From IMG/VR virus record IMGVR_UViG_3300042387_000725, positions 25,156 through 89,155 of that record: a DNA stretch of 64,000 nucleotides; one strand, given 5' to 3'. The notes beneath the pieces were generated by a model, which saw only the letters and a list, made by a program, of their open reading frames with translations, did not search any database and was not told the origin of the DNA. This DNA is from a virus. Shown piece after piece: positions 1-64,000 of the stretch. Position numbers and translations under genes: made by a program. Position 1 is the stretch's first letter. The number at the start of each line of letters is the position of its first letter.

Positions 1-3000
1 TCCCCCTTATTCTCTGTGAATCAATATTTTTTATTTCTTTCATAACTGATCTTGCAATATCATTAGCGTTTGAGCTAGACCCATTAATATTAAATCCTAA
101 AGTATAATTATACACTGCCGTTGAGCTATTATCCATTGATGTAGAATTATTAAGTACTGGAACATTTATTGATCTAGGCCCTCCTAGCATTGATGGATAC
201 TTTGACTCGTTTAATGACTGAAGCATTGGGCCTGCTGCACTTGCTGCATATTTATTAACTATAAACTCTCCAGGGGTGAGCATGGCTGGAACTGTATCGG
301 TGCCACGAGCAAATCCACCTGCTGCAAAATACTTAGGAACTAGTCCACCCCTAGACATCTTACCTACCTTACTTGATGCAGCAGCTAAAGCCCAAGGAGT
401 ATTTGAGCCAAACTGGGAGTTGTTTCCTGAAGTACCAGACTTTGGCTTAGATAGCGCTGCTGCTGCCTGGGCCCAAGGAGTGTTTGATCCAAATTGAGAG
501 TTACTTCCTGAAGTACCAGATGTTGTTCCAGATGATGTTCCAGAAGAGTTTGTTACTACATTATGAACTGTAGTAACTTCTCTATCTAAAGAAGCTATAG
601 CTGCAGCGATTCCTTCTGCATTTGCTAATTGCTTAATTAAAGTACTGTTATATTTTATTCCTGCTGCATCTGCTAAGCCTATTAATTCTTCTTGGTCAGC
701 AATTTGTTGTTTTGTTTGCCCAGCATAAATAGCTCCATCTTTTAGCTTTTGAGCTTCTGATTCTAGTGCAGCTATTTTTCTTTGAGTTGCTTCTATTTGC
801 CCCTCAATAGTTTTTTTCTGTGCTTCAAGAGTTAGTAGAGTTGTATTTTCAATAACACTAATCTGATATTGTAAATCTTTATTTTCCTTTTCAAGTTTAT
901 TTCTTCCAAGTCCTGCAATGGTTGCATCACGACTTGCTGTTAATCCATTTTTTAATCCAGCCAAAGCAGATTGAGCTTGTTGATCTCTTGCTTCTTGTAC
1001 TGCTGCTGCTGCTGCAGATATATCTCCACGAGTAATTGCATCTGCAATAGTCATTCTTTGTTTTTGTACATTTGCAATATCTTGATTTATTGTTTCAATT
1101 TTTTCTAATGCTGCTATTTGTGTATCATATTTTTCATTAACAATATCTTCTTGTCTTGATATTGCTTCAAGAGCAAAACTATTTGCATCAATTCTTGCAC
1201 GTAGTGGATCAAGTTGAGATTTTGTAACTTCATCAATTTTATCGTTTATAGATTGAAGAGAATCTTCTTGAGATTTTAATGCATCATTTTCTTTCTTTAG
1301 TTTTGGTGCAAAATCTATATCAATTAACTTTTCACGAAGAGCTATTAAAGCTGATGTACGTTCTACAAGAGACTTAAACTTTTCTTCTTCTGTCTGAAGA
1401 GATGTTTCAAAATCAAGTTTAGCAGTTCTATCCTGCATCGTAACTGTAATAATCTTATTAAGGTCTTCTGCTTGCAGTTTTCCATTTTTTACATTTTTAA
1501 TAAATTGTTGTGCAAAAGAAGGATCATCAAAAATATTTTTAATTTCTTCTGCATTTAACCCTAGATCTTTTAATACTGGAACTATAGCAGTAAACTGCCT
1601 TGTATAGTCTCTGTCTGCACGTAGCTCTGTAAGCTTACTCTTAACCAATGCTGCATCAGTTTCCTTAATTAACTTAATTAACTCTTTCCATTTTTTAGTT
1701 CCAACTTTTGTAGAGTTTATTCCTGCTGCTAGTATTGGATCTTTTGCTATTGCAAATGCTTTTCCTGCTGCAACTCCAGCATTTCTTAGAGTGCTGTAAG
1801 CTTTTGTTGTACCAACCATCTCTTTTCTTTGTTGCTTTAATTGTTCAATTGCTAGTTGAAATGGGCTTTTTTCTTTTGTGGTTGTATTTGTTGTTTCAAA
1901 AGGTTTTGTAGCAACAACTTGACTTGCAATGGCATCAGTAACAAGTCTGTATTTTTCTAGTTCTGCTTTTGCTGCTGCTATTTTAGCTGGATTCTTTGAC
2001 ATTAAGTCTGTAAAAATACTTTGAGCAACAGATGCATTAACCAAAGAAGCTCTTAACAATAACATCTTTGTATCATAGTCTGTTATGCCAGCAGCTGCTT
2101 TAGCAAACTCAGGATTTAAATTAGTCATGATCTTATCCATCAACATCATTCCTACGGTTCCTTGAGGAATGGTATTTGATATCTCTGCCATCTTTTTATT
2201 ATATTCGTCTGCTTTAATTGTTTGATTTCCAAATGCTGTAGTTAGCCCAGCAAAGGTGTTAGCAAGTGCTGCAGATGAAATGTTTAATTGTTTTTGCTGC
2301 TCTTTTGTTAATTCCATTTTAGATGTAGCAGTAGCACCTGCAGTCATATTATCTGATATTGGTAAAGGAATTATCTTTCCTTTAAATGCTTTATTAAGTC
2401 CTTTTGTTACATCTTTTGCTAAATCTACTACAGCCTTTTTGCCTGATTCGCTAGTAAGGTCAATCTTTTTAAATTTTAATGCAACATCTGTTTTACCAGC
2501 TTCTTCACCTAAAGCATCAATATAAGTTTTAATAGCCTCATCTGTAAAACCTTGTCCACTTAAGTCTAAAGCAATAGCATTAAAAGCAATTTCTGCCTCT
2601 CCTACTGTTGCCTGCTTAATTGCTTTAATTTCATTTTTATATTTATCTAAAAATTCTTGACTGCTTCTTAATTCATCTACAGCAGTTTGCTCTTTAGCGT
2701 CAAGCTGATTAGCGCTGACTCTTGCTCCAGAGCCTGCTCTTGCTGTAGGTGTTTGACCTAACAAGTCTGCTAAAATTTTAACCTTATCTTTTGATAAAGT
2801 CATTGCTTTTGCAAGCCCCTCAGCAGCAAATGCTGCTTGATCGCTTCTGTGCTTAAGGAACTTAAATGCTCCATAAGCTGCTACAACTGCTGTTGTTGCT
2901 AGGCCTATTGGACCAAGAAACTTTGTAATCCCAAGTCCAAGTCTTGCTATATTACCCATTAAACCAGACTTTCCAACAAGTCCAGGCATTGCAGCAATTC

Positions 3001-6000
3001 CTCCACCACCCTTAGCCATCTTCATTGCACTTGAAGCAATTGATAATCTTGTCGCAACTAACTCTGCCATTTTTGTTTGTGTTAGTAGTTGTGTAACAGA
3101 CATTAGTCCAAACAATAGTCCAGAGAACTTCATTACCTGTTGAGAAACGGTACCCATTGTTCCGCCAAACATAGAGCCAGCACCTGCAAGAGATGTCAGT
3201 GCAAAGGTTCCACCCATCAATCCTTTATTAAGCTGGTCCATTCTTTGATTCATGACCTGCATCTTGGTAGCTTGTTCTTTTACCTTGCTTCTCATCATGT
3301 CTTCTTGATAAGCCATTGATAGTAATGCTGGATCAGATATTGCTATACCTCTTGATAAAGGAGATCCCTGTGGTACTGATACTCTACGTGCTCCAGACTT
3401 ACGTACTCCAGACTGAGTTCCACCTGTTGCAGCTGTACCAAGTTGTTCTCCAGACCTTTGGACATCATCAACCTTGCTATCCATTCCAACTTCAAGTCCA
3501 CGACCAATATCTTGGCCAACCTTTATAGCCTTTTTTGAAGGAGACTTGGTTTCTGCTCCTATTGCAATTCCCTCTATTGTATATTGTCCTACATCAATTC
3601 CAGCTTTACGTGCTTCTTCTACAACCTTTTTAGACATTAACTTAATGTCACCAACATATGCATCAAGCATCTTCTTTGTTTCTTTACTTAATTTTGAGTA
3701 CATTTCTTTAATTGCTGCAGCATCTCTCATGCCTGCTTCTTGTGCTGCCTTTGTTGTAAACTTTCCTCCTTGCTGAGTAGGAAAACGTCCTGGCAATTGT
3801 TCTTGTACTACTTTATTAACTTTTCTTCTATTTGTTGAAGAGTTATACGCTCCTCTAAATTGAGTTCTTCCGCCAGTTTTTACTGCACCAAACTGCTCTT
3901 TCATTGCTCCAGGTTTTCTTAGTTCTTCACGAGCAGCTCTAACTTGTTCATTTGTTTTTGCGACAACATCATATGCGTCTTGTGTTATTTTATTAATTTC
4001 TTCTGCGGTAACAGTTGTTTGATCCTTTAAGCCGTCTATTCCTTTTTCAAACTCTTTTGCTAAATCTTTAACTGCAATCTCTAGCTCTTCTGGAGAAGCA
4101 CCAGCCTCTTGCATCTTAACAAGCAATGGAGCATTATATGCACCAGCACCAGACACTGCTTCCTGTTTAAATAATTCTGTTGATGCTCTTTTACCTGAGC
4201 CAACTTCTCCAATTGCTTGATTAAGGTCTGAACTTTGAACTACAACTTCATTTGAAAATACATCAAACGCATGCTCTAGTCCATCTTGAACTGAAGCAAT
4301 TAATGTATTAATAGTATCTTTAACGCTTTGAGTTTGTGTTTTAGCAAATTCTAGTAATTCTGATCCAGTCATTTTCATTGCTGGAGCGAAATGTCCTAAC
4401 TCATAAGAATCTTGAAGCCTAAACGCCTTGTCTCCACCAACAATTCCAGCTCTCTTAAATCCAGGTATGTTTCCAGAAATAAGTCCTTCAACTATTCCAG
4501 GATACTTTTTAACTATTTCTGCAGAAATAATTGCTTCTCCATTAGAAGCCATAATTGGAACTGAGTCAGAGGTTGGCCCTCCAGGTCCTGAAATTATTCC
4601 CCCCTGTGCAAACTTCTTTGCTCCTGTTCCTGGCATCATCATTCCAGGATTAGCTCTAGCAAAGTTTGCCGATGCTACTGCTGCCGAAGAATATGCTGCT
4701 ATAAGTTTTTGTATTGCTGCTGCTTCTGCCGTAAAGGTTTGTGTTAATGTTGCGTGTGTCTGATTAAGAGAGTGAGCTGCTGCTGCAGCATCTAGCTGCT
4801 CCATTGTCATGTACTGAGTTTGTTCGCCAAGTATTTGAGACTGACCAGTTAATCTTTGATACCCGTTACGAAGTGTCATAAATAGTTTAATTATATTTGC
4901 AACACCGTTGGCAAGCAAACCAAACGTCATAAGTAGTACTGGACCTACCGCTCCAATTCCAACAGTTAAAAGTGTTATTACTTTTTTAGTTCCATCTGAA
5001 AGATTTGCAAACTTTTCAAGTATATTTGCAACAAACTCAACAATTGGAGTTACTGCCTCTAGAAATGCTTTTCCTACAGGAATGATGGCAACTTTAAGAT
5101 CTTCAACTGTTTTCTTAAATTTATTCATTGCTGATTCTGCAGTTTGACCTAATTCTTTTTCAGATAGCGAAGAAAGTTCTTCTACTGATGAATTTGCCAA
5201 ACCAAGAACTCTTGCAGCTTGATTTCCTTCTTTGGTTACGTTTGCAAACAATGCTGATAGACGTGCAAACTGGAACTTGCCAAACATCTGCTCAATAACC
5301 TGGGCCCTGTTAAGTGGATCTAGTGCATTAAGCGCATTAGCAAATTCAATAACTGTTGCTTTAAGATCACCCTTATTATTCTCAACAATTGCAGTTGCAT
5401 TAATTCCAAAAGACTTAAGCATTGCACTTGCTTTACCTGTTGGATTAATTAAAGAAGCAAGACCAGACTTTAATGCGTTTGCTCCTTCTGATGCATTAAT
5501 TCCACCTTCTTTCATTGCTGCCATAAAAAATGCTAAGTCTTTAACATCTCCACCAAGTTGCTGGATTACTGGCGCTACCTTTGGAATAGCAGTAGTAATA
5601 TCATCAAGTGATACAACTGTTTGGTTTTCTACTGCGTTAAGGAAGTTAATAGAATCTGCAAGTTTTGCAGAAGACATTCCAAAAGCATTTTGTAAAGAGA
5701 TAGTAGTTTCAAGAGCCTGCTGACTTTCAATTTGTCCAAGAATAGAAAGACGTGTTGCTTCTGTTGTTTGTCTTTGAAGATCTAAACCTGAAAAACCTGC
5801 TGCAGCAGCATCTGCTGCTAATCCAACAGTAGTAGATACAGCAACTCCATATTTAGTAAACTGCTTACCAAGCTCTGTAATATTTGCTAAGGCTTGTTCT
5901 GTTTCTTCAGCTGGAGTAAATAAGTCTCCGTATACCTTTTTAAACTTAATCGCTTGAGCTTCCATGTCCATAAAAGATTTTGCTGCTGCTGTTCCAACAG

Positions 6001-6607
6001 CCATAAGTGGAAGGGTAAAACCAACCATAAGCTGACGACCAGCCCACTGAGTATTTTTACCAAAGTTAAGAAGGTTAGTAGAGCCCTGCTTCATTAGCTG
6101 ATTAAAGAGTGCCTGCTTCTGTGCTGCTAACTGAACCTGTGTTGCATAATCAGACATATCAAGCTTAGTAGGCATAATGGCCATTGCTTGCATTGCACCG
6201 TTTGTATCACGGCCCATCTTGATATACTGAGTTTGTAGCTTCTTTACACGTTCTTCTGCTACCCTGCCAATTGTGTCAAACTCAGATTTAAATAGACGAC
6301 CAAAGGTTTTAGTAGATGCTCCAGCATAACGGAAATACTCCCGCATTGAGAACTTATTTTTTTCTAATGAATTTGTAAAAGATTCTGCAGAAGTTTTTAC
6401 TGTTCGCATCTCAGCAGTGAGTCCACTGATTGCGTTAATACTATTTAAAAGATTTTTTTGCAAACCTCTTTGTGCGATAGCTGCAGATTCACTTGATTTG
6501 GCTACTGAGGTGTGGAACTGAGAGATTTGTCTTTGCAGTGACTTAAGTTGCGTCAGTGCATTAGACGAATCAATATTAATGTCAATATTAGCATTAACAT
6601 CAGCCAT
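1..6607 (-). CDS. Tail tape measure protein, >2200 aa, 3' end beyond the window
   Basis: Starts MADVNANIDINID at 6607; the first ~750 codons and the last codons (...MKEIKNIDSQRIRG at position 1) read open in the same frame. Ala/Gln-rich helical sequence with a TP901-type core (GINASEGANALKSGL) and FAxGG...DxVP motifs; follows the tail chaperones. Absent from the ORF track, consistent with no stop inside the window. Confidence 0.93.
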   Translation of the reverse strand, partial: MADVNANIDINIDSSNALTQLKSLQRQISQFHTSVAKSSESAAIAQRGLQKNLLNSINAISGLTAEMRTVKTSAESFTNSLEKNKFSMREYFRYAGASTKTFGRLFKSEFDTIGRVAEERVKKLQTQYIKMGRDTNGAMQAMAIMPTKLDMSDYATQVQLAAQKQALFNQLMKQGSTNLLNFGKNTQWAGRQLMVGFTLPLMAVGTAAAKSFMDMEAQAIKFKKVYGDLFTPAEETEQALANITELGKQFTKYGVAVSTTVGLAADAAAAGFSGLDLQRQTTEATRLSILGQIESQQALETTISLQNAFGMSSAKLADSINFLNAVENQTVVSLDDITTAIPKVAPVIQQLGGDVKDLAFFMAAMKEGGINASEGANALKSGLASLINPTGKASAMLKSFGINATAIVENNKGDLKATVIEFANALNALDPLNRAQVIEQMFGKFQFARLSALFANVTKEGNQAARVLGLANSSVEELSSLSEKELGQTAESAMNKFKKTVEDLKVAIIPVGKAFLEAVTPIVEFVANILEKFANLSDGTKKVITLLTVGIGAVGPVLLMTFGLLANGVANIIKLFMTLRNGYQRLTGQSQILGEQTQYMTMEQLDAAAAAHSLNQTHATLTQTFTAEAAAIQKLIAAYSSAAVASANFARANPGMMMPGTGAKKFAQGGIISGPGGPTSDSVPIMASNGEAIISAEIVKKYPGIVEGLISGNIPGFKRAGIVGGDKAFRLQDSYELGHFAPAMKMTGSELLEFAKTQTQSVKDTINTLIASVQDGLEHAFDVFSNEVVVQSSDLNQAIGEVGSGKRASTELFKQEAVSGAGAYNAPLLVKMQEAGASPEELEIAVKDLAKEFEKGIDGLKDQTTVTAEEINKITQDAYDVVAKTNEQVRAAREELRKPGAMKEQFGAVKTGGRTQFRGAYNSSTNRRKVNKVVQEQLPGRFPTQQGGKFTTKAAQEAGMRDAAAIKEMYSKLSKETKKMLDAYVGDIKLMSKKVVEEARKAGIDVGQYTIEGIAIGAETKSPSKKAIKVGQDIGRGLEVGMDSKVDDVQRSGEQLGTAATGGTQSGVRKSGARRVSVPQGSPLSRGIAISDPALLSMAYQEDMMRSKVKEQATKMQVMNQRMDQLNKGLMGGTFALTSLAGAGSMFGGTMGTVSQQVMKFSGLLFGLMSVTQLLTQTKMAELVATRLSIASSAMKMAKGGGGIAAMPGLVGKSGLMGNIARLGLGITKFLGPIGLATTAVVAAYGAFKFLKHRSDQAAFAAEGLAKAMTLSKDKVKILADLLGQTPTARAGSGARVSANQLDAKEQTAVDELRSSQEFLDKYKNEIKAIKQATVGEAEIAFNAIALDLSGQGFTDEAIKTYIDALGEEAGKTDVALKFKKIDLTSESGKKAVVDLAKDVTKGLNKAFKGKIIPLPISDNMTAGATATSKMELTKEQQKQLNISSAALANTFAGLTTAFGNQTIKADEYNKKMAEISNTIPQGTVGMMLMDKIMTNLNPEFAKAAAGITDYDTKMLLLRASLVNASVAQSIFTDLMSKNPAKIAAAKAELEKYRLVTDAIASQVVATKPFETTNTTTKEKSPFQLAIEQLKQQRKEMVGTTKAYSTLRNAGVAAGKAFAIAKDPILAAGINSTKVGTKKWKELIKLIKETDAALVKSKLTELRADRDYTRQFTAIVPVLKDLGLNAEEIKNIFDDPSFAQQFIKNVKNGKLQAEDLNKIITVTMQDRTAKLDFETSLQTEEEKFKSLVERTSALIALREKLIDIDFAPKLKKENDALKSQEDSLQSINDKIDEVTKSQLDPLRARIDANSFALEAISRQEDIVNEKYDTQIAALEKIETINQDIANVQKQRMTIADAITRGDISAAAAAVQEARDQQAQSALAGLKNGLTASRDATIAGLGRNKLEKENKDLQYQISVIENTTLLTLEAQKKTIEGQIEATQRKIAALESEAQKLKDGAIYAGQTKQQIADQEELIGLADAAGIKYNSTLIKQLANAEGIAAAIASLDREVTTVHNVVTNSSGTSSGTTSGTSGSNSQFGSNTPWAQAAAALSKPKSGTSGNNSQFGSNTPWALAAASSKVGKMSRGGLVPKYFAAGGFARGTDTVPAMLTPGEFIVNKYAASAAGPMLQSLNESKYPSMLGGPRSINVPVLNNSTSMDNSSTAVYNYTLGFNINGSSSNANDIARSVMKEIKNIDSQRIRG
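390..520 (-). repeat. Imperfect 50-nt direct repeat inside the tape measure gene (SGTSG[N/S]NSQFGSNTPWA x2)
   Basis: 390-439 and 471-520 are near-identical (gcccaaggagt...cctgaagtaccaga). Confidence 0.85.
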
Positions 6608-6629
6608 TTAGTTCCACACCTCTTTTAAG

Positions 6630-6959
6630 TTATTCAGCCATAGTTACGCCAAGAACGTCTGAAACTTCAGCAAGTTTAATTCCTGATGCTGCTTCTACGA
6701 TCTTGTAAACTGTTGGAAGATCTACGATTTCCTCAAGTTTTTCTACGTCTTCTGAGAGTTCTGGCTTGTACTGCTTCATTGCAATCTGAACACATTCCAT
6801 AAGAATGTCCATAGACTTTTCATTGTTTTCCGCCACTGCTCCCACACCCTCAAACTTCTTCATAAACGGACGAAGTAGAGAGATTTTTAGAGGACGTACT
6901 GTAATTTTTGTGCCATCAATTAACGTGAGGGTCGTGCCCTCATGTGTAGTTGTTGCCAT
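6630..6959 (-). CDS. Tail assembly chaperone, short (gpG-like) form
   Basis: Lies between tail tube and tape measure genes; homologous to the N-terminal ~100 aa of 7009-7701; SD ggagg. Confidence 0.75.
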   Translation of the reverse strand: MATTTHEGTTLTLIDGTKITVRPLKISLLRPFMKKFEGVGAVAENNEKSMDILMECVQIAMKQYKPELSEDVEKLEEIVDLPTVYKIVEAASGIKLAEVSDVLGVTMAE

Positions 6960-7008
6960 TGTTCCTCCTATATAGGTTAATGTTAATTATAGCACGTTCA
7001 GGCTTATT

Positions 7009-7701
7009 TTAAGTTAAATTCTCATACTCTAGGCCAAGTCCAATTCCAAACCCTGCTTTTTCAGCATTATATCCCTGCAATGCTAAAATATCATTACTGT
7101 CTCCAGTTGCACCACGACTAAATACTCTAGCCTTCATGTCTTCCCACTCTTTTTGTCCTTTGCCAGATTCAGAGTTAGATTCTAGGTCAACTCCTTGAAT
7201 AGCAGCCAAAAACTTTTTCTCTTCGTAATCTAGTTCTCTTTTACTTGATAACGTAATCATTAACTCTGGCATAGACAAAGACTCTTCTAGTTCTTTATAA
7301 TCTTTCCATATTCCCAGCAAAAATACTTCAGATTCAATTTTTGCTAAGTCTAAATCAAGCCAGGATGACCCACTATCTGTTGCTTGATCCTTTACGGGTT
7401 CTTCTGACTTTTGATTTATTTTTATGCCTGCAGATACATCTAAAACCTTATATATGGTTGGCATATCAATGTTATCTTCTATATCTGATTTATTTTTAGA
7501 TATTTGTGGATAAAACTGTTTCATTGCTATTCTTACGCATTCAACTAAAAAATCAATTGCCTCATCATCATTTTTAGATTTTTTTACATCTTCAAATGAT
7601 TCCATGAATTCACGTAAATATTTTATTTTTAATGGAACTATTTCCAATTCTGTTCCATCAATTAGTTTTACATTTTTGCTTTGATATACAGTTGTTGCCA
7701 T
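7009..7701 (-). CDS. Tail assembly chaperone, long (gpGT-like) form
   Basis: N-half matches 6630-6959; C-half (LGIWKDYKELEESLSMPEL) resembles post-frameshift gpT segments; position after tail tube. Confidence 0.72.
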   Translation of the reverse strand: MATTVYQSKNVKLIDGTELEIVPLKIKYLREFMESFEDVKKSKNDDEAIDFLVECVRIAMKQFYPQISKNKSDIEDNIDMPTIYKVLDVSAGIKINQKSEEPVKDQATDSGSSWLDLDLAKIESEVFLLGIWKDYKELEESLSMPELMITLSSKRELDYEEKKFLAAIQGVDLESNSESGKGQKEWEDMKARVFSRGATGDSNDILALQGYNAEKAGFGIGLGLEYENLT

Positions 7702-7719
7702 AATCTTTCTATTCTATCA

Positions 7720-7752
7720 CAAAAACAAAAAACCCACCTAGTTAAAGGTGGG
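7720..7752 (-). terminator. Intrinsic terminator after tail tube gene
   Basis: CCCACCT/AGGTGGG stem with a U-rich tail on the minus strand. Confidence 0.75.
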
Positions 7753-7776
7753 CCTTTGTATTAATCTAATTATAGA

Positions 7777-8418
7777 TTATGACTGTCCGTATGTGCGATC
7801 TACGATCTTACCATATGAACCAGATGTATCCTCTGGAAGAAGACGGAAAGAAACTTCAAACATTGAAGCCTCATCACGCTTTGCAGATACTGTAACATTC
7901 TCAATTGAGAGTGCACGGTAAGCAGTGTAAACACGCTCTACTGTGTCAGCTGTTAGAGGATTACCTGTTCCTGGACCAACTGCTACGATACCACGCTCTA
8001 CAGGAACGTCGCCAATATCTCCAGCGGAAAGATTTAGTTCCCGTCCTGTAGATGCTGCCTTGTTTCCTGAGATTTCTTCTTCTTGGTATGCCAATGCAAC
8101 AAGTAGGTTTTCAAGTGTTGCTTCAGCAAATGCTGTTGCCATATTAACTTGCATACCCTGCTTGTATAGTCTTGCAACGTCAAGAATCTGATCTACCTGA
8201 ACTTCACCAAAATCTGGCTGGAACTGTAGTTCCAAACCATTCATTGTGTATCCTACGTTAGTGTAGGAATTTGATGCTGGTGATGTTGAGAGTGTATCCT
8301 TAAAAGATTCACTTGAATCAAAATCTTCAATAGTTGCAGGAGTTAGTGTTGTATCAGCAATAAAAAGTGCTGCTGCTCCAACAATGATGTTATTTGATGT
8401 ACCACGGCTATATGCCAT
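7777..8418 (-). CDS. Major tail tube protein
   Basis: 213 aa, NIIVGAAALF...VGYTMNGLELQFQP...VDQ motif typical of siphovirus tubes; synteny. Confidence 0.85.
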   Translation of the reverse strand: MAYSRGTSNNIIVGAAALFIADTTLTPATIEDFDSSESFKDTLSTSPASNSYTNVGYTMNGLELQFQPDFGEVQVDQILDVARLYKQGMQVNMATAFAEATLENLLVALAYQEEEISGNKAASTGRELNLSAGDIGDVPVERGIVAVGPGTGNPLTADTVERVYTAYRALSIENVTVSAKRDEASMFEVSFRLLPEDTSGSYGKIVDRTYGQS

Positions 8419-8500
8419 ATTTTATCTCCTTTATGAAAGTTATATTAAGTTGTCTTGCAATGTACGGCGTTTGTTTCCTCAGACTAAATTATACAGCCTT

Positions 8501-9046
8501 TTATGTATATCTAGAATTTGGCTCAGTTTTGACGTGATAGTCATATTCTACAATAATCTTATTTACAAATAATGTTCTTGCTGAGGCTAGTTCTGCCACA
8601 TCCCTGCTCTCGTCTGCCTGATATACCCTTGTATTATGGAAAAAAATGTTAGGGGATTCAAGATTTGCTATGGACCAAGAATTGACATCTTGGGCTGAAG
8701 AGTCTTCACGATCTAAGGCGCTTGATATTACTCTTACTGAGTCTATGAGCTTAGCCACATCTGTAGAGTAAATAAAATATATCAACTGCTCTCTTTTGTG
8801 AGCATAAAATGGTGTTGGACGAAATCTCATCAGTCTGTCATAAACTATTAGTATAGGGCTATCTGTTTGTCTAATTGAAACGTTGTCATTATATAAGTCT
8901 TCAATATTGGTTGGAAATTGTGCAGGAACCATTGGGCTAGGACTGAGTAAATCGGCATCCGCAACTAATCCATGGAATGCTAGTTCTGAAAGAATGTATC
9001 CGTTTATTAGTGCTGGTGGAAATCCAGTATCTGTTGCTATAGTCAT
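8501..9046 (-). CDS. Tail terminator / tail completion protein
   Basis: Position immediately upstream of tail tube; size; leaderless TAGAAT-6nt-ATG start. Confidence 0.6.
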   Translation of the reverse strand: MTIATDTGFPPALINGYILSELAFHGLVADADLLSPSPMVPAQFPTNIEDLYNDNVSIRQTDSPILIVYDRLMRFRPTPFYAHKREQLIYFIYSTDVAKLIDSVRVISSALDREDSSAQDVNSWSIANLESPNIFFHNTRVYQADESRDVAELASARTLFVNKIIVEYDYHVKTEPNSRYT

Positions 9047-9050
9047 AATG

Positions 9051-9728
9051 TTATTCTACACCAATTGTTGCATTTGTTATCCACTTAAACCCTGTTTCAA
9101 CACCCTTGCTTTTACCCATTCTTGAACCAGCCTTAAAGTTATTTTTATAAATAGTTGGCTTTTTAATATAGTCATATAGCCCTGAAGCTTTTAAAAATGA
9201 TTGTTTAAAGTATCTACTCATAAACTCATCAACTGCTGACTCAAAGCTCCCATAAACTTCATTTCCTCCAGGAGATTCTACAGTTATTGGCCTTCTTGTA
9301 AACACCTCTCCACTTGGACCGTTAAATCTTAACACACCTGATCTTTTTGGAGAAATAGTAACTGGTATTCCTTCTTCCATAATTTTTGCTTTATTATAAA
9401 ATGGTGTATTCATATTTTCTGAAACACTTCTTGATTGAGTAAAAGTAGAATTAACTGAAAGCCCCAGGTTGCTAACTTTATGCGTTAAATTAAATAGTCT
9501 TGATCCTGGACTACCAGTTTTATTCCATTCATAAACGTGATGCAAGGCGTTTGGATTTGATCTTGCTTGGACATCAACATATTGACCTAAAGCTTCAATA
9601 ACTCCTATGCCTAATTTATTAAAGAATATTTTTTTGCCACGTTCTACTCCATCTAAAAAACCAAAAGAATAATTTACTATATTATTTAGTTGAGCATTAA
9701 TTGATCTAGAGTTGGCTGTAATTATCAT
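9051..9728 (-). CDS. Neck / tail completion protein
   Basis: Synteny between head closure and tail terminator; start placed at the TAATG overlap (MIITANS). Confidence 0.5.
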   Translation of the reverse strand: MIITANSRSINAQLNNIVNYSFGFLDGVERGKKIFFNKLGIGVIEALGQYVDVQARSNPNALHHVYEWNKTGSPGSRLFNLTHKVSNLGLSVNSTFTQSRSVSENMNTPFYNKAKIMEEGIPVTISPKRSGVLRFNGPSGEVFTRRPITVESPGGNEVYGSFESAVDEFMSRYFKQSFLKASGLYDYIKKPTIYKNNFKAGSRMGKSKGVETGFKWITNATIGVE

Positions 9729-10177
9729 TAGTCGCCTACCGTTTGATTTTCGGTTCTGCGCCAAAGCATTTTATAATATTCTATTGAACCAAAGGCACCA
9801 GTAAACGGTTCTACTGTTGCTATTTCATAGATTGTTCCTCTGCCAGATCTTGGTCCAGCAGTTTCTATATAAATTATGCGATCACTTGAATCTCTTATGT
9901 TTGTTATTAATATATTGGTAATAGCATTACCTGAGTTGTTTGATGAAAATCTTGGGTCATTCTGTGTTCTTGCAATAAGTTTATTTTCATACTGTAAAAA
10001 GGTTTCTGGCTTAATGTCTTCACTTCCTGCTCCACCAACAGATGTAGCATTGCATGCAATTGTTCTATCAAATACCCAATCTTTTTTAGGCTGTCCATAT
10101 TCACCTTGTGTGATTATTGGAAAGTATATGTCTGCTTTCATTGGAAACATAAAAGTTGTAGTATCACAAGTCATCAC
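9728..10177 (-). CDS. Head closure (stopper) protein
   Basis: 149 aa, beta-rich (GEYGQPKKDW...IYEIATVEP); synteny. Confidence 0.55.
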   Translation of the reverse strand: MMTCDTTTFMFPMKADIYFPIITQGEYGQPKKDWVFDRTIACNATSVGGAGSEDIKPETFLQYENKLIARTQNDPRFSSNNSGNAITNILITNIRDSSDRIIYIETAGPRSGRGTIYEIATVEPFTGAFGSIEYYKMLWRRTENQTVGD

Positions 10178-11163
10178 TATAAAACTCCAGGACGAACTAT
10201 GTTGTTTACATACTTAGACAAAATCTTGTCTACAATAATGTTTCCAGTACCTTCCATCATTCTCTTGTCATATTCAATCTTAAACTGATCTGTACTATAG
10301 TTCTTAACATATCTCTTGTAATAGTCTAATTTTCCACATTTAATGTCATCAATTAAAAGTGCTGTTGCATCTTGAATATCAATAGGTACCACTGGATATC
10401 CAACCTCTAGCAAAAATACATAGTCTGCTCCTGAAGGAAATCCAACCCCTGGAGTTATTGTTTGAGTATTTCCACTGTCTTCTGTGTCAAATATTCCATA
10501 GGAGTCTGAACTACCTAGAGGAATTCTAAGTGGGCTTCTCTCTGCTCTATTAATTGAATCTATTGCTGTTACTGGATCTTTTGTTATTGCTGACTTATCA
10601 GTAGTTATAATATAGTTGTATTCCCCAAGTATTGGGCCATCAGGATTTGCTATGTCATAAACTAGTTTTGAATTTTCATATGCTCTAACAATTTTATGTG
10701 TTCTATCCCAAAGAGGTATGTAGTCTGTTTGTTGTCCAACAACCTCTAAAAATTTTCTAGAATAATAAAAACCACCAACAATTGAATCAATAATTGCTCT
10801 AGCTAAAGATTCATGTTGTGTATATTCTTTTATTTCTGTAGCACTAGTTCCAAGTGTATTTGGATTAACGTATGGTCTTTCAATCTGTAGGTTATCTTCA
10901 ACAACAATGTTTCCACGATCTGCTAATACATTTCCACTTTCCATCAAATCTTCATATATCTTTACAGAGTATGACTTATCATATTTAACAAAATCTTCTC
11001 CAAGAGAATATACTATCTTGGCATTAGAGTTAGAGGTTACATACTCAACTAACTCTGACTGTTCTAGAACGTCATCAATAACTAGTATGTATCCTGTGTT
11101 AGCCTCTGGGACATTATATGTAACAGAAAGGGGATATGGTGGAAGACGAAGAATTACTGACAT
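10177..11163 (-). CDS. Head-tail adaptor protein
   Basis: C-terminal GYPVVPIDIQDATALLI...TGNIIVDKILSKY motif typical of adaptors; position after capsid. Confidence 0.65.
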   Translation of the reverse strand: MSVILRLPPYPLSVTYNVPEANTGYILVIDDVLEQSELVEYVTSNSNAKIVYSLGEDFVKYDKSYSVKIYEDLMESGNVLADRGNIVVEDNLQIERPYVNPNTLGTSATEIKEYTQHESLARAIIDSIVGGFYYSRKFLEVVGQQTDYIPLWDRTHKIVRAYENSKLVYDIANPDGPILGEYNYIITTDKSAITKDPVTAIDSINRAERSPLRIPLGSSDSYGIFDTEDSGNTQTITPGVGFPSGADYVFLLEVGYPVVPIDIQDATALLIDDIKCGKLDYYKRYVKNYSTDQFKIEYDKRMMEGTGNIIVDKILSKYVNNIVRPGVL

Positions 11164-11516
11164 TATTGTTTACCGTAGTATGAGGCTACTTCTTCAGGTG
11201 GTGCTATTCTGACCAACCTGTGGGATAACCACTTTTCCGATGCCTCCTTTGAGACGATGTTATATCCTACCTTTAAAGCCCCTAGATTATCCATGTGTAG
11301 GTTTCTATCTGAATATAGGGCTACTTTATCTGTCAAGTCACTTGACTTGCCTGCTTTTTCTACTACCTCTTTTGGTTTTGGTGGAATCCAACTAGCCAAA
11401 ATCTCTAAAATCTCAAGTTTAGTATTTGCTTCAAATAGTTCAATATTATTTTTCTTTGCATATGCTTTAAGTGCCATGACAGTTTTGCCTGATAATTCTT
11501 CTATTGTTAGAGTCAT
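11163..11516 (-). CDS. Small protein with Rho-N/HeH-like N-terminal domain
   Basis: LSGKTVMALKAYAKKNNIEL...TKLEILEIL helix-extension-helix pattern, commonly found after capsid genes. Confidence 0.55.
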   Translation of the reverse strand: MTLTIEELSGKTVMALKAYAKKNNIELFEANTKLEILEILASWIPPKPKEVVEKAGKSSDLTDKVALYSDRNLHMDNLGALKVGYNIVSKEASEKWLSHRLVRIAPPEEVASYYGKQ

Positions 11517-11551
11517 AATTCTCCTATCCTCATTTGTAATTATACCAGAAT

Positions 11552-11585
11552 AAAGAAAAAGGAGGGCAGCTTTAAACTGCCCTCC
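11552..11585 (-). terminator. Intrinsic terminator after major capsid gene
   Basis: GGAGGGCAG/CTGCCCTCC 9-bp stem plus U-run on the minus strand. Confidence 0.85.
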
Positions 11586-11604
11586 CTTATACTTATTTTA
11601 GGAA

Positions 11605-12756
11605 TTATGAGTCTGCAGAGTCTGCATCAACGAATGCAACTGCATCTAGCTCTTCCCATTGTGTACCAAAACGTACGAAGACTGTGTATTCTACAGTATC
11701 CTTCTTTGGCTTGTATTCACGGTTAACAGTGATGTCACGCTGGAAGCCCCATACACGGTTCTGTGGGAATGTAAGATCTACATATCCTGCAGGGTAGTAA
11801 GGAACTTCAAGAACATCTACTCCTAGTACACGAGTTGTGCGTGTGTTTCCGAGAGTCTGTGCTGTTCCATCAAGGTATGCCTGACGGTTTGCCTGTGTGC
11901 TTCCTGGAGTCTGTCCAGCAAGTGCTTCTGCTACTGCATCAGCCAATGTACCGTTATTCTTTACGATACCAGCGAATGCATCAGTACCTGCGTAGAACTT
12001 AAGGTTTGACTTAAGTGCACGGTACTTACGTGGCATTGCCAAAAGCAATCCCTGCATAACAGATGTTGTAAACTCATTGTTTGCAACTGTTGCAGCATAC
12101 TCGTGTGCGTCGCTTCCGACTGTTCCACGTGTCTGCTTGATAAATCCAGGCATGATTGAAAGGAATGCGTTATCTCCTGAGCCTACACCGTTAATAGCAA
12201 GGTCTTCAAGGTCATTAGCAAAAGCATTTGTCATCAAGCGAACTAGACGATCTTCAAGGGCTGCACCCTCAATGTTATCTTCTAGTGATTCTGTAGCAAC
12301 TTCCCAGTCAAGACGAATCTTTTTGGTTGTAAGTTCTACCTTTGTAAATGTTGCGCCAACGTTGGTGTAATCTGGTGCTCCCTGTGCTGCTGCACGAATA
12401 ACACGCTCTCCAACGTTTACCTTCTCAATTTCCATTGTGTTGGCTCGCATTGTAACTCTACGTCCATCTTTAGCGAGAACGGTTGCGTCCCACACGTAAT
12501 CAATAAAACGACGTGCCTGCTCAGGTGCTAGAATACCACCAGCGACTCCAGTCGGATTTACTGCGTTTGGGCCAGATGTTGATCCAAATGCTGCTGTAGC
12601 AGTGTTACCTAGCTGATCTCCAACAGACTGTGCTGCAGAGTCCAAACCAGTTGCACCACCAATACCTCCAGATACGAATGCACCCTGAGAGTTAATCTCA
12701 TTGCCTGCTCCGCCTGATCCTGGATAGTTTTTTTCTATATTTGTTGATTCTGACAT
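11605..12756 (-). CDS. Major capsid protein (HK97 fold)
   Basis: GGILAPEQARRFID...ESLEDNIEG...FANDLEDLAING; strong SD aggaggtg before MSESTN; follows the protease. Confidence 0.93.
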   Translation of the reverse strand: MSESTNIEKNYPGSGGAGNEINSQGAFVSGGIGGATGLDSAAQSVGDQLGNTATAAFGSTSGPNAVNPTGVAGGILAPEQARRFIDYVWDATVLAKDGRRVTMRANTMEIEKVNVGERVIRAAAQGAPDYTNVGATFTKVELTTKKIRLDWEVATESLEDNIEGAALEDRLVRLMTNAFANDLEDLAINGVGSGDNAFLSIMPGFIKQTRGTVGSDAHEYAATVANNEFTTSVMQGLLLAMPRKYRALKSNLKFYAGTDAFAGIVKNNGTLADAVAEALAGQTPGSTQANRQAYLDGTAQTLGNTRTTRVLGVDVLEVPYYPAGYVDLTFPQNRVWGFQRDITVNREYKPKKDTVEYTVFVRFGTQWEELDAVAFVDADSADS

Positions 12757-12783
12757 ATTGTTCACCTCCTAGTGATATATACC

Positions 12784-13326
12784 TTAGTTAAATAGGTCGG
12801 AATTTGTGAGGAAACGTCCGCCCCATAGGGATTTTTGAATCACTTCTGGTGATTCCTGAACGATCTCGCCTAGATCGCCAGACTTTCGGAAAGCAGTATC
12901 TGCTTCTACAGCATCTACTCTCTTTCCAAACTCATTAAATGTCCCCTTAGCATCGGCAACTTCTGCCTTAACTGTTTCTAGAGACTTTGTTAGTGCTGCT
13001 ACCTGGTCATTAATAGACTTAACGGTTGCAGCTAGATCGCCAAAGGCATTAGTAAGAGAAGAATTAATTTCTGAAATTGCTTTTGCAAACTCTTCATTAA
13101 CTTGAATAGCAGCTGCTGCCACTACTTCTTCTGCTTTCTGTACTTCAACTGCTGCTTCTGCAACAGAAGAATCTGCACCACCGTCAACTGATTTTTCAAC
13201 TGCTGACTCTTCAGCAACTGTTTCAGCAACTACAGGTGTTTCAACAACATCTGCTGGTTGTGCCTCTGGAGCAACCTCTGCAACTTCAACTGCAACATCT
13301 GCTGTTGCTTCTGTTGATTCTGTCAT
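12784..13326 (-). CDS. Nested in-frame scaffold protein (internal start in protease gene)
   Basis: AAGGAGGT SD 7 nt before an in-frame ATG (MTESTE...) with a TACAAT -10 upstream. Confidence 0.65.
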   Translation of the reverse strand: MTESTEATADVAVEVAEVAPEAQPADVVETPVVAETVAEESAVEKSVDGGADSSVAEAAVEVQKAEEVVAAAAIQVNEEFAKAISEINSSLTNAFGDLAATVKSINDQVAALTKSLETVKAEVADAKGTFNEFGKRVDAVEADTAFRKSGDLGEIVQESPEVIQKSLWGGRFLTNSDLFN

Positions 13327-14079
13327 TTGATTTACCTCCTTAGTAATCTTAATTGTACTAATGCCTTTAGCACTATCAACTAAGAATTTTATCATTTGTG
13401 TTTTTTCAGTATCTGCTTTTTCAACAAAACCTATATTTGACATTGGGTCTCCAGTTATAGGACTAATCTCTGATTCGTTTTCAGATGCAATAACTATTCC
13501 TGACTCCTTGTCATAAAAAATATTCTCTAAGACTGTTTCGTCTCCCTTAATAATATCTACTCCATCAACCTTTTCAATAGACATGATATTTGCAAACTGA
13601 TTTGCTGGAGAGTCTACAAGACTTAGTTCAACTAAATCGTACTGCTTAATTACTCTAATTTTTTTATCTGCTTTTTCATCATAGGCATCATCCCACTTAT
13701 TCATTCTTCCCCCAATTGAAAAACCAGTCAAAGTTCCATCAAGAACTTTTTCCCATGTATCTTGTGCACCCTTTGAAACATATGCTGATACAAAAACGCC
13801 CTTATAAAACTTCTTTGATTCTGGATCAAAATATTTATCTTCTTTAAAATCTACCATTTTGCCAACTGCTAATGGTTGGTGCATCTCTCTTATGTTGCCA
13901 CGGAACTTTGCAAATGCATCCATAGACGCTTCAGCTGTTACAATGTCGTCTTGCTTATCTAGGTTGTCAAGTGATGCAAACCCTGATACAATACGACGTT
14001 CTTTGTCTACTTTTGTGAGTGGCATAGATAAGCGAACGGTGTCGCCTTCTGTTACCCAATGAGCTTTATTTATCAACAT
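12784..14079 (-). CDS. Prohead protease (HK97/S78-like) fused to acidic scaffold domain
   Basis: GFAS...DKQDD...REMH...GFSIGG...ELSLVDSPAN; acidic coiled-coil C-terminus. Confidence 0.9.
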   Translation of the reverse strand: MLINKAHWVTEGDTVRLSMPLTKVDKERRIVSGFASLDNLDKQDDIVTAEASMDAFAKFRGNIREMHQPLAVGKMVDFKEDKYFDPESKKFYKGVFVSAYVSKGAQDTWEKVLDGTLTGFSIGGRMNKWDDAYDEKADKKIRVIKQYDLVELSLVDSPANQFANIMSIEKVDGVDIIKGDETVLENIFYDKESGIVIASENESEISPITGDPMSNIGFVEKADTEKTQMIKFLVDSAKGISTIKITKEVNQMTESTEATADVAVEVAEVAPEAQPADVVETPVVAETVAEESAVEKSVDGGADSSVAEAAVEVQKAEEVVAAAAIQVNEEFAKAISEINSSLTNAFGDLAATVKSINDQVAALTKSLETVKAEVADAKGTFNEFGKRVDAVEADTAFRKSGDLGEIVQESPEVIQKSLWGGRFLTNSDLFN

Positions 14080-14119
14080 AGCCTTTCTATTATATCATTA
14101 TGTTTATAGTTTTTCTCAA

Positions 14120-15736
14120 CTATTGAGATGATCTACCTTCACCCTGTGGATTTCTTCCAGCCACGGTTGTTGTAGAGTCTGAGTTATTATTTCTTCTCTC
14201 TGCATCCCGTGAACGATTGCCAGCAAGATTTGCCCTGCTGTCAGTTGCTTGTCTTGGACTCATTTGGAAAGGCTCATCACCGTCCTGTCTTTGTGGCAAG
14301 TCAATCATTTCACGAGCTTCATTTGGAGTGATTACCTGGGTCTTTACAAACCTTTCAATAATCTGAGATTGTGCGATTTCATCAGTTAAGGTTAACTCAT
14401 TAAATCTGAGCTCTAATATATCTGTTTTTTCTTTAATAATTTTATTTACTATTTTTTCAAGATGTTTTTGTGCTGGACGAGATACCTGCTCTTTAAAGGT
14501 ACGATCTTGTGATAAGGCTGCTGCTGATCCACCAGCATCAGAGCCACCCAGTTTAGACATTGGTACCTGGTGAGCAATTAAAATATCATCTCTATTCTGC
14601 TTGCGATATTCTTTAAATGAACCATCTTGGATTCCATTTTCAATAGGCTCCATCTTGAACTCTACCTTGTTGCCATCTGAATCTCCAGGAAGAGGGATGT
14701 AAAGAGTTCTGTGTGATTGTGCTTTTAGTCCTGTTTGTAAGAATCTAAACATTTTGTCTTCAGCATCCCCTGAAAGTTTTGCACCCTTTAGAGTTACAAC
14801 ATATCTTGGAACTGCCTTATTTTCAAAGTAATCAATGTTGTATTGTGATGCTAACTGGTCTCCAATAAGGGATGGCATAGCAGCCATAATGTCTGGAATT
14901 CCATAAAATGTATTTAGTGGAGAATATTCCTTAAGGTGAATAATTTCATTTGGACGAGCATCAGTTCCCATTGGATTTTGATTTTTAGCACCAAAGTTTC
15001 TAAAGTAAACAACCTTCTGTCCAATTATCTGAACAAATCCATCACGCAAACGACGAACACGAACAGTGGTTGCTGGAATATGACCAACGTATCCAATTTC
15101 TCCTGTAACTGTTCTTCCTATTTCAATAAAACCATTTCCTGTTGCTTGAAGATCTGTATAAACTTTTTCCATTGTTTTTGTAAAACTATCATCATCATTT
15201 AAGTTTTCTAGCCAGTCACGTAATTCAATCTTCATTCTTTCAATACGACGACGAGCACGAGCTACAGACTCTTTATCTTCATTTGTTTCAAATCTTAACA
15301 TTGTTCTATCTGTTAGATCAAAGCGATATCCAAGACCAACAACATTTTCCACCTTAGCATCAATAGCTGCATGGTTAGCAAAAGATGTGTCATAAAAGTT
15401 AGCCAACTCATACATGTTATATGGTGGAGTGATTACATCAAATAGTCCATATCCATTACGATATACAGTTCCAGGATTAATTTGTTTTGATGATGCATCT
15501 ACACCACTTGGGGTAACTCTGGCAGAATCTAAATACTGCTGATTTGTTTCTGGACTATTTACTGATCCAACATATTTAGCAAGATTGCGAGTTGTTCTAC
15601 GACGGAAGTTTTGATCAAGACCACTATAATCTTTTAGCATATCCCAAGACTTATTAAATGGATCTTGTGACTTAAAGATATTCTCTTCTTTTTTTTGTGT
15701 ATTTAATCCTACATTAATATATTCTTGATCACTCAT
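14120..15736 (-). CDS. Portal protein (PBSX/HK97-like)
   Basis: DLQATGNGFIEI...NEIIHLKEYSPLNTFYGIP...YFENKAVP...ITPNEAREMIDLP; start MSDQEY overlaps the upstream stop. Confidence 0.93.
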   Translation of the reverse strand: MSDQEYINVGLNTQKKEENIFKSQDPFNKSWDMLKDYSGLDQNFRRRTTRNLAKYVGSVNSPETNQQYLDSARVTPSGVDASSKQINPGTVYRNGYGLFDVITPPYNMYELANFYDTSFANHAAIDAKVENVVGLGYRFDLTDRTMLRFETNEDKESVARARRRIERMKIELRDWLENLNDDDSFTKTMEKVYTDLQATGNGFIEIGRTVTGEIGYVGHIPATTVRVRRLRDGFVQIIGQKVVYFRNFGAKNQNPMGTDARPNEIIHLKEYSPLNTFYGIPDIMAAMPSLIGDQLASQYNIDYFENKAVPRYVVTLKGAKLSGDAEDKMFRFLQTGLKAQSHRTLYIPLPGDSDGNKVEFKMEPIENGIQDGSFKEYRKQNRDDILIAHQVPMSKLGGSDAGGSAAALSQDRTFKEQVSRPAQKHLEKIVNKIIKEKTDILELRFNELTLTDEIAQSQIIERFVKTQVITPNEAREMIDLPQRQDGDEPFQMSPRQATDSRANLAGNRSRDAERRNNNSDSTTTVAGRNPQGEGRSSQ

Positions 15737-16124
15737 CCATTGCACCTCTACCATACTTGTCTAATGTTTGCTTTGCTGCATCCCACGCACCTAAGTCATT
15801 CATGCTTGGAATTAAACCATTTATCATTCTTTCCTTTTGTTCGGAATACTCTTCTTCACTAATTCTATGAAGTCCTGGAACGAATGTAGCCGTACCTTCT
15901 CCATCATCTCCATGGTGCATTGCTGCTTTTCTTAGTTCTGCAATCTTAGAAATATCTCCACGTTCAGCTGGGATATTTAAAACTGATCCAGTTCCATCTG
16001 TAAACCATGAACCATCTGCTTTTTTATATACGTACAATCCCCAGTCATAATGCTTCTCAATTACCTTTCGGCGGACATTTTGTACGTAGGGTTTACCAGT
16101 TTCTGGGTTAATTAGTGATTCCAT
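15729..16124 (-). CDS. Hypothetical protein upstream of portal
   Basis: Open frame with leaderless TATACT-7nt-ATG, coupled to portal. Confidence 0.7.
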   Translation of the reverse strand: MESLINPETGKPYVQNVRRKVIEKHYDWGLYVYKKADGSWFTDGTGSVLNIPAERGDISKIAELRKAAMHHGDDGEGTATFVPGLHRISEEEYSEQKERMINGLIPSMNDLGAWDAAKQTLDKYGRGAMDE

Positions 16125-16142
16125 AACCATAAGTATATCAGA

Positions 16143-19100
16143 CTATACTGGTGTCAGTACACTAGTTTGCCACTCTATATCAGTATATATTTTTAGCTTT
16201 TCTGGCTGATAGACTAAGCCTTCTCCATCATCAATAATAATCTTATTAGTTCCAATATATGTTTTATATATATCTGTTGGATTAATCCCATAAAATTCTG
16301 TTGATTCTAATATAAGAACCTCGTCCCAGCTAAAGTTATTGTCCCAAAATAACCAGTCAAAAGTCTCTAGCCCATCAGTTAAGACTTTTATCCAAGGTCT
16401 TTGAGTACTACTTTCAATTTCTCTTAAGCTGCTTCCTTGGTAATAAGAAATGTTATTAAATAAAAGTGGCCCAGTTATGTTAATGCTTCCAAGATAGGAA
16501 TCAACTCTTAATGGCGATGCAAAAGAAATTCCTATGGATGCCCACTCCCTTAATGACAAAACTGGTCGCTTTACAAGGTTTCCATTTAAATAAAAAGATA
16601 ATCCGTTATATTCAATACCATTTTGATTTAATGCATAAATAGTTCCTCTATCTCCAACAGAGCTATTAGCTTTTAAGTAAAACTTTATAGTTTGTTTATC
16701 TTTATAATTAATTTCAAATACTTCTATTGGATTTTGAGGAAAAACATTTTTATCATATCTAGCCCATATCTGCATAGCACTGACGCTATATACGTTTGAC
16801 ATCTCTTTATTAATTGGTAAAGATAGACCACGATTTTCTAGAGGATTAAATTCTCCACGAACCGCTATTCCAGAGTTTTCAGTTAAATACAGGTATGGTG
16901 TACTTTCTTTATAAATGCTAAATGGATTTTTTGCTTTATAGTTGTAATAAATTCCAGTTTTTTTGTATGGGAAAAGATCTACACCAAATCTAGTACCAAC
17001 TGGATTTGATGAATTATCATTAAATGATTGAGATGCTATTTGCAATGTATTTAATGACAATGGCTTTGTTAATATTCCACGACTATTAAACTCAAGACTA
17101 TAAACTATTGCAATAGAGTTAAAGTCTGTAGTTTTATTTGGATATACTAATGTATTATTTAGTATTTCAAATCTAGTTGTTAGCCAATCTTCATTATTAT
17201 TAACATCAATAACCTTGTACTCATTTAATTCTTGTTGATTTGTAAATGGTATTGGATTGTTTGCACCATCTACTATAGGTTGAAAAGTTATATAGCTTTT
17301 AATTTGAGAGTTTTCTGTATTATAATAAAGATCAGAAGAGCCTTGACTTTCTACCAGACTGGTTACTGCTGGGTATCCAACATTAAACTGTAAGAAGTCT
17401 AAGTCATAAAAAATTTCTCCTTCTTTATTTCTCACAAATTGTGCAAAATATGATAATGGAAGATAGTCTTCCCAATATCCTGCAACTCCAATATCTAGAA
17501 AATATTTATCGTAGGCTATAGAAGGCAACAACGTATAGCTTGCTGTATAGTCAATTAGATCTTGTCCATTATCTATAAAAACAAATCCTTCATCATCAAA
17601 ATTATCAACATTCTTTGTAGAATTTAATTCAGTAGAAAAGCCAATAGAATATACCTTTCCAGTAAATGAGTACTGTCCAGTGTTATCTCCAGCAACATAC
17701 ATTTTTAAATTATTAGTATTCCCAAAAAATGAAGAAACATTATTTCCAAATCTATTAGATATTTTATTTATGTCAAACCCAACTGAAAATAATGTATTTG
17801 AGCCAATTTCATCTGTTGTGTGCAGAACCTCATTTATTCCATTATAGTTTAATGAATATTCAATTACATCATTATTTTTAAGTATTAAAAAGTAATCACT
17901 GTTTAGTTCGTTATATATTTTAAATAATATTTGATCTGAAGAAAGATCGCTTATGCTAAAAACTCCATAGAGGCTATGTAGTTCACTTGATAACAAATTA
18001 AATTTTGGAAAGTTTATATATGAGTTTATACTATTCCAAGTATTATTTGGTCTAAATGATAAAAATTGATTATCAATAAGTGCTCCAGAGTCGCTCTCTT
18101 GTATATTTTTGTTATCATTATATAGATTCTGAATAGTCTTATTTCCTATTGATATTTCTGGTAAAGAATATTCTGGAGTTCTTAAGCTTGTTGTTGTTGT
18201 TGATAAATTATCAAAACTTCCTTGATCCCATTTTGCAAAATCTGGATAATTATAGTTTACACTATAGTTGGCAAATGGATAATCTATAAAAGCTGTTGTT
18301 CCATTATAAGATGAGTTAATGCTTTCTGGAGAGGCAACACCTTGTCCATAAACCCATCTTCTCTTTGCAACAATCGTTGGTACTTGATATGAATATATAG
18401 CAACACAGTCAATTTCAATTTCGCATATATTTTCAGATGAGGCAAAATAAATCCAGTCTTGATTTTTCCCAAGCTCATCTAATTCATTTGGAAGTACTAA
18501 GTCATCTGTATTAAATGATAAAGAAATTACCTGTTCCCCATTTAATAACAATGATGCAGAATTTTTAATTATACGAAGATGAATTAGCATTGGTCTAGAC
18601 CACTCTGAAACAAAATATGACGCAAAGTTATTATTTATTACAACTGTTAAAAATCCATTTTCAACATATATTCCATCATCAGAATTAATTGGTCCAAAAA
18701 TTTTAAATGGTGAAGATGTAGTTGAATTTATTCTTGCCCAAAATTCAACTGTATAATCGTTATACTGTCCTTTTTTATTTAAAAATCCTTTACCTGGAAG
18801 TATTAGCTGCGGAATATCATTTGGTATTAATTTTGTTACACCACTTGCTCCATAAACCAAAGGCATACTAGTATTTTTGCAAGTAAGTTTGTTATTGTCA
18901 ATAATGTAATATCCTGAATCTTCTGCAATTCCATAAGCTTGAGCCTCTACAGCTTCTGATCCACCGTATACAGAAACATCACCTGGTATAGTAATCTTAT
19001 TAATACCATAGGAATTTGTATTAAACTCTTCATTCAGTTGGCCTAAAGTGATTCCATTAATATAGAATGAATTTTCTGATGGTAAAGATGAGCCTTCAAT

Positions 19101-19610
19101 CACTGTTACTTTTATGACTAATCTTAGTTCTGCATCAATGTTTGGTGTTTCAAATGTTTCAGATAAAAATGCCCATTTCCCATAGAATGTAGTTGTAAAG
19201 GTTTTAAGAACTTGAACTACTGACTCAGTATCTGGATCAGTATATTCATATCCAATTGATATGCTTTGCAAAAAGTTGCTATCTGAGTATATGTATGCTC
19301 CTATTGCAAATGTTGACGAGTCTAATAAATCGCTCAAATTAATAATATCTGAACTAATTAAAGATGCTTCTGTTGTATTTTCAGAAGGTACGTCTACTTC
19401 AAGCAGTGTTACTACGCTATCTGGAAATGGCTCTTTTATGTATTCTGTTTGTAAAGATGTTGATCCATTATCTACAGTCCAAGAATTTACAATATTTCTT
19501 TGCTGTTCAGAAATTAAACCAATATAGTCAACCTTATCATCTAATGCCCAAAGAACTAGCGGGTGTTCCGAATAAATCTTTTCAGCATACAGGTTTGATG
19601 GGTTAGACAT
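16143..19610 (-). CDS. Large virion structural protein with LamG/ConA-like domains
   Basis: 1155 aa; SEHPLVLWALDD and YTVEFWARIN...LLLNGEQV...IDCVAIY LamG-like motifs. Confidence 0.6.
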   Translation of the reverse strand: MSNPSNLYAEKIYSEHPLVLWALDDKVDYIGLISEQQRNIVNSWTVDNGSTSLQTEYIKEPFPDSVVTLLEVDVPSENTTEASLISSDIINLSDLLDSSTFAIGAYIYSDSNFLQSISIGYEYTDPDTESVVQVLKTFTTTFYGKWAFLSETFETPNIDAELRLVIKVTVIEGSSLPSENSFYINGITLGQLNEEFNTNSYGINKITIPGDVSVYGGSEAVEAQAYGIAEDSGYYIIDNNKLTCKNTSMPLVYGASGVTKLIPNDIPQLILPGKGFLNKKGQYNDYTVEFWARINSTTSSPFKIFGPINSDDGIYVENGFLTVVINNNFASYFVSEWSRPMLIHLRIIKNSASLLLNGEQVISLSFNTDDLVLPNELDELGKNQDWIYFASSENICEIEIDCVAIYSYQVPTIVAKRRWVYGQGVASPESINSSYNGTTAFIDYPFANYSVNYNYPDFAKWDQGSFDNLSTTTTSLRTPEYSLPEISIGNKTIQNLYNDNKNIQESDSGALIDNQFLSFRPNNTWNSINSYINFPKFNLLSSELHSLYGVFSISDLSSDQILFKIYNELNSDYFLILKNNDVIEYSLNYNGINEVLHTTDEIGSNTLFSVGFDINKISNRFGNNVSSFFGNTNNLKMYVAGDNTGQYSFTGKVYSIGFSTELNSTKNVDNFDDEGFVFIDNGQDLIDYTASYTLLPSIAYDKYFLDIGVAGYWEDYLPLSYFAQFVRNKEGEIFYDLDFLQFNVGYPAVTSLVESQGSSDLYYNTENSQIKSYITFQPIVDGANNPIPFTNQQELNEYKVIDVNNNEDWLTTRFEILNNTLVYPNKTTDFNSIAIVYSLEFNSRGILTKPLSLNTLQIASQSFNDNSSNPVGTRFGVDLFPYKKTGIYYNYKAKNPFSIYKESTPYLYLTENSGIAVRGEFNPLENRGLSLPINKEMSNVYSVSAMQIWARYDKNVFPQNPIEVFEINYKDKQTIKFYLKANSSVGDRGTIYALNQNGIEYNGLSFYLNGNLVKRPVLSLREWASIGISFASPLRVDSYLGSINITGPLLFNNISYYQGSSLREIESSTQRPWIKVLTDGLETFDWLFWDNNFSWDEVLILESTEFYGINPTDIYKTYIGTNKIIIDDGEGLVYQPEKLKIYTDIEWQTSVLTPV

Positions 19611-19645
19611 TTTGCTCCTTAGCCTTAATTATAGCAGGGCAAACC

Positions 19646-21676
19646 TTAATATAGTTTAATCTCACATGCATCTGTGCTGCAATATGCTTCACCCTGTGCT
19701 TCAAGATTTTCAACTCCATCATAAATAGCAGACCAGTCAATCTTACCAATTATTCCAACATATGCGTTGTATTCTTCTCTTGTGATTTCAGTATAAGGTT
19801 GCTGAGGATATGTTTGATTTCCCATTGGAAGGAATGATACTGCTTTTAGCTGTCCTTCGTACATATGAAGGGCAGGAGCAATAAACTTGGCCTCAGTTTC
19901 TTTATCAAATGAAAGTGTCACAGAAACACCATTATCTGACCAGTACTTCTGAGCAGTTGCTGCCAAACCAATTTTCTCAAATAGACTAACATTTTTTTCA
20001 GCACGTGGGTGACCAGACGCTACTGGGAAATACACTACTTGAGTATTTGCTGATACTAAATCTCTTTCAATTTTATATCCCGCTGCTTTAAACAAATGAA
20101 GCATTGGATCTTGGTCTCCAAAACGAATAGCACGAAGATAGAATGCTCCTCCTGGGCCCCAGTGAACCCCTGGAGTTGCACCAGACAGTAGTGATACAGA
20201 TCCTGATGGCTTAACGGTTGTCACACGAATTGACTCACGAACACATAGCCATTCTGAATATTGCTTGTCATAGCTACGAATCTTTTTGTATCCTTCATCC
20301 ATCCACTCACGAGTTATTGGCAAACCATTTTTATCAGCAAATGAGGCAATTCCTGTAAGGGATGTACCAATACGACGATTACGCTGCATAATTCCGTTTG
20401 TAGTTGGCCAGTGTGTTGGAAGAAGTGTTACAGTCTTTCCGTAAAGATATGCAAACTTCAATGTCTTAAGAAAGTCTTCCTTAGAATCATGACGATTTAG
20501 GTGAACTTCTACAAGAGTACAAAGTTCGTACGATTCCAATGGCTGCTCTGCACAAGGATTAAAGCCCATTACACGATAGTCTTTTCCGTCTGCAGGATCA
20601 GCAAGGCGACCATAATTACGAGCAACATCAAGCCAAATAAAACCTGGCTCTCCGTTATCTTTAATAAGGTCTACGTAGTCTTCATACTTTGTTCCGACTG
20701 TTGCAGAGATAGAGTTATTACTCATCCATGCCCAACCTGGTTTTTCTGGATCATATGAGTTACGTTCTGGAAATACTTCTGGATTCTTAAGATTAATAAA
20801 GTCTTCATCTTCTGGAGTACCAAGTGCTAGTGTTGCAGAACGACGAACATTTCCAGAAACAACACATGTTCCAATAAGATTAATGATATCTGTAATTGCA
20901 CGTGAGTCAAGGTTTTCCCCTGCTCTTCCTCCAATTACTTTATCAATTCTATTATGTAAATCAATTAGTGGTTGTGGTCCAGATGCTACTCCGCCAAACC
21001 CCTTAATTGGTGCACCTAATGGGCGAATCTCAGAATAATCAAACTTTTGAATATTTTGATTTTGACGAAGGTATGAGTTTAAAAGCATTTTTACTGACTC
21101 TACCCAGCCTTCACGAGTATCAGGAATAACATAGGTATTTACAGGCTCTGTAGGGCTGTAGATAGGCATTTCTTTATCTTGACCTAATGTATCAAACCCT
21201 ACTCCAATACCCAGCATAAGGGCATCCATAACCCACGAGAACAGGGCTCCTGGGTCATTGCGGTCAATATCTCTAGTAGATACCATTGCACAGTTTTGAA
21301 GGGCTGCAGAGTTACGCTTCTCCATAGTCATAGGAGTTCCAAATGTCCACATACCACGACCTGGGGGTGTCCACTTTAATTCAAACATTCTTTGAAAGGC
21401 TTCTTGTGCTGACTTCTGTGCCTTATTATCATTCCAAGGCAAACGATTCTCTTTGGCATGGTTCTTCTGTACTGAGTACATTCCTTCAATTACACGCTTA
21501 CAAACCTCATGCCATCTTTCTTTTGTTCCATCTTCCTTCACACGGGAATATGTACGAATAAACGTAATTTCTCCAAGTGAGTTAGATCCTGCATCTTGAT
21601 ATCCAAACGGAGCTGGAAGTGTTGAATATTTATTTACAAAATCTTCTGTTAAACGAAAAGAAAATATATCTGACAT
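19646..21676 (-). CDS. nrdJ: Class II (adenosylcobalamin-dependent) monomeric ribonucleotide reductase
   Basis: PPGRG, NCAM, VVSGNVRRSA, NPCAEQ catalytic loop, TTVKPSGSVS, C-terminal CSTDAC redox pair. Confidence 0.95.
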   Translation of the reverse strand: MSDIFSFRLTEDFVNKYSTLPAPFGYQDAGSNSLGEITFIRTYSRVKEDGTKERWHEVCKRVIEGMYSVQKNHAKENRLPWNDNKAQKSAQEAFQRMFELKWTPPGRGMWTFGTPMTMEKRNSAALQNCAMVSTRDIDRNDPGALFSWVMDALMLGIGVGFDTLGQDKEMPIYSPTEPVNTYVIPDTREGWVESVKMLLNSYLRQNQNIQKFDYSEIRPLGAPIKGFGGVASGPQPLIDLHNRIDKVIGGRAGENLDSRAITDIINLIGTCVVSGNVRRSATLALGTPEDEDFINLKNPEVFPERNSYDPEKPGWAWMSNNSISATVGTKYEDYVDLIKDNGEPGFIWLDVARNYGRLADPADGKDYRVMGFNPCAEQPLESYELCTLVEVHLNRHDSKEDFLKTLKFAYLYGKTVTLLPTHWPTTNGIMQRNRRIGTSLTGIASFADKNGLPITREWMDEGYKKIRSYDKQYSEWLCVRESIRVTTVKPSGSVSLLSGATPGVHWGPGGAFYLRAIRFGDQDPMLHLFKAAGYKIERDLVSANTQVVYFPVASGHPRAEKNVSLFEKIGLAATAQKYWSDNGVSVTLSFDKETEAKFIAPALHMYEGQLKAVSFLPMGNQTYPQQPYTEITREEYNAYVGIIGKIDWSAIYDGVENLEAQGEAYCSTDACEIKLY

Positions 21677-21824
21677 TTTAAACCTTTCAAAGTTAAATTA
21701 AGCTGAGTACTTCATGTTTTCTGAAGTAGTCTCTAAGTATAACACAACTTTTGTTTTATTTTAAGCACAAAATAAAAAGTCTAAATGATTACATGATAGT
21801 AGAGCTTTAGATTTACAATAGTTG

Positions 21825-22493
21825 TTATCTAAACATTGTATTATTTATATGGCTAATGTTTATACTATTTACATTAAAATGTTTAGGCAATGATGATACC
21901 CACAAAATAGACTGAGCAAGATCATTTGCGGTCAGTGCATCATTTTTCTTTTCTGCCTGAGTATCAATTGTTCCAGGACATATCTCAGTAATCTTAATGC
22001 CATATGCTGGAAACTCTAGTCTCATTGTTTCCAATAATCCAATTTCTCCCCTTTTAGCATTTGTATAGTTACCGCCACCAGGATAGGGAACGTTTCCACC
22101 TATTGATGTTACAAAAATTATTGTTGGAGAATTTGATCTTTGCATACAAGGTACAAATAGCTGAGAAATATACATTGGGCCAGTTACGTTTATGTCATAA
22201 GCTCTTCTAAAGTTTTCTGGAGTTTCATTAATAATTTGTGTTGGCCCAGCTCCTCCACCTGCATTATTTACTAAAAGATCAAGCGTAATGTCTTTGTATT
22301 TTTCAAAGAATAACTCTATGGCTTTTGAGTCTGTTATATCTAGTTGATAAACCTCAACGTTATCAGATACAAGATCAGATACCTTAGATAGGTCTCTTGA
22401 AACAGCAATAACCTTGTAACCATTTTCAGATAGTAGTTTTACTGTTTCTAGTCCAACGCCCTTGCTTGCCCCAGTTACAATTGCTGTTTTCAA
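21825..22493 (-). CDS. Short-chain dehydrogenase/reductase (YdfG-like)
   Basis: TGASKGVG, LVNNAG and YTNAK motifs. Confidence 0.92.
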   Translation of the reverse strand: MKTAIVTGASKGVGLETVKLLSENGYKVIAVSRDLSKVSDLVSDNVEVYQLDITDSKAIELFFEKYKDITLDLLVNNAGGGAGPTQIINETPENFRRAYDINVTGPMYISQLFVPCMQRSNSPTIIFVTSIGGNVPYPGGGNYTNAKRGEIGLLETMRLEFPAYGIKITEICPGTIDTQAEKKNDALTANDLAQSILWVSSLPKHFNVNSINISHINNTMFR

Positions 22494-23228
22494 TTACATA
22501 CTCTGATTTTTATTAATGTCCATATTGTTATGAATCCAATGGCCAGGTATCATATACTTAACCCCAGATTTTACAATATGGGCTGTATGAAAATACGGTG
22601 GAAATGCTGGAAATATAATAACACTATTTTCTTTTGGCTTTAGCCCAAAATCAATTGCTTTATTTTCAACAGATATATCATAGTCTAAATCTACAGCTGG
22701 TGCTGATCCTTTAGAAAAACCGTCAGCACTAGTCCATCCTCCATCATAATCCTTTAACTGGAAAGATATTTCTCCGCCTTCACAGTCATCATTTAGATAC
22801 ATAACTAGAGAGTATCTTAAAGTTTTGTCTCCATCTAGTTGGTCAAAATGTGCACCCATTCCCATTCCAGTGTTGTATTTCTTTATATTAAAGGTTGGAA
22901 AAAGTCTTGGCTCATCAAAATCACCCAATGAAGAAGCATAGTCCTTACATACATTGTACATTGTAGTCATGATAGCGTCATATATATATTTGCTTTTTTC
23001 CGCTACCTCACCAGTAAGGTTATTTATCGCATTGATGTCAAAAGTTTTTGTCTCTCCATAAATAAAAGTTTTATCGTTAGAAGAAGTCCAGGGATTCCAA
23101 ACGTTTACCCCTGACTCTGTGTATTGCTCAAGAGTATCTAACTCTTTCCATACTTTTTTAAAAGTATCAAAGTCTTCAATAGCATCAGTGTAGTAGTATA
23201 CTTTTGGGTCTAGTTTTTCTTTATTCAT
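22494..23228 (-). CDS. 2OG-Fe(II) oxygenase (prolyl-4-hydroxylase-like)
   Basis: HFD...YLNDDCEGGE...FHTAH...KY. Confidence 0.9.
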   Translation of the reverse strand: MNKEKLDPKVYYYTDAIEDFDTFKKVWKELDTLEQYTESGVNVWNPWTSSNDKTFIYGETKTFDINAINNLTGEVAEKSKYIYDAIMTTMYNVCKDYASSLGDFDEPRLFPTFNIKKYNTGMGMGAHFDQLDGDKTLRYSLVMYLNDDCEGGEISFQLKDYDGGWTSADGFSKGSAPAVDLDYDISVENKAIDFGLKPKENSVIIFPAFPPYFHTAHIVKSGVKYMIPGHWIHNNMDINKNQSM

Positions 23229-23239
23229 ATTTTTCTCCT

Positions 23240-23899
23240 CTAGTACTTGTTATTAACGTAAAAATCTTTTACTTTTATAAAGGCTGTAATGACATGTCTT
23301 ATTGGACCATCCCCCACATGCTTTACTCCATGCTCATGTTCTGGGTCACCTGGAAAAACAAGCAATGACCCTGGTTTTGGTCTTAACGTGATGTCAAAAT
23401 TTTTAAAGAAAAGTTCTCCATCAGAATAATTTTCATTAATATATAGGATTGCAGCATATCTAATAGATGGGTCTGTGTCTTGATCCACATGAGATTTTAA
23501 TTCAACACCAGTTTGCATTCTTTGTATAGTTCCCATGCCACCTACTATTAAATTTTCATCTGCTCTTTTAACTAAATCTTGTATTCTTTCTTGAAGTACT
23601 CTAGCTATATCATATTGCTGAATTTCAAGAATTTTATCATCCCATCCTTTAGTAACTTCATATTTGCCTTCATCAACTAGCTTTTGAACATCCGTTGTAC
23701 CAAATTTTTCTAAACAAAACTCAGCCAAACTTTTCTGATAAGCAACGTGCCACTCTGTTTCTTCTGTGGAGTTAATTATGTCTAATACTTGATGCAGTTC
23801 TTCTTTAGAGATAAAATCTTCTACTAGCAAAATGCTATCTGAAATATCTACAACGCTATAGTTGTCCTCAATAAGTTCTTTTCTTAAGAAACTACTCAT
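23240..23899 (-). CDS. 2OG-Fe(II) oxygenase (prolyl-4-hydroxylase-like)
   Basis: HVD...YINENYSDGEL...HGV...R. Confidence 0.9.
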   Translation of the reverse strand: MSSFLRKELIEDNYSVVDISDSILLVEDFISKEELHQVLDIINSTEETEWHVAYQKSLAEFCLEKFGTTDVQKLVDEGKYEVTKGWDDKILEIQQYDIARVLQERIQDLVKRADENLIVGGMGTIQRMQTGVELKSHVDQDTDPSIRYAAILYINENYSDGELFFKNFDITLRPKPGSLLVFPGDPEHEHGVKHVGDGPIRHVITAFIKVKDFYVNNKY

Positions 23900-24650
23900 T
23901 GCGATTTAACTCCTCTATCTTATACTTATTACCATCTTTATCTATTTTATAGCCCTTTTTAATAAGGTCCTGCCACTCTGCTCTTTCAATCTCTTGCTGT
24001 TCTCTTGTTGCTTTCATTTCTGCTGCCCAAGCATCTCTTAGCTCTTGCGGATAAGCATCTTCTTCTCTGTCATCCCAGAATGAACCTATGGTGTATCTTA
24101 CTCCGCTTTCAATTAAAGTAACTTCATGCATATTGTTAAAGCCACCGTCAAAGACAGCAAGCATTCCAACTTTTGGCTCAATTTCTATTTCTTGTCCTGG
24201 GAATCTTAATAGTCCACCTTTAAAATTATCATTTAGATAAAGGAACCCAGCATATCTACTTCTTGTAAATGCGCCAGAGTTTCCTTCAGCATCAGTATTG
24301 TCTGAGTGTACTCTTGCGTATGCTCCAGGTTCCCATTTTTGTGTGTGATATCCAATTTTACAAATTGTTTTTGGATCAAGATCGTGAACTGAAGCAATTG
24401 CTTCTGGCATTGTTTTTTCAATGTCTGAAAAAATAGTTGGAGATAATCCAGCATCAAGTACCTCTTGATCGTTATCTTGTGGAAGAACAGAAGAATATGA
24501 TTCATAAAATGAAATAGGCATCCATGACAACTTTCCACCTTCTGCTTGAGCATCAAGTGCCTGAATCATTTTTTTACAATCTTCATCACTAATAAAGTTT
24601 TCATAAATAACAATATCTTTTGTGATTCTTTTTTTATTGTTTAGATTCAT
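23892..24650 (-). CDS. 2OG-Fe(II) oxygenase (prolyl-4-hydroxylase-like)
   Basis: HSD...YLNDNFKGG...HEV...RY. Confidence 0.9.
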   Translation of the reverse strand: MNLNNKKRITKDIVIYENFISDEDCKKMIQALDAQAEGGKLSWMPISFYESYSSVLPQDNDQEVLDAGLSPTIFSDIEKTMPEAIASVHDLDPKTICKIGYHTQKWEPGAYARVHSDNTDAEGNSGAFTRSRYAGFLYLNDNFKGGLLRFPGQEIEIEPKVGMLAVFDGGFNNMHEVTLIESGVRYTIGSFWDDREEDAYPQELRDAWAAEMKATREQQEIERAEWQDLIKKGYKIDKDGNKYKIEELNRNE

Positions 24651-25513
24651 TTTATCCTTCTTTCTTTGTCAGCGCTAATTTTATTTGGATTATCTAGTCT
24701 AAATTCTTCTATAATAGATGGTTGCATTTCTGCCCAAACTTCTTTACCAAACTCTTTTTCTTTTTCAAACCACTCAGGACTGCCTACAGAATATTTCATC
24801 CAATACATTCTAGAAAGATACTTGTTTGCTCCCGTTGCAGGCATTACGCCATGTATGTAAACAGATCCATTTTTTGTTAATACATCTGGGTGACCTGATG
24901 GGAAAATCAAAAAATCTCCAGCCTTTGGCTTATACATGTATGCTTCACCATCAACAATAAAGTCTATCTCTCCACCTTCATAGTCGTCATTAAAATAACA
25001 AAGAGCAGTTATTGCAAACTTATACCCTGGACTTGTTATTGGCTCACGAATATAATCAGAATGATAGGTCATTGCTAGTGGGTCTTCAATATCTGTTTTA
25101 TATCTTGCTATAGATGGTCCAGTCATTTGCCATTCTTCCATAAGTTGACCATTATTTGCTAATACCGTTTTTGTTTTGTCAAGTTCTATACCATTACGTA
25201 AAGCATAGTCTTCAGTAGCTAAATAAAAATTTTTAAAAAGTTCAAGGATTGCAAGCTTTTGAAGTTCTTGTTTTTCTGTTTTTGTTTCTATTTCCTCAAT
25301 TAAGTCAATTCTTAAATTAGATTGGTAACCCTTAAACATAGGACTTAAATATTCTCCGAAATGAGCCCATTGAGTCCATGGACTAAAAATACCATCTTCT
25401 TCTCCTGTAGAATTTTTTAACAACTCATAGGTTTGTTCTATATTCTTAAAAAGATTTTTATATACAAATATTTTAGGATATATTTCAATGGCTTCTAAAG
25501 TATTTTGACTCAT
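24647..25513 (-). CDS. 2OG-Fe(II) oxygenase (prolyl-4-hydroxylase-like)
   Basis: HSD...YFNDDYEGGE...HGV...KY; start at the ATGA overlap (MSQNTL). Confidence 0.9.
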   Translation of the reverse strand: MSQNTLEAIEIYPKIFVYKNLFKNIEQTYELLKNSTGEEDGIFSPWTQWAHFGEYLSPMFKGYQSNLRIDLIEEIETKTEKQELQKLAILELFKNFYLATEDYALRNGIELDKTKTVLANNGQLMEEWQMTGPSIARYKTDIEDPLAMTYHSDYIREPITSPGYKFAITALCYFNDDYEGGEIDFIVDGEAYMYKPKAGDFLIFPSGHPDVLTKNGSVYIHGVMPATGANKYLSRMYWMKYSVGSPEWFEKEKEFGKEVWAEMQPSIIEEFRLDNPNKISADKERRIK

Positions 25514-26190
25514 GGCTTTCTGTCTCCTGTATGTGCCGTAATTTCCCAAAAAAATGGACATGTAAATCTTAATCCACTTTTTATTTCACTTACTCCATGG
25601 ATATAGTTTTTATCTCCTGGGAAAAAATAAGCAGCACCTTTCTTAGGTTTAAATTGCACACCTTGCAGAGGAAAATATAATTCTCCCCCTTCATAATCAT
25701 CATTTAAATAAAACAAACTTGAAAGATCATAGTTTGGAAAATCATTTGGAAGTCCAGCATCTGGTCCTTCATGAAGTTCTTTGTCTGCATGAGGCTTTTG
25801 AAATTGCCCTGGAAGCCATTTAACAATTGTAGTTCCAGTTGGTACAACTTCTACCTTATAAAAATCTTCAACAATTGGTTTTAGTCTTTGAAATAAACCA
25901 GCTATAACTGGGGCAATTCTAGGATCATTTTTGTCAAGACTAGGAGTTGTTGCTACTCTATCTTTCCAGTAGTCTGAGTCATATACAACAGTGCCGTTTT
26001 CATTTACATGGCTTTGTGTTACATCCCAGATAGTTAGAGATTTTGCTGCTTTTTCTAAAAACTCAATCTCTTCTTCAGTCATGAAGTTTTCTAGCTCTAC
26101 AATCATGTCTTTGCTGTCTCCAAACCATCCAGATGGGGTTATTGACGGAGATCTTTTTACTACTGTATATTCATCTTTGTTTTGTTCCAT
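25510..26190 (-). CDS. 2OG-Fe(II) oxygenase (prolyl-4-hydroxylase-like)
   Basis: HAD...YLNDDYEGGEL...HGV...RF; leaderless TATAAT-7nt-ATG. Confidence 0.9.
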   Translation of the reverse strand: MEQNKDEYTVVKRSPSITPSGWFGDSKDMIVELENFMTEEEIEFLEKAAKSLTIWDVTQSHVNENGTVVYDSDYWKDRVATTPSLDKNDPRIAPVIAGLFQRLKPIVEDFYKVEVVPTGTTIVKWLPGQFQKPHADKELHEGPDAGLPNDFPNYDLSSLFYLNDDYEGGELYFPLQGVQFKPKKGAAYFFPGDKNYIHGVSEIKSGLRFTCPFFWEITAHTGDRKP

Positions 26191-26192
26191 TT

Positions 26193-26915
26193 TTATATTA
26201 TATCATCCTTCGTATTATCTATTACTCCAAGCTTTATGGTTTTAGCCTCATGGCTACCCAAAGATTCACCTTTTTCATTTACTGCATTTCTATACCAGTC
26301 TGTCCATTTTCCTACCTTGTTAATTTCTTGTGCTGCATCTCCATAAGATTTATTTGCTGCTTGTTTTTTTCCATCTGGATCCGTGTATTTGTTAATTTGA
26401 ATAACAGTATTATTTAAGCTTGTTAAAGAGATAGGAATTATTGTTGCAAGTGGGGTTCCTGCCTTTATTGTTGTAATTTTATTTGCTGCTTTTGCTTTTG
26501 CTTTAATTGCTAATGGCAGAGGATTGTCATAAAAAGATGTACTTATAACGTTAGACATAGTTTCAAACTCGTCGCTATAATAATTGACTGGATTTATTGT
26601 AATAATGCTAAAATTTTCTTCTGTTCTAAAGTATAGACCAGTATCAAAACTTATTGATGACTGACCTCTTCCAGAATAAGCTCTATCTGGTCCAAAAACT
26701 TTTACATTGTCTGGACGCTCACTATTGATCCCATCCCACTCAAAACATACATCTTGTTTACAAAAAATACTCCAACCAATTGAATTTGCCTGTGTTACAG
26801 GAAAACAATGGTATGCATGTTTTTCTGATGAGACATCCATCCAGTCTCTCTTAATAGACATAGGAGAAATATCAAATAAAGAGTGTGAGTCTTTTTCAAT
26901 TATAACATTTATCAT
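26193..26915 (-). CDS. DUF6065-like protein
   Basis: KRDWMD...HAYHCFPVTQANSIGW...AGTPLATIIP motif; family recalled as associated with 2OG oxygenase clusters. Confidence 0.6.
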   Translation of the reverse strand: MINVIIEKDSHSLFDISPMSIKRDWMDVSSEKHAYHCFPVTQANSIGWSIFCKQDVCFEWDGINSERPDNVKVFGPDRAYSGRGQSSISFDTGLYFRTEENFSIITINPVNYYSDEFETMSNVISTSFYDNPLPLAIKAKAKAANKITTIKAGTPLATIIPISLTSLNNTVIQINKYTDPDGKKQAANKSYGDAAQEINKVGKWTDWYRNAVNEKGESLGSHEAKTIKLGVIDNTKDDII

Positions 26916-27571
26916 TAGTCTGCCTCTGCGCTATACATTTCTGGAGTATGAAACTTTTTACTGTAATCAAGCATTGTAACAATAGAGTACTTGAGTCCAG
27001 ATGTTACTGGCATTGCCTGATGAGGATACATGTAGTTTGATGGAAACACAAAAAGATCTCCTGCTTCTGGCTTAACCTTTAGGTTTTGAAGTCTAAAGAA
27101 TAACTCTCCACCCTCATAGTCATCATTTGGATATCCTACAAGTGATACAGTACAGTTATATGAGAATCCATGATCATGGTGTTCCATAAAGTGCTGTCCT
27201 GGACCATACTTAATAAAATTAAATGCTTCCCAATATTTTAGGTTATGAATATTGTGCATCTTGCAATAGTCTTCTACTACTGGAGACTTAACATCGTATA
27301 GATCTTGCCATAGTGACTGAAGGTTTAAGCTTGTTTCACTTGTATCATTTTCAATGTCTGTTTTCTTGAACTTAAAATCATTGCAATCTCTGTAGTCTGG
27401 CATTAATTGTTTATATCCAACATAGGCAGGCTGCCAACTGTATCCAGTCGTATCTCCTACTGGCTTAAGGTTTTCTTCAATTCTTTTAATTACTTCAATT
27501 TCTTTTTTAATTACACCTTTGTAACAGAATATTCCATTTCCAAGATTTTGTTTTTCTGTCCACGTTTGCAT
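26915..27571 (-). CDS. 2OG-Fe(II) oxygenase (prolyl-4-hydroxylase-like)
   Basis: HHD...YPNDDYEGGEL...FPSNYMYPH...KY. Confidence 0.9.
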   Translation of the reverse strand: MQTWTEKQNLGNGIFCYKGVIKKEIEVIKRIEENLKPVGDTTGYSWQPAYVGYKQLMPDYRDCNDFKFKKTDIENDTSETSLNLQSLWQDLYDVKSPVVEDYCKMHNIHNLKYWEAFNFIKYGPGQHFMEHHDHGFSYNCTVSLVGYPNDDYEGGELFFRLQNLKVKPEAGDLFVFPSNYMYPHQAMPVTSGLKYSIVTMLDYSKKFHTPEMYSAEAD

Positions 27572-27645
27572 TTATTGCTCCCTCTTTATATTTTTAGACT
27601 ATATTGCTATCTAACAGTTTACCATATTTATAGCAATTATATTTA

Positions 27646-28581
27646 TTATTCCTTCCAAACTGCATGAACACAGCTTGTGCAAAAATTTTCATAAGAATTT
27701 TTAATCATATTTTTGCGTTCTTGGCTTTCCCATATTTCCTTTATTGGCTTTTCATTAATATTAGCAAATATTGTTTCAAACTCATAGTCATTGCAGCATA
27801 AGAATACATCTCCATTAGCATTTATATGTATCCAATCTTCAGTCCTACTTCCCATATTATTGCAGCCAATAACCTTGCCCTTTTTATTTATTTTATTTTT
27901 CATTATTTTACGAGTATCTAAATTTCCTGCTCTGTCAACTAAAGATATATTTGGAAATATTCTAATTTCTGGGAATGACTCTTTCATTTGCTTAAGAGCA
28001 ATTGCTGTATCTCCAGTATTATCATCTAAATTTATTTCAGGAGCATTTTCCAATAACTCTGTATATCTAAGTGAACTTTGGTTAATTCCATTAACTTGCA
28101 TTGAAATTTTTTCAACAGGAAAATTATCTATAGCGTATCTAATGTTGTCCATAACTCTTTGGTGCATTTTTTCAGGTTTACCTGTCATTTTTGACCAGGT
28201 AGCAGCATCAGCGGAAGGTGTATTAAAGTGGATTAAATCAACTACATCACTATATTCTTTGATAATGTCCATCTTTTCTTTTGTTAATGGAGAACCATTT
28301 GTTAGTACAACTGTTCTAACTCCATGCTCTCTAAACAAATCAAGCATTTCTTTAAAATGCTCATAAAGCAAAACTTCGTTATAGTGTGCTGTATAAATAA
28401 AAGAAAACTGTGGATCTACAAAATCTCCAATACCAGCCTTTAGCTGTTCAAGAATAGACCTAATTGTTTCAATAGACATGGTTTTTCTACCAATTGCTGG
28501 GTTTCCATCATATGCTACAGGACAAAACCAACAACCAAGATTACACAAACCATTAGGATCTAATTGAACTAACTTTATCAC
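27646..28581 (-). CDS. Radical SAM enzyme with SPASM/twitch domain
   Basis: CNLGCWFC (CxxxCxxC), LTNG, C-terminal C...INANGDVFLCCND...CTSC. Confidence 0.92.
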   Translation of the reverse strand: MIKLVQLDPNGLCNLGCWFCPVAYDGNPAIGRKTMSIETIRSILEQLKAGIGDFVDPQFSFIYTAHYNEVLLYEHFKEMLDLFREHGVRTVVLTNGSPLTKEKMDIIKEYSDVVDLIHFNTPSADAATWSKMTGKPEKMHQRVMDNIRYAIDNFPVEKISMQVNGINQSSLRYTELLENAPEINLDDNTGDTAIALKQMKESFPEIRIFPNISLVDRAGNLDTRKIMKNKINKKGKVIGCNNMGSRTEDWIHINANGDVFLCCNDYEFETIFANINEKPIKEIWESQERKNMIKNSYENFCTSCVHAVWKE

Positions 28582-28592
28582 ATTGTTACCAT

Positions 28593-29360
28593 CTATCTAT
28601 ATTCTCTTCTTGACCATACTTTATTTTTATATATACCGCCATCTGGTTGACGATAAAATTTTGAATTATCAACCATATTACCATATATCTCTGATTGATT
28701 CAAAATCTCTATATTATGATCCCAGTTTTCTCTTTTAAATGGCAAAATCTGAAGATACGGAGTTCCTGCTGGAATTGTTCCTTCCCAACCATCTGCAATA
28801 AAAAATGGAAAACTTCCAAGAAGATGAACTTTATCTGAATCAACAACACCAGTGGTATTTAAAAATGGAAGATCAAATCTATTCATTGGTGTCATGAATA
28901 GTGCACTATATCCTTCTGGTAGTTTTAATCCCCAGTCAGCAGACCATGCAAAATGATACTTGTAGTATCCATGCGGATGTTCAAACTGTGGCATAGGAGG
29001 TCTCTGAGTACAAAAGTCTTGATACTTAGAGTCTTCAATCTTTACATTAATTATACCCTGCGAGTTTTTAAAAAATGTTAAGTCACAAGGGGTTTTAAAA
29101 ACATATCCAGTTGAAAATGCATCCATGATTGCAGGACATGCTTTCCATGTTGGAATCTTTCCATAATCATCAGTAGTTCCCTCTTTTGGAAATGGACAAA
29201 CCTCTTTTGGCGCTTTATAGTATTCCCCATTTGGCATCTTTGCAAATCTATCTGCATCTTTGTACCAGTCTGGAATTTCTTTTTGTGTTGGAACAGGAAC
29301 AGAAATACTTTCTTTATTTAGCCATGGCCTATAAGATTTAAATGTAGCTATTAGTGACAC
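28593..29360 (-). CDS. DUF6065-related protein
   Basis: PDWYK...TWKACPAIMDAFSTGY...GVVDSD...IPAGTPYLQILPFKRE; distant paralog of 26193-26915. Confidence 0.5.
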   Translation of the reverse strand: MSLIATFKSYRPWLNKESISVPVPTQKEIPDWYKDADRFAKMPNGEYYKAPKEVCPFPKEGTTDDYGKIPTWKACPAIMDAFSTGYVFKTPCDLTFFKNSQGIINVKIEDSKYQDFCTQRPPMPQFEHPHGYYKYHFAWSADWGLKLPEGYSALFMTPMNRFDLPFLNTTGVVDSDKVHLLGSFPFFIADGWEGTIPAGTPYLQILPFKRENWDHNIEILNQSEIYGNMVDNSKFYRQPDGGIYKNKVWSRREYR

Positions 29361-30088
29361 TACTTATGACCTAGCTCGTTAATATCTGTCATTACCACAA
29401 CACAGTACTTTGTACCTGACTTCATCGGAAGAGATGCATGCTCATAAATATAGTTTGAAGGAAATACTGCTATATCTCCAACTCTTGGTGTATGAACATA
29501 GTTGTCTAGTCTTGGGAACTTTATTTCTCCACCTTCGTAATCATCATTAATATAGATTACTGCAGATACTGTGCAATTGTAGGCTGGACCATGATCAGCA
29601 TGAATATTAAAGTGTGTTCCTTCTCCTTCATACTTTACAAAATTAAATGCTTCATAATAAACAACATTGATTCCCCAGTATGCAGCGTAATCATCAATGC
29701 AGTACTTTAATTTTTGATAGATCTCTTCATGAAGATCTAAAAGTTCTGAGTTTGTTTCATCTCTTGGTCCTAAGTTTTCCTGCTTGTACTTAAAGTCTAC
29801 ACAGTCTCTAGCCTTCTTGATAGGAGTTGTAGAATTAGTTACCTGAGCTTCTGACCATTTATGTTTTTTGTCACCAGACAGATTTGACTCAAGAATATTT
29901 ATGTATCTATCAGCATCTGCTTTAGAAAATGTATCATGATATACATGCAGGCCTAATCCAAGATTCTCAGCGACAATGCCATCTTTGAGCTGTCGTGGAG
30001 GGATTCTGTTTGATGCTGTTTCTGATCTATCTTTAGTAAACCAGTAGTTTGAGTTTTCATCTTGTACTTGTAAGTTATTATATTCCAT
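29360..30088 (-). CDS. 2OG-Fe(II) oxygenase (prolyl-4-hydroxylase-like)
   Basis: HAD...YINDDYEGGE...FPSNYIYEH...KY; close paralog of 26915-27571. Confidence 0.9.
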   Translation of the reverse strand: MEYNNLQVQDENSNYWFTKDRSETASNRIPPRQLKDGIVAENLGLGLHVYHDTFSKADADRYINILESNLSGDKKHKWSEAQVTNSTTPIKKARDCVDFKYKQENLGPRDETNSELLDLHEEIYQKLKYCIDDYAAYWGINVVYYEAFNFVKYEGEGTHFNIHADHGPAYNCTVSAVIYINDDYEGGEIKFPRLDNYVHTPRVGDIAVFPSNYIYEHASLPMKSGTKYCVVVMTDINELGHK

Positions 30089-30887
30089 TTGTTTCTCCCT
30101 TTTTTTCTGTTAAATTTAATTGCTTAGCCATATATTTTTTAGTTAAATACCCAATTAAAGTATTTTCTTGTGGAGTAGAAGACATGCTTGGAATTTCTAC
30201 CTGATGTCTTTTCCAAGAAGAAGAAAATAAAGATACAGCAACACTATTACGTATTAATTTTTTACTATATTCAAAACTTATTGGATCTAAAAAGCTATCT
30301 ATATGTGAATACCTTATTGGATTAAACACACTCTCTTCTTTGGCAAAACTTGTTAAATTGTTTTTTTCAATTATTTTTGTAAGTAGCTCTGGACCATTTG
30401 CAATTTGATCCTTTTGTGATCCATTTGGTATAAAAACAAAATTATCAATTAATTCATTTAAAATCTTTTTATCATTTATATACAAAATACCATTGCCAAT
30501 TCTTACTGGCTCTTTTGCTGGGTAAGGCTTGTCTATAAGAAATCCAAAAAGATATGGTTCTGGATCTGGCCACTCATCTTTTAAACAGACGGAATCAGAA
30601 TCTGTCCAAATAAGATTTGTGTTTTTTAACATATGCAATCTAAAGAAATCAGCAAACTGTGCATGCCCACCTCCAAAGAGTTCATTATCAAATTTTGTTA
30701 GAAATATATCTTTTTCTAATACAATTTCATTGGCATCTTTTTTTATGGCACCCTCTGGTACCTCAATAGACATATCATATAAATATATATTTAGTTCATG
30801 TCCATGATAAATATATGAATTCCATGAGAGTTGCTGTAACAATGTTGGTTTATTTCCAAACCACAATGTACCAAACTTTAAACCCAT
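30078..30887 (-). CDS. GT-A glycosyltransferase (GT32/alpha-1,4-GT-like)
   Basis: FADFFRLHML...IWTDSD (DxD)...GPELLT motif. Confidence 0.8.
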   Translation of the reverse strand: MGLKFGTLWFGNKPTLLQQLSWNSYIYHGHELNIYLYDMSIEVPEGAIKKDANEIVLEKDIFLTKFDNELFGGGHAQFADFFRLHMLKNTNLIWTDSDSVCLKDEWPDPEPYLFGFLIDKPYPAKEPVRIGNGILYINDKKILNELIDNFVFIPNGSQKDQIANGPELLTKIIEKNNLTSFAKEESVFNPIRYSHIDSFLDPISFEYSKKLIRNSVAVSLFSSSWKRHQVEIPSMSSTPQENTLIGYLTKKYMAKQLNLTEKKGETNGI

Positions 30888-30946
30888 AAGTTTATGCCCC
30901 AATCTTATTTAATCAATCATACCATATAGTTGATTTATAAGAATAA

Positions 30947-31228
30947 TTATTTATTTTTTAATGTATTTAGTTCGTCTTCTAGTTTTTCTATTTTTTGCAT
31001 TAAGATCTTTAAAACTTCTACTGCATAAACAGAAAGAATGTCATACCTAAGAGCCATAGGCTTATCTTCTTTATCTAAGATAACCATATACTTTAAAGAG
31101 TCTACCTCATTAACCTCTTCTGCTATATATCCTAGTTGCCTAATATTTTTAGGATCATTATTATATATCCAGGTTACTGGGTTTAAAGCTTGTATGGCTT
31201 TTTCAAAATCAATTTCAGTTGACCCCAT
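30947..31228 (-). CDS. Stand-alone C-terminal part of a peptidase S74 intramolecular chaperone domain
   Basis: IQALNPVTWIY...GYIAEEV...LRYDILSVYAVEVLK plus coiled coil; lacks the N-terminal S-x-x-R-x-K motif. Confidence 0.8.
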   Translation of the reverse strand: MGSTEIDFEKAIQALNPVTWIYNNDPKNIRQLGYIAEEVNEVDSLKYMVILDKEDKPMALRYDILSVYAVEVLKILMQKIEKLEDELNTLKNK

Positions 31229-31246
31229 GTTATTTAACTACCCCTT

Positions 31247-32095
31247 TTATGAATTGATGTTTACAACCCTCATTATACTGTGCTTAAACCTCGCAGATGA
31301 GTATCCAAATCTTGGGAAGAACGGGAAGAATGGAGGGAAGAACGGTGGGAAGAACGGTGGGAAGAACGGTGGGAAGAACGGGAAGAAAGGTGGGAAGAAC
31401 GGTGGGAAGAACGGGAAGAACGGGAAGAAAGGTGGGAAAAATGGAGGGAAGAACGGGAAGAATGGTGGGAAAAATGGAGGGAAAAATGGTGGAGTTGTTG
31501 TAATAGAACCAGAAGCATCTGAAGTTTCAGAATTTCCATTAGCATTTGTTGCATAAACTGTGTATGTCTGAGAAGTGCCACCTTCTTGAGCTACTGCAGC
31601 GCTTAGAGTTGATCCTGATACTGTTGCTCCCTTAGAATCAGAAGATGCCCAAGTATATCCAGTAATCGCAGAACCACCATTTGCTGGGGCAGACCAAGAA
31701 ACGTTATCTTGATTAACCTGTGTAGTTACAGTTGGTGCTGAAGGTTTAGCTGGAACTGTTGTTGCAGTAATTGAAGCAGATTCTGACGAAGCAGTAGATG
31801 TTCCTGCAGCATTTGTTGCTGTTACTGTAAATGTATAGGCAGTATTAGATTGAAGACCAGTTACAGTGACTGGAGAAGTTGCACCAGTACCTGTAAAACC
31901 TCCAGGAGATGAGGTAGCTGTAAAAGATGTGGCTGCAGGAGAAAGTGCTGGTAGAGAGAAAGAAACAGTTGCTGCACCATTATTAAATGCTCGTGCAGTT
32001 CCAACATTTGTTGCTGTAACATCTGTTGGAGCTAATGGTTCTAAGAAGTCATTTGATGCCTGAGACTTCTTACCCGCTTTTTTCCCTGCTGCCAT
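31247..32095 (-). CDS. FN3-domain virion protein with (PPFF/PFF)n tail and S74 cleavage motif
   Basis: Two FN3 repeats (TGLQSNTAYTFTVTATN; VSWSAPANGGSAITGY), 60-aa Pro/Phe-only tract, ends YSSARFKHSI. Confidence 0.85.
   Translation of the reverse strand: MAAGKKAGKKSQASNDFLEPLAPTDVTATNVGTARAFNNGAATVSFSLPALSPAATSFTATSSPGGFTGTGATSPVTVTGLQSNTAYTFTVTATNAAGTSTASSESASITATTVPAKPSAPTVTTQVNQDNVSWSAPANGGSAITGYTWASSDSKGATVSGSTLSAAVAQEGGTSQTYTVYATNANGNSETSDASGSITTTPPFFPPFFPPFFPFFPPFFPPFFPFFPFFPPFFPPFFPFFPPFFPPFFPPFFPPFFPFFPRFGYSSARFKHSIMRVVNINS
31313..31492 (-). repeat. 12/9-nt tandem repeat encoding PPFF/PFF (16 units)
   Basis: Tandem ccNccNttYttc and ccgttcttc units. Confidence 0.95.
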
Positions 32096-32117
32096 TTTTA
32101 TCTCCTAGTTTATTGTA

Positions 32118-33497
32118 TTACGCTGTTAAATCGCCGTAGACAACCCAAGTATTTTCTGCTCTTTTGAAAAGAGTTGCAGATGACCACTGAGTTCTTAGCT
32201 TTAATCCTGGTGTTGCATTTACTGTTACTCCTACTGCTCCTGCAATTGTAACCTGTCCTGTTCCCGTCTGAAGAATATCTAGTGATGTTCCGATTGGGTA
32301 TGCAATTGTTGCATTTAGAGGAATTGTTAATGTAAGTGCTGAAGAGGATCCCATTTCAATTAAATCATCTCTGTGATCCAATGTTGAAAGTGTGTATGAA
32401 GCAGTCTTTTGAGTAATAGGTGTTAAAGAGTCTACCTTTAATCCAAGGCTAGTTGTTACTGTTCCTGCAAAATCAGCGTCGTCTCCGAGTGCTGCAGCAA
32501 GTTCATTAAGAGTATTAAGTGCTGCTGGTGCGCTATCAAGAACTGCATTTACCTGAGCAGTTGCATCTGCAATTGCTTCTGTCTTAGCAGTTTCAATCGC
32601 TGTAGCCTGTGCGGTTGACACTGGCTTATCTGCATCTGCTGTGTTATCAACATTTCCAAGCCCTACATCCGCTTTTACAATCCCTACTGGAGATGTAATT
32701 GTTTTATTTGTTAAAGTTTGTGTTCCAGTTGTTGTAACTAGTATGCTAGTGTCTGCAATGCCGTGTACGTTTGTTGTATCATCATTGTGTGTTGTAACAT
32801 ATCCAGATGCTGTTGATTCTGCTTCTGATTTAGCAGTTGCAACATTTGATGTAGTTGCAAGAACTGAAGTATCTGCAATACCATGAACGTTTGTTGTGTC
32901 GTTATTGTGTGTTGTTACTGCTCCATCTGCATATGTCTTTGTTGCTACTGTGCTATCAATATCAAACTGATCTGTGTCTGCATTCCAGTCAATTCCTGTT
33001 CCTGCAAGTTCTGACTGATCAACTGTTGCATTTCCAACTGCAGTTCCAACATACTCTTCCATACCATCTTGTGTTACGAGAACTGAGGTGTCAGTAATTC
33101 CATGAACGTTTGTTGTGTCGTTATTATGTGTTGTTACTGCGCTATTTGTAAAAGACTGAGTTGCAAGGTCTGCCGTATTAGCAATTCCGTGAATATCTGT
33201 TGTATCAGATTGGTGATTAGATAGGTTTGTTGCTACTGTTGAGAAAAAGTTTGGATCATCATTTATTGCTGCTGCAAGCTCATTTAGAGTATCAAGTGCT
33301 CCTGGTGCTCCAGCAATAAGGTTAGATATTGAGTCACTATCTGAGAAGTATGAGAGGTCTGACCAGTGGTTAGTTCCATCACCAATCTTAAACTTATTTG
33401 TGTCTGTTTCGTATCCAATTTCTGCTACGTTTAGAATTGGATCTGCAGAGGTCCACTGAGAAGCAGTTCCTCTGCGCTGTTGCATTCTTGTTGCCAT
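32118..33497 (-). CDS. Tail fibre protein with Mtd_N-like N-terminus
   Basis: MQQRRGTASQW...PIL...EIGYETDTNKFKIGDG; LxTLNELAAA repeats; four H-x6-HGI repeats. Confidence 0.85.
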   Translation of the reverse strand: MATRMQQRRGTASQWTSADPILNVAEIGYETDTNKFKIGDGTNHWSDLSYFSDSDSISNLIAGAPGALDTLNELAAAINDDPNFFSTVATNLSNHQSDTTDIHGIANTADLATQSFTNSAVTTHNNDTTNVHGITDTSVLVTQDGMEEYVGTAVGNATVDQSELAGTGIDWNADTDQFDIDSTVATKTYADGAVTTHNNDTTNVHGIADTSVLATTSNVATAKSEAESTASGYVTTHNDDTTNVHGIADTSILVTTTGTQTLTNKTITSPVGIVKADVGLGNVDNTADADKPVSTAQATAIETAKTEAIADATAQVNAVLDSAPAALNTLNELAAALGDDADFAGTVTTSLGLKVDSLTPITQKTASYTLSTLDHRDDLIEMGSSSALTLTIPLNATIAYPIGTSLDILQTGTGQVTIAGAVGVTVNATPGLKLRTQWSSATLFKRAENTWVVYGDLTA

Positions 33498-33537
33498 TTT
33501 TATACTCCTCTAGTATTTGTATATTATATCAGACAAT

Positions 33538-33990
33538 TTAGTTAAAATTATCTATTGCTTCTCCACCAACCCATGTGGCTTCCCATGAATTAGTATTGTA
33601 TTGTCCAGCACTTACCAAATACCCTGGCTCATCATATGAACCACCACTGACGAAAACACTTGCAATTAAACCATTTCCATCAATAGATGTATCGTGAATG
33701 TGGTCTTGCAAAACTTCTGAATCCTCAAGAGTTGCAATAGCAATCCACTGAGAACTATAGTAAACATGAACTCTTTCGGTTATGGTGTCAAACCATAAAT
33801 CTCCATTTTCTGGAGATACTGGAGGGGTATCAGAAACATCAATTCCTCCAGCTACACTATCTACATAGTCTTTAGTTGCTGCGTGTGTACCTAATGTAGG
33901 ATTTGATACTGTTACTGTACCGCCAAAAGATCCACCAAGGGCAACGCTTAACCCATTTTTAACTTTAAAGTCTTTGTTTACCGTTGCCAC
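33538..33990 (-). CDS. Minor tail/fibre protein
   Basis: PTLGTHAATKDYVD and PENGDLWFD fibre motifs; N-terminus shared with 34011-35858. Confidence 0.7.
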   Translation of the reverse strand: MATVNKDFKVKNGLSVALGGSFGGTVTVSNPTLGTHAATKDYVDSVAGGIDVSDTPPVSPENGDLWFDTITERVHVYYSSQWIAIATLEDSEVLQDHIHDTSIDGNGLIASVFVSGGSYDEPGYLVSAGQYNTNSWEATWVGGEAIDNFN

Positions 33991-34010
33991 TTAGTGTCTC
34001 CTTTAGTTAA

Positions 34011-35858
34011 TTATGCTAGTAGTGTTCCGAAAACAGTAACTGTTGAATTGTTTTCAGTAGTTGTTACATCAATATTTACGTAAGTCATTCCAGAAGGAGT
34101 ACTTATTCTTGGCGCAATGGACATAAGCGGACCATTGGTTGAGATATTTGCATATTCTGTAATTGCTACGTTATTTGATGAATCTAATGTTAGTAATACT
34201 TCTGAAACTTCTGAATGAGAAGCAGTTGAGGTTTTTACTAACAGTTTAGCACTTCTGCCTTGCGATACATTCCATGAAAGTGGTGTTACAGTTTGCGGTA
34301 CAGAAATTTCTGTTCGCTGACCTGCAACCTGCTTAGTAACTCCATCAATAGTAACAGAAGCTGGAGTAATTGGAGATCCATTTATTGCATCTAGTGCTCT
34401 CTGGGTTGTAAAGTAGAGGTTTGAAGTACCTTCTGTTAGATCATCAGTATCAGAATCTGCTACACCGTTTTCTGCGGTGATTACAAGAGTTCCAGCATTA
34501 TCAGTAATTGTGATATTTGTCTTATCTGCATTAACCAATACATCTCTTACTCTTTGTGATGTGAAGTACTGGTTTGTTGAACCTTCTTCAATATCGTCTG
34601 AGTCAAGTTGTGATGCATCTACTGCAATTTCGCCTGTTCCGTTATTGTAACTAATTGCATTTCCTGCAGATAGTGATTGACGAGCACGAGCCTGTGTGAA
34701 GTACTCGTTTGTACCTTCAGCAATATCTGAAGTTGTAAGTGCATCTGCGTATGCCTCTGCATCTTCAAGAGCCTGTGCTGCTGCACCTGCTACATCGTAT
34801 GCTGCTGATGTTGCGTCAAGTGCTCTTTGGTTTGTGAAGTATAGTCGTGAAGCATCTTCTGCAACATCTGCTGTGTCAAGACCAGTTACAGAAATTGTTA
34901 CTCCAGTAATGTCAATGTTGTCGCCTGCAGTTAATGTATCTTGCTTGCCTGCTGCAATGTCTTGAAGATCACCAATAACATCTGGATTATCATCAAGTGC
35001 TGCTGCCAACTCATTAAGAGTATTGAGAAGATCAGGTGCTCCATCTACAAGTGCTGCTACTGCTGCGTCTGCATATGCAGTTGTTGCAACCTGTGTAGAG
35101 TTAGTTCCTGGTGCTGCTGTTGGGGCAGTAGGTGTACCAGTTAGTGCTGGTGAAGCCAGTGGCGCCTTATCATCAAGTTGATTTTGAATGTTAGATGTTA
35201 CACCATCAAGGTATGCAATTTCAGTGGTATCAATAGTAATACCTCCTGCTCCACCACCAATTAGAAATGTTGGGTCCTGAATAGTCTTATTAGAAAGTGT
35301 CTGTTGGGCGCTTGTACCTACAACATTTCCATCTCCTACCACAAGTCCATGAACACCTGAAGAAGCGTTTGTGTGGCTATCAAGGTTGTCTTGAACATCT
35401 TCTGCTGCGCCGTTTGCATCGTACCAATCATCTACTATTGGACGATCTACAACAATTTGACCACTTACAATTTCAAGACCTACTCCAAGGTCTGCAGAAA
35501 TTGTTCCCTGTGAGTATGTGATTCCATCTCCACCTGAAAGGTGTGAATCAACTCTTGCTGTTGTAAAGTACTGGTTTGTTACACCTTCTTCAATGTCTGC
35601 TGTTGTAAGTGCATCAATTGCTGAAGTAATATCACCATCTCTTGCAATATCTGAACCTGCTGCAATTGTAAGTTCTCCAGCAGTTACTGTAAAGTCATCG
35701 CTATCAACAGATGTGATAAGTGTTTCTCCGCCAATGAGGTCAAGAATGTATTCGTCTCCAGCGCCTTCTGTAAGAATGTTTTCGCCGTTGATTGTACCTG
35801 TTTGACCTTCAACTACCAGGCCATTTTTAATTTTAAAATCTTTATTTACTGTTGCCAT
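34011..35858 (-). CDS. Long tail fibre/spike protein
   Basis: Five DxxEGxxNxYFTxxR-type repeats, KAPLASPALTGTPTAPT and LNTLNELAAAL fibre motifs. Confidence 0.82.
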   Translation of the reverse strand: MATVNKDFKIKNGLVVEGQTGTINGENILTEGAGDEYILDLIGGETLITSVDSDDFTVTAGELTIAAGSDIARDGDITSAIDALTTADIEEGVTNQYFTTARVDSHLSGGDGITYSQGTISADLGVGLEIVSGQIVVDRPIVDDWYDANGAAEDVQDNLDSHTNASSGVHGLVVGDGNVVGTSAQQTLSNKTIQDPTFLIGGGAGGITIDTTEIAYLDGVTSNIQNQLDDKAPLASPALTGTPTAPTAAPGTNSTQVATTAYADAAVAALVDGAPDLLNTLNELAAALDDNPDVIGDLQDIAAGKQDTLTAGDNIDITGVTISVTGLDTADVAEDASRLYFTNQRALDATSAAYDVAGAAAQALEDAEAYADALTTSDIAEGTNEYFTQARARQSLSAGNAISYNNGTGEIAVDASQLDSDDIEEGSTNQYFTSQRVRDVLVNADKTNITITDNAGTLVITAENGVADSDTDDLTEGTSNLYFTTQRALDAINGSPITPASVTIDGVTKQVAGQRTEISVPQTVTPLSWNVSQGRSAKLLVKTSTASHSEVSEVLLTLDSSNNVAITEYANISTNGPLMSIAPRISTPSGMTYVNIDVTTTENNSTVTVFGTLLA

Positions 35859-35874
35859 TTTTTATCTCCTTTGT

Positions 35875-36321
35875 CTATGCCTTCAAGCCCATACGTGCAT
35901 AACGTACGGTTATAGGGGTTTGTCCAGCTACTGGTGTCACAGTGAGGGCAACTGTGTCGCTGACCCTGGAGACGCTAATGGTGCCAATATTCCCATCGTT
36001 GTCAATTGTTCCATATTCGCTAACCGATACATTTGTACCGTCAACGAGGATTGTCATTTCTGTGGCATAAAACTTATTTGCGCCAGCAGAAGTCTTTTTA
36101 ATGGAGATGATATATTTAACCATTCTCCATACTGTTGCATCAAAATTATCAATGACTGTTGCATTCTCAATTCCAGTGATTGTATTTTCGTTATTACCAG
36201 CAGAACCTAAATCTGTTGACTGCGCTGCTGTTGTGTCAATAAGGTTTTCGTAGTCAGTTTGACTTGGACGATCACCAGTTTGGAAGTAAGTCTTCAAACT
36301 TGATAATGATAATTTTGCCAT
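35875..36321 (-). CDS. Minor tail protein
   Basis: LKTYFQTGDRPSQTDYENLIDT anchor motif; C-terminal domain similar to that of 34011-35858. Confidence 0.65.
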   Translation of the reverse strand: MAKLSLSSLKTYFQTGDRPSQTDYENLIDTTAAQSTDLGSAGNNENTITGIENATVIDNFDATVWRMVKYIISIKKTSAGANKFYATEMTILVDGTNVSVSEYGTIDNDGNIGTISVSRVSDTVALTVTPVAGQTPITVRYARMGLKA

Positions 36322-36351
36322 GTCTGTATTATAACATAATTATTTATACAA

Positions 36352-36576
36352 TTAAATGATGTAGTTTGAGAACCCAATTATTTGGATTCCAATTCCTGGA
36401 GGGTTTGAAGAAGAAAACCCTTCAATCATTACAGTACTGATTTTAACCCTAAATGGAAGTATAGACTCAACCCTAGTAAGTGGTGCAGAATATTCTATTT
36501 GTGTTATTGGATAATTAACGGCATTAGGAATTGCTACCCTCTTACTGTAATCGTCAATAATTACAGCAGTTGCCAT
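36352..36576 (-). CDS. Small virion-module hypothetical protein
   Basis: Coupled ORF in the tail gene cluster. Confidence 0.6.
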   Translation of the reverse strand: MATAVIIDDYSKRVAIPNAVNYPITQIEYSAPLTRVESILPFRVKISTVMIEGFSSSNPPGIGIQIIGFSNYII

Positions 36577-36980
36577 TAGTCAGTTACATCCTCAATAACT
36601 ATCATTCTACCCTGACAAACTGTCCAGACTCTATCAGCATCACTTAGCTCAACATCAAATACGTCACCAGTACGAAGTTGAATTGTCTGAGCAGATGTTA
36701 GAGAAACAGTAAATTCACCAATTTCATCATTTGGAGTTGGACCTGGAACAACAGTAAAAATAGTTCCAGCAGAGTCTTGATCTATGTTATTTTGAATATC
36801 TGGACGACGGAACTCACAGCGAATATCCCAGTCCTCAATAATCAGTGGATCTTTATTATCGTCCGTTGTATAAACTCTAAATGCTGCTGTGTCGCCTTTA
36901 ACTACCGTCCAACTTACCATTGGTGGTCGTAATCCAACATCGTAAGAACTCTTTGATTCTTGTCCTCTATAAGTAGCCAT
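36576..36980 (-). CDS. BppU-like Ig-fold baseplate/fibre adaptor
   Basis: WTVVKGDT...VFDVEL...WTVCQGRMIVIEDVT; paralog of 40637-40984 and 41817-42221. Confidence 0.6.
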   Translation of the reverse strand: MATYRGQESKSSYDVGLRPPMVSWTVVKGDTAAFRVYTTDDNKDPLIIEDWDIRCEFRRPDIQNNIDQDSAGTIFTVVPGPTPNDEIGEFTVSLTSAQTIQLRTGDVFDVELSDADRVWTVCQGRMIVIEDVTD

Positions 36981-37125
36981 AGTATTTCTATTATACCACC
37001 TTGAATTATAACAAAATGATAACAATATAAAAAAATGTCAAGAATTTGCTTTTGAAGGCAAATTCGTGTTATACTTAGATTATGCTACCAACAGGTAGCA
37101 TTTGTTCTCTAGGAGGTATTTTACA

Positions 37126-37674
37126 ATGAGAGAAGCAAATGTTTGGTTAGGGGTTTTATTGTTGGTCATTAGTAGTGCCATTTTTTCTGGTAATGCTAGT
37201 GCAACTAATGAAAACAACCTTTTGACTAAGAAATCTATGGAAACCTCTGCCACCCAAAAGGTGGCTTTTTTGGTTTCTAAAGAGCAAAAACTTGAAAAGT
37301 ACGAAAATGCTCACGCTTTGACTGATGAGCAACTAGTTGAAATGTTATCGGCTGTAGGCTTTACTGGAAAATCTTTAAGGACTGCTTGTGCAATTGCTAA
37401 AGCAGAATCTAATGGTCGTCCACTAGCCTTCAATGGTAATACTAAAACTGGCGATAGCTCCTATGGCGTATTTCAAATAAATATGCTTGGGAAACTTGGA
37501 TCAGATCGTAGGGAGAAATTTGAGCTAGATGCAAATGCTGATTTACTAAATCCAGTAACTAATGCACAGATTGCCCTACATATGACTAAGGGTGGAGAAG
37601 ACTGGTCATCATGGAGTTCCTTAAATGGAAAGCGGTACCTAGAGTGGTACAACAAATATCCATGTAAAAAATAA
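37126..37674 (+). CDS. Secreted SLT/lysozyme-like lytic transglycosylase
   Basis: Signal-peptide-like N-terminus; AIAKAESNG (catalytic Glu)...SYGVFQIN...WSSW; SD aggaggt; own TTGCTT-17-TATACT promoter. Confidence 0.85.
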   Translation: MREANVWLGVLLLVISSAIFSGNASATNENNLLTKKSMETSATQKVAFLVSKEQKLEKYENAHALTDEQLVEMLSAVGFTGKSLRTACAIAKAESNGRPLAFNGNTKTGDSSYGVFQINMLGKLGSDRREKFELDANADLLNPVTNAQIALHMTKGGEDWSSWSSLNGKRYLEWYNKYPCKK

Positions 37675-37683
37675 AGTTAAATA

Positions 37684-37723
37684 AAAATACCCCCCTTGGA
37701 TATTTTCCTTGGGGGGTTTTTTA
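37684..37723. terminator. Bidirectional terminator between convergent SLT and FN3 genes
   Basis: CCCCCC/GGGGGG stem flanked by A-run and T-run. Confidence 0.7.
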
Positions 37724-37745
37724 TGCTGCTTTTAAAATTTGTAGA

Positions 37746-38804
37746 TTAGTATCCTCCATATGAGAATCTTGGGAAGAATGGGAAGAACGGCGGAAAGAAT
37801 GGAGGGAAGAATGGAGGGAAGAACGGCGGAAAGAATGGAGGGAAGAACGGTGGGAAAAATGGTGGGAAGAATGGAAAGAACGGAAAGAATGGTGGGAAAA
37901 ATGGTGAGGTAACCACGAGATTAGATGGATCTGAAGTTGGAGAATTTCCAATTGCATTTGTAGCATAAACGGTATATGTTTGTGAAGTATTAACTTCTTG
38001 ATCAACTTCAACTGATAGCGTTGTTCCAGAAACTGTACCAGTCTTACCGTCAGAAGATGCCCAGGTGTAACCAGTAATTGTAGATCCACCGTTTGCTGGA
38101 GCAATCCAAGAAACGATATCTTTAGATGATCCTGTTGTTACTGTTGGTGCTGCTGGTTTAGCTGGAACGGATGTGTCTGTAACATAAGGTTCGCTTGCAG
38201 AACTAAACAATCCAGATCCATTGGCATTATTTGCACAAATAGTAAAAGTATAAGATGTTCCTCCATTAAATGCACCAGTGGCAGTTAATGGACTATTTAT
38301 TCCTGCCTGAGTTGTTATTGATACAGAAGGAGATGAAGCAATGGTATAACCTGTTATTTCGCTTCCTCCAGATTCTGGGGGAGTAAATGTTAAGCTTACT
38401 ACTGTATTGCTAACTTTAGTTGGTACACCAATGGTTGGAGTTCCTGGAACAGTAGTTGCTAGAATTGAATTAGAACTTATACTTGGTAGATAAGAACTTC
38501 CAAGTGAGCTATTTCCTTTTGATGTAAAAGTATATGAAGTATTAGACTGTAATCCTGTAATTGTTAATGGTGAAGAACCTGTTGCTGTAAATGATCCTGG
38601 ATCTGATGTTACCGTATAGCTTGTAGCTGGACCACCTGTTCCTGGAGCAGCTAAAGAAATAGTAGCAGATCCATCATTAAATGGACGATTTGTACCAACA
38701 TTTGTTGCAGTTGGAACTGCTCCGTCTGGAAGATCATTTATTGGGGTAGTGTACTGTATCTTTCTTAATAATAAGCTTAGTAAAGATACTTTTGAAATTG
38801 TCAT
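37746..38804 (-). CDS. FN3-domain virion protein with (PPFF/PFF)n tail
   Basis: Three FN3 repeats; 45-aa Pro/Phe tract; ends PRFSYGGY; paralog of 31247-32095. Confidence 0.85.
   Translation of the reverse strand: MTISKVSLLSLLLRKIQYTTPINDLPDGAVPTATNVGTNRPFNDGSATISLAAPGTGGPATSYTVTSDPGSFTATGSSPLTITGLQSNTSYTFTSKGNSSLGSSYLPSISSNSILATTVPGTPTIGVPTKVSNTVVSLTFTPPESGGSEITGYTIASSPSVSITTQAGINSPLTATGAFNGGTSYTFTICANNANGSGLFSSASEPYVTDTSVPAKPAAPTVTTGSSKDIVSWIAPANGGSTITGYTWASSDGKTGTVSGTTLSVEVDQEVNTSQTYTVYATNAIGNSPTSDPSNLVVTSPFFPPFFPFFPFFPPFFPPFFPPFFPPFFPPFFPPFFPPFFPFFPRFSYGGY
37770..37904 (-). repeat. 12/9-nt tandem repeat encoding PPFF/PFF (12 units)
   Basis: Tandem ccNccNttYttY units. Confidence 0.95.
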
Positions 38805-38807
38805 TGT

Positions 38808-39140
38808 TTAAGAAAGTTCTGATCCATATGCTGCAAAAGATATATTTGCGGTTGATGGATAAACCAAAATTTTATCTGACGCAGCAAGAGTTACTCCCAT
38901 TGTTAAAATGACAGTATCATTTGCAGCAACTGTTGTTCCATAAACTAAATAATGTTTTGCTGTAGTTGTAGAGTCTGCAGCAGGTCTTACTGCAATTCTA
39001 AAAGTTGCAGATGTTCCAGCCTGATTACAAATTACAATACTTGAAACTATTGACTGAGTAAGCGATGGAACTGTATATAGAGTTGCTTCTGTCGTTGCAG
39101 AAGGATTTGACTGACCTAATACTTTATATGTTGTTGGCAT
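38808..39140 (-). CDS. Small beta-rich virion protein
   Basis: YKVLGQSNP...TLYTVP...FAAYGSE pattern seen in fibre-associated proteins. Confidence 0.6.
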   Translation of the reverse strand: MPTTYKVLGQSNPSATTEATLYTVPSLTQSIVSSIVICNQAGTSATFRIAVRPAADSTTTAKHYLVYGTTVAANDTVILTMGVTLAASDKILVYPSTANISFAAYGSELS

Positions 39141-39169
39141 TTTTTCTCCCTAACCTTTATTTTATCACA

Positions 39170-39538
39170 CTAACAGCCCATAAGCATAAATATGTTTGGG
39201 GTTGGATCTGAATCTGCTGCCACCTGTACCCAAGCAGATCCGCTATAGTACTGAAGCTGATTTATTGTATTGCCAGAAGAATCTTGACGTAAAAATGCAA
39301 GAGTTCCTGAAACTGGAGAGGGTATTGCTGTATCACGTGCAGCTGGATTAAGATAATTATTTATACCCTTTTTTGCAATAAATATATCTGATGCGGTAAG
39401 GGATGAAAGATGATTATGTGTTCCAGTCCACTCAAAAGTTCCAGATATATCTGTTTTTCCAGAGACTTGATACCAAGTATCATCTGCTAGGCTATATACG
39501 TATGCTGCCTTACCGTCTGAATCAAATGCTGTTGGCAT
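39170..39538 (-). CDS. Minor tail protein
   Basis: AARDTAIPSP...LQYYSGSAW fibre motif. Confidence 0.6.
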   Translation of the reverse strand: MPTAFDSDGKAAYVYSLADDTWYQVSGKTDISGTFEWTGTHNHLSSLTASDIFIAKKGINNYLNPAARDTAIPSPVSGTLAFLRQDSSGNTINQLQYYSGSAWVQVAADSDPTPNIFMLMGC

Positions 39539-40020
39539 TATGCACCTATCTCATCCCACTCTGAAGTATCTGCATTCCAAACATACATAGTTAATGGACT
39601 AGATCCTTTTTCAATCCAAATTAAACCATTTGCAAGATTTGTTGTTGGTGCAGTTTCTGTATAAACAGATGTTGCAGAATAGTACCCAACTCCAGCAGAA
39701 GAATCTTTATCTAACCAAACATACCCATTTGGTATTGTGTTAGAAAATGCTGTAAAAGCTGACGATGTAGGAGCTGTAGTGCTTACTCTTGAAATATCTC
39801 TTGCTGCAACTTCTAGTGCGGCTTTTGTAGTAATTTGATTTTGTAAACTATTAATTGTATAGGCAATTGATGGATTTAAAAGTTCTGAAGCTTCAGTTTC
39901 TGCTGTATCAAAATCATAGGATCCATAGTGATATGCCCTAAGAGCATCCTGAATATTAGCATCATCAATTAATGCTGGAATCTTTGTTGGTACCAGATTT
40001 CCTATATTTTCTACAGCCAT
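39538..40020 (-). CDS. Minor tail protein
   Basis: GYVWLD/GLIWIE repeats; tail-cluster synteny. Confidence 0.55.
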   Translation of the reverse strand: MAVENIGNLVPTKIPALIDDANIQDALRAYHYGSYDFDTAETEASELLNPSIAYTINSLQNQITTKAALEVAARDISRVSTTAPTSSAFTAFSNTIPNGYVWLDKDSSAGVGYYSATSVYTETAPTTNLANGLIWIEKGSSPLTMYVWNADTSEWDEIGA

Positions 40021-40055
40021 TTATCTTCACCTCTTTTAAGATTATACCATTTTTA

Positions 40056-40634
40056 TTAAACTATGGATATAAAAACGTGTACCTTTCTTAATCCATTAGG
40101 AAGTGTTGCCCAACTTCCAGAACTATAGTGAGCTGCATTTATATTAATTACTAGGTTTGTTCCTGATCCAGCAAGTTCTGGAATTTCTAATGAAGAAGCA
40201 ATTGGAGTAGTTCCCTCAATTTGATACTGAATACTAAAGTTTGAAGCAGAAAGTGGTGATCCAGTAACAGTAACAATATTAGAAATAGGAATGGTTATTG
40301 ATCCAGATCCAGATGTAAACTGAACAGTTTTAATTGATGAGTAAATTGCTGGGCTAACTCGCAAAGCCTCGTCCCAGGTATTTCCTCCAGGAGCAGAGAT
40401 GTACTGATACATATATCCATAGTCAGCACCTGGAGATGTATTAATATAGATATCATTTAAAATTAACGATTGTTCTAAAATAACTCCATCAGTTGTTATT
40501 TCATTTGGATTACCTTCGCCAACTATAATCTTGTTTCCACGAATTCCTTGTGGACCAATATCAACTAGAACATCAATTTGATCTGGTGGACCTAATACTA
40601 CAACATTTTCGGTATTTAATAGAACGTCAACCAT
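40056..40634 (-). CDS. Virion structural protein
   Basis: VDIGPQGIRG short collagen-like motif; synteny. Confidence 0.55.
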   Translation of the reverse strand: MVDVLLNTENVVVLGPPDQIDVLVDIGPQGIRGNKIIVGEGNPNEITTDGVILEQSLILNDIYINTSPGADYGYMYQYISAPGGNTWDEALRVSPAIYSSIKTVQFTSGSGSITIPISNIVTVTGSPLSASNFSIQYQIEGTTPIASSLEIPELAGSGTNLVININAAHYSSGSWATLPNGLRKVHVFISIV

Positions 40635-40636
40635 GT

Positions 40637-40984
40637 TTATGAAACTGCCCCAGTAATATCATCTGTAACAGTTATAGATCCTGTTAAAATTGTATAAATT
40701 ACTGATGGCCCACTAGTTATTTGAACATCATAAAGATAAGTTCCAGCGACTAAGTTTCTTCCTACACCTGGCAAAATTGTACAAGTGACTGTAGCTGCAG
40801 ATGAGCTCACAACTGCCTGTGCTTCATACTGTGTTGCACCTGCTCCTCTGGCTGTTGCAATAAAAAACTTTCCAGTGAATCCACTTAAATTGAAGGCTTC
40901 TCCATTTGATGTTTTAGGACGTATGACAAACTCAGCTGTATCACCACGATAGTAATTAAAATTATATGAACCTGGAAATGACAT
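40637..40984 (-). CDS. BppU-like Ig-fold adaptor
   Basis: YYRGDT...YLYDVQI...TILTGSITVTDDIT. Confidence 0.62.
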   Translation of the reverse strand: MSFPGSYNFNYYRGDTAEFVIRPKTSNGEAFNLSGFTGKFFIATARGAGATQYEAQAVVSSSAATVTCTILPGVGRNLVAGTYLYDVQITSGPSVIYTILTGSITVTDDITGAVS

Positions 40985-41009
40985 TTTTTCCTCCTCTATT
41001 ATTATACCA

Positions 41010-41726
41010 TCAAGAAACTGATATATGTAAAGATTTTAACCTTACAGCGCTTGGGCTATCTGTTCTTATCTGTGGTATTCCACCAAAAATTTGAGACTGT
41101 TTGTCTGTTACTGCAAAATTTTGTTCTATAGAAAAATTATAAACATATTGATATTTTAACATTCCAACATAAGTGGTAGGTGTATAGATAATGTCTGACA
41201 ATAGGGTTCTCATCCAAACTTCAACTCCATTTGAAAAGGGCTCTATTTCTATATCATAGCGAACCGATATCATTGCGCCAATATTTAATGTTTTAAAATT
41301 AATTCTTTTAGCTTCTTGATTCCATAAAGAAATTGAGCCTTTTGGAATATAATCTTCTATTGTGTTTTTACCAATACCATCAATAAATACATTGACCCAT
41401 CCATCTTCTCCTTGATCTGCACCAAGTCTAAAAACTTTTTCTTTTAGACTATCGTAAAATGCCCAACCAATACTTTGCTCTGAAGGAGATAAAACATCTC
41501 TACCATTTTTTCCATCTTTTCCATTTTTACCTGGATCTCCTTTATCACCTTTAGGACCAGCAGGTCCTTCTTTTCCAGGCGATCCAGAATCTCCTTTAGG
41601 ACCTCTTTCTCCTTGAGGTCCAGGGACTGGAAGAAAACTTAATGCATTAGCTTCAAAGCTTTCAACATTTTTTGCATAGTTGTTTTTATTGCTAAATGGT
41701 GAATCCATGTTCTTAGAAATAGACAT
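41010..41726 (-). CDS. Collagen-like (Gly-X-Y) fibre protein
   Basis: GPQGERGPKGDSGSPGKEGPAGPKGDKGDPGKNGKDGKNG. Confidence 0.85.
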   Translation of the reverse strand: MSISKNMDSPFSNKNNYAKNVESFEANALSFLPVPGPQGERGPKGDSGSPGKEGPAGPKGDKGDPGKNGKDGKNGRDVLSPSEQSIGWAFYDSLKEKVFRLGADQGEDGWVNVFIDGIGKNTIEDYIPKGSISLWNQEAKRINFKTLNIGAMISVRYDIEIEPFSNGVEVWMRTLLSDIIYTPTTYVGMLKYQYVYNFSIEQNFAVTDKQSQIFGGIPQIRTDSPSAVRLKSLHISVS

Positions 41727-41816
41727 GGGTTATAGATTACCTTTTTACTTTAAAGAACGTGTTTTTAATTTTAATCAATGGTGGAAGTTTGGTTTTAACT
41801 TCAGTAACTTTAACTA

Positions 41817-42221
41817 TCATAGACCTGATCCAAAAGTTACATCGCCTAGAACGCATATTCTTCCTATGACTGGAGTCCAAACAGTATCTGATATTTCTCC
41901 AGACTCTGCTGGAATTGTTACCTCAAGATCAAAAATTAATTCTGCAACAATGTTTCTATAAGCAGTACCCCAGTTTGATGTTACTGAGCTAGGAGCAGTT
42001 ATAATTACATAACCGTCTCCAGGAGTCACTTCTAGTTGGTCAAGTAGGTCTCCGCTAGGATCATATGCTGTAGCAATGTATGTCCAGTCAGATGTGTCAA
42101 ACAATGTCTCTTCGTCGTTTTCAAAAAAATCTACACGGAACTCTGAGGTATCTCCACGGACAACGGTCCATTGTATATTTGCTGGGGAAGCCCCAAATTT
42201 TTCTATTGAAGGAGAGCACAT
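41817..42221 (-). CDS. BppU-like Ig-fold adaptor
   Basis: WTVVRGDT...LIFDLEV...WTPVIGRICVLGDVT; leaderless TATAAT-7nt-ATG. Confidence 0.6.
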   Translation of the reverse strand: MCSPSIEKFGASPANIQWTVVRGDTSEFRVDFFENDEETLFDTSDWTYIATAYDPSGDLLDQLEVTPGDGYVIITAPSSVTSNWGTAYRNIVAELIFDLEVTIPAESGEISDTVWTPVIGRICVLGDVTFGSGL

Positions 42222-42521
42222 AATAAAGATTATACCATTAAATAAAATGCTGAACACCTAGACGCAGTGGGGTGGGGTAGAATCTAGGTGCCAGCGCTCT
42301 AAATTATATATGATTATTTAAATAAAACCAGATATACAATAGTTTTATAACAAATAGTTATGTAATTAATATCGTTATAAAAGAGTTATAAAAGTATATA
42401 TAACAAATGTCCGTTTTGTCTAAATAGGCCAGAGTATTGATGGTGTATACTTAAAATATATAAAGAAAAGAAATAACTAACTAGTAAGGTTTTTAATATA
42501 TCTTATATATTATATATATAG

Positions 42522-42734
42522 TTACTTGTTATGATCTTTAATATGTTCAATCAAAAGATCAAACATTTTGTCAGTTTTATCTTCAAGTCTGGTGACTGAA
42601 TCTTTTAATGATGATCCTGAGTTCGGTTTAAGTTCGCTTAGATAATGTTTAATCAAAAAATTAATAACACCGAATATAACTCCGCCGATTGAGAGTACTG
42701 TAAGAATAAATGCTGCCCAGTCTTGTGGAGTCAT
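42522..42734 (-). CDS. Small single-TM membrane protein (holin-like)
   Basis: N-terminal TM helix then LKPNSGSSLKDSVTRLE coiled coil, a pattern known from actinophage lysis-region membrane proteins. Confidence 0.6.
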   Translation of the reverse strand: MTPQDWAAFILTVLSIGGVIFGVINFLIKHYLSELKPNSGSSLKDSVTRLEDKTDKMFDLLIEHIKDHNK

Positions 42735-42894
42735 AAGATGAATTATATCATTATATAAGATCAATCCTTAAAATTCGGCGGGATACGAGTCAAGCCGAAA
42801 AATAGAGGTAACAAACCACATAAGACATATATGAGTAGTACCTACTCAATAGCGTCTAATAGGATGGATTTCTATACTTGCTTGATATCCCGTT

Positions 42895-43515
42895 ATGGAG
42901 TATACTTTAAAAGTGCTAGATACAATAAGACAAATCCTAACTTCTGGTTTGATAGAGAAACTAAAAATACATCACAGTGTATATCGCCTTCCCTGTACAT
43001 CTGAATTTCTAGAAGAATTAATATCAAATGTTCTGGCAGAGAATGGTTTTGCAAATGACTGGAAACCCAATAGGAGCCATTCTGTCAGTGTAGATATGAC
43101 TTTGGACAGTGGAGCTACCCTTTCTATCAAGTCAGGCGTGTATGACCCTGCTAAGGGCGTTTTAAAGTTCTCTGGATCAAGGCTTGGTAAACACAATAGC
43201 TTAGAAGATATGTTAAGTCATGTTGTGTCTACTAGTGCGGATTACTATGTATGTGTTTCTAAAGCAGACCAGGATTGGTCTTCTATCCCCTCGCAAAATG
43301 AGAAAAAGACATATTATTTATTTGTATTTGATAAAACCAATTTAAATTATCAAACCGATACATGGTTTAAAAAAGAAAATAAAGATGGTGGATTTAAATA
43401 TCACATGGAGATAGATGGAATGAATGCCTCTATTGTTCCTAGCTTGTCTTACCAGTTATGGACTACTGTTTCAGAGTCTCTTATTGGTTCCCCGACAAAA
43501 CTTGAAATTCAATAA
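42895..43515 (+). CDS. Hypothetical protein, possible PD-(D/E)XK-like nuclease
   Basis: LEELI...SVDMTL...LSIKSG spacing resembles restriction-endonuclease folds; weak evidence. Confidence 0.35.
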   Translation: MEYTLKVLDTIRQILTSGLIEKLKIHHSVYRLPCTSEFLEELISNVLAENGFANDWKPNRSHSVSVDMTLDSGATLSIKSGVYDPAKGVLKFSGSRLGKHNSLEDMLSHVVSTSADYYVCVSKADQDWSSIPSQNEKKTYYLFVFDKTNLNYQTDTWFKKENKDGGFKYHMEIDGMNASIVPSLSYQLWTTVSESLIGSPTKLEIQ

Positions 43516-43560
43516 TGTCTTTGATATACTTAATATAGCCAAACAAAAGGAGAAAATAAT

Positions 43561-43746
43561 ATGAACAGAGAAGAAGTTATAGATCTTATGATCGCAAGCA
43601 TTAATGCTGACAATCGTGAAATTTGTCAAAGAGGAAGTATGCCAGAAGAGCAGATTGAAAAGTCTATAGAAGAGAGCCAGCCTTCACTATACTTCATAGT
43701 AGGCAATCTTTATGATAAGCTAAAAGAGCTTAACGTAATTTCCTAA
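43561..43746 (+). CDS. Hypothetical protein
   Basis: SD aaggag, TATACT -10. Confidence 0.7.
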   Translation: MNREEVIDLMIASINADNREICQRGSMPEEQIEKSIEESQPSLYFIVGNLYDKLKELNVIS

Positions 43747-43893
43747 GCTTTAGTTGTTATGGGATTGGAAAGTCTGGTGCATCAAGTGGCACAGATGAAT
43801 GAGGATTGGTGCAAGTACATTCGTTGCAGCAAAGTCCATAAATTCTTTTTTCTGTTGTAGTTTCTTCGCTCATAGATCTATTGTATCAGATTT

Positions 43894-44592
43894 CTAATTA
43901 AAAGTATTTTTTCTTGGAAATAAGAAAGCAAATGATGTAGCGACATACTTTGTTCCGCTGACAATTGGAGTTGTTCCATGTGTGAATTCTTTACTTGCAC
44001 CATGAATTACTAGATCGCCAGATTGTGGACGATATGTAATATTTTTTTCTGGATAGTAAAGCTCTCCGCCTTCAAAGTTATCATTGATATACAATACCAA
44101 ACCCCAATCAGATTCTATTGGGCAATATTCACTTGAGTCGTGATGTGGAGGAAATACATCTCCAATCTCATACTTCATAATGTTCATAATTGGTAGAGGA
44201 CTGTACAAACCATCAAATAGAGGATTAAAGTCTATGTCGGAAATGCTAAGTCCTTTTCCAACAATATCAATAAGCCTATTGTCCATCATTTTAGGATTTG
44301 GATTTGTTTCATCTACCCTAAATGTGTTATTTTTATTTTCTTTTAAAAAGTCCATAACTTCTTTTACTTGATCTTGCGAGATAAAATCGCTAATAACGTA
44401 TATACCAGGAATTACTTCTTCAAGGTTTGGATGCTTAGGCACTGTTCGTATTTTGTAATCCCAGTCCTTTTTAAATTTTTCATTTATCTTAAGGTGAGTG
44501 TTGTCGCAAAAAGGATAGTTAGCAGAATAGCCACATATGCATTCTGTTTTATCTGTTTTCTTATATCCACCATCAACTTCTGAATTACTCAT
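43894..44592 (-). CDS. CDGSH Fe-S finger fused to 2OG-Fe(II) oxygenase
   Basis: CICGYSANYPFCDNTH, then HHD...YINDNFEGGEL...HGT...KY. Confidence 0.85.
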   Translation of the reverse strand: MSNSEVDGGYKKTDKTECICGYSANYPFCDNTHLKINEKFKKDWDYKIRTVPKHPNLEEVIPGIYVISDFISQDQVKEVMDFLKENKNNTFRVDETNPNPKMMDNRLIDIVGKGLSISDIDFNPLFDGLYSPLPIMNIMKYEIGDVFPPHHDSSEYCPIESDWGLVLYINDNFEGGELYYPEKNITYRPQSGDLVIHGASKEFTHGTTPIVSGTKYVATSFAFLFPRKNTFN

Positions 44593-44722
44593 GTTTATTA
44601 CTTGGCTTTTCTGTATCTTCCCAGAAAGCAGCTCTACCCATGTTGTCTGTTGGTATGATTGGCTTTGATTCAAAGTGGAACTCTTCGTCCCAGGCATTTT
44701 CTAAATTGTCTAATATTCCCAT
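44585..44722 (-). CDS. Small hypothetical protein (MGILDNLENAWD...)
   Basis: Leaderless TATAAT-7nt-ATG, 45 aa, overlaps the next start. Confidence 0.55.
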   Translation of the reverse strand: MGILDNLENAWDEEFHFESKPIIPTDNMGRAAFWEDTEKPSNKHE

Positions 44723-44856
44723 ACCGTCCATTATACCTGAAATCTGAAAAATTTTTCATTTTGAGAAAATCTGAATATTTTGTTCATATGTACGATATGT
44801 AATTTAAAAAAAATAAATAGAAAAAATTAGTGAGCACACTAAGGGGATCACTCCCC

Positions 44857-45030
44857 CTAGGCGACTCCTTGCATATAGCCATCTATGCCTAGCAAGTCAC
44901 AAGTAATCTTGACTCTTTGATTTTTGTGCAATGTTGATTTAAATAATTCAATAAAGTCATAGACCTCTTGCTTATTGTTTAGCGTAATGTTGCGAGTGTT
45001 ACCCGCCATAGATGTTAGTGTTATTTTCAT
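44857..45030 (-). CDS. Small hypothetical protein, paralog of 48510-48692
   Basis: MKITLTSMAG...VKITCDLLGIDG versus VKIACDTLGITG. Confidence 0.7.
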   Translation of the reverse strand: MKITLTSMAGNTRNITLNNKQEVYDFIELFKSTLHKNQRVKITCDLLGIDGYMQGVA

Positions 45031-45194
45031 TTAGTTACCTTGATTTCTTGAACGTTAGCAGAGAACTTAACTTTTTTTCCTAGGTCGCTATCATTTAGCG
45101 TATTGACTACCTTGTCAATATCCTTGATATCTGTAGCGATGTTATCAATAGATAGCAAACGGCTACCCTGCCATAGTGAGTATGTGATTGTCAT
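45027..45194 (-). CDS. Small hypothetical protein
   Basis: MTITYSLWQG..., SD aaggag, ATGA coupling. Confidence 0.65.
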   Translation of the reverse strand: MTITYSLWQGSRLLSIDNIATDIKDIDKVVNTLNDSDLGKKVKFSANVQEIKVTK

Positions 45195-45302
45195 TTAGTT
45201 ATTCTCCTTAGTAGTGCATAGACATGGTGTGATTGTAATTGTGTTACCCTGTTGGATAACCTGTGCAAGTGTATTGCATGAGTCGCATAGATAGATGTGC
45301 AT
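45195..45302 (-). CDS. Cys-rich microprotein (CDSC...CLC)
   Basis: 35 aa, abutting start and stop codons. Confidence 0.55.
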   Translation of the reverse strand: MHIYLCDSCNTLAQVIQQGNTITITPCLCTTKENN

Positions 45303-45479
45303 TTATTTAATACCTACAATCTTATCCGCATGGATAGCGTTATCCGCACACCATAGGTTGCATGAGCAAGTATCCTTACCTAAACGCATATTGTTTAGTA
45401 GGTGGCGCTTATACTGTTGTATAAAGCCAAAGTTGTGAAGTACAGGATGTACATATCCTGATTTGTTTAGTGTAGTCAT
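45303..45479 (-). CDS. Small hypothetical protein
   Basis: SD agaaaggtgg; 58 aa. Confidence 0.6.
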   Translation of the reverse strand: MTTLNKSGYVHPVLHNFGFIQQYKRHLLNNMRLGKDTCSCNLWCADNAIHADKIVGIK

Positions 45480-45633
45480 TGTGTGACCACCTTTCTTTTA
45501 ATGTGTTAGCGATTTGCTAACGCTTTCCTTGACCTAGGTTATTTGCTCTTATTTGCTACGCTCACCCTATTGCTAGGTTTATTTGGTAGGCTCAGAGGCT
45601 CACTAGGATTTCTTATTTAATTTTATAGTAGTA

Positions 45634-45762
45634 ATACTAGCACACATTTGGCTAAAAGTCAAGCATTTAGGGGTGTGTTTCGTATCACATTTTAGGGGGT
45701 ATTTCCTAAGCACTATTTAATTGTTATAGGAGTATCCTATCACATACCCTGCCAAAAGTCAA
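45634..45762 (-). promoter_or_regulatory. Two tandem sigma-A-like promoters (TTGACT-18-TAGTAT; TTGACT-17-TAGGAT)
   Basis: Both read cttgacttttNgc...tgtgNta and are followed by similar tactNctataaNaattaaata-like leaders. Confidence 0.75.
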
Positions 45763-45991
45763 GTCCTAGCACGGCGTGTCGCATGTGATATACACCACAC
45801 GACCCGAGGTTATCCACATGACGCACATCACACCCCTATTTCACGCTCAAGTTATCCACATGACCTAAGTCACATTTCAAAATGTCCGTTTTGTCCTACT
45901 TACTGGCTGGTAGATGTCAGACCCCCCTGTTATACTTACAGTATCAAAAGAAAATAAAGATTTAGAAAAAAAAGAAAGGTTAGGTCTAAAA

Positions 45992-46267
45992 ATGACTAAC
46001 ACTAAAGTAAATAAGTGCAAAGATATCTCTTGCACACACTCTGCAACATTCGCAGAGCGTTGGGTTATAAACGCTAATGGTAGCGTTACCCTAAAGCATG
46101 GTCAGAAGTGGCACTTCTGCACTACATGCGACAAGGTAGTCCATAAGGACTACATTCGCCACCATGAAGTAAAATGTGCTTCATTCTATAAAATGCAAGA
46201 AAATTGCATAGCAAAAAATCACTATGGACTAGGTTTCCATAGCGAAGGTATCGCTTGCAATATGTAA
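45992..46267 (+). CDS. Cys/His-rich hypothetical protein (C2H2-like)
   Basis: CTTCD...HHEVKC; SD gaaagg. Confidence 0.65.
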   Translation: MTNTKVNKCKDISCTHSATFAERWVINANGSVTLKHGQKWHFCTTCDKVVHKDYIRHHEVKCASFYKMQENCIAKNHYGLGFHSEGIACNM

Positions 46268-46316
46268 GCAATACTTAAAATAAAATAAAATTAACTAAAA
46301 AGAAAGGTGGTTCAAA

Positions 46317-46547
46317 ATGAACTACACACTAAACACTCTCCCAGTAGAGTATGCAAACAGAATTGTTTGCTGTTTCTGTTCAAAATATTCAACAGATGAT
46401 TTCTGTTGGAATTGCATGGAATACAAGGGCTTAATGACCCTTGCTGAATTCATGTCTATCTACTCAATAAGTGAGTGGGTTGCTGATGAAGCAGATGAAT
46501 TATCTGCTAAGTTAGATTCACTAATTGCGAAAGGAGAATATAAATAA
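46317..46547 (+). CDS. Zn-ribbon microprotein
   Basis: CCFC...CWNC; SD agaaaggtgg. Confidence 0.7.
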   Translation: MNYTLNTLPVEYANRIVCCFCSKYSTDDFCWNCMEYKGLMTLAEFMSIYSISEWVADEADELSAKLDSLIAKGEYK

Positions 46548-46756
46548 TGAGTATTGAAATCTTTCGCATGAACGAATCTGGCGCAGGCTGGGTTGATATT
46601 GAATCTGCAACTACTGTAGAATTGCTAGACTTAGAATTAGCAATAACATTTAATGCACCAATGCAAATGCTTTGCTTTAAATGCCATACACCAATTCCAA
46701 AAGGTAATGTGTGTGCATCACATAAAAATATTCGTGGCGCAATTTATTTTGAATAA
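46547..46756 (+). CDS. Zn-finger microprotein
   Basis: CFKC...CASH; TAATG coupling. Confidence 0.7.
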   Translation: MSIEIFRMNESGAGWVDIESATTVELLDLELAITFNAPMQMLCFKCHTPIPKGNVCASHKNIRGAIYFE

Positions 46757-47010
46757 ATAATTTTTGCGATCACTGAAAAAATCCCGAGCACCTGTGGATA
46801 ACTTTGTCAAGTTCATCTACGGCGTGTCGCAAAAAATCTTTGAAAATGACCAGATTGTGACCAGTCCATGTGACCTACATCTCATGTGACCTACCTCACA
46901 AAGTCCTAAATGTCCGTTTTATACCCCTCAAAATGTCAGACCCCTCTGTTATACTTCTATATATAGAAGGTTGAAAAAGAAGTAAACCCCTTAAAGAAAG
47001 GAAGTCCAAA

Positions 47011-47196
47011 ATGACTTCACTAAACACAATAGTATGCGATACGCATACACCTCAAATGTCCGCTGTTTCAACTGTCTGCAATATGGCATTTGATGAACAA
47101 TTTACTTTCTGCACTACATGTGAACAGAATATTGAAAGATGGGCTGATATTGATAACCCATTCTCTCCATGGTCTAAGTGGAAGGTGTCTAACTAA
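47011..47196 (+). CDS. Cys-rich microprotein
   Basis: CDTH...CTTC; SD agaaagga. Confidence 0.7.
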   Translation: MTSLNTIVCDTHTPQMSAVSTVCNMAFDEQFTFCTTCEQNIERWADIDNPFSPWSKWKVSN

Positions 47197-47381
47197 TGAG
47201 TACACCTACACTTATTCTTTCTCATATGCCTTTAACAAAAGTTTTCTTGCGTGGCACAAAACAATTCTTGTGTTGCGAGGAAATGCAAACAGCAATTTAT
47301 TGCGATGAACATTTTCAATTTCAAGGTTGCCAATATTGCAACTTTGACCTAACTGCCTCAGAATGTGAGTGTGAAAAATAA
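47196..47381 (+). CDS. Cys-rich microprotein
   Basis: CCEE..CDEH..CQYC..CEC; TAATG coupling. Confidence 0.7.
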   Translation: MSTPTLILSHMPLTKVFLRGTKQFLCCEEMQTAIYCDEHFQFQGCQYCNFDLTASECECEK

Positions 47382-47965
47382 TGAGTACACTATATGCTCT
47401 CCGTAGTATCTGCGGAAAAACAACTTCATATGTAGACGCATATGACATAAACCTAAACCCTGAAGGGTCTATCTGTTGCGATAATTGCAACTCAATTCTA
47501 ATCTGCCGTAAGGCTTGGGACTATCTCTATAAGGAGGTCAAATAATGACTAAATACAATGTGCTTATATCTTATGTCGTAGAGGCAGAAGATGAAATGAG
47601 AGCGGTATTCGCTCTGCAAAAATCACTCTACCCACTTAGCGAAAATGAAATTGCTAAGTTTGACGCTTTCCATGTTGAGGAGGTTCAATAATGATAACAA
47701 TTAACTGTCGCACTTGCGATGAACCTGTTGAGTCAATGTGGCTTGATGTGAATGATGTTGTTACTTGCCCTGATTGTTGGGGTGAGTAATGACAAGCACT
47801 CAGTTGATAGATGTACTTAATACATGCCGCAAAATCCGTGGCAACAATCATGATTCAGGCACTCACTATTTGCTTGGATATCTTTGGGCAAGTTTTTCAG
47901 ATAAAGAAAAATTGCGTATTGCAAAATTATTTGAAAAAGATTTAAAAGAAATTCAAAACGAATAA
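47381..47965 (+). CDS. Four coupled microproteins (47381-47545, 47545-47691, 47691-47789, 47789-47965)
   Basis: Chain of TAATG overlaps; two carry CxxC pairs. Confidence 0.65.
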
Positions 47966-48229
47966 AAATTCATAACACTGCATAAATATTTGGGGCCGAG
48001 CTGCTCGGCGCAGACGGCGTGTCGCTTTAAGACAAATGTAGTTAAGATCACAAAAAATATTTTCCCATTTTACGGCGTGTCAATTTGACAGACAAAACGG
48101 ACATTTTTTGTGTGACCTTTATCACAAATGCCACGCTCCACATAGTGAGACAAATGCCCCTAGAATTGGAAAATGTCAGCCCAAAATGCTATACTTAGAA
48201 TATAAAGAAACAGAAAAGAAGGTGACACC

Positions 48230-48442
48230 ATGTCAGCAAATGTATACACAATAAAAGACCTACTAGTAGGCACTAACTATCACTCACGCACCCTACAAGG
48301 TGAAATTGTATCAGCAGAGGAACACCCTCACGCTGTATGGTATGAGGGTTGCGAAACCTATCTAGTAGAGGTTGCCCCTAATAGCGGTTACAATAATTGG
48401 GGTCGCAAGACCTACCGCACTGTAGCGGTTCGCACCTCATAA
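48230..48442 (+). CDS. Small SH3-like hypothetical protein
   Basis: SD gaaggtg, follows a PafBC-type promoter. Confidence 0.7.
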   Translation: MSANVYTIKDLLVGTNYHSRTLQGEIVSAEEHPHAVWYEGCETYLVEVAPNSGYNNWGRKTYRTVAVRTS

Positions 48443-48509
48443 AATGTCAGTGCCCCTTGCTATAATTAAATAATCAAACAAACAAAAAAAAGAAAGTAGG
48501 AAACTAACT

Positions 48510-48692
48510 ATGTATAAAGTTAAACTAGAGTCATTTAATGGCTCAACTAAGGAAATCTCGCTACCCTCAAAGGGTGCGGTTGCTCAATTCATCTCAACAT
48601 ACCCAACGCAATTACCTGTTGGCGTATCCGTAAAAATCGCTTGCGATACTCTTGGAATTACTGGAACACTACGAGGAAAGGCTTCTCTCTAA
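48510..48692 (+). CDS. Small hypothetical protein, paralog of 44857-45030
   Basis: VKIACDTLGITG motif. Confidence 0.72.
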   Translation: MYKVKLESFNGSTKEISLPSKGAVAQFISTYPTQLPVGVSVKIACDTLGITGTLRGKASL

Positions 48693-49190
48693 TGGTAAAA
48701 ATTGAACATAACTTAAAATTCGTAACTGAGGTTGATGAAACCCACCCAGTAGGCATTCGCCTGCTAGAACTACCTAATGAAATGCAGATAACATTCCTTG
48801 AAAGCATGCTAAAGGATTTGCTTGTACCATACATTAAGCCTGAAATTGACCGCATAAATGAGGGTGGCTCTTATGCAATTCTAAAGGTGGCAGAATAATG
48901 ATGACACGCAAAGACTATGTAGCGGTTGCAGAAATTCTATCGTCTTATAAAGATTTAATAGGTGATGAATTTACTTTTGAGGATTTGGTAGAGGATTTTT
49001 CTGCAATGTTTTCAGATGACAATGCAAACTTCAAACATGAAAAATTTAGAGAGGCGTGTATGAAATGAATCGCTTACTAACTTCACTGGTGCAATTATTT
49101 TTAGCAGGTAGCGTAATTATTTTATTTCGCATGATGTTGCCAATGCTAAAAGAAGATTGGCAAGAAATAAAAAACGATTTGCGAAAGTAA
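48692..49190 (+). CDS. Three coupled small proteins (48692-48898, 48898-49068 MTRKDY-type, 49065-49190 with TM helix)
   Basis: Overlapping start/stop codons and SD motifs. Confidence 0.65.
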
Positions 49191-49196
49191 ATCATG

Positions 49197-49223
49197 ATCC
49201 TGAGCAAGATATAAAACTGCTCA
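49197..49223 (+). ncRNA. Predicted H-type pseudoknot, UGAGC/GCUCA family, copy 1
   Basis: ATC-C-TGAGC-AA-GAT-ATAAAACT-GCTCA. Confidence 0.65.
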
Positions 49224-49633
49224 ATTTTGGGCCGAGGCGTTTTCCACAGGTTTATCCACAGGCTATTAAGTGTGATTAAAAACACACCCCCAAAATCCCT
49301 GAAACTAGGGTTAAGAAGTTGAGTTTGTCACCCCCATAGTGTAGGATATTTATATCAAGTTAATTAAAGAAAGAAGGCTCACCATGACCTATACATGTAT
49401 GCAGTGTAATGAAAATGCAGTAGATGTAACTGAACTCTATTGCTTCCGTTGCTATCTTGACCGTGAGGTAGAAGCGATGATAGAGTATGACTATATCAAT
49501 TCACTATTCACCACTCAGGAGGCTAAGTAATGAACTACTATGACGACTACTATGAAAATCCAGAACCTGTATATGCAGGTTGCTATTGCAAACTAAACTA
49601 TCTATGCTCAGAATGTAAAGGAAGTTATAACTA

Positions 49634-49849
49634 ATGGAATACTTATACTCAGTAACTTGCACATATGACGGAGACCGCTCACCTCATTGGGTTGGTCGTT
49701 TTGATAACGCTATTGACGCAGTTAATTCATGGAATAAATTTGTTGATTGGGGCATGGCTCAGGAATATTCAACAGTTAATTTCTCAGAGCCTTCAGGCAA
49801 AATGCACACCAAAATCTTTTATCGCAACGGAAATGTAGGGGGTAAGTAA
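49634..49849 (+). CDS. Hypothetical protein
   Basis: Coupled ORF with SD. Confidence 0.7.
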   Translation: MEYLYSVTCTYDGDRSPHWVGRFDNAIDAVNSWNKFVDWGMAQEYSTVNFSEPSGKMHTKIFYRNGNVGGK

Positions 49850-49850
49850 T

Positions 49851-50189
49851 ATGGGTTCAGTTACAGCACTAGGAATTCAGGATACAGTCTTGGACTTGGA
49901 GACTCAGATTCTCTATCACCTTAAAGGTAATCACTATCCACCTGTACCCGCAGAAATGGTAGCGCCATGCATTGAAGCCATTGACGCATACTACGATGAG
50001 GACTATGACCGCATGATTGACATGCCAAAGGTTGGTGACTTTCAGATTCTCTACAAGAATTCAACAGTTGCACCTGCATGGGCTATCGTAGAGCAACACC
50101 ACCTTCAGACTTTCATTGACTCAGTAGATGATTGGCAAGATGGGTCAGACGACTTCCCACTCTCACTAGAATATGATGAGGGGGAATAA
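49851..50189 (+). CDS. Hypothetical protein (HLxxNHYPP motif)
   Basis: YHLKGNHYPPVP...IVEQHHL. Confidence 0.75.
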   Translation: MGSVTALGIQDTVLDLETQILYHLKGNHYPPVPAEMVAPCIEAIDAYYDEDYDRMIDMPKVGDFQILYKNSTVAPAWAIVEQHHLQTFIDSVDDWQDGSDDFPLSLEYDEGE

Positions 50190-50190
50190 A

Positions 50191-50433
50191 ATGAGTGCTA
50201 CAATAAAGAATATGGAACTAGTATGGGCAGATAAATTAACGCCAGGGTCACTGATGGAAGGTGACTTAATTAAAGTTGATGGCGATCTAATTGAAGTTAT
50301 TAGCATTAATTCTGATTCAACAGGTGATAACTATTTTATTGAATATGCTGATCCATATGGCGAACAAGATACATTAACAATTTTATATGACACATATGTT
50401 GATTTATATGTGTATGTAGATTTAGACGATTAG
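50191..50433 (+). CDS. Small acidic SH3-like protein
   Basis: LTPGSLMEGDLIKVDG. Confidence 0.6.
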   Translation: MSATIKNMELVWADKLTPGSLMEGDLIKVDGDLIEVISINSDSTGDNYFIEYADPYGEQDTLTILYDTYVDLYVYVDLDD

Positions 50434-50514
50434 CAGTTGGGCTCGGGGGCCCTGTGAGATTCATCACAATTAAGAGGATTTGATATTTTTCCCAATTCTT
50501 GCTAAAATTATTAC

Positions 50515-50664
50515 ATGAAAAAAACACCAGAGGAATTAAGGCGACTAATGGAGCTTCGCCGTTCTAATGCTGCCTCTGCAGTCCCCAACAAAAAGAAATA
50601 TGACAGAAAGAAATGTCAGTCCCAAATGCTAAAATTAATAAAAGAAAGAGGCCACCATGACTAA
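50515..50664 (+). CDS. Small basic protein (LRRSNAA...KKKYDRK)
   Basis: Leaderless TTGATA-17-TAAAAT-6-ATG; 49 aa. Confidence 0.65.
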   Translation: MKKTPEELRRLMELRRSNAASAVPNKKKYDRKKCQSQMLKLIKERGHHD

Positions 50665-51379
50665 ACTACTACGCTCTAAAGATAGAAAAGTTGCAAACCT
50701 TGTAACACCTAACGGTAAGCAAGCAAGCATTGCTAATACATTTGGATTACCTGCAGGCAAGGCATACTCATGTCCTGGTGCTACTAGCGTATGCGAAAGT
50801 GTATGCTATGCAGGTAAGTTAGAAAAAGTATTCCCAACAGTTAAAGTTAATCTATTGCATAACTGGAATCTACTTAAAGACGCAGACTATGAAACCATGG
50901 TAGCGCTACTTAAAGAAATGATAGTAGATTTTATTAAAGATTGTGCAAAGAAAGACGCACCATTGCTATTCCGTATCCATTGGGACGGAGATTTCTTTAA
51001 CGATACCTACGCATATGCATGGAAGCAAGTAATCATGGATTATCGCCATGTACAGTTCTGGGTATATACACGTGTAGAGACAGCAGCGGTAATGCTTAAA
51101 GACCAACCTAATCTATCTTTATATTATTCTACAGATAGTGAGAATAAGGCTACAGGTATTGCACTTAAAAATGATCATGACATATCCCTTGCATACCTTG
51201 CAAAAAATTTCTTAACAGGGCAAGCAGACATGAAAGAATTAACAGGCAAGCCTGGTGCTAAATGTCCTGAGAATAAAAAAGCAATTCCACTTATCTCACA
51301 ACAGGGCTCTGCGTGTGCAACCTGCAAATTGTGTATTTATGAGAAGTCTGATATAGTATTTAGCGCAACCAAAAAGTAA
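50657..51379 (+). CDS. Gp88-like Fe-S/radical-SAM-related protein
   Basis: FGLPAGKAYSCPGATSVCESVCYA, FRIHWDGDF, FWVYTR, C-terminal CATCKLC. Confidence 0.8.
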   Translation: MTKLLRSKDRKVANLVTPNGKQASIANTFGLPAGKAYSCPGATSVCESVCYAGKLEKVFPTVKVNLLHNWNLLKDADYETMVALLKEMIVDFIKDCAKKDAPLLFRIHWDGDFFNDTYAYAWKQVIMDYRHVQFWVYTRVETAAVMLKDQPNLSLYYSTDSENKATGIALKNDHDISLAYLAKNFLTGQADMKELTGKPGAKCPENKKAIPLISQQGSACATCKLCIYEKSDIVFSATKK

Positions 51380-51573
51380 GGGCTACTTATGGAATATCTA
51401 ATACTAGTTATCCTATTATTCATAATCCTACTGGCGGGTATGGGGCATGAGTGACCTATATCACACCAAAAATGTCTCAAAATATGAGATTTTTAGGGTT
51501 TGGATTTGATAAATGTCAGAGCATAAATGTATAATATAAATATAAGCAAAACCAACTACAAAGGAGAAACACA

Positions 51574-51738
51574 ATGTCAGTAGCAACATCAACATACAAG
51601 GTAGGCGACACTTTCACCACACAGAAGTCAAAGGTCACAGGAACTATTGAGGAAATTATCCCTCAGCCAAATGGTAATGTGCGTGTGAAGTTAATGGTAG
51701 ATGGAAAGCCACGCTATACAACTTGGACAGCCAAGTAA
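51574..51738 (+). CDS. Small SH3/KOW-like protein
   Basis: YKVGD...GTIEEI...VRVKL; SD aaggag. Confidence 0.7.
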   Translation: MSVATSTYKVGDTFTTQKSKVTGTIEEIIPQPNGNVRVKLMVDGKPRYTTWTAK

Positions 51739-51761
51739 GTTTGGCAATAACGCCAAAAAAC

Positions 51762-51834
51762 ACACGCCCCACAGAAATGCGTGTCTAAATAAATAGAGTG
51801 GGACAACCTGAGCAAGTTGTCAAAAGGCTCACCA
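51762..51834 (+). ncRNA. Two abutting predicted H-type pseudoknots (includes family copy 2, ending CCA)
   Basis: ACACGC/GCGTGT with CCCAC/GTGGG, then GACAAC-C-TGAGC-AA-GTTGTC-AAAAG-GCTCA-CCA. Confidence 0.7.
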
Positions 51835-51894
51835 TAATGTCAGTACCACCCCCTATAATAGAAATATCAACCACCAAAGAAAAGAGAGCAACAA

Positions 51895-52320
51895 ATGGCA
51901 ACAAGAGGAAAAGCAATCTCAGTAAAAATCGCAACAACAAAGGTAATCAACGCACTAGAAGGCGCACTCGCTAAACTAGAACTTGACTACACAACACAAG
52001 AAGCCAACGAAGCAAAGCATGAAATTGCTCGCAAGGCTTGGCAGAACGAACTTATTGCTTATGCTACTAAGCATATTGCAAATGCAGAAAACTTCCGCAC
52101 ATCATATCGTTCATGGAACAATCAACTCAACATTGACTTTGACCTAACAGTTTCAGAGTCAGAGTTGCCAGCGCAACCTGAAAAGGACTTCATCACAATG
52201 AGCCAATACGAATACAAGGAAAAGCGTGAGGAACTCTCAAACGCAATTCGTATTCTCAAAATGACAGATGAGGAAGTTGTAAATACTTCCACATACAATG
52301 CGGTGGCTCGCTACCTATAA
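51895..52320 (+). CDS. Hypothetical coiled-coil protein
   Basis: 141 aa, preceded by a PafBC-type promoter. Confidence 0.8.
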   Translation: MATRGKAISVKIATTKVINALEGALAKLELDYTTQEANEAKHEIARKAWQNELIAYATKHIANAENFRTSYRSWNNQLNIDFDLTVSESELPAQPEKDFITMSQYEYKEKREELSNAIRILKMTDEEVVNTSTYNAVARYL

Positions 52321-52550
52321 AACTTAGGGGGGCAACTTAAAGTCCTGAACCCTAACGACCTAAGTAAGTCGCAAAACTGCTTAACAGAGTTACTGCCAGT
52401 GCTATAGCGAGGCAAGTGCATTCCTGAGTAAGAATTAAAACTGCTCAACTTCGCCAGGCTGATTAGGGCGATAATAGAAATACTATAGAGCAAGGGTACT
52501 GCAGCCCTAAAGAAGCAGACATCCTGAGTATGATCCAAAACTGCTCACCA
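52321..52550 (+). ncRNA. Tandem array of predicted pseudoknots (family copies 3-5 plus interspersed others)
   Basis: Family copies at 52356-52383, 52420-52447, 52521-52550; others at 52394-52422 and 52493-52518. Confidence 0.7.
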
Positions 52551-52709
52551 ATATTTATTCAGCTGATTGCATAAGTATGCGGGGCCGAGATAATGTGAGA
52601 TTAATCACACCCATTAAGTCTCACTATTTAAGATTCCTGGAATTACGTCTTGCATTTGTCAGTGGCCATTGCTAGAATTATATTATTAACTAAACAGAAA
52701 GAGGCCCCC

Positions 52710-53171
52710 ATGGACCACGAAAAGCCAACACTAACAAACGAATACTACATGACAAGAGAATTTCTTGAGCGACAGATTGCTGCACTAACAGAGTCAATTG
52801 AGAAAAAGGATGCATTGATTATTTCATTGCAGGACCGTTCATCAGAACATTCATCAACTCTTCTTACAGAGCGCCGTGCACATCTAGCAACTATGAATTC
52901 AATTAAAGAATATGTAGTTGAATCAGTCCGTAATGGAGAAATGAATCATTCAGTTGCAGAAGCGCTTGCTGAGATTTGTGAGTTTGAATTAACTAAGACT
53001 GTAACTGTTACTGCAACAGTTGAGTTTGAAGTTGAACTAGAGGTGCCATTTGAAGTAGATGCAGAAGAAGTTGCTAACACTCTTGAATTCAGTGTTGACT
53101 CATTTGATTATTCAATTGATGACTTCAGCGTTGATACCCGCTCAATTCAAGCAGAGGATAATATTTCATAG
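52710..53171 (+). CDS. Acidic hypothetical protein
   Basis: SD gaaagagg, MDHEKP start. Confidence 0.75.
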   Translation: MDHEKPTLTNEYYMTREFLERQIAALTESIEKKDALIISLQDRSSEHSSTLLTERRAHLATMNSIKEYVVESVRNGEMNHSVAEALAEICEFELTKTVTVTATVEFEVELEVPFEVDAEEVANTLEFSVDSFDYSIDDFSVDTRSIQAEDNIS

Positions 53172-53184
53172 GGGGCTATGAGAT

Positions 53185-53248
53185 AAGACCTACCGCATGT
53201 CTTTAAACTAGGTTAGCGGACCTGAGCATTGTCCACGTAAACGGCTCA
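53185..53248 (+). ncRNA. Pseudoknot pair including family copy 6
   Basis: GGAC-C-TGAGC-ATT-GTCC-ACGTAAACG-GCTCA, preceded by an AAGAC/GTCTT stem variant. Confidence 0.6.
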
Positions 53249-53422
53249 CTTTTTATTGCAAAAAAAATCTCGGGGGCAAAAACTTTCATTTGTCAAATTA
53301 AGAGGGTATGATTAAGATCACAGAAAAAATGTCCGATTTATGCCTATTTAACTATCCTGATTTGCATTTGTCAGTCCATGGGTGTATAGTTATCTTATCA
53401 ACAACAAAAAGGAGAAACACTC

Positions 53423-54445
53423 ATGGCACATGACCTAGAAACACAAAACGGCAAGACATCTTTTGCATCTTTCCGTGAACCTGCATGGCATGGATTGGGT
53501 ACTGTATTCACAGAAGAAAAAACAACCGCAGAAATGCTAGAGGCTGCAAGCCTTAATGGTTGGAATGTTCGTCTTGAGGATATGCCAATTCCATCACATC
53601 TTACAAGCGACAAGGCATATCAGTATGTCCTACGCACTAACCCTACAGATAACACACAGACAGATGTTCTTGGTGTTGTAGGTGAGCGTTATCATGTATT
53701 GCAAAATGAAGATTTATTTTCATTTGGTGATAATATTCTTGACGGCGGTGGTCGTTGGGAAACCGCTGGCGCTATCAAGGGTGGGCGTGTAGTATTTGGC
53801 TCACTTGCACTAGAGCGTGAGACAGTTCTTGACCCTAGCGGTGTTGCAGATAAGGTAAAGACTTATTTGCTCATCAACACATCACACGATGGTTCTATCG
53901 CAATTCAAGCAAGCATTACACCTGTTCGTGTAGTGTGCGCTAACACTCTTAACCTTGCGCTAGGTGGCGTAGGTCGTAAGAAAAATAAGGGTATCAAGCA
54001 ATCATTCAAGATTCGCCATACTCAGACCGCTAATGGCAAGGTGCAAATTGCTCGTGAGACTCTTGGTCTTGCTAATGCGTACATGGACGAATTTGATATC
54101 ATGGCTAAGGCTATGTTTGAGAAGGAAGTCAATGCTAAGCAATTCAATGACATCATTCTTGCTGCTTACCCTAAGCCTGAAAAGGATTCTAAGGGTGCGT
54201 TCAAGAAGTGGGAAAACAAGGTAGATGTTATTAACGATATCTACACTGGCGAATTTAATGGCATGATTGCTGGCTCTGCATGGGGCGCTTTCAATGCACT
54301 TACAGAACGCCTTGATTGGTATCGCACTGCAAGAGGTGGTTCTAACGAATCTATCCTTGCAAGCGCAAGTGGTTTTGACCCTGCAATTAACGCAGAGAAA
54401 AATCGTTTGCTAAAAGTTGTGCAGAATGTAATGTCAATCGCATAA
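53423..54445 (+). CDS. DUF932 / TIGR03299 phage-plasmid protein
   Basis: PAWHGLG...VGERYHVLQN...ETAGAIKGG...NTSHDGS...TPVRVVCANTL...IRHT. Confidence 0.9.
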   Translation: MAHDLETQNGKTSFASFREPAWHGLGTVFTEEKTTAEMLEAASLNGWNVRLEDMPIPSHLTSDKAYQYVLRTNPTDNTQTDVLGVVGERYHVLQNEDLFSFGDNILDGGGRWETAGAIKGGRVVFGSLALERETVLDPSGVADKVKTYLLINTSHDGSIAIQASITPVRVVCANTLNLALGGVGRKKNKGIKQSFKIRHTQTANGKVQIARETLGLANAYMDEFDIMAKAMFEKEVNAKQFNDIILAAYPKPEKDSKGAFKKWENKVDVINDIYTGEFNGMIAGSAWGAFNALTERLDWYRTARGGSNESILASASGFDPAINAEKNRLLKVVQNVMSIA

Positions 54446-54450
54446 CAAAA

Positions 54451-54482
54451 AAATCCTGAGCAAGATTTAAAACTGCTCACCA
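54451..54482 (+). ncRNA. Predicted pseudoknot, family copy 7, ending CCA just before tRNA-Asp
   Basis: AAATC-C-TGAGC-AA-GATTT-AAAACT-GCTCA-CCA. Confidence 0.68.
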
Positions 54483-54483
54483 G

Positions 54484-54557
54484 GATCTCATAGCTCAATT
54501 GGTTAGAGCGCTACCCTGTCACGGTAGAGGTTGCGAGTTCAAGTCTCGTTGGGATCG
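54484..54557 (+). tRNA. tRNA-Asp(GTC)
   Basis: Full cloverleaf: GATCTCA/TGGGATC acceptor, CTACC-CTGTCAC-GGTAG anticodon arm, TTCAAGT T-loop; no encoded CCA. Confidence 0.93.
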
Positions 54558-54690
54558 CAAAAGTTGGGCTCGGGATTTTTCTAAACTAAACAATTTAATG
54601 TCAAACCTTATTAAGATGAAATGACATTTTTCCCTGAAATTCTATTAAGAGGGACTTGAATTTGTCACCGTTCTTGGCTATAATTAATAT

Positions 54691-55238
54691 ATGACTACAC
54701 CATACAGCCCATATACCATAAACGAACTCGTAAATGCTATTTATGAGGATAACCTATCGCACTTTGAATTTGAGGAGAACATGGGTGGAGAACCCTGTGA
54801 CTGCCACCTACATATTACCATGGAAACTATTGTCAAGTATTGGGGAGAGTAATGTTAGGTTATACTAAAACAGATCTAGATGAGATGACTAATGCTATTG
54901 ATTCTGCTATGACTACCGTCAATCCTGACGATGACCCTTGGCTACATTCAAGACTGTTTATGGCCAGGGATTTCTTAGATGGCCTATGGGCAGAAGGCTA
55001 CTTTGACTAATGTCAGTGGCTACCTCTATAATTAATACATACACCAAAGGAGAAATAAATGGCAACATTTGATATCAAAGTAGTAGTAGAGTATTTCTAC
55101 GAAGTAGAAGCAGATAACGCAGAACAAGCAGAAGAACTAGGCTGGCACTATGAGGACTATGCTTTCTCAGGTGAGGTTTATTCTATTGATGTAACTCAGA
55201 CCTCTGAAGATGATGAGGATGAAGAAGATGACAACTAA
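54691..55238 (+). CDS. Three small acidic proteins (54691-54852, 54852-55010, 55059-55238)
   Basis: Leaderless or SD starts after PafBC-type promoters; coupled stops. Confidence 0.65.
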
Positions 55239-55318
55239 TGTAGTTTATGTTCCTTACTGTGGGGATTGTGACGCACAGTTAATTGATATGCCGTCATTTA
55301 TTGAAGGGCACAACTGCG

Positions 55319-55498
55319 ATGAATGAGTTCATTGAATATATAAAGATACATATCATTAGCCTAGAGCAAGACCTAGAGGCTGCACAGAATCATGAGCCTT
55401 TGGCTGAGGATGAGTACGATGAATCAGATGATTACTTATATGGTTCCATTGAGACAGCCAAACACCTTTTGTCAGTGGCAGAGGGTATGATTAAATAA
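55319..55498 (+). CDS. Small acidic helical protein
   Basis: MNEFIEYIK..., TAATG coupling. Confidence 0.6.
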   Translation: MNEFIEYIKIHIISLEQDLEAAQNHEPLAEDEYDESDDYLYGSIETAKHLLSVAEGMIK

Positions 55499-55782
55499 TG
55501 GAAACAACACAACTAGAACCAAGACTACAAAAACTGGTTGACCTAGGTGAATCAGGCACAGATATCCTACATGGAGAACTAAAGAATATGATGTATGAGT
55601 GCGAGAAGATTCTTGTACCCCTACTAGAAAACTCTAATGAGTTAGGCTCTGATGAAGAGTATGACGACACAGTTGAGCGTTTATATAATGAAGGATATAT
55701 GGACGCTTTGACTTCAGTATATGCTTTAACATATCAGTTAGCATTTGCTATTAACGATAGGAGACAAAATGGGAATGCGTGA
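55498..55782 (+). CDS. Hypothetical protein
   Basis: Leaderless start after the promoter at 55470. Confidence 0.72.
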   Translation: METTQLEPRLQKLVDLGESGTDILHGELKNMMYECEKILVPLLENSNELGSDEEYDDTVERLYNEGYMDALTSVYALTYQLAFAINDRRQNGNA

Positions 55783-56029
55783 TGAGTCATGGTGTAACTC
55801 TTGTGGCTGTTCTATTCCATACACAGAGGAAGAAGACTACAATGCCTACTGTGGAGAGTGTGCCTCTATATCTGTTATAGATGACCTCCGTGCTTTTGTA
55901 GAGGGTCGTATCAAAGAGCTAACAGAATTGCGTGAGAAGTATCAGGCAGAGGGCGATCATGAACTAGATGATTACTCAGCAGGGGCTATTGACGCATACG
56001 ATATTGTCCGTATGAAGTTGACAGATTAA
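55769..56029 (+). CDS. Zn-ribbon protein
   Basis: CNSC...CGEC; SD aggag. Confidence 0.65.
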   Translation: MGMRDESWCNSCGCSIPYTEEEDYNAYCGECASISVIDDLRAFVEGRIKELTELREKYQAEGDHELDDYSAGAIDAYDIVRMKLTD

Positions 56030-56080
56030 TCTTGACCCTGTAAAATTAATATATAAACCACCTAGTAGAAAGAGACCACC

Positions 56081-56797
56081 ATGCCAAATTGGGTATATAA
56101 CGGATTAACCATTGAGGGTAATCCAGAGCAAGTCAAATCACTAATAGCACAGATGAACAAACCATTTGTGGATTCTATTAAACCTAATGGAGACCTTGCT
56201 TACTCTATTCAACAGCGTAAGTATGTTAATCCTATCTTTTCATTTAGGAACATCATTGCTCCTACAGATATGGAAGCGTATCATTCTGTTCCTGTATTCC
56301 CTGAAAAATTTAGCCTAGCATTTGAGGGCAACGATTGGTACAACTTTAACAACCGTGAGTGGGGTACTAAGTGGGACGTAGCAGTAGTAGAGGGCGATGA
56401 GTATCCTACTACAACCATTCAAGAATCAGAAAACGGTGAGAACTATGTAGTTTATTATAGTTTTGAAACAGCATGGTCAAGACCTGTTCCTGCCCTTCAG
56501 AAACTATCTAGTCAGTATCCTAACCTACTTATGACATTATCATATGAGGAAGAGACTGGCTGGGGTGGGGAAATGGAATTCCTGCGTGGTGAGATTATTT
56601 CTGAATCAGAGTATGACAGTATGTGTAGAGATTGTGATGCTACAGACCAAATGGATTTCTGCGAGGACTGTGAAGAAACAATCTGCAGCAATTGTAACTG
56701 GCTAGGAGAGGCTGACCTACAGGCAGTTGCACAATGTGATACCCACAAGATATACTTAGATACTAAGGTCCCTGAGTACAGAAAGGTTTCTAACTAA
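56081..56797 (+). CDS. DUF1281/YubB-like ferredoxin-fold protein with Cys-rich tail
   Basis: MPNWVYN...WYNFNNREWGTKWD...FETAWSRP...YEEE; TTGACA-17-TAAAAT promoter. Confidence 0.82.
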   Translation: MPNWVYNGLTIEGNPEQVKSLIAQMNKPFVDSIKPNGDLAYSIQQRKYVNPIFSFRNIIAPTDMEAYHSVPVFPEKFSLAFEGNDWYNFNNREWGTKWDVAVVEGDEYPTTTIQESENGENYVVYYSFETAWSRPVPALQKLSSQYPNLLMTLSYEEETGWGGEMEFLRGEIISESEYDSMCRDCDATDQMDFCEDCEETICSNCNWLGEADLQAVAQCDTHKIYLDTKVPEYRKVSN

Positions 56798-56924
56798 TGC
56801 AAACATATTTACTTGAAATGCGGGTAGATGAAGAATGGCTCAAAGTTCTTGACAAGATAACTAATGATGTATATGACGGCGAAGTATGCCAATGGCTAAG
56901 ACTACAAGCAGAGGGAGAAAACTA

Positions 56925-57293
56925 ATGGGAGCACGTATTAACTTTGTATTCAAGGACTCAGAGACTGCAATTGGGGAACCTTCCTCATCTGTAGTTCTAT
57001 ACAGTCACTGGGGACAAGACTCATGGGAAACAGACATTGCAGAAGCAATACACCACGCCAAGCCTAGGTGGGACGACTCTTCATATGCAACACGTATGAT
57101 GATTAGTTATCTTATTCAAGATAGCGTTCTTGATGAAACAGGGTTTGGTATTTATTCTATCAGCGGTACCAACTATGACCTAGGTGAGCAGACTATCGTA
57201 ATTGACCTTGCTAACAAGACTGTTACTGATTCAGTGCCTGTATCATTTGAGGCATTTATTAATGCATATGGTCCACAACCAATAACTATCTAA
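56925..57293 (+). CDS. Hypothetical protein (MGAR...LYSHWG)
   Basis: Conserved-looking motif, SD ggag. Confidence 0.7.
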   Translation: MGARINFVFKDSETAIGEPSSSVVLYSHWGQDSWETDIAEAIHHAKPRWDDSSYATRMMISYLIQDSVLDETGFGIYSISGTNYDLGEQTIVIDLANKTVTDSVPVSFEAFINAYGPQPITI

Positions 57294-57304
57294 GGAGAAA
57301 TAAC

Positions 57305-57469
57305 ATGGCAGCAAAGAAGAAAAATAAACTAAAGACAATTCCATATCTAGAAACTTGGGACACACGCTACGGTAAGTCACAGCGTATTGTCTATCGCAAG
57401 GGTGGTAAGTTCGTGGATAATACATCCCTTACCGCTCTCAAAGCGGGGGCCAGGGTCGCCTCTCGCTAA
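57305..57469 (+). CDS. Small basic protein
   Basis: SD aaggag; MAAKKKNK... Confidence 0.65.
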   Translation: MAAKKKNKLKTIPYLETWDTRYGKSQRIVYRKGGKFVDNTSLTALKAGARVASR

Positions 57470-57549
57470 GTAACAGGGGAGCGTAATTTGTGGTGGGTTG
57501 CGCTCCCCACCTACTTTTGCTATAATTAAAAGTTACCATTGGAGAATAA

Positions 57550-57768
57550 ATGTATAAGGTAGTAAAGTTAGCAAAGAGTCCAGAGGAGAAGGTGGCTAAC
57601 AAGATTGTTGTCTTGCTCTCTGACCTATCGCTAGACTTAGAGGCTGTTGGACTTTATCTTGCCAGAATTGCTCCACACATTATTTATCGCAGGGGATTAG
57701 AAGTCTTAGAAGCAATGGAGTATAATAAAGAGGTTCAGGAATTAGACAGAGGAGCATATCGTGAATAA
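57550..57768 (+). CDS. Hypothetical protein
   Basis: SD ggag, TATAAT -10. Confidence 0.7.
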   Translation: MYKVVKLAKSPEEKVANKIVVLLSDLSLDLEAVGLYLARIAPHIIYRRGLEVLEAMEYNKEVQELDRGAYRE

Positions 57769-58021
57769 CTTTGAAAACAAAATTACTATCCTTGCTGAGC
57801 TTTGGATGAACTATCGTGATGATGATCAAATAAAAGATTTTGTAGAATACAATGATTTGGGTTTGCCACTTGCATATTTGCTAACCAATGAAATTGTTTT
57901 TCCAACAGCCCAAGCAGAAATATATATTAACGAAACCTACGACCTGCTCATCGCCGCCCTTGATGTGGAAGACCTGGAGTATGAATCACTTGATGAGATG
58001 ATGGGCTACGCTGAGGAGTAG
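57761..58021 (+). CDS. Hypothetical protein
   Basis: ILAELWMNYR...YNDLGLPLAY. Confidence 0.75.
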   Translation: MNNFENKITILAELWMNYRDDDQIKDFVEYNDLGLPLAYLLTNEIVFPTAQAEIYINETYDLLIAALDVEDLEYESLDEMMGYAEE

Positions 58022-58825
58022 TGGGGCCCCGAGGAAATCATATCAAAACGGACATTAAGGACAAACCTTATTTTCCCCAAACCACATTACGAAAGCGCTA
58101 GAATTTTCCCGAAAAAACATTAAGAACCAACTTTGAAAAATCCCTGAACTTTCCCAAACCTTATACCATACAAACCATATATTTGTCAAACCAGGTGTAT
58201 AATTATATTATGACAAGAAATCATTTCTCCAAGCGAGGTGGACCTTACTTTGTCAATGATGGTTTTCCTAAGTATGTAAAACAAAAACCAAATAAAGGTT
58301 TGTCTATTGTTTCTACTATAGGTAAGATTAGATCTCTCTTCAAATTCCCCCGATCCAAGCCAGCTAAATAGTCCTGTTAGACATTACGATCCCCTGCGTT
58401 TTTGGCGGGGGATTACGAAAGTATAACCATTTCCCCTAGTATAATAAACATTACGATATCAAACCTTTTCTCCTGGTTTTTAGATATTATCCAAACCTTT
58501 TAAATCTTTTTGCTGGATTTTTGATCAATTTTGCTACATTTTTTTAGGCTATAAAGGTTTGACAAATAGAAGGTTTGGAGGTATAATCCGCTATCCAGAT
58601 ATAAGGTTTGACAAATGGAAAGGTTTGTGATAGGAGGTTTGGCCCGTTAGACATTACGAACCCTTTTGTATAAATGCTCAATAACCCACTTCACTCCACT
58701 TTCCTCCACCAAGACCATATCTAAAAAATATCAGTAACATTTAATTGTGGATAAACCTGTGGATAACTCTTAAGTAAAGGCTAACAAACCTTAAGTAAAG
58801 GCTAAGAAACCTGTGGATAACTATC
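58022..58825. other. Putative replication origin: iteron-like repeats and three DnaA boxes
   Basis: Largely non-coding; ACATTACGA and AAGGTTTG repeats; TGTGGATAA at 58746, 58758, 58812. Confidence 0.55.
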
Positions 58826-59269
58826 TGATATCATAGACACATGAAACTTATTTTGATCATATCACTAGGTATATTTATCTTTCTCAACTACATGGCATAT
58901 CTCCAGCAACTCCGTATGACTGGATAAAAACCAGGGAATAGACAAACCACGCCATCTGGCGTATACTTAATATATGCGTATCGTGATATGTCCTAAATGC
59001 AAAAGAGAAATCCAGGTTAAATCCCCATTCGCCTATATGACCTTAAATAACCATAGTAAGGTTTGTTAGTTATACTAGGGATTACGAAGCTCTCTTTTAT
59101 TTCCCCGAAATTTGGTATACTTTAATTATGCCTAAAGTATTATGCTTTAATTGTGGTGGGTCTTTTGATCTGCCTTACTACCTTGGAACTCCAACAAAAG
59201 CCTGTCCAAAATGTTATCCAGAATATTACCATGAGGTAAACTGCGCTTGCACGAAATGTATGCCATAGT

Positions 59270-59953
59270 ATGATACCTAAGATAATCTGGCAAACCCATG
59301 AATGGGAATATGAGGACTTGCCATATGATTTTAAGATGGCTTCTTTGACTTGGAAAAACCTAAACCCAGATTGGCAGCATAAGTACGTAAGCAAGAAGGA
59401 TAGAGAAAAACATATAGCAGAATACGACAAAAATCTTTTAAGGTTTTACAATAGCTGTGATGGCATAACTCAGTCAGATATCTGGAGATATGTAGTTCTA
59501 TATCTTCATGGTGGTGTTTATGTTGATATGGATACCCTGGCCTGTGGAAAACTAACTGAGATTCTACCTGAGTTTGATAAGGGCAAAGATTTTTTCTGCA
59601 TGCCTTATTTTTATATTGATGGCAAAAAATCAGTAGTAACTGGTGCACATGCTGCACCTAGAAATTCACACATTGCTAATAAACTTGCTAGAGATATCTG
59701 TTTAACCAAAGACGAGAAAGCCCTTTCAGATGATTTTATGTTTGATCAAGAGGAAAAGCTTCGCTTTGGTTGGAACCTTATAAGCGATTGCATACTAAAA
59801 TATGAAGATAGTATAGGATTTAACTTTACAGATCAAGTTATTAGACACTGGCCATCTGGACAAGAGTTTAAATATAACCCAGGCATTATGGTATTTTTTG
59901 ATTTTAATTGGTACTCATATGAAGATTTATCAAGTCTGCACGGTTGGAAATAA
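59270..59953 (+). CDS. Glycosyltransferase, DxD sugar-binding (GT32/OCH1-like)
   Basis: MIPKIIWQT...SDIWRYVVLYLHGGVYVDMD. Confidence 0.9.
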   Translation: MIPKIIWQTHEWEYEDLPYDFKMASLTWKNLNPDWQHKYVSKKDREKHIAEYDKNLLRFYNSCDGITQSDIWRYVVLYLHGGVYVDMDTLACGKLTEILPEFDKGKDFFCMPYFYIDGKKSVVTGAHAAPRNSHIANKLARDICLTKDEKALSDDFMFDQEEKLRFGWNLISDCILKYEDSIGFNFTDQVIRHWPSGQEFKYNPGIMVFFDFNWYSYEDLSSLHGWK

Positions 59954-60673
59954 ATCACTAAAATCAATCTGACTTTCTGCCATTAGATTACTAACCACAT
60001 TTGTATAGCTTTCACAAATAGCGTGTGAATATCTGAACTTACTGTGTATATAAAAAAATATAAAGTATTTATTTCCAGATGTTACTGTATGACCTGTATG
60101 TACCTCATCAGTTGAAAAGAATACAACGCTTCCAGCCTTTGGAGATATGCTGTATCCAAGGTCATTAAACTCCAATTTTCCGCCCTCATAATCGTCATTT
60201 AAATAGACTAAAGCAGTCCAGTCATGAGGGTGTATACCACCGTTATGGTCATTATCAGTATGTGGGCCAAAAGTCTCTGAGGTCTTATACTTCTTTATTG
60301 TATAATTTTTTGTTATTATATCTGGCACCTCATTGTTTGTTATTTCAGCCCATACCTTTAAGACCTCTTTATATGGCTCATCAATCATTTTTATAATTTC
60401 ATAGCTATTTAAGTGATCTTCATCATAGTCTTTATCAACATGTTTTAGTGGCCAGCGATTATAGTTAATATAATAATCCCAGTTTATTTTTTTAACCCAC
60501 CCTTTATTGTGTGTTATTACCCAAGTGCCATTTTCAGCATGACCCTCTAGCCATTCATCCCACTTAGGAATAACAGTATTAGTATTATTTTCAATAGCCT
60601 CAACAAAGTCTTTAGCTAAAGGAAAAGCATCTTCTATGTATATAACATTACCTTTTAGTATATTGACCTTCAT
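59930..60673 (-). CDS. 2OG-Fe(II) oxygenase
   Basis: HTD...YLNDDYEGGKL...HTG...KY. Confidence 0.9.
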   Translation of the reverse strand: MKVNILKGNVIYIEDAFPLAKDFVEAIENNTNTVIPKWDEWLEGHAENGTWVITHNKGWVKKINWDYYINYNRWPLKHVDKDYDEDHLNSYEIIKMIDEPYKEVLKVWAEITNNEVPDIITKNYTIKKYKTSETFGPHTDNDHNGGIHPHDWTALVYLNDDYEGGKLEFNDLGYSISPKAGSVVFFSTDEVHTGHTVTSGNKYFIFFYIHSKFRYSHAICESYTNVVSNLMAESQIDFSDLFPTVQT

Positions 60674-60739
60674 ATCAAATATTATACCATTTTGCTTAAT
60701 ATGCTATAATCTTTGTATAGATAAAGATAGAGGTGTAAG

Positions 60740-60925
60740 ATGGGCATAGCTGATAGTACTTTTCGTGGAGCAGCCACAAGGTATATGGAGTCTTTGAAGA
60801 AAAAAGAAAAATGTTATTTCTGCGACCACAAGGCTGAGTATAATCAGGTGATAGATTTAGGTCAACATGGATACTCTATATCTGGTGTATGCAAGTCTCA
60901 CCTTGAGATGGGTCTTTCTTCTTGA
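60740..60925 (+). CDS. Zn-finger microprotein
   Basis: CYFC...CKSH; SD gaggtg. Confidence 0.65.
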   Translation: MGIADSTFRGAATRYMESLKKKEKCYFCDHKAEYNQVIDLGQHGYSISGVCKSHLEMGLSS

Positions 60926-61024
60926 GCAATTTTAGTATGTTAACCGATAGTGCCCTTTAGGGCATATGTAGGTATATAACTTCTATTTTGCGCCGAACTT
61001 TAAAAGAATGGTATTATTCAATAT

Positions 61025-61699
61025 ATGGAAGATAAGAAAGTTTTTATAGATAAAGATTTATGGTACATACCAAATTTTTTGACTGAAGAAGAGTCTGCTG
61101 CTTTAAAAAAATATTGCGATGATCCAAATGAATGGTACATCACCTCTAGATCACCATCTATACGAAATAAATTTATTGGTGTAAAAACTGATACCCATCC
61201 ACAAGGAACTGTGTGCCCTACAAGAGGAATTGACTTAAGCCTAAGTGCAGTTTTCCCAACAGATAAAAACTTAAGGTATTATGATATATTGTTTTGGGGT
61301 GCTGGAGGATTACTAGAAAGACTATCAGATGTTCTGCCTAAAGATTTAGTAAAAAATACAACCCTTCAATCTTTTTGGCCATTTGAAGAAGGCGTTGATA
61401 AATATGGTGCATTTAGATGGCATCATGAAAAGGGTAATCCAGGTCAAAAAGATGATGGACTAACAGGAGCTTGGTCTTTATATTTAAATGATGATTTTGA
61501 AGGTGGTGAGTTACTATTTAAGTATAAGCCAGAAATTAGAATCAAACCTAGTCCTGGTATGCTTGTAAATATTCCAATAACAAAAGAGTTTACGCACAAA
61601 GTCACCCCTGTAAAATCTGGCATAAGACATACACTATACGGCATCTGCTATGATGATCAATATGCTGATCGCACAGTATCCAGTGCAGATAATTGCTAA
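61025..61699 (+). CDS. 2OG-Fe(II) oxygenase (HxE type)
   Basis: WHHE...YLNDDFEGGEL...HKV...RH. Confidence 0.88.
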   Translation: MEDKKVFIDKDLWYIPNFLTEEESAALKKYCDDPNEWYITSRSPSIRNKFIGVKTDTHPQGTVCPTRGIDLSLSAVFPTDKNLRYYDILFWGAGGLLERLSDVLPKDLVKNTTLQSFWPFEEGVDKYGAFRWHHEKGNPGQKDDGLTGAWSLYLNDDFEGGELLFKYKPEIRIKPSPGMLVNIPITKEFTHKVTPVKSGIRHTLYGICYDDQYADRTVSSADNC

Positions 61700-61878
61700 A
61701 TACGCATTTGACTTAAGTAACCCTAAAGGGTATACTTGATATATGACTAGAAAATGCTATGTTTGCCGTAGGCATATTGATGACAATAATACTTTCTTTG
61801 TAAATCCCGCCAATGGTAGGGTGGCTGCAAATGGCGTTGCATTCTGTATGGAATGTATCCCAGCACAGGATGTTGCAG

Positions 61879-62088
61879 ATGTTAACTAGTCTTGAGATTC
61901 CTGATCCATTTGAAACCTTTGTAGCTAAAAAGTATGCAAGCGCTAAAGGATTAGTGTATGACTTCTTTGCTAAGGAGTGGTATCTTAAGGCTGCTTGTTG
62001 TGGTGAAGAATTGTATGCCCCGAACAAAAAGACCATGACCAAGATTCGCCTTTACCATAGTAGGAATGAGTGTCTAAATGGCTATTGA
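61879..62088 (+). CDS. Hypothetical protein
   Basis: CCGEEL...HSRNEC; start uncertain. Confidence 0.55.
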   Translation: MLTSLEIPDPFETFVAKKYASAKGLVYDFFAKEWYLKAACCGEELYAPNKKTMTKIRLYHSRNECLNGY

Positions 62089-62338
62089 TTGGGATAAGCC
62101 AATACCAGAGAAACTATTTGAAGACTGTATTAGATGTGGTGAGTTTATTATTTCTGATGACAAAGCTGAGATAGCCTTATTTATGATAGATCATTACGGA
62201 GAAACCCGTACGTGCAAGGCTAATTGGGTTATATTCTGCAATACTTGTGGAGATGACTATAGTTCTATTGACTTCTGGGATGTTCATCAGACAATGGAAC
62301 AGGGAAAGATTTGGTGTGTAAGTGACAAAAGAATGTAG
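62078..62338 (+). CDS. Cys-rich hypothetical protein
   Basis: CIRC...CNTC. Confidence 0.6.
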   Translation: MAIDWDKPIPEKLFEDCIRCGEFIISDDKAEIALFMIDHYGETRTCKANWVIFCNTCGDDYSSIDFWDVHQTMEQGKIWCVSDKRM

Positions 62339-62790
62339 CCATACTTGGTATATGCGTGAAGAAGGTATACAATGTACTAAGTGCCTAATTATATGGGAGA
62401 GCGATGAAAGAACCTAAGATTATGAAGATGGATTGGAAATCACTAGGATATGAAAGAGAGTATAAAGATGGAAGATTACGATGGGTACCTAGGGAAGTTT
62501 ACCAAGCAGCACAGGACGAAGATACTTCCGCTTAGGTGGATATCCAATGGCTGTGAGTTTATTGGTAGTTATCATTTAATCAAAGCTTTGCGTTTGGATC
62601 ATGTAGGTAATTTTGGTTTTGCTAATAAATACCATTCGTTTATGTCAGACTTATTCTATAAGCCTTACTTTAAGTGGGGCACAGTATATGAGTTAGACCA
62701 TGACAAACCTGATGTTGCTTAAATATTTAGGCTATGGTAAAATAGATTGTATCTTATATCACAAATAATATGAACAGGGGTTAGTACCAA

Positions 62791-63621
62791 ATGAATGCAA
62801 TTGTATATTCTGTTTACGTTGAAGGTGCAGACCTTTGCGATAATTATAACTTTGAGCAATTTAAAACATCTTATAAAACTTTGAGAAAGTTTAATAAAGA
62901 ATTGCCAGTGAAAGTATATCTTTGTGCGCCATCTGCAACGGACATTGACCAGATATATTCATACAATGACGATAATTTAGAGTTTATCCTTTTTAATTTA
63001 TCTATTGATGAAAGACTAACTGGTGGTATATATGCTAGATGGACTGGTCATAAGTGGCCAAATACCATTGCTGCATTAAAGACTTTTGACTTTGACAATG
63101 TTCTGTATATAGATACCGACACATTTTTCCAAAAAGATCCAGCGTACCTTTTTGATAAATATGGCTACACAGATAGCATAATCGGTAAAGAAGAGGGTCA
63201 AGATAAGTGGACAAAAAAGTTTAATCATCCATATCTAGGTATGAATGATGGTCAGCAACTAGTCAGTAAACTATGCCTTCCCTATCTTAAGGACCTAATA
63301 CAGTATAGAGACGATGCAGTATATAAGCTTCAAGAAGAAAATAAAGATAATCCAGATAAAGAGTTTAATATTGCTATTCAGTATGTATATGGGCAGTATG
63401 CGGTTTCAGACTTTTTGCTTTCAATTAATAAACCATTAAAGCAATTTGATAACTCAGATGTAATGGTAATATCTTATCCAGATAGGTTCTTTAGTATGGG
63501 TGATGCTAAAGATGACATATGCCTGTTACACTATTTTAATACTAATATGGCAATCTTTGATCCTGCTGCATATGAAGTATATAGAATAAATAATCTAAGT
63601 GGTTCTAGGAAAAAAAGATAA
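62791..63621 (+). CDS. GT-A nucleotide-diphospho-sugar transferase (GT8-like)
   Basis: NVLYIDTDTFF DxD motif, MNDGQ, LLHYF. Confidence 0.75.
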   Translation: MNAIVYSVYVEGADLCDNYNFEQFKTSYKTLRKFNKELPVKVYLCAPSATDIDQIYSYNDDNLEFILFNLSIDERLTGGIYARWTGHKWPNTIAALKTFDFDNVLYIDTDTFFQKDPAYLFDKYGYTDSIIGKEEGQDKWTKKFNHPYLGMNDGQQLVSKLCLPYLKDLIQYRDDAVYKLQEENKDNPDKEFNIAIQYVYGQYAVSDFLLSINKPLKQFDNSDVMVISYPDRFFSMGDAKDDICLLHYFNTNMAIFDPAAYEVYRINNLSGSRKKR

Positions 63622-63641
63622 TAGCAGTAACTGTTTTATTG

Positions 63642-63715
63642 GTGCCAGTAGCTTAGTTGGTTAAAGCCCCAAACTCATAATTTGGTAATCGTAGGTTCAA
63701 GTCCTACCTGGCACA
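63642..63715 (+). tRNA. tRNA with CAT anticodon (Met or lysidine-Ile2)
   Basis: GTGCCAG/CTGGCAC acceptor, CCAAA-CTCATAA-TTTGG arm. Confidence 0.9.
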
Positions 63716-63719
63716 CTAG

Positions 63720-63792
63720 TGGTCTGTAGCTCAGTTGGTAGAGCGCCGAACTGTTAATTCGGATGTCGCAGGATCGTGACCTGCCAGACCAG
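63720..63792 (+). tRNA. tRNA-Asn(GTT)
   Basis: TGGTCTG/CAGACCA acceptor, CCGAA-CTGTTAA-TTCGG arm; atypical T-loop ATCGTGA. Confidence 0.88.
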
Positions 63793-63796
63793 CAAT

Positions 63797-63870
63797 GCGG
63801 ATGTTGCATAATGGTAGTGCCTCTGCCTTCCAAGCAGATAGTGCCAGTTCAATTCTGGTCATCCGCTCCA
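63797..63870 (+). tRNA. tRNA-Gly(TCC)
   Basis: GCGGATG/CATCCGC acceptor, TCTGC-CTTCCAA-GCAGA arm, encoded CCA. Confidence 0.93.
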
Positions 63871-63871
63871 A

Positions 63872-63944
63872 GTCCTTATAGCTCAGTTGGTAGAGCAGCA
63901 GACTTTTAATCTGCGGGTCACTGGTTCAAGCCCAGTTGGGGACA
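63872..63944 (+). tRNA. tRNA-Lys(TTT)
   Basis: GTCCTTA/TGGGGAC acceptor, GCAGA-CTTTTAA-TCTGC arm. Confidence 0.93.
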
Positions 63945-63945
63945 C

Positions 63946-64000
63946 GCCTTTGTAGCTCAGGGGATAGAGCGACGGACTTCTAATCCGCAGGTCGCAGGTT
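63946..64000 (+). tRNA. tRNA-Arg(TCT), truncated by window end
   Basis: D-arm GCTC/GAGC, anticodon loop CTTCTAA, start of T-arm. Confidence 0.85.

Follow-up and report, generated by a model that had tools for sequence, protein, structure and literature searches.

Pro/Phe-repeat proteins and neighboring prolyl-hydroxylase-like oxygenases in a gene cassette of uncultured lake phages

The 64,000-nucleotide stretch of viral DNA analyzed here (the window; positions 25,156 to 89,155 of IMG/VR record IMGVR_UViG_3300042387_000725) carries an example of a cassette found widely among uncultured lake phages, in which the gene for an FN3 protein with a proline/phenylalanine tract stands ahead of a series of 2OG-Fe(II) oxygenase genes (Table 1). 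As judged from sequence comparison, the pairing of tract and oxygenase is retained in hundreds of related phage fragments. We consider it moderately probable that late-expressed, prolyl 4-hydroxylase (P4H)-like oxygenases and their DUF6065 partners modify the Pro/Phe tract displayed on FN3 domains. A literature search on the PPFF tract and oxygenase cassette found no paper.

Table 1. Features of the cassette and its surroundings, from high to low window position
Feature	Position	Strand	Details
Collagen-like fiber	41010..41726	-	∼14 G-X-Y triplets
Tract protein 2 (paralog)	37746..38804	-	Three FN3 stretches and a 45-residue Pro/Phe tract
Mtd_N-type tail fiber	32118..33497	-	Conserved gene upstream of tract gene
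FN3-tract protein 1	31247..32095	-	282 aa; fn3 match, E 2.8e-9
Peptidase_S74 fragment	30947..31228	-	93 aa; E 7.1e-6, profile positions 18-52 of 58
Glycosyltransferase, Gb3_synth region, DxD type	30078..30902	-	24.2 bits (cut-off 22.3); one DSD motif
P4H-like 2OG-Fe(II) oxygenase OG1	29360..30088	-	PF13640 above cut-off
DUF6065-like protein b	28593..29360	-	phrog_7084; no Pfam match
Radical_SAM with SPASM-type C-terminus	27646..28581	-	Pfam matches to Radical_SAM and SPASM
P4H-like oxygenase OG2	26915..27571	-	PF13640 above cut-off
DUF6065 protein a	26193..26915	-	DUF6065, E 7e-25
P4H-like oxygenase OG3	25510..26190	-	PF13640 above cut-off
P4H-like oxygenase OG4	24647..25561	-	PF13640 above cut-off; 304 aa, long C-terminus
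P4H-like oxygenase OG5	23892..24650	-	PF13640 above cut-off
P4H-like oxygenase OG6	23240..23899	-	PF13640 above cut-off
P4H-like oxygenase OG7	22494..23228	-	PF13640 above cut-off
Classical short-chain dehydrogenase (SDR)	21825..22493	-	TGASKGVG and YTNAK motifs

The FN3 protein with a 60-residue tail of PPFF and PFF only, claimed in the preliminary description, was confirmed: two FN3 domains of protein 1 are followed by a C-terminal (PPFF/PFF)n tract (residues 202-261; window 31313-31492) whose 60 residues are Pro (28) and Phe (32) only and include 11 PPFF units. The tract continues into RFGYSSARFKHSIMRVVNINS, which consists of RFGY plus ∼17 residues from the start of an S74 domain; the next gene encodes a coiled coil and the remainder of this intramolecular-chaperone domain. 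The two genes share a frame with a TAA and a TAG between them, and the split is kept in relatives. Independent assemblies reproduced both parts, with 31400-32197 recovered without difference in contigs from three other lake-water runs and 31015-31364, both stop codons included, recovered by one run. At the DNA level the tract is built from an imperfectly repeated 12-nt unit (15.2 copies, 79% matches), with three codons for Pro and two for Phe in use, so that the conserved entity is the protein and not the DNA; the degenerate PPFFPPFFP pattern occurred 13 times in the window, against a mean of 0.00 in 100 shuffles. The previously described second FN3-PPFF paralog (tract at 37770-37904, protein ending RFSYGGY) and collagen-like fiber were also found. 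Self-cleaving Hint or S74 modules terminate many tract proteins, and short PPFF tracts lie inside the Mtd_N-like fiber of one further locus (L109). All named genes of the window are on the minus strand, and the cassette sits on one strand with tail-fiber genes on one side and ribonucleotide reductase, portal, protease and capsid genes on the other; from gene position alone, we infer that the tract protein is placed in the virion.

Downstream on the same strand, the S74 fragment, DxD glycosyltransferase, radical SAM/SPASM enzyme and SDR named in the preliminary description were all present as domain matches, the SDR being the last cassette gene before a class II ribonucleotide reductase. The claim of seven oxygenases with an intact HxD...H motif likewise held in 7/7, the triad H, D and H being invariant and a basic residue following the last His in every copy. 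Both DUF6065-like proteins were upheld, a by Pfam and b through phrog_7084, which is matched by the two in common; relatives of b are held by haloarchaeal tailed viruses. OG1 is start/stop-coupled to the DUF6065-like gene b behind it, OG2 is the most broadly kept of the oxygenases, and three more oxygenase copies occur elsewhere in the genome, two of them adjoining other glycosyltransferases. When a profile of the seven oxygenases was compared with solved structures, prolyl hydroxylases ranked first: Bacillus anthracis P4H was the top match (7.5e-13), followed by prolyl 3-hydroxylase 1 (8.5e-10), prolyl 4-hydroxylase 5c5t (2.3e-8; fifth-listed match and third distinct protein, which we take to be the viral enzyme of chlorovirus PBCV-1) and PHD2, with LH3 and Tet-like enzymes ranking lower. 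By this ranking the seven cassette oxygenases look like prolyl hydroxylases. Of 50,697 isolated-phage records taken as background, 309 had OG2-like genes and 50 had DUF6065b-like genes.

Linkage of tract and enzymes was followed across at least 120 IMG/VR loci selected only by the PPFFPPFFP DNA pattern. Among the matches listed, a tract ORF was present in 110 of 120 loci, and 81 tract ORFs had at least 2.5 kb of downstream sequence, in which an oxygenase (65/81) or a DUF6065 gene (57/81) followed within 4 kb on the same strand. The 16 of 81 tract ORFs without an oxygenase within 4 kb (again among the matches listed) count against the tract as substrate; they include second paralogs (e.g., 37746-38804) and long FN3 proteins in which a short tract serves as linker. 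The commonest gene order was Mtd_N fiber, tract gene, OG, DUF6065b, OG, DUF6065a, more OGs, SDR and ribonucleotide reductase. Among loci selected by DUF6065a alone and having at least 3 kb of upstream sequence, 55/55 had a same-strand tract ORF in that upstream part, including the distant loci L215-L217 (26-38% identity), in the first of which the repeat unit is now [SG]PPxFF. In 25 larger tract-bearing records (49-113 kb), PF13640 was present in all 25 (1-12 copies) and DUF6065 in 22; of 19 records checked, 5 had no PF13640, which also counts against the tract as substrate, although these are only 6-31% complete. No complete relative without one of the two partners was found among the relatives compared. 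The tract loci may all come from a single broad phage lineage, in which case their common gene order could be inherited and would not be independent evidence. The neighborhood of modifying enzymes and PPFF genes that the preliminary description had put up for testing was thus seen in both directions for oxygenases and DUF6065 but was rare for the radical SAM enzyme and the glycosyltransferase (1 and 2 of 120 tract loci, respectively, among the matches listed).

As far as gene neighborhoods tell, a specific oxygenase type precedes each of the two DUF6065 genes: the ORF ahead of DUF6065a was OG2-type in 141 of 152 cases and that ahead of DUF6065b was OG1-type in 95 of 133 (loci not de-replicated). 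Atlas clusters contain a DUF6065-PF13640 fusion (84 viral members) and a DUF6065-Cupin_8/JmjC fusion (73 bacterial members). In locus L119, a single 518-aa ORF joins orthologs of the glycosyltransferase and OG1, which lends support to the previously proposed link of hydroxylation followed by glycosylation. Several findings count against the tract as substrate: a halovirus has DUF6065 but no PF13640, cyanophages have PF13640 but no DUF6065, the family's oxygenases lie in non-fiber contexts in cyanophage ACG-2014f, and the genome studied here has the three oxygenase copies outside the cassette.

The radical SAM gene is a rare accessory of the PPFF cassette. Its 20 close relatives belong to another cassette, without PPFF tract or DUF6065, in which a P4H-like oxygenase was present at 20/20 loci and an upstream same-strand fiber protein whose tract is (TP)n, (APTP)n or (TPPPIIA)n at 19/20; proline is the feature common to these tracts and PPFF. 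Scanning of one of these loci, L228, showed a PF11397 glycosyltransferase downstream; PF11397 was absent from the genome studied here and present in 2 of 25 tract-bearing records. The preliminary description had considered a RiPP-like virion decoration. A RiPP-like reading, in which the Pro/Phe tail is a core peptide cross-linked at aromatic residues by the radical SAM/SPASM enzyme and then released, found no support and is very improbable, even with a SPASM-type gene in the cassette, a weak, sub-threshold likeness of its product to the DynA and AmcB maturases, and self-cleaving modules at the end of many tract proteins. Besides its rarity in tract loci and the other setting of its relatives, the enzyme has a CX3CX2C motif that begins at residue 13, hence no N-terminal peptide-recognition domain, and only 5 C-terminal Cys, and all its NCBIfam maturase scores were far below the cut-offs. 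Cleavage by Hint and S74 modules takes place at the N-terminus of the module itself, so the tract stays joined to the FN3 protein.

It is fairly unlikely that the oxygenases act on another virion protein of the block (the Mtd_N fiber, the collagen-like fiber or another tail protein), with the tract protein a mere neighbor. The collagen-like triplets hold Pro and Lys at positions that collagen hydroxylases use, and collagen prolyl and lysyl hydroxylases are among the nearest solved relatives, but a full-length relative of this fiber occurs in only 4 of the 25 larger tract-bearing records as against oxygenases in all. The Mtd_N fiber gene is an equally constant upstream neighbor (81/120 loci, among the matches listed), yet its product has no Pro-rich region and the tract gene, not the fiber gene, is immediately ahead of the first oxygenase. 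Oxygenase arrays of Syn9 and S-SCSM1 adjoin tail-fiber genes without a PPFF tract, whereas in the radical SAM cassettes the neighbor is again a Pro-rich tract. That the array builds or tailors a small molecule or free peptide, the common target of oxygenases, dehydrogenase, radical SAM enzyme and glycosyltransferase, is quite improbable: these last three are usual in such pathways and one DUF6065-JmjC fusion was seen in Sphingomonas amid polysaccharide-type genes, but the cassette has no peptide synthetase, ATP-grasp ligase, halogenase or transporter, proteins are the substrates of the best-matching structural relatives, a Pro-rich protein is the partner that stays constant from locus to locus, and the cassette seldom includes the radical SAM enzyme or the glycosyltransferase. 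In the part of their paper available to us, Iyer, Abhiman, de Souza and Aravind (2010) interpret cyanophage tandem dioxygenase arrays, including that of Syn9, as pathways of metabolite synthesis and name no protein substrate (PMC2938197). Little credence is given to a role as auxiliary metabolic or host-takeover genes (2-oxoglutarate/succinate balance, or host proteins such as translation factors) placed by chance at a variable module boundary. The cyanophage literature shares this view, stating in the text available to us that the function was not investigated (PMC9602691), the oxygenase profile also matches PHD-type and PiuC-type hydroxylases and a Pseudomonas PHD homolog, and the early region of this genome holds extra oxygenase copies. 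However, the cassette genes are start/stop-coupled on the late strand between fiber and head genes, their order relative to the tract gene holds down to 26% DUF6065a identity, and dedicated DUF6065 pairing and fusions with DUF6065 and glycosyltransferase are unexpected for a metabolic drain.

Modification of the tract, the reading preferred here, has partial parallels in known systems. In plant extensins and arabinogalactan proteins, P4H hydroxylation of Pro-rich repeats followed by O-glycosylation gives rods that are stiff and extended; in the related cassettes, (TP)n and (AP)n tracts resemble these motifs, whereas the window tract has no Ser-Pro(n), half of its residues are Phe, and its protein is a phage product in the bacterial cytoplasm. 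Skp1 of Dictyostelium and Toxoplasma, the subject of PMC3515798, is modified by P4H and then by a sugar transferase that uses the hydroxyproline. PF11397, which we take to be the Skp1 transferase family, accounts for the "GlcNAc" transferase adjoining a P4H-like oxygenase in L228, but in Skp1 a single proline of a globular regulator is modified and not a polymer. In LH3 and 6ax6 ("procollagen lysyl hydroxylase and glycosyltransferase", presumably mimivirus L230), hydroxylase and glycosyltransferase form one polypeptide and successively modify a fibrous repeat protein; the L119 fusion also joins two such enzymes. LH3 and 6ax6 are both weak sequence matches of the window oxygenases, their substrate is G-X-Y collagen modified at lysine whereas the tract has neither glycine nor lysine, and the glycosyltransferase here is of another family. 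Chlorovirus PBCV-1 likewise combines a virus-encoded small P4H-type oxygenase with Pro-rich repeats in the virus's own proteins, and Pro-rich repeat peptides are reported substrates of its prolyl 4-hydroxylase (Eriksson et al. 1999, cited in PMC7019647, available to us in part). PBCV-1, however, has one enzyme in place of 7-12, no DUF6065 partner, PAPK-type repeats in place of PPxF, a eukaryotic host, and enzyme and substrate genes outside a common cassette; the same partial text gives the role as still unknown and states that hydroxyproline was not found in virions, which counts against the tract as substrate. Syn9 gp41-gp54 comprise many diverged tandem dioxygenases and a non-dioxygenase protein with a conserved cysteine (PMC2938197, in the part available to us), directly behind the tail-fiber block as here. 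In a weak alignment (probability 32%, E 4.8e-4), Syn9 gp43 and the DUF6065a profile have motifs in common, but Syn9 has halogenases and a JmjC enzyme, unlike the window cassette; no PPFF tract was found in genes neighboring its array and no match to PF19541 in Syn9.

The cassette thus has a fiber-region protein with a long (Pro-Pro-x-Phe)n tract beyond its FN3 domains and, immediately downstream in the late transcription direction they share, a series of genes for prolyl-hydroxylase-like Fe(II)/2-oxoglutarate oxygenases. In the proposed mechanism these enzymes would hydroxylate tract prolines late in infection. Further positions may also be hydroxylated, since the seven paralogs are diverged; seven exceed the need of a single proline hydroxylation, a point against the tract as substrate. 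DUF6065 would be the dedicated partner of two oxygenases, in this phage the extra glycosyltransferase would then add a sugar to a hydroxylated residue, and both the SDR and the radical SAM enzyme could equally act on that sugar. This would give the virion a stalk or tip that is stiff, protease-resistant or sticky. The tract is a testable candidate substrate for the phage oxygenases.

Pfam and PHROG searches of the window returned the gene content listed in the preliminary description. The FN3 protein said to end in a Pro/Phe-only tail is 282 amino acids long, has an FN3 match and carries a 60-residue tract (residues 202 to 261) of 28 Pro and 32 Phe and nothing else, with 11 PPFF units interspersed with PFF. 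All seven P4H-like 2OG-Fe(II) oxygenases (OG1 to OG7) possess the HxD...H triad (PF13640, 33.4 to 49.6 bits; cut-off 27), the radical SAM/SPASM enzyme is recognised by both profiles (Radical_SAM, 52.7 versus 29.5 bits; SPASM, 44.7 versus 21.5 bits), and the remaining cluster genes are all present. The DNA of the tract is an imperfect array (period 12, 79% matches) in which Pro is encoded by CCA, CCG and CCT and Phe by TTC and TTT; the imperfection and the use of several codons per residue therefore point to selection on the protein. The pattern PPFFPPFFP was found 13 times in the window, versus a mean of 0.00 in 100 shuffles. The tract has no Gly, and hence no collagen Gly-X-Y motif, and no Ser, and hence no extensin Ser-Pro(3-5) motif; the glycosyltransferase (GT) is of the Gb3_synth type, and P4H-like enzymes are present. 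At its C terminus the tract protein carries the Ser...Lys start of an S74 domain (SSARFKHSI...), and Peptidase_S74 profile positions 18 to 52 lie in the next gene. A TAA and a TAG in the same frame separate the front and back parts (window 30947-31306), so that the domain, with its Ser/Lys cleavage pair, is split rather than contiguous at the C terminus. The same split, always adjoining the GT gene, was found in 6/6 GT-bearing relatives with upstream sequence (L245-L251; L-numbers denote loci fetched from IMG/VR or other genome collections), in all of which the S74 start motif terminates the tract protein; the split is therefore considered real and to travel with GT.

The window covers the right-hand 64 kb of an IMG/VR record of 89,155 bases (estimated completeness of 82%), and near-identical DNA occurs in lake-water metagenomes from several studies (six runs with at least half of the sampled words). 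All long ORFs from ~44.7 kb down to 7 kb are on the minus strand, and the cluster is considered to belong to the genome's late, structural direction because it is flanked on that strand by fibre genes and by portal, protease and capsid genes. Many adjacent genes have common or overlapping start and stop codons (e.g., 29360, 26915 and 24647-24650), and in a promoter/terminator scan of 19000-38900 the number of sites did not exceed that in shuffles. The ribonucleotide reductase (RNR) is 60% identical to those of Actinomycetia phage DSL-LC01 and Mycobacterium phage Gaia; together with a GP88-family gene found in this genome, this identity hints at actinobacterial hosts. The fibre block is headed by a tenth PF13640 oxygenase (43894-44697, minus strand), which matches a CDGSH-type iron-binding motif just below the cut-off (27.7 versus 29.5 bits). 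A second enzyme island with glycosyltransferases and PF13640 oxygenases lies at 59270-63621, and one of its oxygenases has a sub-threshold Tet_JBP match.

Features of the window, with the minus-strand genes in order of transcription followed by the second enzyme island
Feature	Coordinates	Strand	Remark
Collagen-like fibre	41010-41726	-	First of the listed genes
Three-FN3 protein with Pro/Phe tail	37746-38804	-	Second of the listed genes
615-aa tail fibre		-	Between three-FN3 protein and Mtd_N-type fibre
Mtd_N-type fibre	32118-33497	-	Directly before the cluster
Tract/enzyme cluster	32095-21825	-	After Mtd_N-type fibre
Class II ribonucleotide reductase		-	After the cluster
1155-aa ORF	16143-19610	-	Between RNR and portal gene; Pfam and PHROG searches without match
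Portal, prohead protease, capsid-type protein		-	End of the transcription order
Gly_transf_sug glycosyltransferase	59270-59953	+	Second enzyme island
PF13640 oxygenase	59930-60673	-	Second enzyme island
PF13640 oxygenase	61025-61699	+	Second enzyme island
Mannosyl_trans3-type transferase	62791-63621	+	Second enzyme island

To establish how widely the tract occurs, IMG/VR was scanned with a degenerate DNA pattern, which returned at least 120 loci; among the matches listed, 110/120 held an ORF containing the tract. Across 156 distinct tract ORFs the median tract length was 60 residues (longest, 166), and the units were PPFF (52%), PFF (30%), PPYF (8%) and PPHF (2.5%), shares that are biased by the search pattern. 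FN3 domains usually precede the tract, which is followed variously by a hypervariable Cys-rich tail, a self-cleaving domain of the Hint/intein type, an S74 start, a bare ...PPxFK or further FN3. In a protein search with residues 150 to 282 (8000 candidates scored), 383 proteins matched at E values up to 0.001; their names are “hypothetical protein,” “titin” and similar, and some have Intein_splicing or PT-HINT domains. A variant tract in locus L215 (4980-6615) consists of ~45 hexapeptides [SG]PPxFF and precedes a Hint domain; oxygenases and both DUF6065 types are encoded immediately downstream of it. In locus L109, short PPFF tracts lie between Cys-containing modules of an Mtd_N-like fibre (841-aa ORF, minus strand), an arrangement that assigns the element to tail-fibre architecture. 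The L109 fibre ends in a Hint domain and also has Thr-rich linkers, runs of (PTTEE)n and (APTE)n, and six Cys-containing modules of ~45 residues. In four lake-water runs, summed contig depth was ~100 to 860 over window positions 31317-31504 versus ~6 to 35 over the FN3 part, with short contigs breaking inside the repeat, no single contig covering the whole stretch and uncovered parts carrying no meaning. The excess over the tract therefore indicates many other tract-bearing sequences in these metagenomes.

Linkage between tract and enzymes was strong in both directions in the comparison across related phages that the preliminary description had proposed. Among the matches listed, 81 tract ORFs had at least 2.5 kb of downstream sequence, and a same-strand oxygenase gene lay within 4 kb downstream of 65 of these and a same-strand DUF6065 gene within 4 kb downstream of 57. 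Among the 16 without an oxygenase at this distance are second paralogs located upstream and long FN3 proteins in which a short tract acts as linker. For 19 whole records whose fetched flank had no oxygenase near the tract, PF13640 was found elsewhere in 14; the five records in which it was not found are 6 to 31% complete. In the reverse direction, an alignment search with DUF6065a, the DUF6065 protein that follows OG2, recovered relatives in at least 596 stretches of IMG/VR and, from the genome collection, in 14 loci, nine of which are phage contigs in lake MAG bins. Among 86 loci examined, 55 had at least 3 kb upstream, and every one of these (55/55) had an upstream tract ORF on the same strand; the tract was retained at DUF6065a identities as low as 38% (L215), 31% (L216) and 26% (L217). 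The recurring order was Mtd_N fibre, tract, OG, DUF6065b, OG, DUF6065a, further OGs, SDR and RNR. These loci may represent one broad lake-phage lineage, so that their common gene order could be inherited and does not count as independent evidence. Among the sampled tract and DUF6065 loci there was no complete genome without one of the partners. All of 25 larger tract-bearing records contained PF13640 and 22 contained DUF6065, whereas the collagen-like fibre had a full-length relative in just 4; this fibre is not a constant partner. Against a background of 50,697 isolated-phage records, OG2-like proteins were found in 309, mostly cyanophages, and DUF6065b-like proteins in 50, mostly haloarchaeal viruses. 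Megablast of the cluster against the same records gave no match, nor did tblastn of the tract protein and the radical SAM enzyme, a search in which low-complexity filtering may have masked the tract.

An alignment of the seven oxygenases shows H, D and H to be invariant, with a K or R ~10 residues past the last His in all seven (the basic residue for the 2-oxoglutarate carboxylate). When their profile was compared with solved structures, the best matches were the Bacillus anthracis P4H (7.5e-13), prolyl 3-hydroxylase 1 (8.5e-10) and the 5c5t P4H (2.3e-8), followed by a PKHD-type hydroxylase, PHD2 and a transmembrane P4H; LH3 (1e-4) and Tet-like enzymes (3e-4) ranked lower. The oxygenases are therefore protein-prolyl-hydroxylase-like, a likeness to prolyl 4- and 3-hydroxylases that would be consistent with hydroxylation of peptidyl proline. 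In all seven GT relatives in IMG/VR the order was S74 fragment, GT, OG1, DUF6065b, OG2 and DUF6065a, and GT is tied to OG1 because their orthologs are fused in locus L119 (one 518-aa ORF; GT at 5 to 266, oxygenase at 286 to 518). DUF6065a, encoded at 26193-26915, matches PF19541 (88.3 bits versus a cut-off of 26.6). DUF6065b, encoded at 28593-29360, has no Pfam match and, like DUF6065a, matches phrog_7084 (1.6e-34 versus 1.3e-7); a halovirus relative of DUF6065b matches PF19541. The cysteine C37 is invariant in DUF6065, and comparison of the DUF6065 profile with the sequences of solved structures gave no relative at E values up to 1. The possibility that DUF6065 is a hidden oxygenase was rejected, since profile comparison with the oxygenases gave a probability of 0.2% and hence no profile relation. 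DUF6065 is tied to the oxygenases by the type of the preceding gene (OG2-type before DUF6065a in 141/152 cases and OG1-type before DUF6065b in 95/133, loci not de-replicated), by the start/stop position shared within each of the OG1/DUF6065b and OG2/DUF6065a pairs in the window, and by fusions (Atlas clusters of 84 members for DUF6065-PF13640, in viruses, and 73 for DUF6065-Cupin_8/JmjC, in bacteria). One chromosomal example is a 578-aa fusion of DUF6065 with a JmjC/Cupin_8-type hydroxylase in Sphingomonas prati (L219, 7959-9695). Its neighbours are O-antigen-ligase-like, glycosyltransferase and sugar-transferase genes, and similar loci occur in two further Sphingomonas species and two MAGs.

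The preliminary description had also considered a RiPP-like decoration in which the radical SAM enzyme cross-links the tract. The enzyme has the cluster motif CX3CX2C (CNLGCWFC, at residue 13). In SPASM proteins, a seven-cysteine motif serves two auxiliary clusters; here there are just five C-terminal cysteines (240, 262, 263, 301 and 304), and a single auxiliary cluster (twitch-like) is more probable than two. With no N-terminal extension, the enzyme has no RRE for peptide recognition, and NCBIfam maturase models all scored far below their cut-offs. Its gene was present in 1/120 tract loci among the matches listed (L107). Lacking an RRE, a named maturase family and a regular association with the tract, the enzyme does not bear out cross-linking of the RiPP kind. 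Cys-rich fibre tails were sought as a candidate substrate, and none was found in real frames of this genome. Twenty close relatives (74 to 85% identity) lie instead in another cassette (L224-L243), of which L228, L230 and L236 were inspected gene by gene and L228 and L230 scanned against Pfam. The first gene of this cassette encodes a fibre protein that combines a Cys-rich tail with a tract of the (TP)n, (APTP)n, (GPTP)n or (TPPPIIA)n type; such a protein stood at the head of 19/20 loci, the twentieth having 2 kb upstream only. In L228 (1766-7514) the tract-bearing fibre is Mtd_N-like or FN3 and is followed by a DUF6171-like small Cys protein, a P4H-like oxygenase, the radical SAM enzyme, a PF11397 “GlcNAc” glycosyltransferase and an NAD-dependent epimerase. 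A motif C.GC.RNYC..CP.CC..CGC in the Cys-rich tail terminates both (TP)n and PPFF proteins. P4H-like oxygenases were present in 20/20 loci (1 to 3 each), and DUF6065 and the PPxF tract in 0/20. The radical SAM enzyme lies outside the core and is an accessory borrowed from the (TP)n-type cassette; its target here could be the tract or, given the nearby GT and dehydrogenase, a sugar. The earlier interpretation of the cluster is partly supported, the linkage and the prolyl-hydroxylase likeness being in its favour and cross-linking having no support. The (TP)n cassettes widen the rule to a P4H-like oxygenase adjoining a Pro-rich fibre tract, with proline common to all tracts, and their gene content hints that DUF6065 and a large set of oxygenases are associated with the aromatic PPxF type.

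Outside this lineage the partners occur apart: a halovirus has DUF6065 without PF13640, and cyanophages have PF13640 without PF19541. In Halorubrum virus VOLN27B (L206, 6869-9674), the DUF6065 homolog of the haloarchaeal tailed viruses lies between tail genes and ribonucleotide reductase; a 354-aa Gly-rich protein is encoded nearby, and the record is without PF13640. Cyanophage ACG-2014f was rejected as an independent replicate, its oxygenase not being near fibres. The cyanophage Syn9 has been described as carrying ten dioxygenases in tandem (PMC2938197), and the same source notes a Syn9 protein with a dUTPase-like fold and a conserved cysteine (Iyer et al. 2010). The Syn9 array starts directly after tail-fibre and fibre-assembly genes, several of them Gly-rich, and gp43 (L223, 16055-16843) matches the DUF6065a profile weakly (probability of 32%, E value of 4.8e-4), with the motifs RxW, C-P and AGTP...IP in common; our guess is that gp43 is the “dUTPase-fold” gene. 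In a single anecdotal case, an annotated short tail fibre of S-SCSM1 (L207, 2081-3346) with a long (RQPRxFR)n-like Pro/Phe/Arg repeat has a group of 2OG-Fe(II) oxygenase genes on either side. These likenesses to Syn9 and S-SCSM1 serve as leads rather than tests. The closest known kinds include the P4H of PBCV-1 and bacteria, which act on Pro-rich repeats; LH3 and the 6ax6 enzyme, hydroxylase-glycosyltransferase pairs with collagen as substrate; the hydroxyproline-sugar pathway of Skp1; and plant extensins and AGPs. Unlike these, the cassette has a candidate substrate motif that is without Gly or Ser and is half Phe, many diverged oxygenases, DUF6065 partners and a location among phage fibres. 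A search of the non-subscription literature found no description of the cassette and none of DUF6065 or of “PPFF” with “phage.”

On sequence evidence the preferred reading, somewhat more probable than its opposite, is that the enzymes hydroxylate the (PPxF)n fibre tract, probably with subsequent glycosylation in this phage. A broader proposal, which we regard as rather unlikely, is that of a “phage extensin,” in which (Pro-Pro-x-Phe)n would be a new, enzymatically built fibre material. Under this proposal, P4H-like oxygenases and DUF6065 would form two-component hydroxylases decorating prolines and aromatic residues, with DUF6065 as the subunit that might recognise the aromatic repeat, because it accompanies PPxF tracts and none of the 20 (TP)n-type tracts. 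Some phages would also attach sugars, and the finished polymer, exposed through the action of self-cleaving S74 or Hint modules, would form the distal end of a fibre for receptor binding or adhesion.

Genes for 2OG-Fe(II) oxygenases are numerous in phage genomes, above all aquatic ones, and the cassette offers a concrete, cloneable candidate enzyme-substrate pair; since a 60-residue tract of two amino acids adjoins the enzymes, any mass shift could be read out easily. The window itself contributes the GT-OG1 fusion, the conserved split S74 domain and the placing of radical SAM as a borrowed accessory. The cassette is common, with DUF6065a relatives in those IMG/VR stretches (at least 596) and tract-like sequence at summed depths of hundreds in lake metagenomes. 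If the reading is true, it would mean enzymatic hydroxylation, and in some phages also glycosylation, of bacteriophage virion fibres, would give DUF6065 a role and add a new Pro/aromatic structural repeat, and would bear on host binding by abundant lake phages.

What the first reader, a model, noticed from the sequence alone, without database searches (positions are those of the whole stretch)
45915..55491. Early region driven by 13 promoters matching the host PafBC (RecA-NDp) DNA-damage promoter
Seen: TGTCAG (11 copies) or TGTCAC (2 copies) lies exactly 10 nt upstream of a TANNNT hexamer at 45915, 46934, 48174, 48445, 49326, 50614, 51514, 51838, 52657, 53369, 54663, 55011 and 55470, e.g. TGTCAG-tgccccttgc-TATAAT. 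Each precedes an SD-led or leaderless gene. I did not see this geometry at the late-arm promoters. Several also carry a normal -35 (TTGCAT, TTGAAT, TTGAGT, TTGACT). Established: the LexA-independent actinobacterial DNA-damage promoter is tTGTCRgtg-N8-TAnnnT, read at its -26 element by the WYL-domain activator PafBC, which responds to single-stranded nucleic acid. Inference: the phage uses the host's damage sensor, or a phage mimic of it, to switch on its early genes, possibly triggered by its own incoming or replicating DNA.
Basis: partly seen in the sequence, partly recalled or inferred. Interest (0 to 1): 0.87.

Follow-up and report, generated by a model that had tools for sequence, protein, structure and literature searches.

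The report
Phage promoters shaped like PafBC promoters
An uncultured freshwater phage of actinobacteria starts its block of small, probably early genes from 13 promoters built like the host promoters that the DNA-damage alarm protein PafBC switches on, so it probably borrows that host switch, though nothing has been tested at the bench.

Summary
All 13 TGTCAS-N10-TANNNT sites lie at the stated coordinates, all on the + strand (13 found, 1.57 expected, at most 5 in 100 shuffles). Each lies 6-55 nt before a start codon, and two genes are leaderless.

The motif is a family trait. In 80 related IMG/VR loci, TGTCAG is by far the commonest hexamer 16 nt before a -10 box (594; next 69; TGTCGG 35). 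The 10-nt gap is strict (654 sites against at most 36 for other gaps).

The geometry equals the published PafBC motif tGTCgg(N10)tA(N3)T (PMC8635444).

The window has 37% GC, but its GP88 and DUF932 genes are most like actinophage genes. Small-genome freshwater actinobacteria, the candidate hosts, encode PafB and PafC. They carry the same box before recA, a RadA-like gene, ssb and a helicase, often leaderless with the same 6-nt gap.

No WYL, PafB, sigma or MotA gene was found in the phage or in three complete relatives.

PafBC dependence, the host and the "early" timing are inferred, not shown. This scan has noted the same thing on many related phage genomes. I found no paper describing it.

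The parts
45915..45936 (+). Promoter 1: TGTCAG-N10-TATACT with TGn and no -35. ATG at 45992 (gap 55 nt).
46934..46955 (+). Promoter 2: TGTCAG-N10-TATACT, near-identical to promoter 1. ATG at 47011 (gap 55 nt).
48174..48195 (+). Promoter 3: TGTCAG-N10-TATACT with TGn and TTGGAA at 18 nt. ATG at 48230.
   Evidence: Motif found before 62 of 70 orthologues.
48445..48466 (+). Promoter 4: TGTCAGTGC-N7-TATAAT with TGn and no -35. ATG at 48510.
   Evidence: Motif found before 54 of 74 orthologues.
49326..49347 (+). Promoter 5: TGTCAC-N10-TAGGAT, with TTGAGT at 17 nt. ATG at 49384.
   Evidence: 12 of 17 orthologues.
50614..50635 (+). Promoter 6: TGTCAG-N10-TAAAAT with TGn, before the GP88-family gene (50657-51379).
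   Evidence: 64 of 80 orthologues.
51514..51535 (+). Promoter 7: TGTCAG-N10-TATAAT, with TTGATA at 18 nt. ATG at 51574.
   Evidence: 46 of 79 orthologues.
51838..51859 (+). Promoter 8: TGTCAG-N10-TATAAT with no -35 and no TGn. ATG at 51895.
   Evidence: 37 of 78 orthologues.
52657..52678 (+). Promoter 9: TTGCAT-t-TGTCAGTGGCC-N5-TAGAAT. ATG at 52710.
   Evidence: 17 of 17 orthologues.
53369..53390 (+). Promoter 10: TTGCAT-t-TGTCAG-N10-TATAGT, before the DUF932 gene (53423-54445).
   Evidence: 70 of 73 orthologues. Footprint: both boxes conserved, spacer variable.
54663..54684 (+). Promoter 11: TTGAAT-t-TGTCAC-N10-TATAAT. Leaderless gene: ATG at 54691, 6 nt after the -10 box.
   Evidence: Only 8 of 57 orthologues carry the motif.
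55011..55032 (+). Promoter 12: TGTCAGTGGC-N6-TATAAT, with TTGACT at 18 nt. ATG at 55059.
   Evidence: 0 of 15 orthologues carry the motif.
55470..55491 (+). Promoter 13: TGTCAGTGGC-N6-TATGAT, inside the 3' end of the preceding ORF. Leaderless gene: ATG at 55498.
   Evidence: 19 of 46 orthologues.
45773..48081 (+). Four GGCGTGTC words (45773, 46821, 48016, 48074), 100-158 nt upstream of promoters 1-3. Accessory element with an unknown reader.
46885..52609 (.). Four perfect CRP/GlxR-like palindromes TGTGA-N6-TCACA (46885, 48111, 50453, 52594). Two of the four (48111, 52594) begin 63 nt before a TGTCAG box (promoters 3 and 9); 46885 begins 49 nt and 50453 161 nt before one. One-mismatch copies begin 62-65 nt before promoters 2, 7 and 10.
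50657..51379 (+). GP88-family gene (Pfam PF17338), about 52% identical to gene 88 of mycobacteriophage L5.
53423..54445 (+). DUF932 gene, about 53% identical to genes of Streptomyces phages.

Best explanation
The 13 sites are working promoters of one class. Each has a -26 box TGTCRG (invariant GTC) exactly 10 nt upstream of a sigma-A-type -10 box TAnnnT. Together they cut a 9.6-kb block of about 35 small genes into short transcription units.

The host's housekeeping RNA polymerase most likely reads them with the host activator PafBC. PafB's helix-turn-helix contacts the GTC triplet, and PafBC bridges to sigma region 4 ('sigma adaptation'). PafBC works only when it has bound single-stranded DNA. 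The block would therefore be switched on, or boosted, when ssDNA appears in the cell. That ssDNA could come from damage to the host (for example UV in surface water), or from processing, replication or nuclease attack of the incoming phage DNA.

Sites that also have a -35 or a TGn extended -10 would have a basal, PafBC-independent level.

Shown here: the motif, its strict spacing, its conservation, its position before genes, its identity with the published and host-side motif, and the presence of PafBC in candidate hosts.

Inferred: PafBC binding, the trigger, early timing and host identity.
For: 1. The sites are real and promoter-like.
- 13 found against 1.57 expected, all on one strand.
- 13 of 13 lie 6-55 nt before an ATG.

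2. The motif is a family-wide constraint, measured in 80 related loci (1.34 Mb).
- Strict motif: 636 on the gene strand against 50 on the other.
- TGTCAG is the top hexamer 16 nt before TA.[AG][AC]T: 594, next 69. The main variant is TGTCGG (35), which is the R of TGTCRG.
- Gap of 10 nt: 654 sites. Every other gap from 6 to 14 nt: at most 36.
- 616 of 654 sites have an ORF start within 150 nt, and 35 are leaderless with exactly 6 nt.
- The motif is kept before orthologues: DUF932 70 of 73, GP88 64 of 80, p153 17 of 17. In the footprints the spacer varies while the boxes are conserved.

3. It matches the published motif tGTCgg(N10)tA(N3)T. The 5' part lies at -23 to -28, the GTC triplet is read by PafB R46 and R50, and there is no -35 (PMC8635444, passages). 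PafBC needs ssDNA to join RNAP-sigma-A at such promoters (PMC11804915, passages).

4. The host side fits.
- 5 of 5 complete genomes of the candidate host family have adjacent PafB- and PafC-like genes.
- One pair matches PDB PafBC: 6sj9 at 1.5e-38, 7p5x PafC at 2.1e-26. Its RMFER segment aligns to R46 and R50 of M. smegmatis PafB.
- GTC[AG]G-N10-TAnnnT lies before recA in 21 of 23 family loci and in 23 of 26 loci sampled across the class.
- Other hits lie before a RadA-like gene, a DEAD/ResIII helicase, SSB and DUF6504. Several are leaderless with the same 6-nt gap.

5. Flank preferences are shared.
- Position 6 is G in 1% of 446 phage sites, in 1 of 21 family sites and in 1 of 23 class sites.
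- Position 7 is G/C in 89% of phage sites, although the phage has 37% GC, and in 21 of 21 and 23 of 23 host sites.

6. It is not a general host promoter word. There are 57 hits in 6 host genomes against 64 for the reversed control, about 7 per Mb. The phage block has 13 in 9.6 kb.

7. No phage reader was found: no WYL, Sigma70_r2, PafB homologue or MotA_activ. No Pfam family scored above its cut-off in 20 ORFs of the block, and no PHROG in 10.
Against: - No binding, expression or TSS data exist. No RNA run was listed.
- The host is not identified. Contigs of this phage family are binned into 12 MAGs of many phyla, only 2 of them actinobacterial. A DNA search of 151 candidate-host genomes gave, among the matches listed, only tRNA-sized hits of 77-86% identity, one 178-nt 67% match in G150, and G002's own mis-binned phage contigs; 137 further matches were not listed.
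- A 615-aa structural protein is most like cyanophage proteins over 31% of its length.
- Phage -10 boxes are near-consensus. 409 of 654 related sites have TGn and 256 of 654 have TTG at a -35 distance. The host PafBC-type promoters seen here have weak -10 boxes and no TGn. The phage promoters may therefore fire without any activator.
- Two cultured actinophages show no enrichment: L5 0 hits, Jay2Jay 2 hits against 5 for the control. This is not a general actinophage habit.
- Some sites are poorly conserved among orthologues: 0 of 15 and 8 of 57.
- Small ORFans in the block could encode an unrecognised activator.
- 18% of this genome is missing by CheckV's estimate.
Confidence: 0.55

Rival explanations
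1. A phage-made or virion-carried adaptor reads TGTCAG, as MotA and AsiA of phage T4 read the MotA box at about -30 of middle promoters. The block would then be 'middle', switched on by a product of canonical sigma-A promoters elsewhere, and the likeness to the PafBC motif would be convergence or mimicry.
For: - The layout resembles T4 middle promoters: a good -10 box, an upstream box about 10 nt away, and A/T before the box (recalled; PMC8635444 itself draws the parallel).
- Canonical TTGACA-N17-TAnAAT promoters exist on the same strand at 56018 and 58559 and could be the true immediate-early ones.
- About 35 small ORFans in the block have no assigned function.
- 18% of this genome is missing.
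Against: - The first promoters of the arm (45915, 46934) already carry the box, so something present at injection must read them.
- There is no MotA_activ, WYL, PafB-like or sigma region 2 match in this record or in three 100%-complete relatives.
- Identity with the host motif goes beyond the core: R at position 5, G avoided at 6, G/C at 7-8, a 10-nt gap and a 6-nt leaderless gap. That is an unlikely coincidence.
Confidence: 0.2
2. The promoters are strong sigma-A promoters that need no activator, because of the extended -10 and, in some, a -35. The conserved TGTCAG serves another end. It could bind a different host factor or a phage repressor, or it could soak up PafBC as a decoy and so blunt the host damage response.
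For: - 409 of 654 related sites have TGn and 256 of 654 have TTG at 17-18 nt.
- The -10 boxes are TATAAT-like, unlike the host PafBC-type promoters.
- The region is crowded with other host-factor-like words: CRP-like palindromes, GGCGTGTC and DnaA boxes.
Against: - A decoy or operator would not need a gap fixed to the nucleotide (654 at N10 against 17 at N9 and 1 at N11), nor one orientation relative to the -10 box.
- 398 of 654 sites have no TTG at a -35 distance. Site 51838 has neither a -35 nor TGn.
- No factor other than PafBC is known to me to read GTC at -26 (recalled).
Confidence: 0.17
3. The sites are copies of one duplicated cassette or mobile boundary sequence with no function of their own.
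For: Promoters 45915 and 46934 are nearly identical over 22 nt, and so are their upstream regions.
Against: - Apart from that pair, spacers and flanks differ between sites.
- Only the two boxes are conserved in orthologous footprints.
- Sites keep their place before orthologous genes at 29-96% protein identity.
Confidence: 0.03

Closest known systems
PafBC-dependent (RecA-NDp) promoters of Mycobacterium and other actinobacteria, read by 'sigma adaptation' (PMC8635444, PMC11804915, PMC6789036)
   Same: - A box with an invariant GTC at -28 to -23.
- An exact 10-nt gap to TAnnnT.
- A or G at position 5.
- No G at position 6 and G/C at positions 7-8.
- Often no -35.
- Leaderless genes 6 nt after the -10 box in candidate hosts and in the phage.
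   Different: - The sites are on a phage, at 13 per 9.6 kb against about 7 per Mb in candidate hosts.
- They stand before small ORFans rather than repair genes.
- The -10 boxes are near-consensus, often with TGn, and about half also have a -35.
- There are no LexA boxes beside them (0 in the genome).
- PafBC binding is untested.
T4 middle promoters read by MotA and AsiA ('sigma appropriation')
   Same: A phage promoter class with a normal -10 box plus a special upstream box in place of, or beside, the -35. An adaptor sits between sigma region 4 and the DNA. The parallel is drawn in PMC8635444.
   Different: - The box sequence differs (the T4 box is recalled).
- No MotA activation domain was found.
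- Here the adaptor would be a host protein that senses ssDNA.
Early lytic promoter Pleft and gene 88 region of mycobacteriophage L5
   Same: A GP88-family gene lies near the head of a same-strand array of small genes at one side of the genome.
   Different: L5 has 0 TGTCRG-N10-TANNNT sites in 52 kb. Its early promoter is of the canonical -35/-10 type and is controlled by the phage repressor (recalled).
WYL-domain regulators that couple ssDNA or DNA damage to phage-related genes (DriD, CapW, BrxR)
   Same: A sensor of single-stranded DNA controls genes in the phage-host conflict (abstracts in the listing).
   Different: Those regulators control host defence or repair genes. Here the phage's own genes would be the targets.

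Membership tests
PafBC-dependent (RecA-NDp) promoter class | A -26 element with an invariant GTC triplet (tGTCgg / TGTCRG) at about -28 to -23 | tested here: met
   13 of 13 sites carry TGTCA[GC]. In relatives TGTCAG occurs 594 times and TGTCGG 35 times, and any change within GTC at most 11 times.
PafBC-dependent (RecA-NDp) promoter class | An exact 10-nt gap between the box and a sigma-A-type -10 box tA(N3)T | tested here: met
   13 of 13 sites. In relatives N10 gives 654, N9 17, N11 1 and N12 36.
PafBC-dependent (RecA-NDp) promoter class | No -35 consensus (hybrid promoter not recognised by RNAP-sigma-A alone) | tested here: inconclusive
   6 of 13 sites lack TTG at 17-18 nt and 7 of 13 have it. 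In relatives 398 of 654 lack it, and 409 of 654 have TGn, which may give activator-independent activity.
PafBC-dependent (RecA-NDp) promoter class | The host encodes PafB and PafC with the DNA-reading arginines | tested here: inconclusive
   Met in candidate hosts: adjacent PafB/PafC-like genes in 5 of 5 complete genomes, PDB matches to PafBC, and RMFER aligned to R46 and R50. The true host is not established.
PafBC-dependent (RecA-NDp) promoter class | PafBC joins RNAP-sigma-A at the promoter and activates it only with ssDNA or DNA damage | not testable with these tools
   This needs reporter assays, in vitro transcription or ChIP. No RNA run was listed.
T4-type MotA/AsiA middle promoters | The phage encodes a MotA-like activator (MotA_activ domain) | tested here: not met
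   PF09114 gave no match at E<=1 in this record or in three complete relatives. AsiA was not searched.
T4-type MotA/AsiA middle promoters | MotA box sequence centred near -30 | tested here: not met
   The box here is TGTCAG at -28 to -23. The T4 box sequence is recalled, not taken from a call.
LexA (SOS) controlled phage promoters | An actinobacterial LexA box (TCGAAC-N4-GTTCG) at the promoter | tested here: not met
   0 boxes in the 89-kb record and 9 in 1.34 Mb of related loci. The same pattern is present before recA in 22 of 26 sampled actinobacterial genomes.

The most novel reading that the evidence does not exclude
A very abundant family of freshwater actinophages (at least 593 IMG/VR contigs) has made the host's ssDNA-activated alarm protein PafBC the main switch of its first gene block. 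This would be the first phage promoter class that works by 'sigma adaptation'. The phage's own incoming or replicating DNA, or sunlight damage to the host, would then time phage gene expression. With its CRP-like boxes and the recA-linked GGCGTGTC word, the block would be a small host-state-sensing regulon copied from the cis-grammar of host damage genes.
Probability: 0.5. Interest if true: 0.85.

Novelty: new variant of a known kind. Interest (0 to 1): 0.72.

Why it matters
PafBC and sigma adaptation are known only as a host DNA-damage response. A phage that writes the PafBC box in front of its own genes would show three things:
- An ssDNA sensor can be turned into a phage timing device.
- PafBC would gain a role in infection.
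- A testable explanation would exist for how phages of the most abundant freshwater bacteria start their programme without a sigma factor or RNA polymerase of their own.

The PafBC box is conserved across actinobacteria: 23 of 26 sampled recA loci carry it. The idea can therefore be tested in M. smegmatis or C. glutamicum, even though the natural hosts are hard to grow.

The promoters would also make compact, damage-responsive parts for actinobacterial genetics.

Tried and rejected
- Megablast of 45500-56000 against 50,697 phage records gave no match.
- PHROGs on 10 ORFs of the block gave 0 families. Pfam on 20 ORFs gave nothing above a curated cut-off. No activator candidate could be named.
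- WYL, Sigma70_r2, a PafB protein query and MotA_activ gave no match in this record or in complete relatives G031-G033. A WhiB-like stretch at C1:6758-6823 scored E=0.0014, below the cut-off, and was not used.
- Host prediction was attempted three ways and failed.
  - GP88 relatives in genome contigs lie in 12 MAGs of many phyla, so binning is uninformative.
  - A DNA search of 19 kb against 151 genomes of the candidate family listed tRNA-sized matches of 77-86% identity, one 178-nt 67% match in G150, and the mis-binned phage contigs of G002; 137 further matches were not listed.
  - A structural protein pointed weakly to cyanophages.
- Generality was tested in two ways.
  - L5 and Jay2Jay show no enrichment.
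Of the 80 loci I analysed, 77 share at least one ORF with this phage and all have 34-44% GC. No unrelated phage group with the motif was found, and none can be excluded.
- Expression: no RNA holder was listed.
- A conserved host word, TGTCAGACCCCATCCCTAATAT, like promoters 1-2 and seen in G020 and G014, was followed up. It precedes a non-coding stretch that ARAGORN does not call a tRNA. I dropped it.
- Papers.
  - Listings only.
  - Passages read: PMC8635444, PMC11804915, PMC6789036, PMC8223512 and PMC12848934.
  - Most of the text read: PMC10202952. The Planktophila phages described there are 39 kb at 45% GC, so they are a different group.
  - Rafique et al. 2025 (pafBC and mycobacteriophage resistance) was seen only as a citation in PMC12848934 and could not be read.
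  - Supplements were not opened. PafBC regulon tables in them could bear on prophage or phage sites.

Full report
**What is there**

The pattern TGTCAS-N10-TANNNT occurs 13 times in the window, at exactly the coordinates given. All 13 are on the + strand between 45915 and 55491. Shuffled sequence gives 1.57 on average and never more than 5.

The whole record is one 89,155-bp IMG/VR virus contig. It has 36.7% GC, is linear, and CheckV rates it 82% complete. It holds only one further match, on the other strand inside the late arm.

Each site is followed by an ATG 6 to 55 nt after the -10 box. The genes at 54691 and 55498 start exactly 6 nt after it and are therefore leaderless. Seven sites also have a TTG-type hexamer 17-18 nt before the -10 box. 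Six have a TGn extended -10.

Genes from position 1 to about 44,700 run on the - strand and are structural: tape measure, fibre-like proteins and fn3 proteins. The + strand arm starts at 45.9 kb with this block. Canonical TTGACA-N17-TAnAAT promoters take over from 56 kb (56018, 58559).

**It is a conserved promoter class**

A GP88-family protein of the block has at least 593 relatives in IMG/VR. The 80 best loci total 1.34 Mb, with 75-89% protein identity and 35-41% GC. In them:
- The strict motif occurs 636 times on the gene strand and 50 times on the other.
- Without presupposing the box, the commonest hexamer 16 nt before TA.[AG][AC]T is TGTCAG (594). The next is ATATTT (69), and TGTCGG comes at 35. 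Changes inside GTC number at most 11.
- A 10-nt gap gives 654 sites. Gaps of 6-9 and 11-14 nt give 1 to 36.
- 616 of 654 sites have an ORF of at least 40 aa starting within 150 nt. 35 of them are leaderless with exactly 6 nt.
- The motif keeps its place before orthologous genes: DUF932 70 of 73, GP88 64 of 80, the 153-aa gene 17 of 17 and the 70-aa gene 62 of 70. It is patchy before others: 0 of 15 and 8 of 57.
- In alignments of upstream regions the two boxes are conserved and the spacer is not.

Three complete relatives of 112-114 kb carry the motif as one cluster.

**Comparison with the known motif**

PMC8635444 (passages read) gives the in vivo PafBC motif as tGTCgg(N10)tA(N3)T. Its 5' part lies at -23 to -28. 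The GTC triplet is almost invariant across actinobacteria and is read by PafB R46 and R50. There is no -35, and PafBC sits between sigma-A region 4 and the DNA.

PMC11804915 (passages) shows that PafBC joins RNAP-sigma-A on such promoters only when it has bound ssDNA. [quoted passage not shown]

The phage sites have the same box, the same gap and the same A/G choice at position 5.

**Is the host an actinobacterium with PafBC?**

Two genes of the block nevertheless have their best relatives in actinophages:
- GP88: 388 phage records, of which 283 are Mycobacterium and 99 Streptomyces. The best match is 52% identity over the full length, and L5 gene 88 is among the hits.
- DUF932: 554 records, mostly actinophages, with a best match of 53.5%.

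Contigs of this phage family are binned into freshwater MAGs of many phyla, so binning says nothing about the host. One such MAG, an Actinomycetota genome of 1.3 Mb (G002), gave me a handle on its GTDB family, whose genomes are 0.8-2.2 Mb. I take this family as a candidate host group. That it is the acI/Nanopelagicales lineage is my inference; the tools gave no names.

In this family:
- 5 of 5 complete genomes have two adjacent WYL genes.
- One pair matches solved PafBC structures: 6sj9 at 1.5e-38 and 7p5x PafC at 2.1e-26. It keeps the RMFER segment that aligns to R46 and R50 of M. smegmatis PafB.
- GTC[AG]G-N10-TAnnnT stands before recA in 21 of 23 loci, mostly as cGTCAGTGG-N7-TACCTT, with a LexA box further upstream.
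- GTCRGTG-N8-TAnnnT hits in five genomes are no more numerous than a reversed control (24 against 19). They sit before recA, a RadA-like gene, a DEAD/ResIII helicase, SSB, DUF6504, DUF3263, a Panacea-domain gene and a trypsin-like peptidase. Several are leaderless with a 6-nt gap, and some have a LexA box right behind.

Across the class, 23 of 26 sampled genomes have the box before recA (loci of two unpublished genomes were left out).

**Beyond the core**

Aligned on TGTC, phage and host sites share preferences that base composition does not explain. The sets are 446 unique phage sites, 21 family recA sites and 23 class recA sites.

| Position | Phage | Family recA | Class recA |
|---|---|---|---|
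| 6: G | 1% | 1 of 21 | 1 of 23 |
| 7: G or C | 89% | 21 of 21 | 23 of 23 |
| 8: G or C | 88% | 20 of 21 | 20 of 23 |

The phage has only 37% G+C overall.

The word is not a general host promoter element. Six host genomes hold 57 TGTCRG-N10-TANNNT sites against 64 for the reversed control, about 7 per Mb. The phage block has 13 in 9.6 kb.

**What speaks against, or is missing**

- Nothing shows binding, induction or timing. No RNA run was listed.
- The host is unproven.
- The phage -10 boxes are near-consensus. In relatives 409 of 654 have TGn and 256 of 654 have a TTG at a -35 distance. The host PafBC-type promoters seen here have weak -10 boxes. The phage promoters may therefore be active without PafBC, with the box adding a boost, or they may serve another purpose.
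- L5 and the Streptomyces phage Jay2Jay are not enriched: 0 hits, and 2 against a control of 5.
- No phage-encoded reader was found. The block is full of ORFans, and this contig is incomplete.

**Verdict**

The most likely mechanism is that host RNAP-sigma-A reads these promoters with host PafBC, so that ssDNA in the cell switches on or boosts the block. I put this at about 0.55. The rivals are:
- A phage-made MotA-like adaptor: 0.2.
- Activator-independent extended -10 promoters whose box serves another factor or acts as a PafBC decoy: 0.17.
- Functionless duplication: 0.03.

The label 'early' rests on position at the head of the arm opposite the structural genes, on small gene size and on the L5 gene 88 parallel. 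It is an inference.

**Relation to earlier notes and to print**

This scan has already noted the same promoter class on many related phage genomes: 111 notes in at least 89 genomes. Follow-up agents reached the same reading. My tests were made independently, before I read those notes, and they agree.

I found no paper describing phage promoters of PafBC type. The searches were 'PafBC'+'phage', 'RecA-NDp', 'pafBC'+'mycobacteriophage', 'sigma adaptation'+'bacteriophage', and actinophage promoter terms. Only the held library was searched, and supplements were not opened.

**Accessory elements in the same block**

The intergenic regions also carry:
- Four GGCGTGTC words, against 0.6 expected in the genome.
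- Four perfect CRP-like palindromes, against about 0.1 expected. CRP-like boxes, two perfect and three one-mismatch, begin 62-65 nt before five of the TGTCAG boxes.
- An AAAATGTCCG box.
- DnaA boxes.

GCGTGTC also lies upstream of the LexA box of recA in 18 of 26 genomes sampled across the class. It never overlaps the PafBC-type box, and the full octamer is rare elsewhere in candidate host genomes.

The block therefore shares two separate words with the host recA control region.

Noticed in passing
window 45773-45780, 46821-46828, 48016-48023, 48074-48081 (and 63941-63948 on the - strand): GGCGTGTC occurs 5 times in the 89-kb record against 0.6 in shuffles, and 318 times in the 80 related loci. 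141 of 209 same-strand copies lie 80-199 nt upstream of a TGTCAG promoter. The core GCGTGTC also lies upstream of the LexA box of recA in 18 of 26 actinobacterial genomes sampled across the class, separate from the PafBC-type box. The octamer is rare elsewhere in candidate host genomes (4-18 per genome, fewer than a reversed control). Other notes of the scan read it as a WhiA GACAC box, which I did not test.
   Followed up: partly
window 46885-46900, 48111-48126, 50453-50468, 52594-52609: There are four perfect CRP/GlxR-like palindromes TGTGA-N6-TCACA, against about 0.1 expected, and 401 in the related loci. Perfect or one-mismatch copies begin 62-65 nt before the TGTCAG of promoters 46934, 48174, 51514, 52657 and 53369. 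If transcription starts 7 nt after the -10 box, their centre is near -83.5.
   Followed up: partly
window 45879-45892, 46907-46920, 53326-53339; inverted at 48098-48104: An AAAATGTCCG(T/A)TTT box lies 24-40 nt upstream of three TGTCAG promoters. It is among the best-conserved stretches upstream of DUF932 orthologues. It has a TGTC core but no -10 box at the promoter distance.
   Followed up: partly
window 58380-59130: A 750-nt non-coding stretch holds three DnaA boxes (TGTGGATAA at 58747, 58759, 58812), repeated AAGGTTTG words, direct repeats CTTAAGTAAAGGCTAA and a perfect TTGACA-N17-TATAAT promoter at 58559. It is a candidate replication origin.
   Followed up: no
window 49199, 52423, 52523, 54455 (+ strand): Gene-end hairpin or pseudoknot words CCTGAGYA...TGCTCA occur 4 times here and 193 times in related loci, always on the gene strand. 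One stands directly before tRNA-Asp (54484-54558). Other notes of the scan describe them as a pseudoknot family.
   Followed up: no
L166 7184-8310 (G020:C1:1027184-1028309): A candidate host genome has three PafBC-type promoters within 1.1 kb. They drive a leaderless 380-aa ORFan, an 87-aa zinc-ribbon-like protein and a trypsin-like peptidase. This may be a damage-induced island.
   Followed up: partly
L144, L147, L156 (candidate host genomes G006, G020, G023): A leaderless 58-72-aa cysteine-rich protein (starting MIIDC or MMIDC) sits 6-7 nt behind a PafBC-type promoter in three genomes. It has no Pfam family.
   Followed up: no
window 50480-50664: A 49-aa ORF (50515-50664) has its own canonical promoter (TTGATA-N17-TAAAAT with TG, 50480-50508) and a CRP-like box upstream. 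Its last codons contain promoter 50614 of the GP88 gene.
   Followed up: no
window 56081-64000: Downstream of the block, the same strand carries a DUF1281_C/Api92-like protein, two glycosyltransferase-like genes, a 2OG-Fe(II) oxygenase and a cluster of four tRNAs (Met, Asn, Gly, Lys at 63642-63945). These are driven by canonical promoters rather than TGTCAG ones.
   Followed up: no

Follow-up and report, generated by a model that had tools for sequence, protein, structure and literature searches.

A covarying RNA pseudoknot placed just after gene ends in phages of many phyla

Background

Compact H-type RNA pseudoknots are best described in eukaryotic RNA viruses. The coremin motif (xrRNA-C) and its Watson-Crick variant (xrRNA-WCC) occur in plant, fungal and invertebrate RNA viruses, in tandem copies and mostly in 3' UTRs (Dilweg/Olsthoorn: PMC6546385, PMC10321173, PMC10520033). 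The motif has a short first hairpin (hp1) of 3-5 bp, whose sequence is free but whose loop-closing pair must be C-G (pyrimidine 5'), a single essential L1 nucleotide, a loop of the form YGAD (4 nt) or YGNNAD (6 nt), and a conserved spacer UUAAACUAC with essential AAA, CU and AC. An H-type knot has been proposed between the loop and the spacer, with 3 pairs or non-canonical pairs made with CUAC; in xrRNA-WCC, S2 is GAG/CUC, and the one natural WCC example starts 8 nt after the last ORF. A second hairpin, hp2, directly downstream is needed for Xrn1 resistance. The luteoviral -1 frameshift pseudoknots (BWYV, PLRV) have similar dimensions, with a short L1 carrying C in the deep groove of S2, a 1-2 nt junction and an A-rich L3 along the minor groove of S1, and they start about 5 nt downstream of the codon in the ribosomal A site; a -1 programmed frameshift stimulator needs a slippery heptamer 5-9 nt upstream and an overlapping downstream frame. 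In bacteria, the preQ1-I riboswitch aptamer (Rfam RF00522) is a roughly 30-nt H-type knot with an A-rich tail ending in ACU. The 3' stabilising structures of bacterial and phage mRNAs, such as terminator hairpins, REP elements and the RNase III-processed hairpins between T7 early genes, are plain hairpins that are not known to be conserved in sequence across phyla.

Here we examine a family of seven short repeats in a phage, first noticed in a sequence-only reading of a 64,000-nt stretch (the window) of the IMG/VR record IMGVR_UViG_3300042387_000725, positions 25,156 to 89,155. That reading proposed covarying H-type pseudoknots of about 30 nt, intergenic, on the sense strand and downstream of genes it presumed to be early. 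Are these repeats real RNA structures, are they private to this phage, and what might they do?

Results

Seven copies in the window

The observation is confirmed: all seven copies are present on the + strand, intergenic and downstream of stop codons, and the P1 pairings first listed for them are correct and all pair. The consensus is NNNC-C-UGAGY-AW-GNNN-(N)AAACU-GCUCA. The pattern CCTGAGYAWN{8,16}GCTCA gives 6 matches in the window against 0.01 expected from 100 shuffles, and the seventh copy is a UAAGU/GCUUA variant. A regular-expression scan of the whole 89,155-bp record finds the same seven and nothing else. A covariance model finds six of them at E<=4e-5 and copy 6 only weakly.

Copy 1 (49197-49223, 44.7 bits) has P1 AUC/GAU, L1 C, P2 UGAGC/GCUCA, L2 AA and L3 AUAAAACU, and its closing C lies 8 nt after the TAA stop (49188-49190) of the 44-aa ORF 49056-49190. 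Copy 2 (51802-51831, 23.1 bits) has P1 GACAAC/GUUGUC, P2 UGAGC/GCUCA and L3 AAAAG; it lies 68 nt after a stop and is followed by CCA and a promoter-like TGTCAG-N17-TATAAT. Copy 3 (52356-52383, 38.6 bits) has P1 CGAC/GUCG and P2 UAAGU/GCUUA, that is, a compensated change of pair 9-29 from G-C to A-U plus a U.G wobble, and it is the first of three tandem copies, 38 nt after the ORF ending at 52320. It is followed by copy 4 (52420-52447, 45.5 bits), with P1 AUUC/GAAU and P2 UGAGU/GCUCA, and by copy 5 (52521-52547, 42.7 bits), with P1 AUC/GAU, P2 UGAGU/GCUCA and a following CCA. The U12.G26 wobbles in copies 3-5 are also as first read. Copy 6 (53218-53248, 8.4 bits, E 1.1) is the most divergent, with P1 GGAC/GUCC, L2 AUU, L3 ACGUAAACG and P2 UGAGC/GCUCA; it lies 49 nt after a stop and is followed directly by CUUUUUAUU. 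Copy 7 (54451-54479, 50.8 bits) has P1 AAAUC/GAUUU and P2 UGAGC/GCUCA. Its closing C lies 9 nt after the TAA stop of the DUF932 gene (53423-54445), and the knot ends 4 nt (CCAG) before a tRNA-Asp(GUC) gene (54484-54558, + strand). By inference, RNase P processing of the tRNA 5' end would leave the upstream mRNA ending 4 nt after copy 7. A possible degenerate eighth copy lies at 53186-53215 on the + strand (AGAC-C-UACCGC-AU-GUCU-UUAAACU..., 9.2 bits, E 0.65); read by eye, its P1 and L3 fit, but its P2 is doubtful, at best 3 bp.

Every knot-bearing spacer in the window is followed by a promoter-like site. One, TTGTCA-N17-TATATT, lies at 52656-52684 (+ strand) downstream of copies 3-5, and similar sites at 53290-53318, 53368-53396 and 54662-54690 follow copies 6 and 7. 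They suggest by inference that the knots close one transcription unit before the next begins, but they come from a consensus scan only, and the total number of promoter-like sites is not above that in shuffles. No ordinary terminator-like site was found on the + strand in the knot-bearing spacers of 49000-54700.

Distribution and covariation

The motif is not private to this phage. In IMG/VR it occurs in paired P2 forms in very many unrelated phages. The motif also occurs in MAG and prophage contigs of many phyla and in cultured phages (Mycobacterium phage Labelle, Nostoc phage NMeng1, Geobacillus phage D6E). A match to a characterised Rfam family had been named beforehand as the outcome that would remove novelty; Rfam 15 has no match, and literature searches found no description of the element.

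P1 covaries strongly. Its pairs are paired in 107/107, 106/107 and 84/107 sequences, with four pair types each, although the P1 columns were free in the search pattern. None of 500 shuffles reaches the covariation score, and slid controls give 26-42% paired against 97.5%. P2 covaries significantly. It was tested among 267 candidate copies that were not the ascertaining match: pair 9-29 is GC 58, GU 11, AU 16, AC 7 (Fisher p=3.5e-6), pair 12-26 is CG 46, UG 12, UA 5, CA 0, and pair 11-27 is GC 58, AU 2. In a scan that was agnostic to P2, 6 of the 55 candidates with a non-consensus P2 5' strand paired at all five positions, against about 0.4 expected. They include the compensated UAGGU/GCCUA, UGAAC/GUUCA, UGGAC/GUCCA and UAGAC/GUCUA, plus two that pair only through G.U wobbles (UGGGC/GCUCA, UGGGC/GUUUG). 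The U.G wobbles occur only in the sense orientation, which argues for RNA. An A.C mismatch at pair 9-29 is, however, tolerated in many copies (116 loci, 91 with P1 of at least 3 bp). The H-type pseudoknot stands. The core length is 25 nt in 107 of 141 matches although 22-29 nt was allowed, and G15 and A13 are invariant in 107 of 107 although G15 was free in the pattern.

Placement relative to genes

The knot lies on the coding strand in 171 of 175 instances. Among 475 distinct instances, 343 have the stop of an ORF of at least 50 aa within 60 nt upstream. The distance from that stop to the closing C of the invariant CC is 8 nt, the mode, in 88, 9 nt in 44 and under 8 nt in only 7, and this limit is independent of P1 length. 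Of the copies that have a nearby stop, 44% lie more than 12 nt from it. The distance to the next Shine-Dalgarno or start is broad. Upstream and downstream genes are diverse and no partner gene co-occurs. Many of these counts include related contigs, for example the DUF932 + tRNA-Asp lineage (21 of 150 upstream ORFs).

What follows the knot? A same-strand tRNA lies within 150 nt downstream in 34 of 475 instances (eight tRNA types), 33 of them at 1-13 nt. Rfam Hammerhead_3 matches start 2 nt inside the knot's last bases in locus L143 (50.5 and 41.2 bits) and in locus L230, where one of its two matches (44.3 bits) abuts a canonical knot. The other (44.4 bits) lies about 15 nt downstream of the P2 3' strand of a variant copy with a 2-nt L1 and a 4-bp P2, read by eye. 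A U-run follows 30 of 236 copies, against a 2.7% background (p=3e-12); in the window only copy 6 has one, while the Methanobrevibacter copies are also followed by U5-7. CCA follows 23 of 236 knots against 3 expected, many of these cases coming from the one tRNA-Asp lineage. Several copies face convergent ORFs or precede ordinary terminators. On the other hand, 166 of 475 copies are followed within 90 nt by a Shine-Dalgarno and an open frame, so they are internal to operons. A minority sit in apparent 5' leaders, behind a TATAAT box and hairpins and 7-10 nt before a Shine-Dalgarno, and in Firmicutes siphophages the knot recurs just upstream of the scaffold and major-capsid genes.

Comparison with described knots

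The closest known relatives are the coremin/xrRNA and luteoviral pseudoknots. As in coremin, the closing pair is C-G (C6-G15 in 107 of 107), the other P1 pairs are free in sequence and covary, and L1 is a single nucleotide; the GAG/CUC of xrRNA-WCC is the core of the phage UGAGC/GCUCA. Tandem copies and a start close after an ORF, at 8 nt in the one natural WCC example, are further likenesses. Membership fails, however, because the loop differs and there is no hp2 hairpin. The phage loop is 8 nt (C-UGAGY-AW), where the first Y and the last A-D fit but the second base is U, not G. No 4-nt or 6-nt loop class is enriched in 2.0 Mb of loci, although those loci were chosen with the 8-nt pattern. 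NNAAACU is present in 5 of 7 window copies (the other two have AAAAG and AAACG), while in the IMG/VR hits AAACU was imposed by the pattern; the AC of the spacer is replaced by the P2 3' strand GCUCA, and P2 is 4-6 Watson-Crick pairs made with the bases after AAACU. A hairpin starting within 4 nt after the knot occurs in 22 of 253, against a shuffled mean of 25.9 and 41 at a control offset, and the mean folding energy of the first 35 nt is no lower than in controls. The carriers are DNA phages of bacteria, and perhaps archaea, which have no Xrn1.

The phage knot shares the compact dimensions of the luteoviral knots, but it follows stop codons (TAA 80, TAG 15, TGA 6 among the listed copies) with no overlapping frame, and no shared slippery heptamer was seen in the listed flanks, which were inspected by eye only. 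Like the 3' stabilising hairpins of bacteria and phages it lies at gene ends and between cistrons, and in the window it alternates with promoter-like sites in what would be a run of short transcription units, but it is a sequence-conserved pseudoknot shared by phages of many phyla.

Discussion

The interpretation of the sequence-only reading is partly supported. Its structural claim holds and generalises far beyond this phage, and of the functions it listed, the contexts favour a 3'-exonuclease block or processing-linked element. Its comparison with preQ1-I is rejected. No RF00522 match was found at gathering score, at E<=10 over 49000-54700 or at E<=1 over four other loci; L2 is 1-2 nt rather than 4-6 nt with the ligand-pairing C; and the element follows stop codons of unrelated genes rather than lying in leaders of queuosine synthesis or transport genes, with no queuosine-gene family among the PHROG families tallied in the flanks. 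The proposal of a type III antitoxin RNA such as ToxI is also rejected as unsupported. Instead of a regular tandem array of about 36-nt repeats directly upstream of a toxN-type gene, the copies are dispersed over 5.3 kb and the three closest are spaced 64 and 100 nt apart. No PF13958 match was found in the record, which is weak evidence since the controls of that search were also silent. A protein decoy or ligand sensor is neither supported nor excluded.

Why would unrelated phages place such a knot after their genes? Our best reading, held tentatively and with somewhat less than even confidence, is a compact, triplex-type knot that caps gene or mRNA 3' ends. In this view each copy is transcribed as part of the mRNA of the gene upstream and folds with a P1 of 3-6 bp closed by an invariant C-G pair, a one-nucleotide loop C crossing the deep groove of P2, a P2 of 4-6 bp (UGAGY(A)/(U)GCUCA), and an A-rich loop AAAC(U) lying along P1. 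It would sit as close to the stop codon as a terminating ribosome allows, so that the ribosome does not melt it. The transcript would then be ended a few nucleotides downstream by RNase P at an abutting tRNA, by a hammerhead ribozyme, or by a U-run or terminator, while in operons the end would come from decay arriving from downstream. The knot with its very short 3' tail would stop 3'-to-5' exoribonucleases and so preserve the upstream coding region. As it has no gene partner and occurs in phages of many phyla, it must work alone or with universal machinery. Our data establish the fold (by covariation), its strand, its placement and what follows it; the triplex contacts, the exonuclease block and the resulting stabilisation of the mRNA are inferred, and there is no direct evidence for RNA 3' ends. 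Several points speak against this reading. Many copies are internal to operons and a minority sit in apparent 5' leaders, the position before scaffold and major-capsid genes would fit protection of the downstream RNA equally well, and where a normal terminator follows, a 3' cap is redundant. From what is known of luteoviral and coremin knots, the triplex reinforces P1, the helix met first by enzymes moving 5' to 3', not 3' to 5'. The stop-codon limit could also reflect genome compaction plus avoidance of overlap with the ribosome rather than a specific function, and the tolerated A.C mismatch and the related contigs in the counts should be kept in mind.

A wider reading, which is unlikely on present evidence but not excluded, is that the knot is the prokaryotic-virus counterpart of the coremin-type xrRNA: a protein-free, roughly 27-nt mechanical knot that halts processive enzymes (exoribonucleases and ribosomes) in bacteria and possibly archaea. 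Phages would then use it as universal punctuation to give each gene cassette its own RNA lifetime, and the knot-capped fragments left after processing might accumulate as small RNAs that tie up host RNases. If so, the shared C-G closing pair, single-nucleotide L1, GAG/CUC pairing and AAACU loop would reflect one optimal fold, found twice or inherited.

Other explanations were weighed and are less likely. One is a roadblock for machines moving 5' to 3', such as RNase J-type exonucleases, ribosomes that read through or scan after termination, or Rho, which would protect or insulate the next cistron, its ribosome-binding site or a tRNA precursor. The architecture matches that of coremin/xrRNA-C and luteoviral frameshift knots, which resist Xrn1 and ribosomes (PMC6546385, PMC10321173), and the first P1 pair typically lies about 5 nt after the stop codon, the spacing at which frameshift knots meet the ribosome. 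The copies upstream of scaffold and major-capsid genes in Firmicutes phages, whose hosts have RNase J, and those before a Shine-Dalgarno would fit as well. However, when a tRNA or a hammerhead abuts the knot, cleavage separates it from everything downstream, and U-run, convergent and terminator contexts have nothing downstream to protect. The hp2 hairpin is not enriched, the spacing is sharp towards the upstream stop but loose towards the downstream Shine-Dalgarno, and the motif also occurs in Vibrio phages, whose hosts are not known to have a 5'-3' exoribonuclease. We consider this reading unlikely, though it is the strongest of the alternatives.

Still less likely is a specific binding site for a universal host protein (for example RNase P, a ribosomal protein or the CCA-adding enzyme) or a small molecule, or a released small knot RNA acting as a decoy. 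The unpaired nucleotides are conserved well beyond what a stable helix needs, the core length is nearly fixed, CCA is enriched after the knot, and the P2 helix GAGC/GCUC has the same sequence as the consensus tRNA D-stem. Yet there is no partner gene, the element lies after genes rather than in leaders of a defined regulon, and the conserved loop nucleotides are those expected for the triple contacts of compact H-type knots (PMC10321173). About as unlikely is a transcription signal, in which P2 forming at the RNA exit channel pauses or terminates RNA polymerase as a pseudoknot version of the intrinsic-terminator hairpin. The roughly five-fold enrichment of U-runs, the lack of ordinary terminator-like sites in the window spacers and the promoter-like sites that follow are in its favour, but 87% of copies have no U-run, many are internal to operons, some are followed by a separate canonical terminator, and a terminator role does not explain the conserved loop nucleotides or the link to tRNA and hammerhead. 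Very unlikely is a DNA-level recombination or mobility site at the borders of gene cassettes, with the RNA structure incidental. Homology between related contigs does stop at the knot in some pairs: without a matched control junction, 25 of 124 pairs homologous upstream are not homologous downstream, and 7 of 66 pairs homologous downstream are not homologous upstream, for example the locus pairs L076/L079 and L081/L082. But the strand is fixed relative to the genes, U.G pairs would be A.C mismatches on the other strand, an interleaved pairing is not a known DNA recombination substrate, and the limit of 8 nt to the stop codon points to the ribosome.

Genomic setting and anatomy of the seven copies

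The window covers bases 25156-89155 of a single 89,155-bp IMG/VR virus record with CheckV completeness 82% and 36.8% G+C. Genes around the knots include a GP88-family protein (50657-51379) and a DUF932 protein (53423-54445), and these families are shared with actinobacteriophages. A search of sequencing runs for the stretch returned only lake and freshwater DNA metagenomes. The sequence-only reading had placed seven copies here, and this observation holds: all seven are at those places on the + strand, and a regular-expression scan of the whole record finds no others. The strict pattern CCTGAGYAWN{8,16}GCTCA gives 6 matches against 0.01 expected, and the seventh copy (52356-52383, copy 3) carries UAAGU/GCUUA. 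An isolated match to the 3' half only (UAAACUGCUUACCA; 12.3 bits, E 0.07) at 5851-5870 (+) has no P1 or P2 partner and is probably chance.

Each copy begins with a P1 of 3-6 bp ending in an invariant C-G pair, followed by one loop base, C, the P2 5' strand UGAGY, A-W at the junction, the P1 3' strand, an A-rich loop ending in AAAC(U/G), and the P2 3' strand GCUCA. Nested folding of the seven copies gives weak z-scores (+0.26 to -2.85) and picks either P1 or a 6-bp P2 that includes A13-U25, which is uninformative for a pseudoknot; the A13-U25 pair would make P2 6 bp in five of the seven copies. A generic pseudoknot scan was too noisy to use.

Distribution among phages and prokaryotic contigs

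Is the motif private to this phage? The pattern CCTGAGYAWN{3,10}AAACTGCTCA gave at least 120 loci and at least 141 matches in IMG/VR. The P1 positions were free in this pattern, and even so 139 of 141 matches have at least 3 contiguous P1 pairs right at the expected place. A gap-free alignment was built of 107 distinct copies, 5 from the window and 102 from IMG/VR. In this alignment the three free P1 pairs are paired in 107/107, 106/107 and 84/107, with four Watson-Crick types each. None of 500 shuffles reaches the covariation score, and sliding the partner by 1-3 columns drops pairing from 97.5% to 26-42%. G15 was also free in the pattern and is invariant. The core is 25 nt long in 107 of 141 matches although 22-29 nt was allowed.

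The same pattern was applied to one genome per prokaryotic species and gave 118 loci, of which 64 have a proper P1 and 54 are chance matches without P1, among them Aliivibrio fischeri and a third Methanobrevibacter contig (L195). The 64 lie in contigs labelled as Saccharibacteria (several), other Patescibacteria, Anaerolineae, Polynucleobacter, Brucella, Ligilactobacillus, Lacticaseibacillus, Alistipes, Melioribacter, Omnitrophota, Phormidium, two Methanobrevibacter MAGs and others. Where the neighbours were examined, they are phage or mobile-element genes. In the two Methanobrevibacter-labelled MAG contigs (L148 377-402 and L180 1893-1918) canonical knots are followed by U6-7 and lie upstream of an ArdC/IrrE-like gene. 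The labels of MAG contigs, including the archaeal ones, rest on binning; if the binning is right, the motif crosses into archaeal mobile elements.

BLAST with two 33-nt copies finds the motif in cultured phages, and seven of these were read in detail. Canonical knots occur in Mycobacterium phage Labelle, Geobacillus phage D6E and Nostoc phage NMeng1, while four-pair P2 variants occur in Synechococcus phage S-EIVl, Lactobacillus phage phiEF-1.1 and Vibrio phage D454. A degenerate form with a three-pair P2, followed by U5, occurs in Staphylococcus aureus Phietavirus phiJB (NC_028669.1 21444-21484), where it lies between a small ORF after the minor-head gene and the scaffold gene, and was annotated by the depositors as 'putative promoter P5R'. 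This is the one read among 83 matching Staphylococcus phage records, and the listed records share the same alignment span and identity.

Evidence for the P2 helix

The search patterns fixed P2, so is this helix real? We tested it in three other ways. In the first, a scan that ignores P2 and requires CC-N5-AW-G, P1 of at least 4 bp, and AAAC found 55 candidates whose P2 5' strand is not consensus. Six of them are paired at all five positions, against about 0.4 expected. Four, UAGGU/GCCUA, UGAAC/GUUCA, UGGAC/GUCCA and UAGAC/GUCUA, carry compensatory changes on both strands, while UGGGC/GCUCA and UGGGC/GUUUG pair only through G.U wobbles. In the second, IMG/VR was scanned for the four combinations at pair 9-29. 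The A.C mismatch gave a complete list of 116 loci, of which 91 matches have P1 of at least 3 bp, in 47 distinct sequences counting the chance matches too, with many repeats of one lineage. The mismatch is thus tolerated more often than expected, but the counts for G-C, A-U and G.U are lower bounds, so that the four cannot be compared in a 2x2 test.

In the third, one ascertaining match per locus was therefore dropped and the remaining distinct candidates, 267 in 464 viral loci, were tabulated. Pair 9-29 is GC 58, GU 11, AU 16 and AC 7 (odds ratio 12, p=3.5e-6); pair 12-26 is CG 46, UG 12, UA 5 and CA 0 (p=9e-4); pair 11-27 is GC 58 and AU 2; pair 10-28 is almost invariant; and the outer pair 8-30 is unpaired in 21 of 87. 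Related contigs inflate these numbers, but the direction is clear: P2 is a real helix of 4-5 (perhaps 6) pairs with a strongly preferred sequence. U.G wobbles in the sense orientation would be A.C on the other strand, and together with the fixed strand relative to genes this points to RNA. It should be noticed that ascertainment throughout was by fixed patterns, with several counts that are lower bounds, that many counts include related contigs, and that our loose detector has some false positives, such as window 61806-61836, which lies inside an ORF; it also missed copy 3.

Placement relative to genes

The knot lies on the coding strand in 171 of 175 instances. The largest set holds 475 distinct instances with 150-nt flanks, and in 343 of them an ORF of at least 50 aa ends within 60 nt upstream. 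The number of bases between the stop codon and the closing C of P1 is 8 in 88 cases, 9 in 44 and 10-12 in 60, followed by a long tail, and only 7 cases are below 8. The limit does not move with P1 length. With the stop codon in the ribosomal A site, 8 bases put the first P1 pair at about +12 from the first base of the P-site codon, just outside the mRNA channel and helicase (about +11). On this geometry the knot is packed as close as it can be without being melted by a terminating ribosome. This looks like a hard lower limit plus compaction rather than an obligatory spacing, since 44% of the copies with a nearby stop lie further than 12 nt, and in the window only copies 1 and 7 are at 8-9 nt. 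Towards the next gene the spacing is loose: the distance from knot end to Shine-Dalgarno is 0-75 nt with a weak mode at 8-16. A gene partner was sought among 150 upstream and 101 downstream ORFs, crudely called as the longest frame of at least 40-50 aa, and none emerged, the gene families on both sides being otherwise diverse.

In Firmicutes siphophages, however, the knot recurs between the portal or minor-head genes and the scaffold and major-capsid genes. This holds for S. aureus phiJB, Lactobacillus phiEF-1.1, Geobacillus D6E and two Lactobacillaceae prophages (L160 and L170), the copies in the last four being better paired (4-5 P2 pairs) than that of phiJB.

Elements downstream of the knot

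A same-strand tRNA gene lies within 150 nt downstream in 34 of 475 instances, 33 of them with a spacer of 1-13 nt. The types are Asp 23, Arg 4, Ser 2, and one each of Gln, Ala, Lys, Pro and Gly. Window copy 7, next to tRNA-Asp at 54484, is one of these, and many of the Asp cases belong to one lineage that also shares the upstream DUF932 gene (21 of 150 upstream ORFs). In contrast, a cluster of tRNA genes at window 63642-64000 (+) (Met, Asn, Gly, Lys and a fifth cut by the window end) has no knot beside it.

Type III hammerhead ribozymes (Rfam RF00008) were found on the - strand of two of the collected loci, one match being above the gathering score and three at E of 1e-6 to 8e-6. In locus L143 two matches (7271-7325 and 7541-7595; 50.5 bits, above the gathering score, and 41.2 bits) begin 2 nt inside the last bases of a knot. 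In the probably related L230, one of two matches (5317-5371, 44.3 bits) does the same, while the other (5656-5710, 44.4 bits) lies about 15 nt downstream of the P2 3' strand of a variant copy with a 2-nt L1 and a 4-bp P2, as read by eye. Self-cleavage would leave the knot with a 5-nt tail. These hammerheads are a possible clue to what phage hammerheads are for. Three further loci (L002, L005 and L495) have hammerhead-like cores without Rfam confirmation.

A U-run follows 30 of 236 knots, against 2.7% after ordinary ORF ends (p=3e-12), and the first nine bases after the knot are strongly G-poor. CCA follows 23 of 236, against 3 expected; this count is what bears on the idea of a tRNA-acceptor mimic. 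Several knots face a convergent ORF or precede an ordinary terminator. On the other hand, 166 of 475 are followed within 90 nt by a Shine-Dalgarno and an open frame, and so are internal to operons. There are also 69 copies with no upstream stop codon, small ORF or knot within range, and the flanks inspected among them include several in which the knot is the last element of what looks like a structured 5' leader (contigs L025, L109, L118, L119, L017 and L098). The order is a TATAAT box, one or two conserved hairpins, the knot, and then a Shine-Dalgarno 7-10 nt on.

The knot may also mark mosaic junctions. Related contigs can be near-identical up to the knot and unrelated after it, as in the pairs L076/L079, L081/L082 and L049/L058. 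This was the case in 25 of 124 pairs homologous upstream, and in 7 of 66 the other way round, in a comparison that lacked a matched control; an ungapped version of it was misleading because of indels.

Possible function

How does the knot most likely work? Three 3'-end-making devices abut it: the RNase P site of a tRNA, a self-cleaving ribozyme, and a U-run. In each, the knot would end up a few bases from an RNA 3' end and be cut off from everything downstream, where it could only serve the upstream RNA or itself. Taken with its sharp placement relative to the upstream stop, we read it tentatively as a gene-end cap, the likeliest single explanation but one held with less than even confidence. 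In this view it would be a compact knot that stays folded while ribosomes terminate and leaves no naked spacer for endonucleases. PNPase and RNase R need a 3' tail to grip, and with a tail too short for such 3' exonucleases the knot would preserve the upstream coding region. The invariant loop C, the junction A and the AAAC loop are what one expects for the base triples of luteovirus-type knots (PMC10321173). While the two helices and the placement come from the sequence comparisons themselves, these contacts, the cap and any protection from exonucleases are inferred from sequence alone, and the function is unproven.

The main rival, which we consider unlikely though not negligible, is a roadblock for 5'-to-3' machines, whether RNase J-type enzymes or ribosomes. 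It is favoured by the resemblance to coremin and frameshift knots and by the copies in leaders and upstream of capsid genes. A two-way 'insulator' would reconcile both readings. A terminator, a ligand or protein site, and a DNA-level element are less likely still.

Why does the motif matter? A 27-nt RNA with near-invariant loops, found at gene ends in phages of many phyla and, by MAG binning, Methanobrevibacter, would be one of the most widespread unnamed cis-acting RNA elements of phages, the hosts including Actinobacteria, Firmicutes, Cyanobacteria, Proteobacteria, Bacteroidota and Patescibacteria. If it caps mRNA ends, it would explain how phages with few ordinary terminators define stable transcripts, why tRNA genes and hammerhead ribozymes so often sit between phage genes, and what those hammerheads are for. 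It would also give synthetic biology a tiny, host-independent RNA stabiliser or insulator, and it links phage RNA biology to the xrRNA and frameshift-knot field. The question is easily accessible to experiment because cultured phages carry canonical copies.

Comparison with known RNA elements

Rfam 15 has no family for the motif. Nothing matches the knots at gathering score on the whole window or on 16 loci, nor at E<=10 or E<=1 on the region and on four loci; only tRNAs, Hammerhead_3 and chance snoRNA-like hits appeared. The interpretation of the sequence-only reading is partly supported: an RNA pseudoknot stands, while membership in the preQ1-I and ToxI families fails outright.

The motif was also compared with coremin (PMC6546385, PMC10321173, PMC10520033, PMC11702639). 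Coremin shares with the phage knot a 3-5 bp hairpin with a free stem sequence, an obligatory C-G closing pair, a single essential L1 base, and a loop ending in A-D. Its spacer has an essential AAACU; this word is present in 5 of the 7 window copies, the other two having AAAAG and AAACG, and in the IMG/VR hits it was imposed by the search pattern. Its Watson-Crick variant pairs GAG with CUC, and the one natural example starts 8 nt after the last ORF. However, three defining features fail. The phage loop is 8 nt with U at position 2 and does not fit the consensus YGAD/YGNNAD; P2 is made with the bases after AAACU; and the downstream hairpin hp2, needed for Xrn1 resistance, is not enriched, at 22 of 253 against 25.9 in shuffles. 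Thus the knot may work and fold like a coremin or luteoviral knot, but it is not a member of that family as defined.

Literature searches found no description of this phage motif, and a search on coremin in phages gave one irrelevant paper. The 10-nt word AAACUGCUCA occurs in a tombusvirus preprint only as part of a RACE sequence. The main text of PMC10690425 ('over ten thousand candidate structured RNAs in viruses and phages') does not mention the motif, though its supplementary lists could contain it. Compact viral H-type knots that resist processive enzymes are already known, and we place the motif beside them as a form that differs from coremin in its loop, its P2 and the lack of an enriched hp2.

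Other recurrent elements around the knots in the window

The seven copies lie in five spacers, and no ordinary terminator was found on the + strand in these spacers. Each is followed by a promoter-like TTGTCA-N17-TAnnnT site or, for copy 7, by tRNA-Asp and then such a site. The repeated module, (T)TTGTCA-N17-TAnnnT, lies at 49318-49356, 51836-51866, 52648-52684, 53283-53318, 53361-53396 and 54654-54690 and precedes each short gene group, so that the region reads as a chain of small transcription units, each closed by one or more knots. Operator-like palindromes of the type TGTGAGATTAATCACA lie between the knots and the promoters, at 49270-49287, 50453-50468, 52594-52609 and about 53306-53322, and are a candidate repressor or activator binding site shared by the units. 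A further short G+C-rich box (GGGCCGAG / GGGCTCGGG), at 49226-49240, 50437-50449, 52578-52592 and 54564-54578, recurs just after the knots, after the ORF ending at 50433, and after tRNA-Asp. TCCACAG words follow copy 1 (49244-49262), and similar words follow knots in three of the collected loci (L003, L008 and L113).
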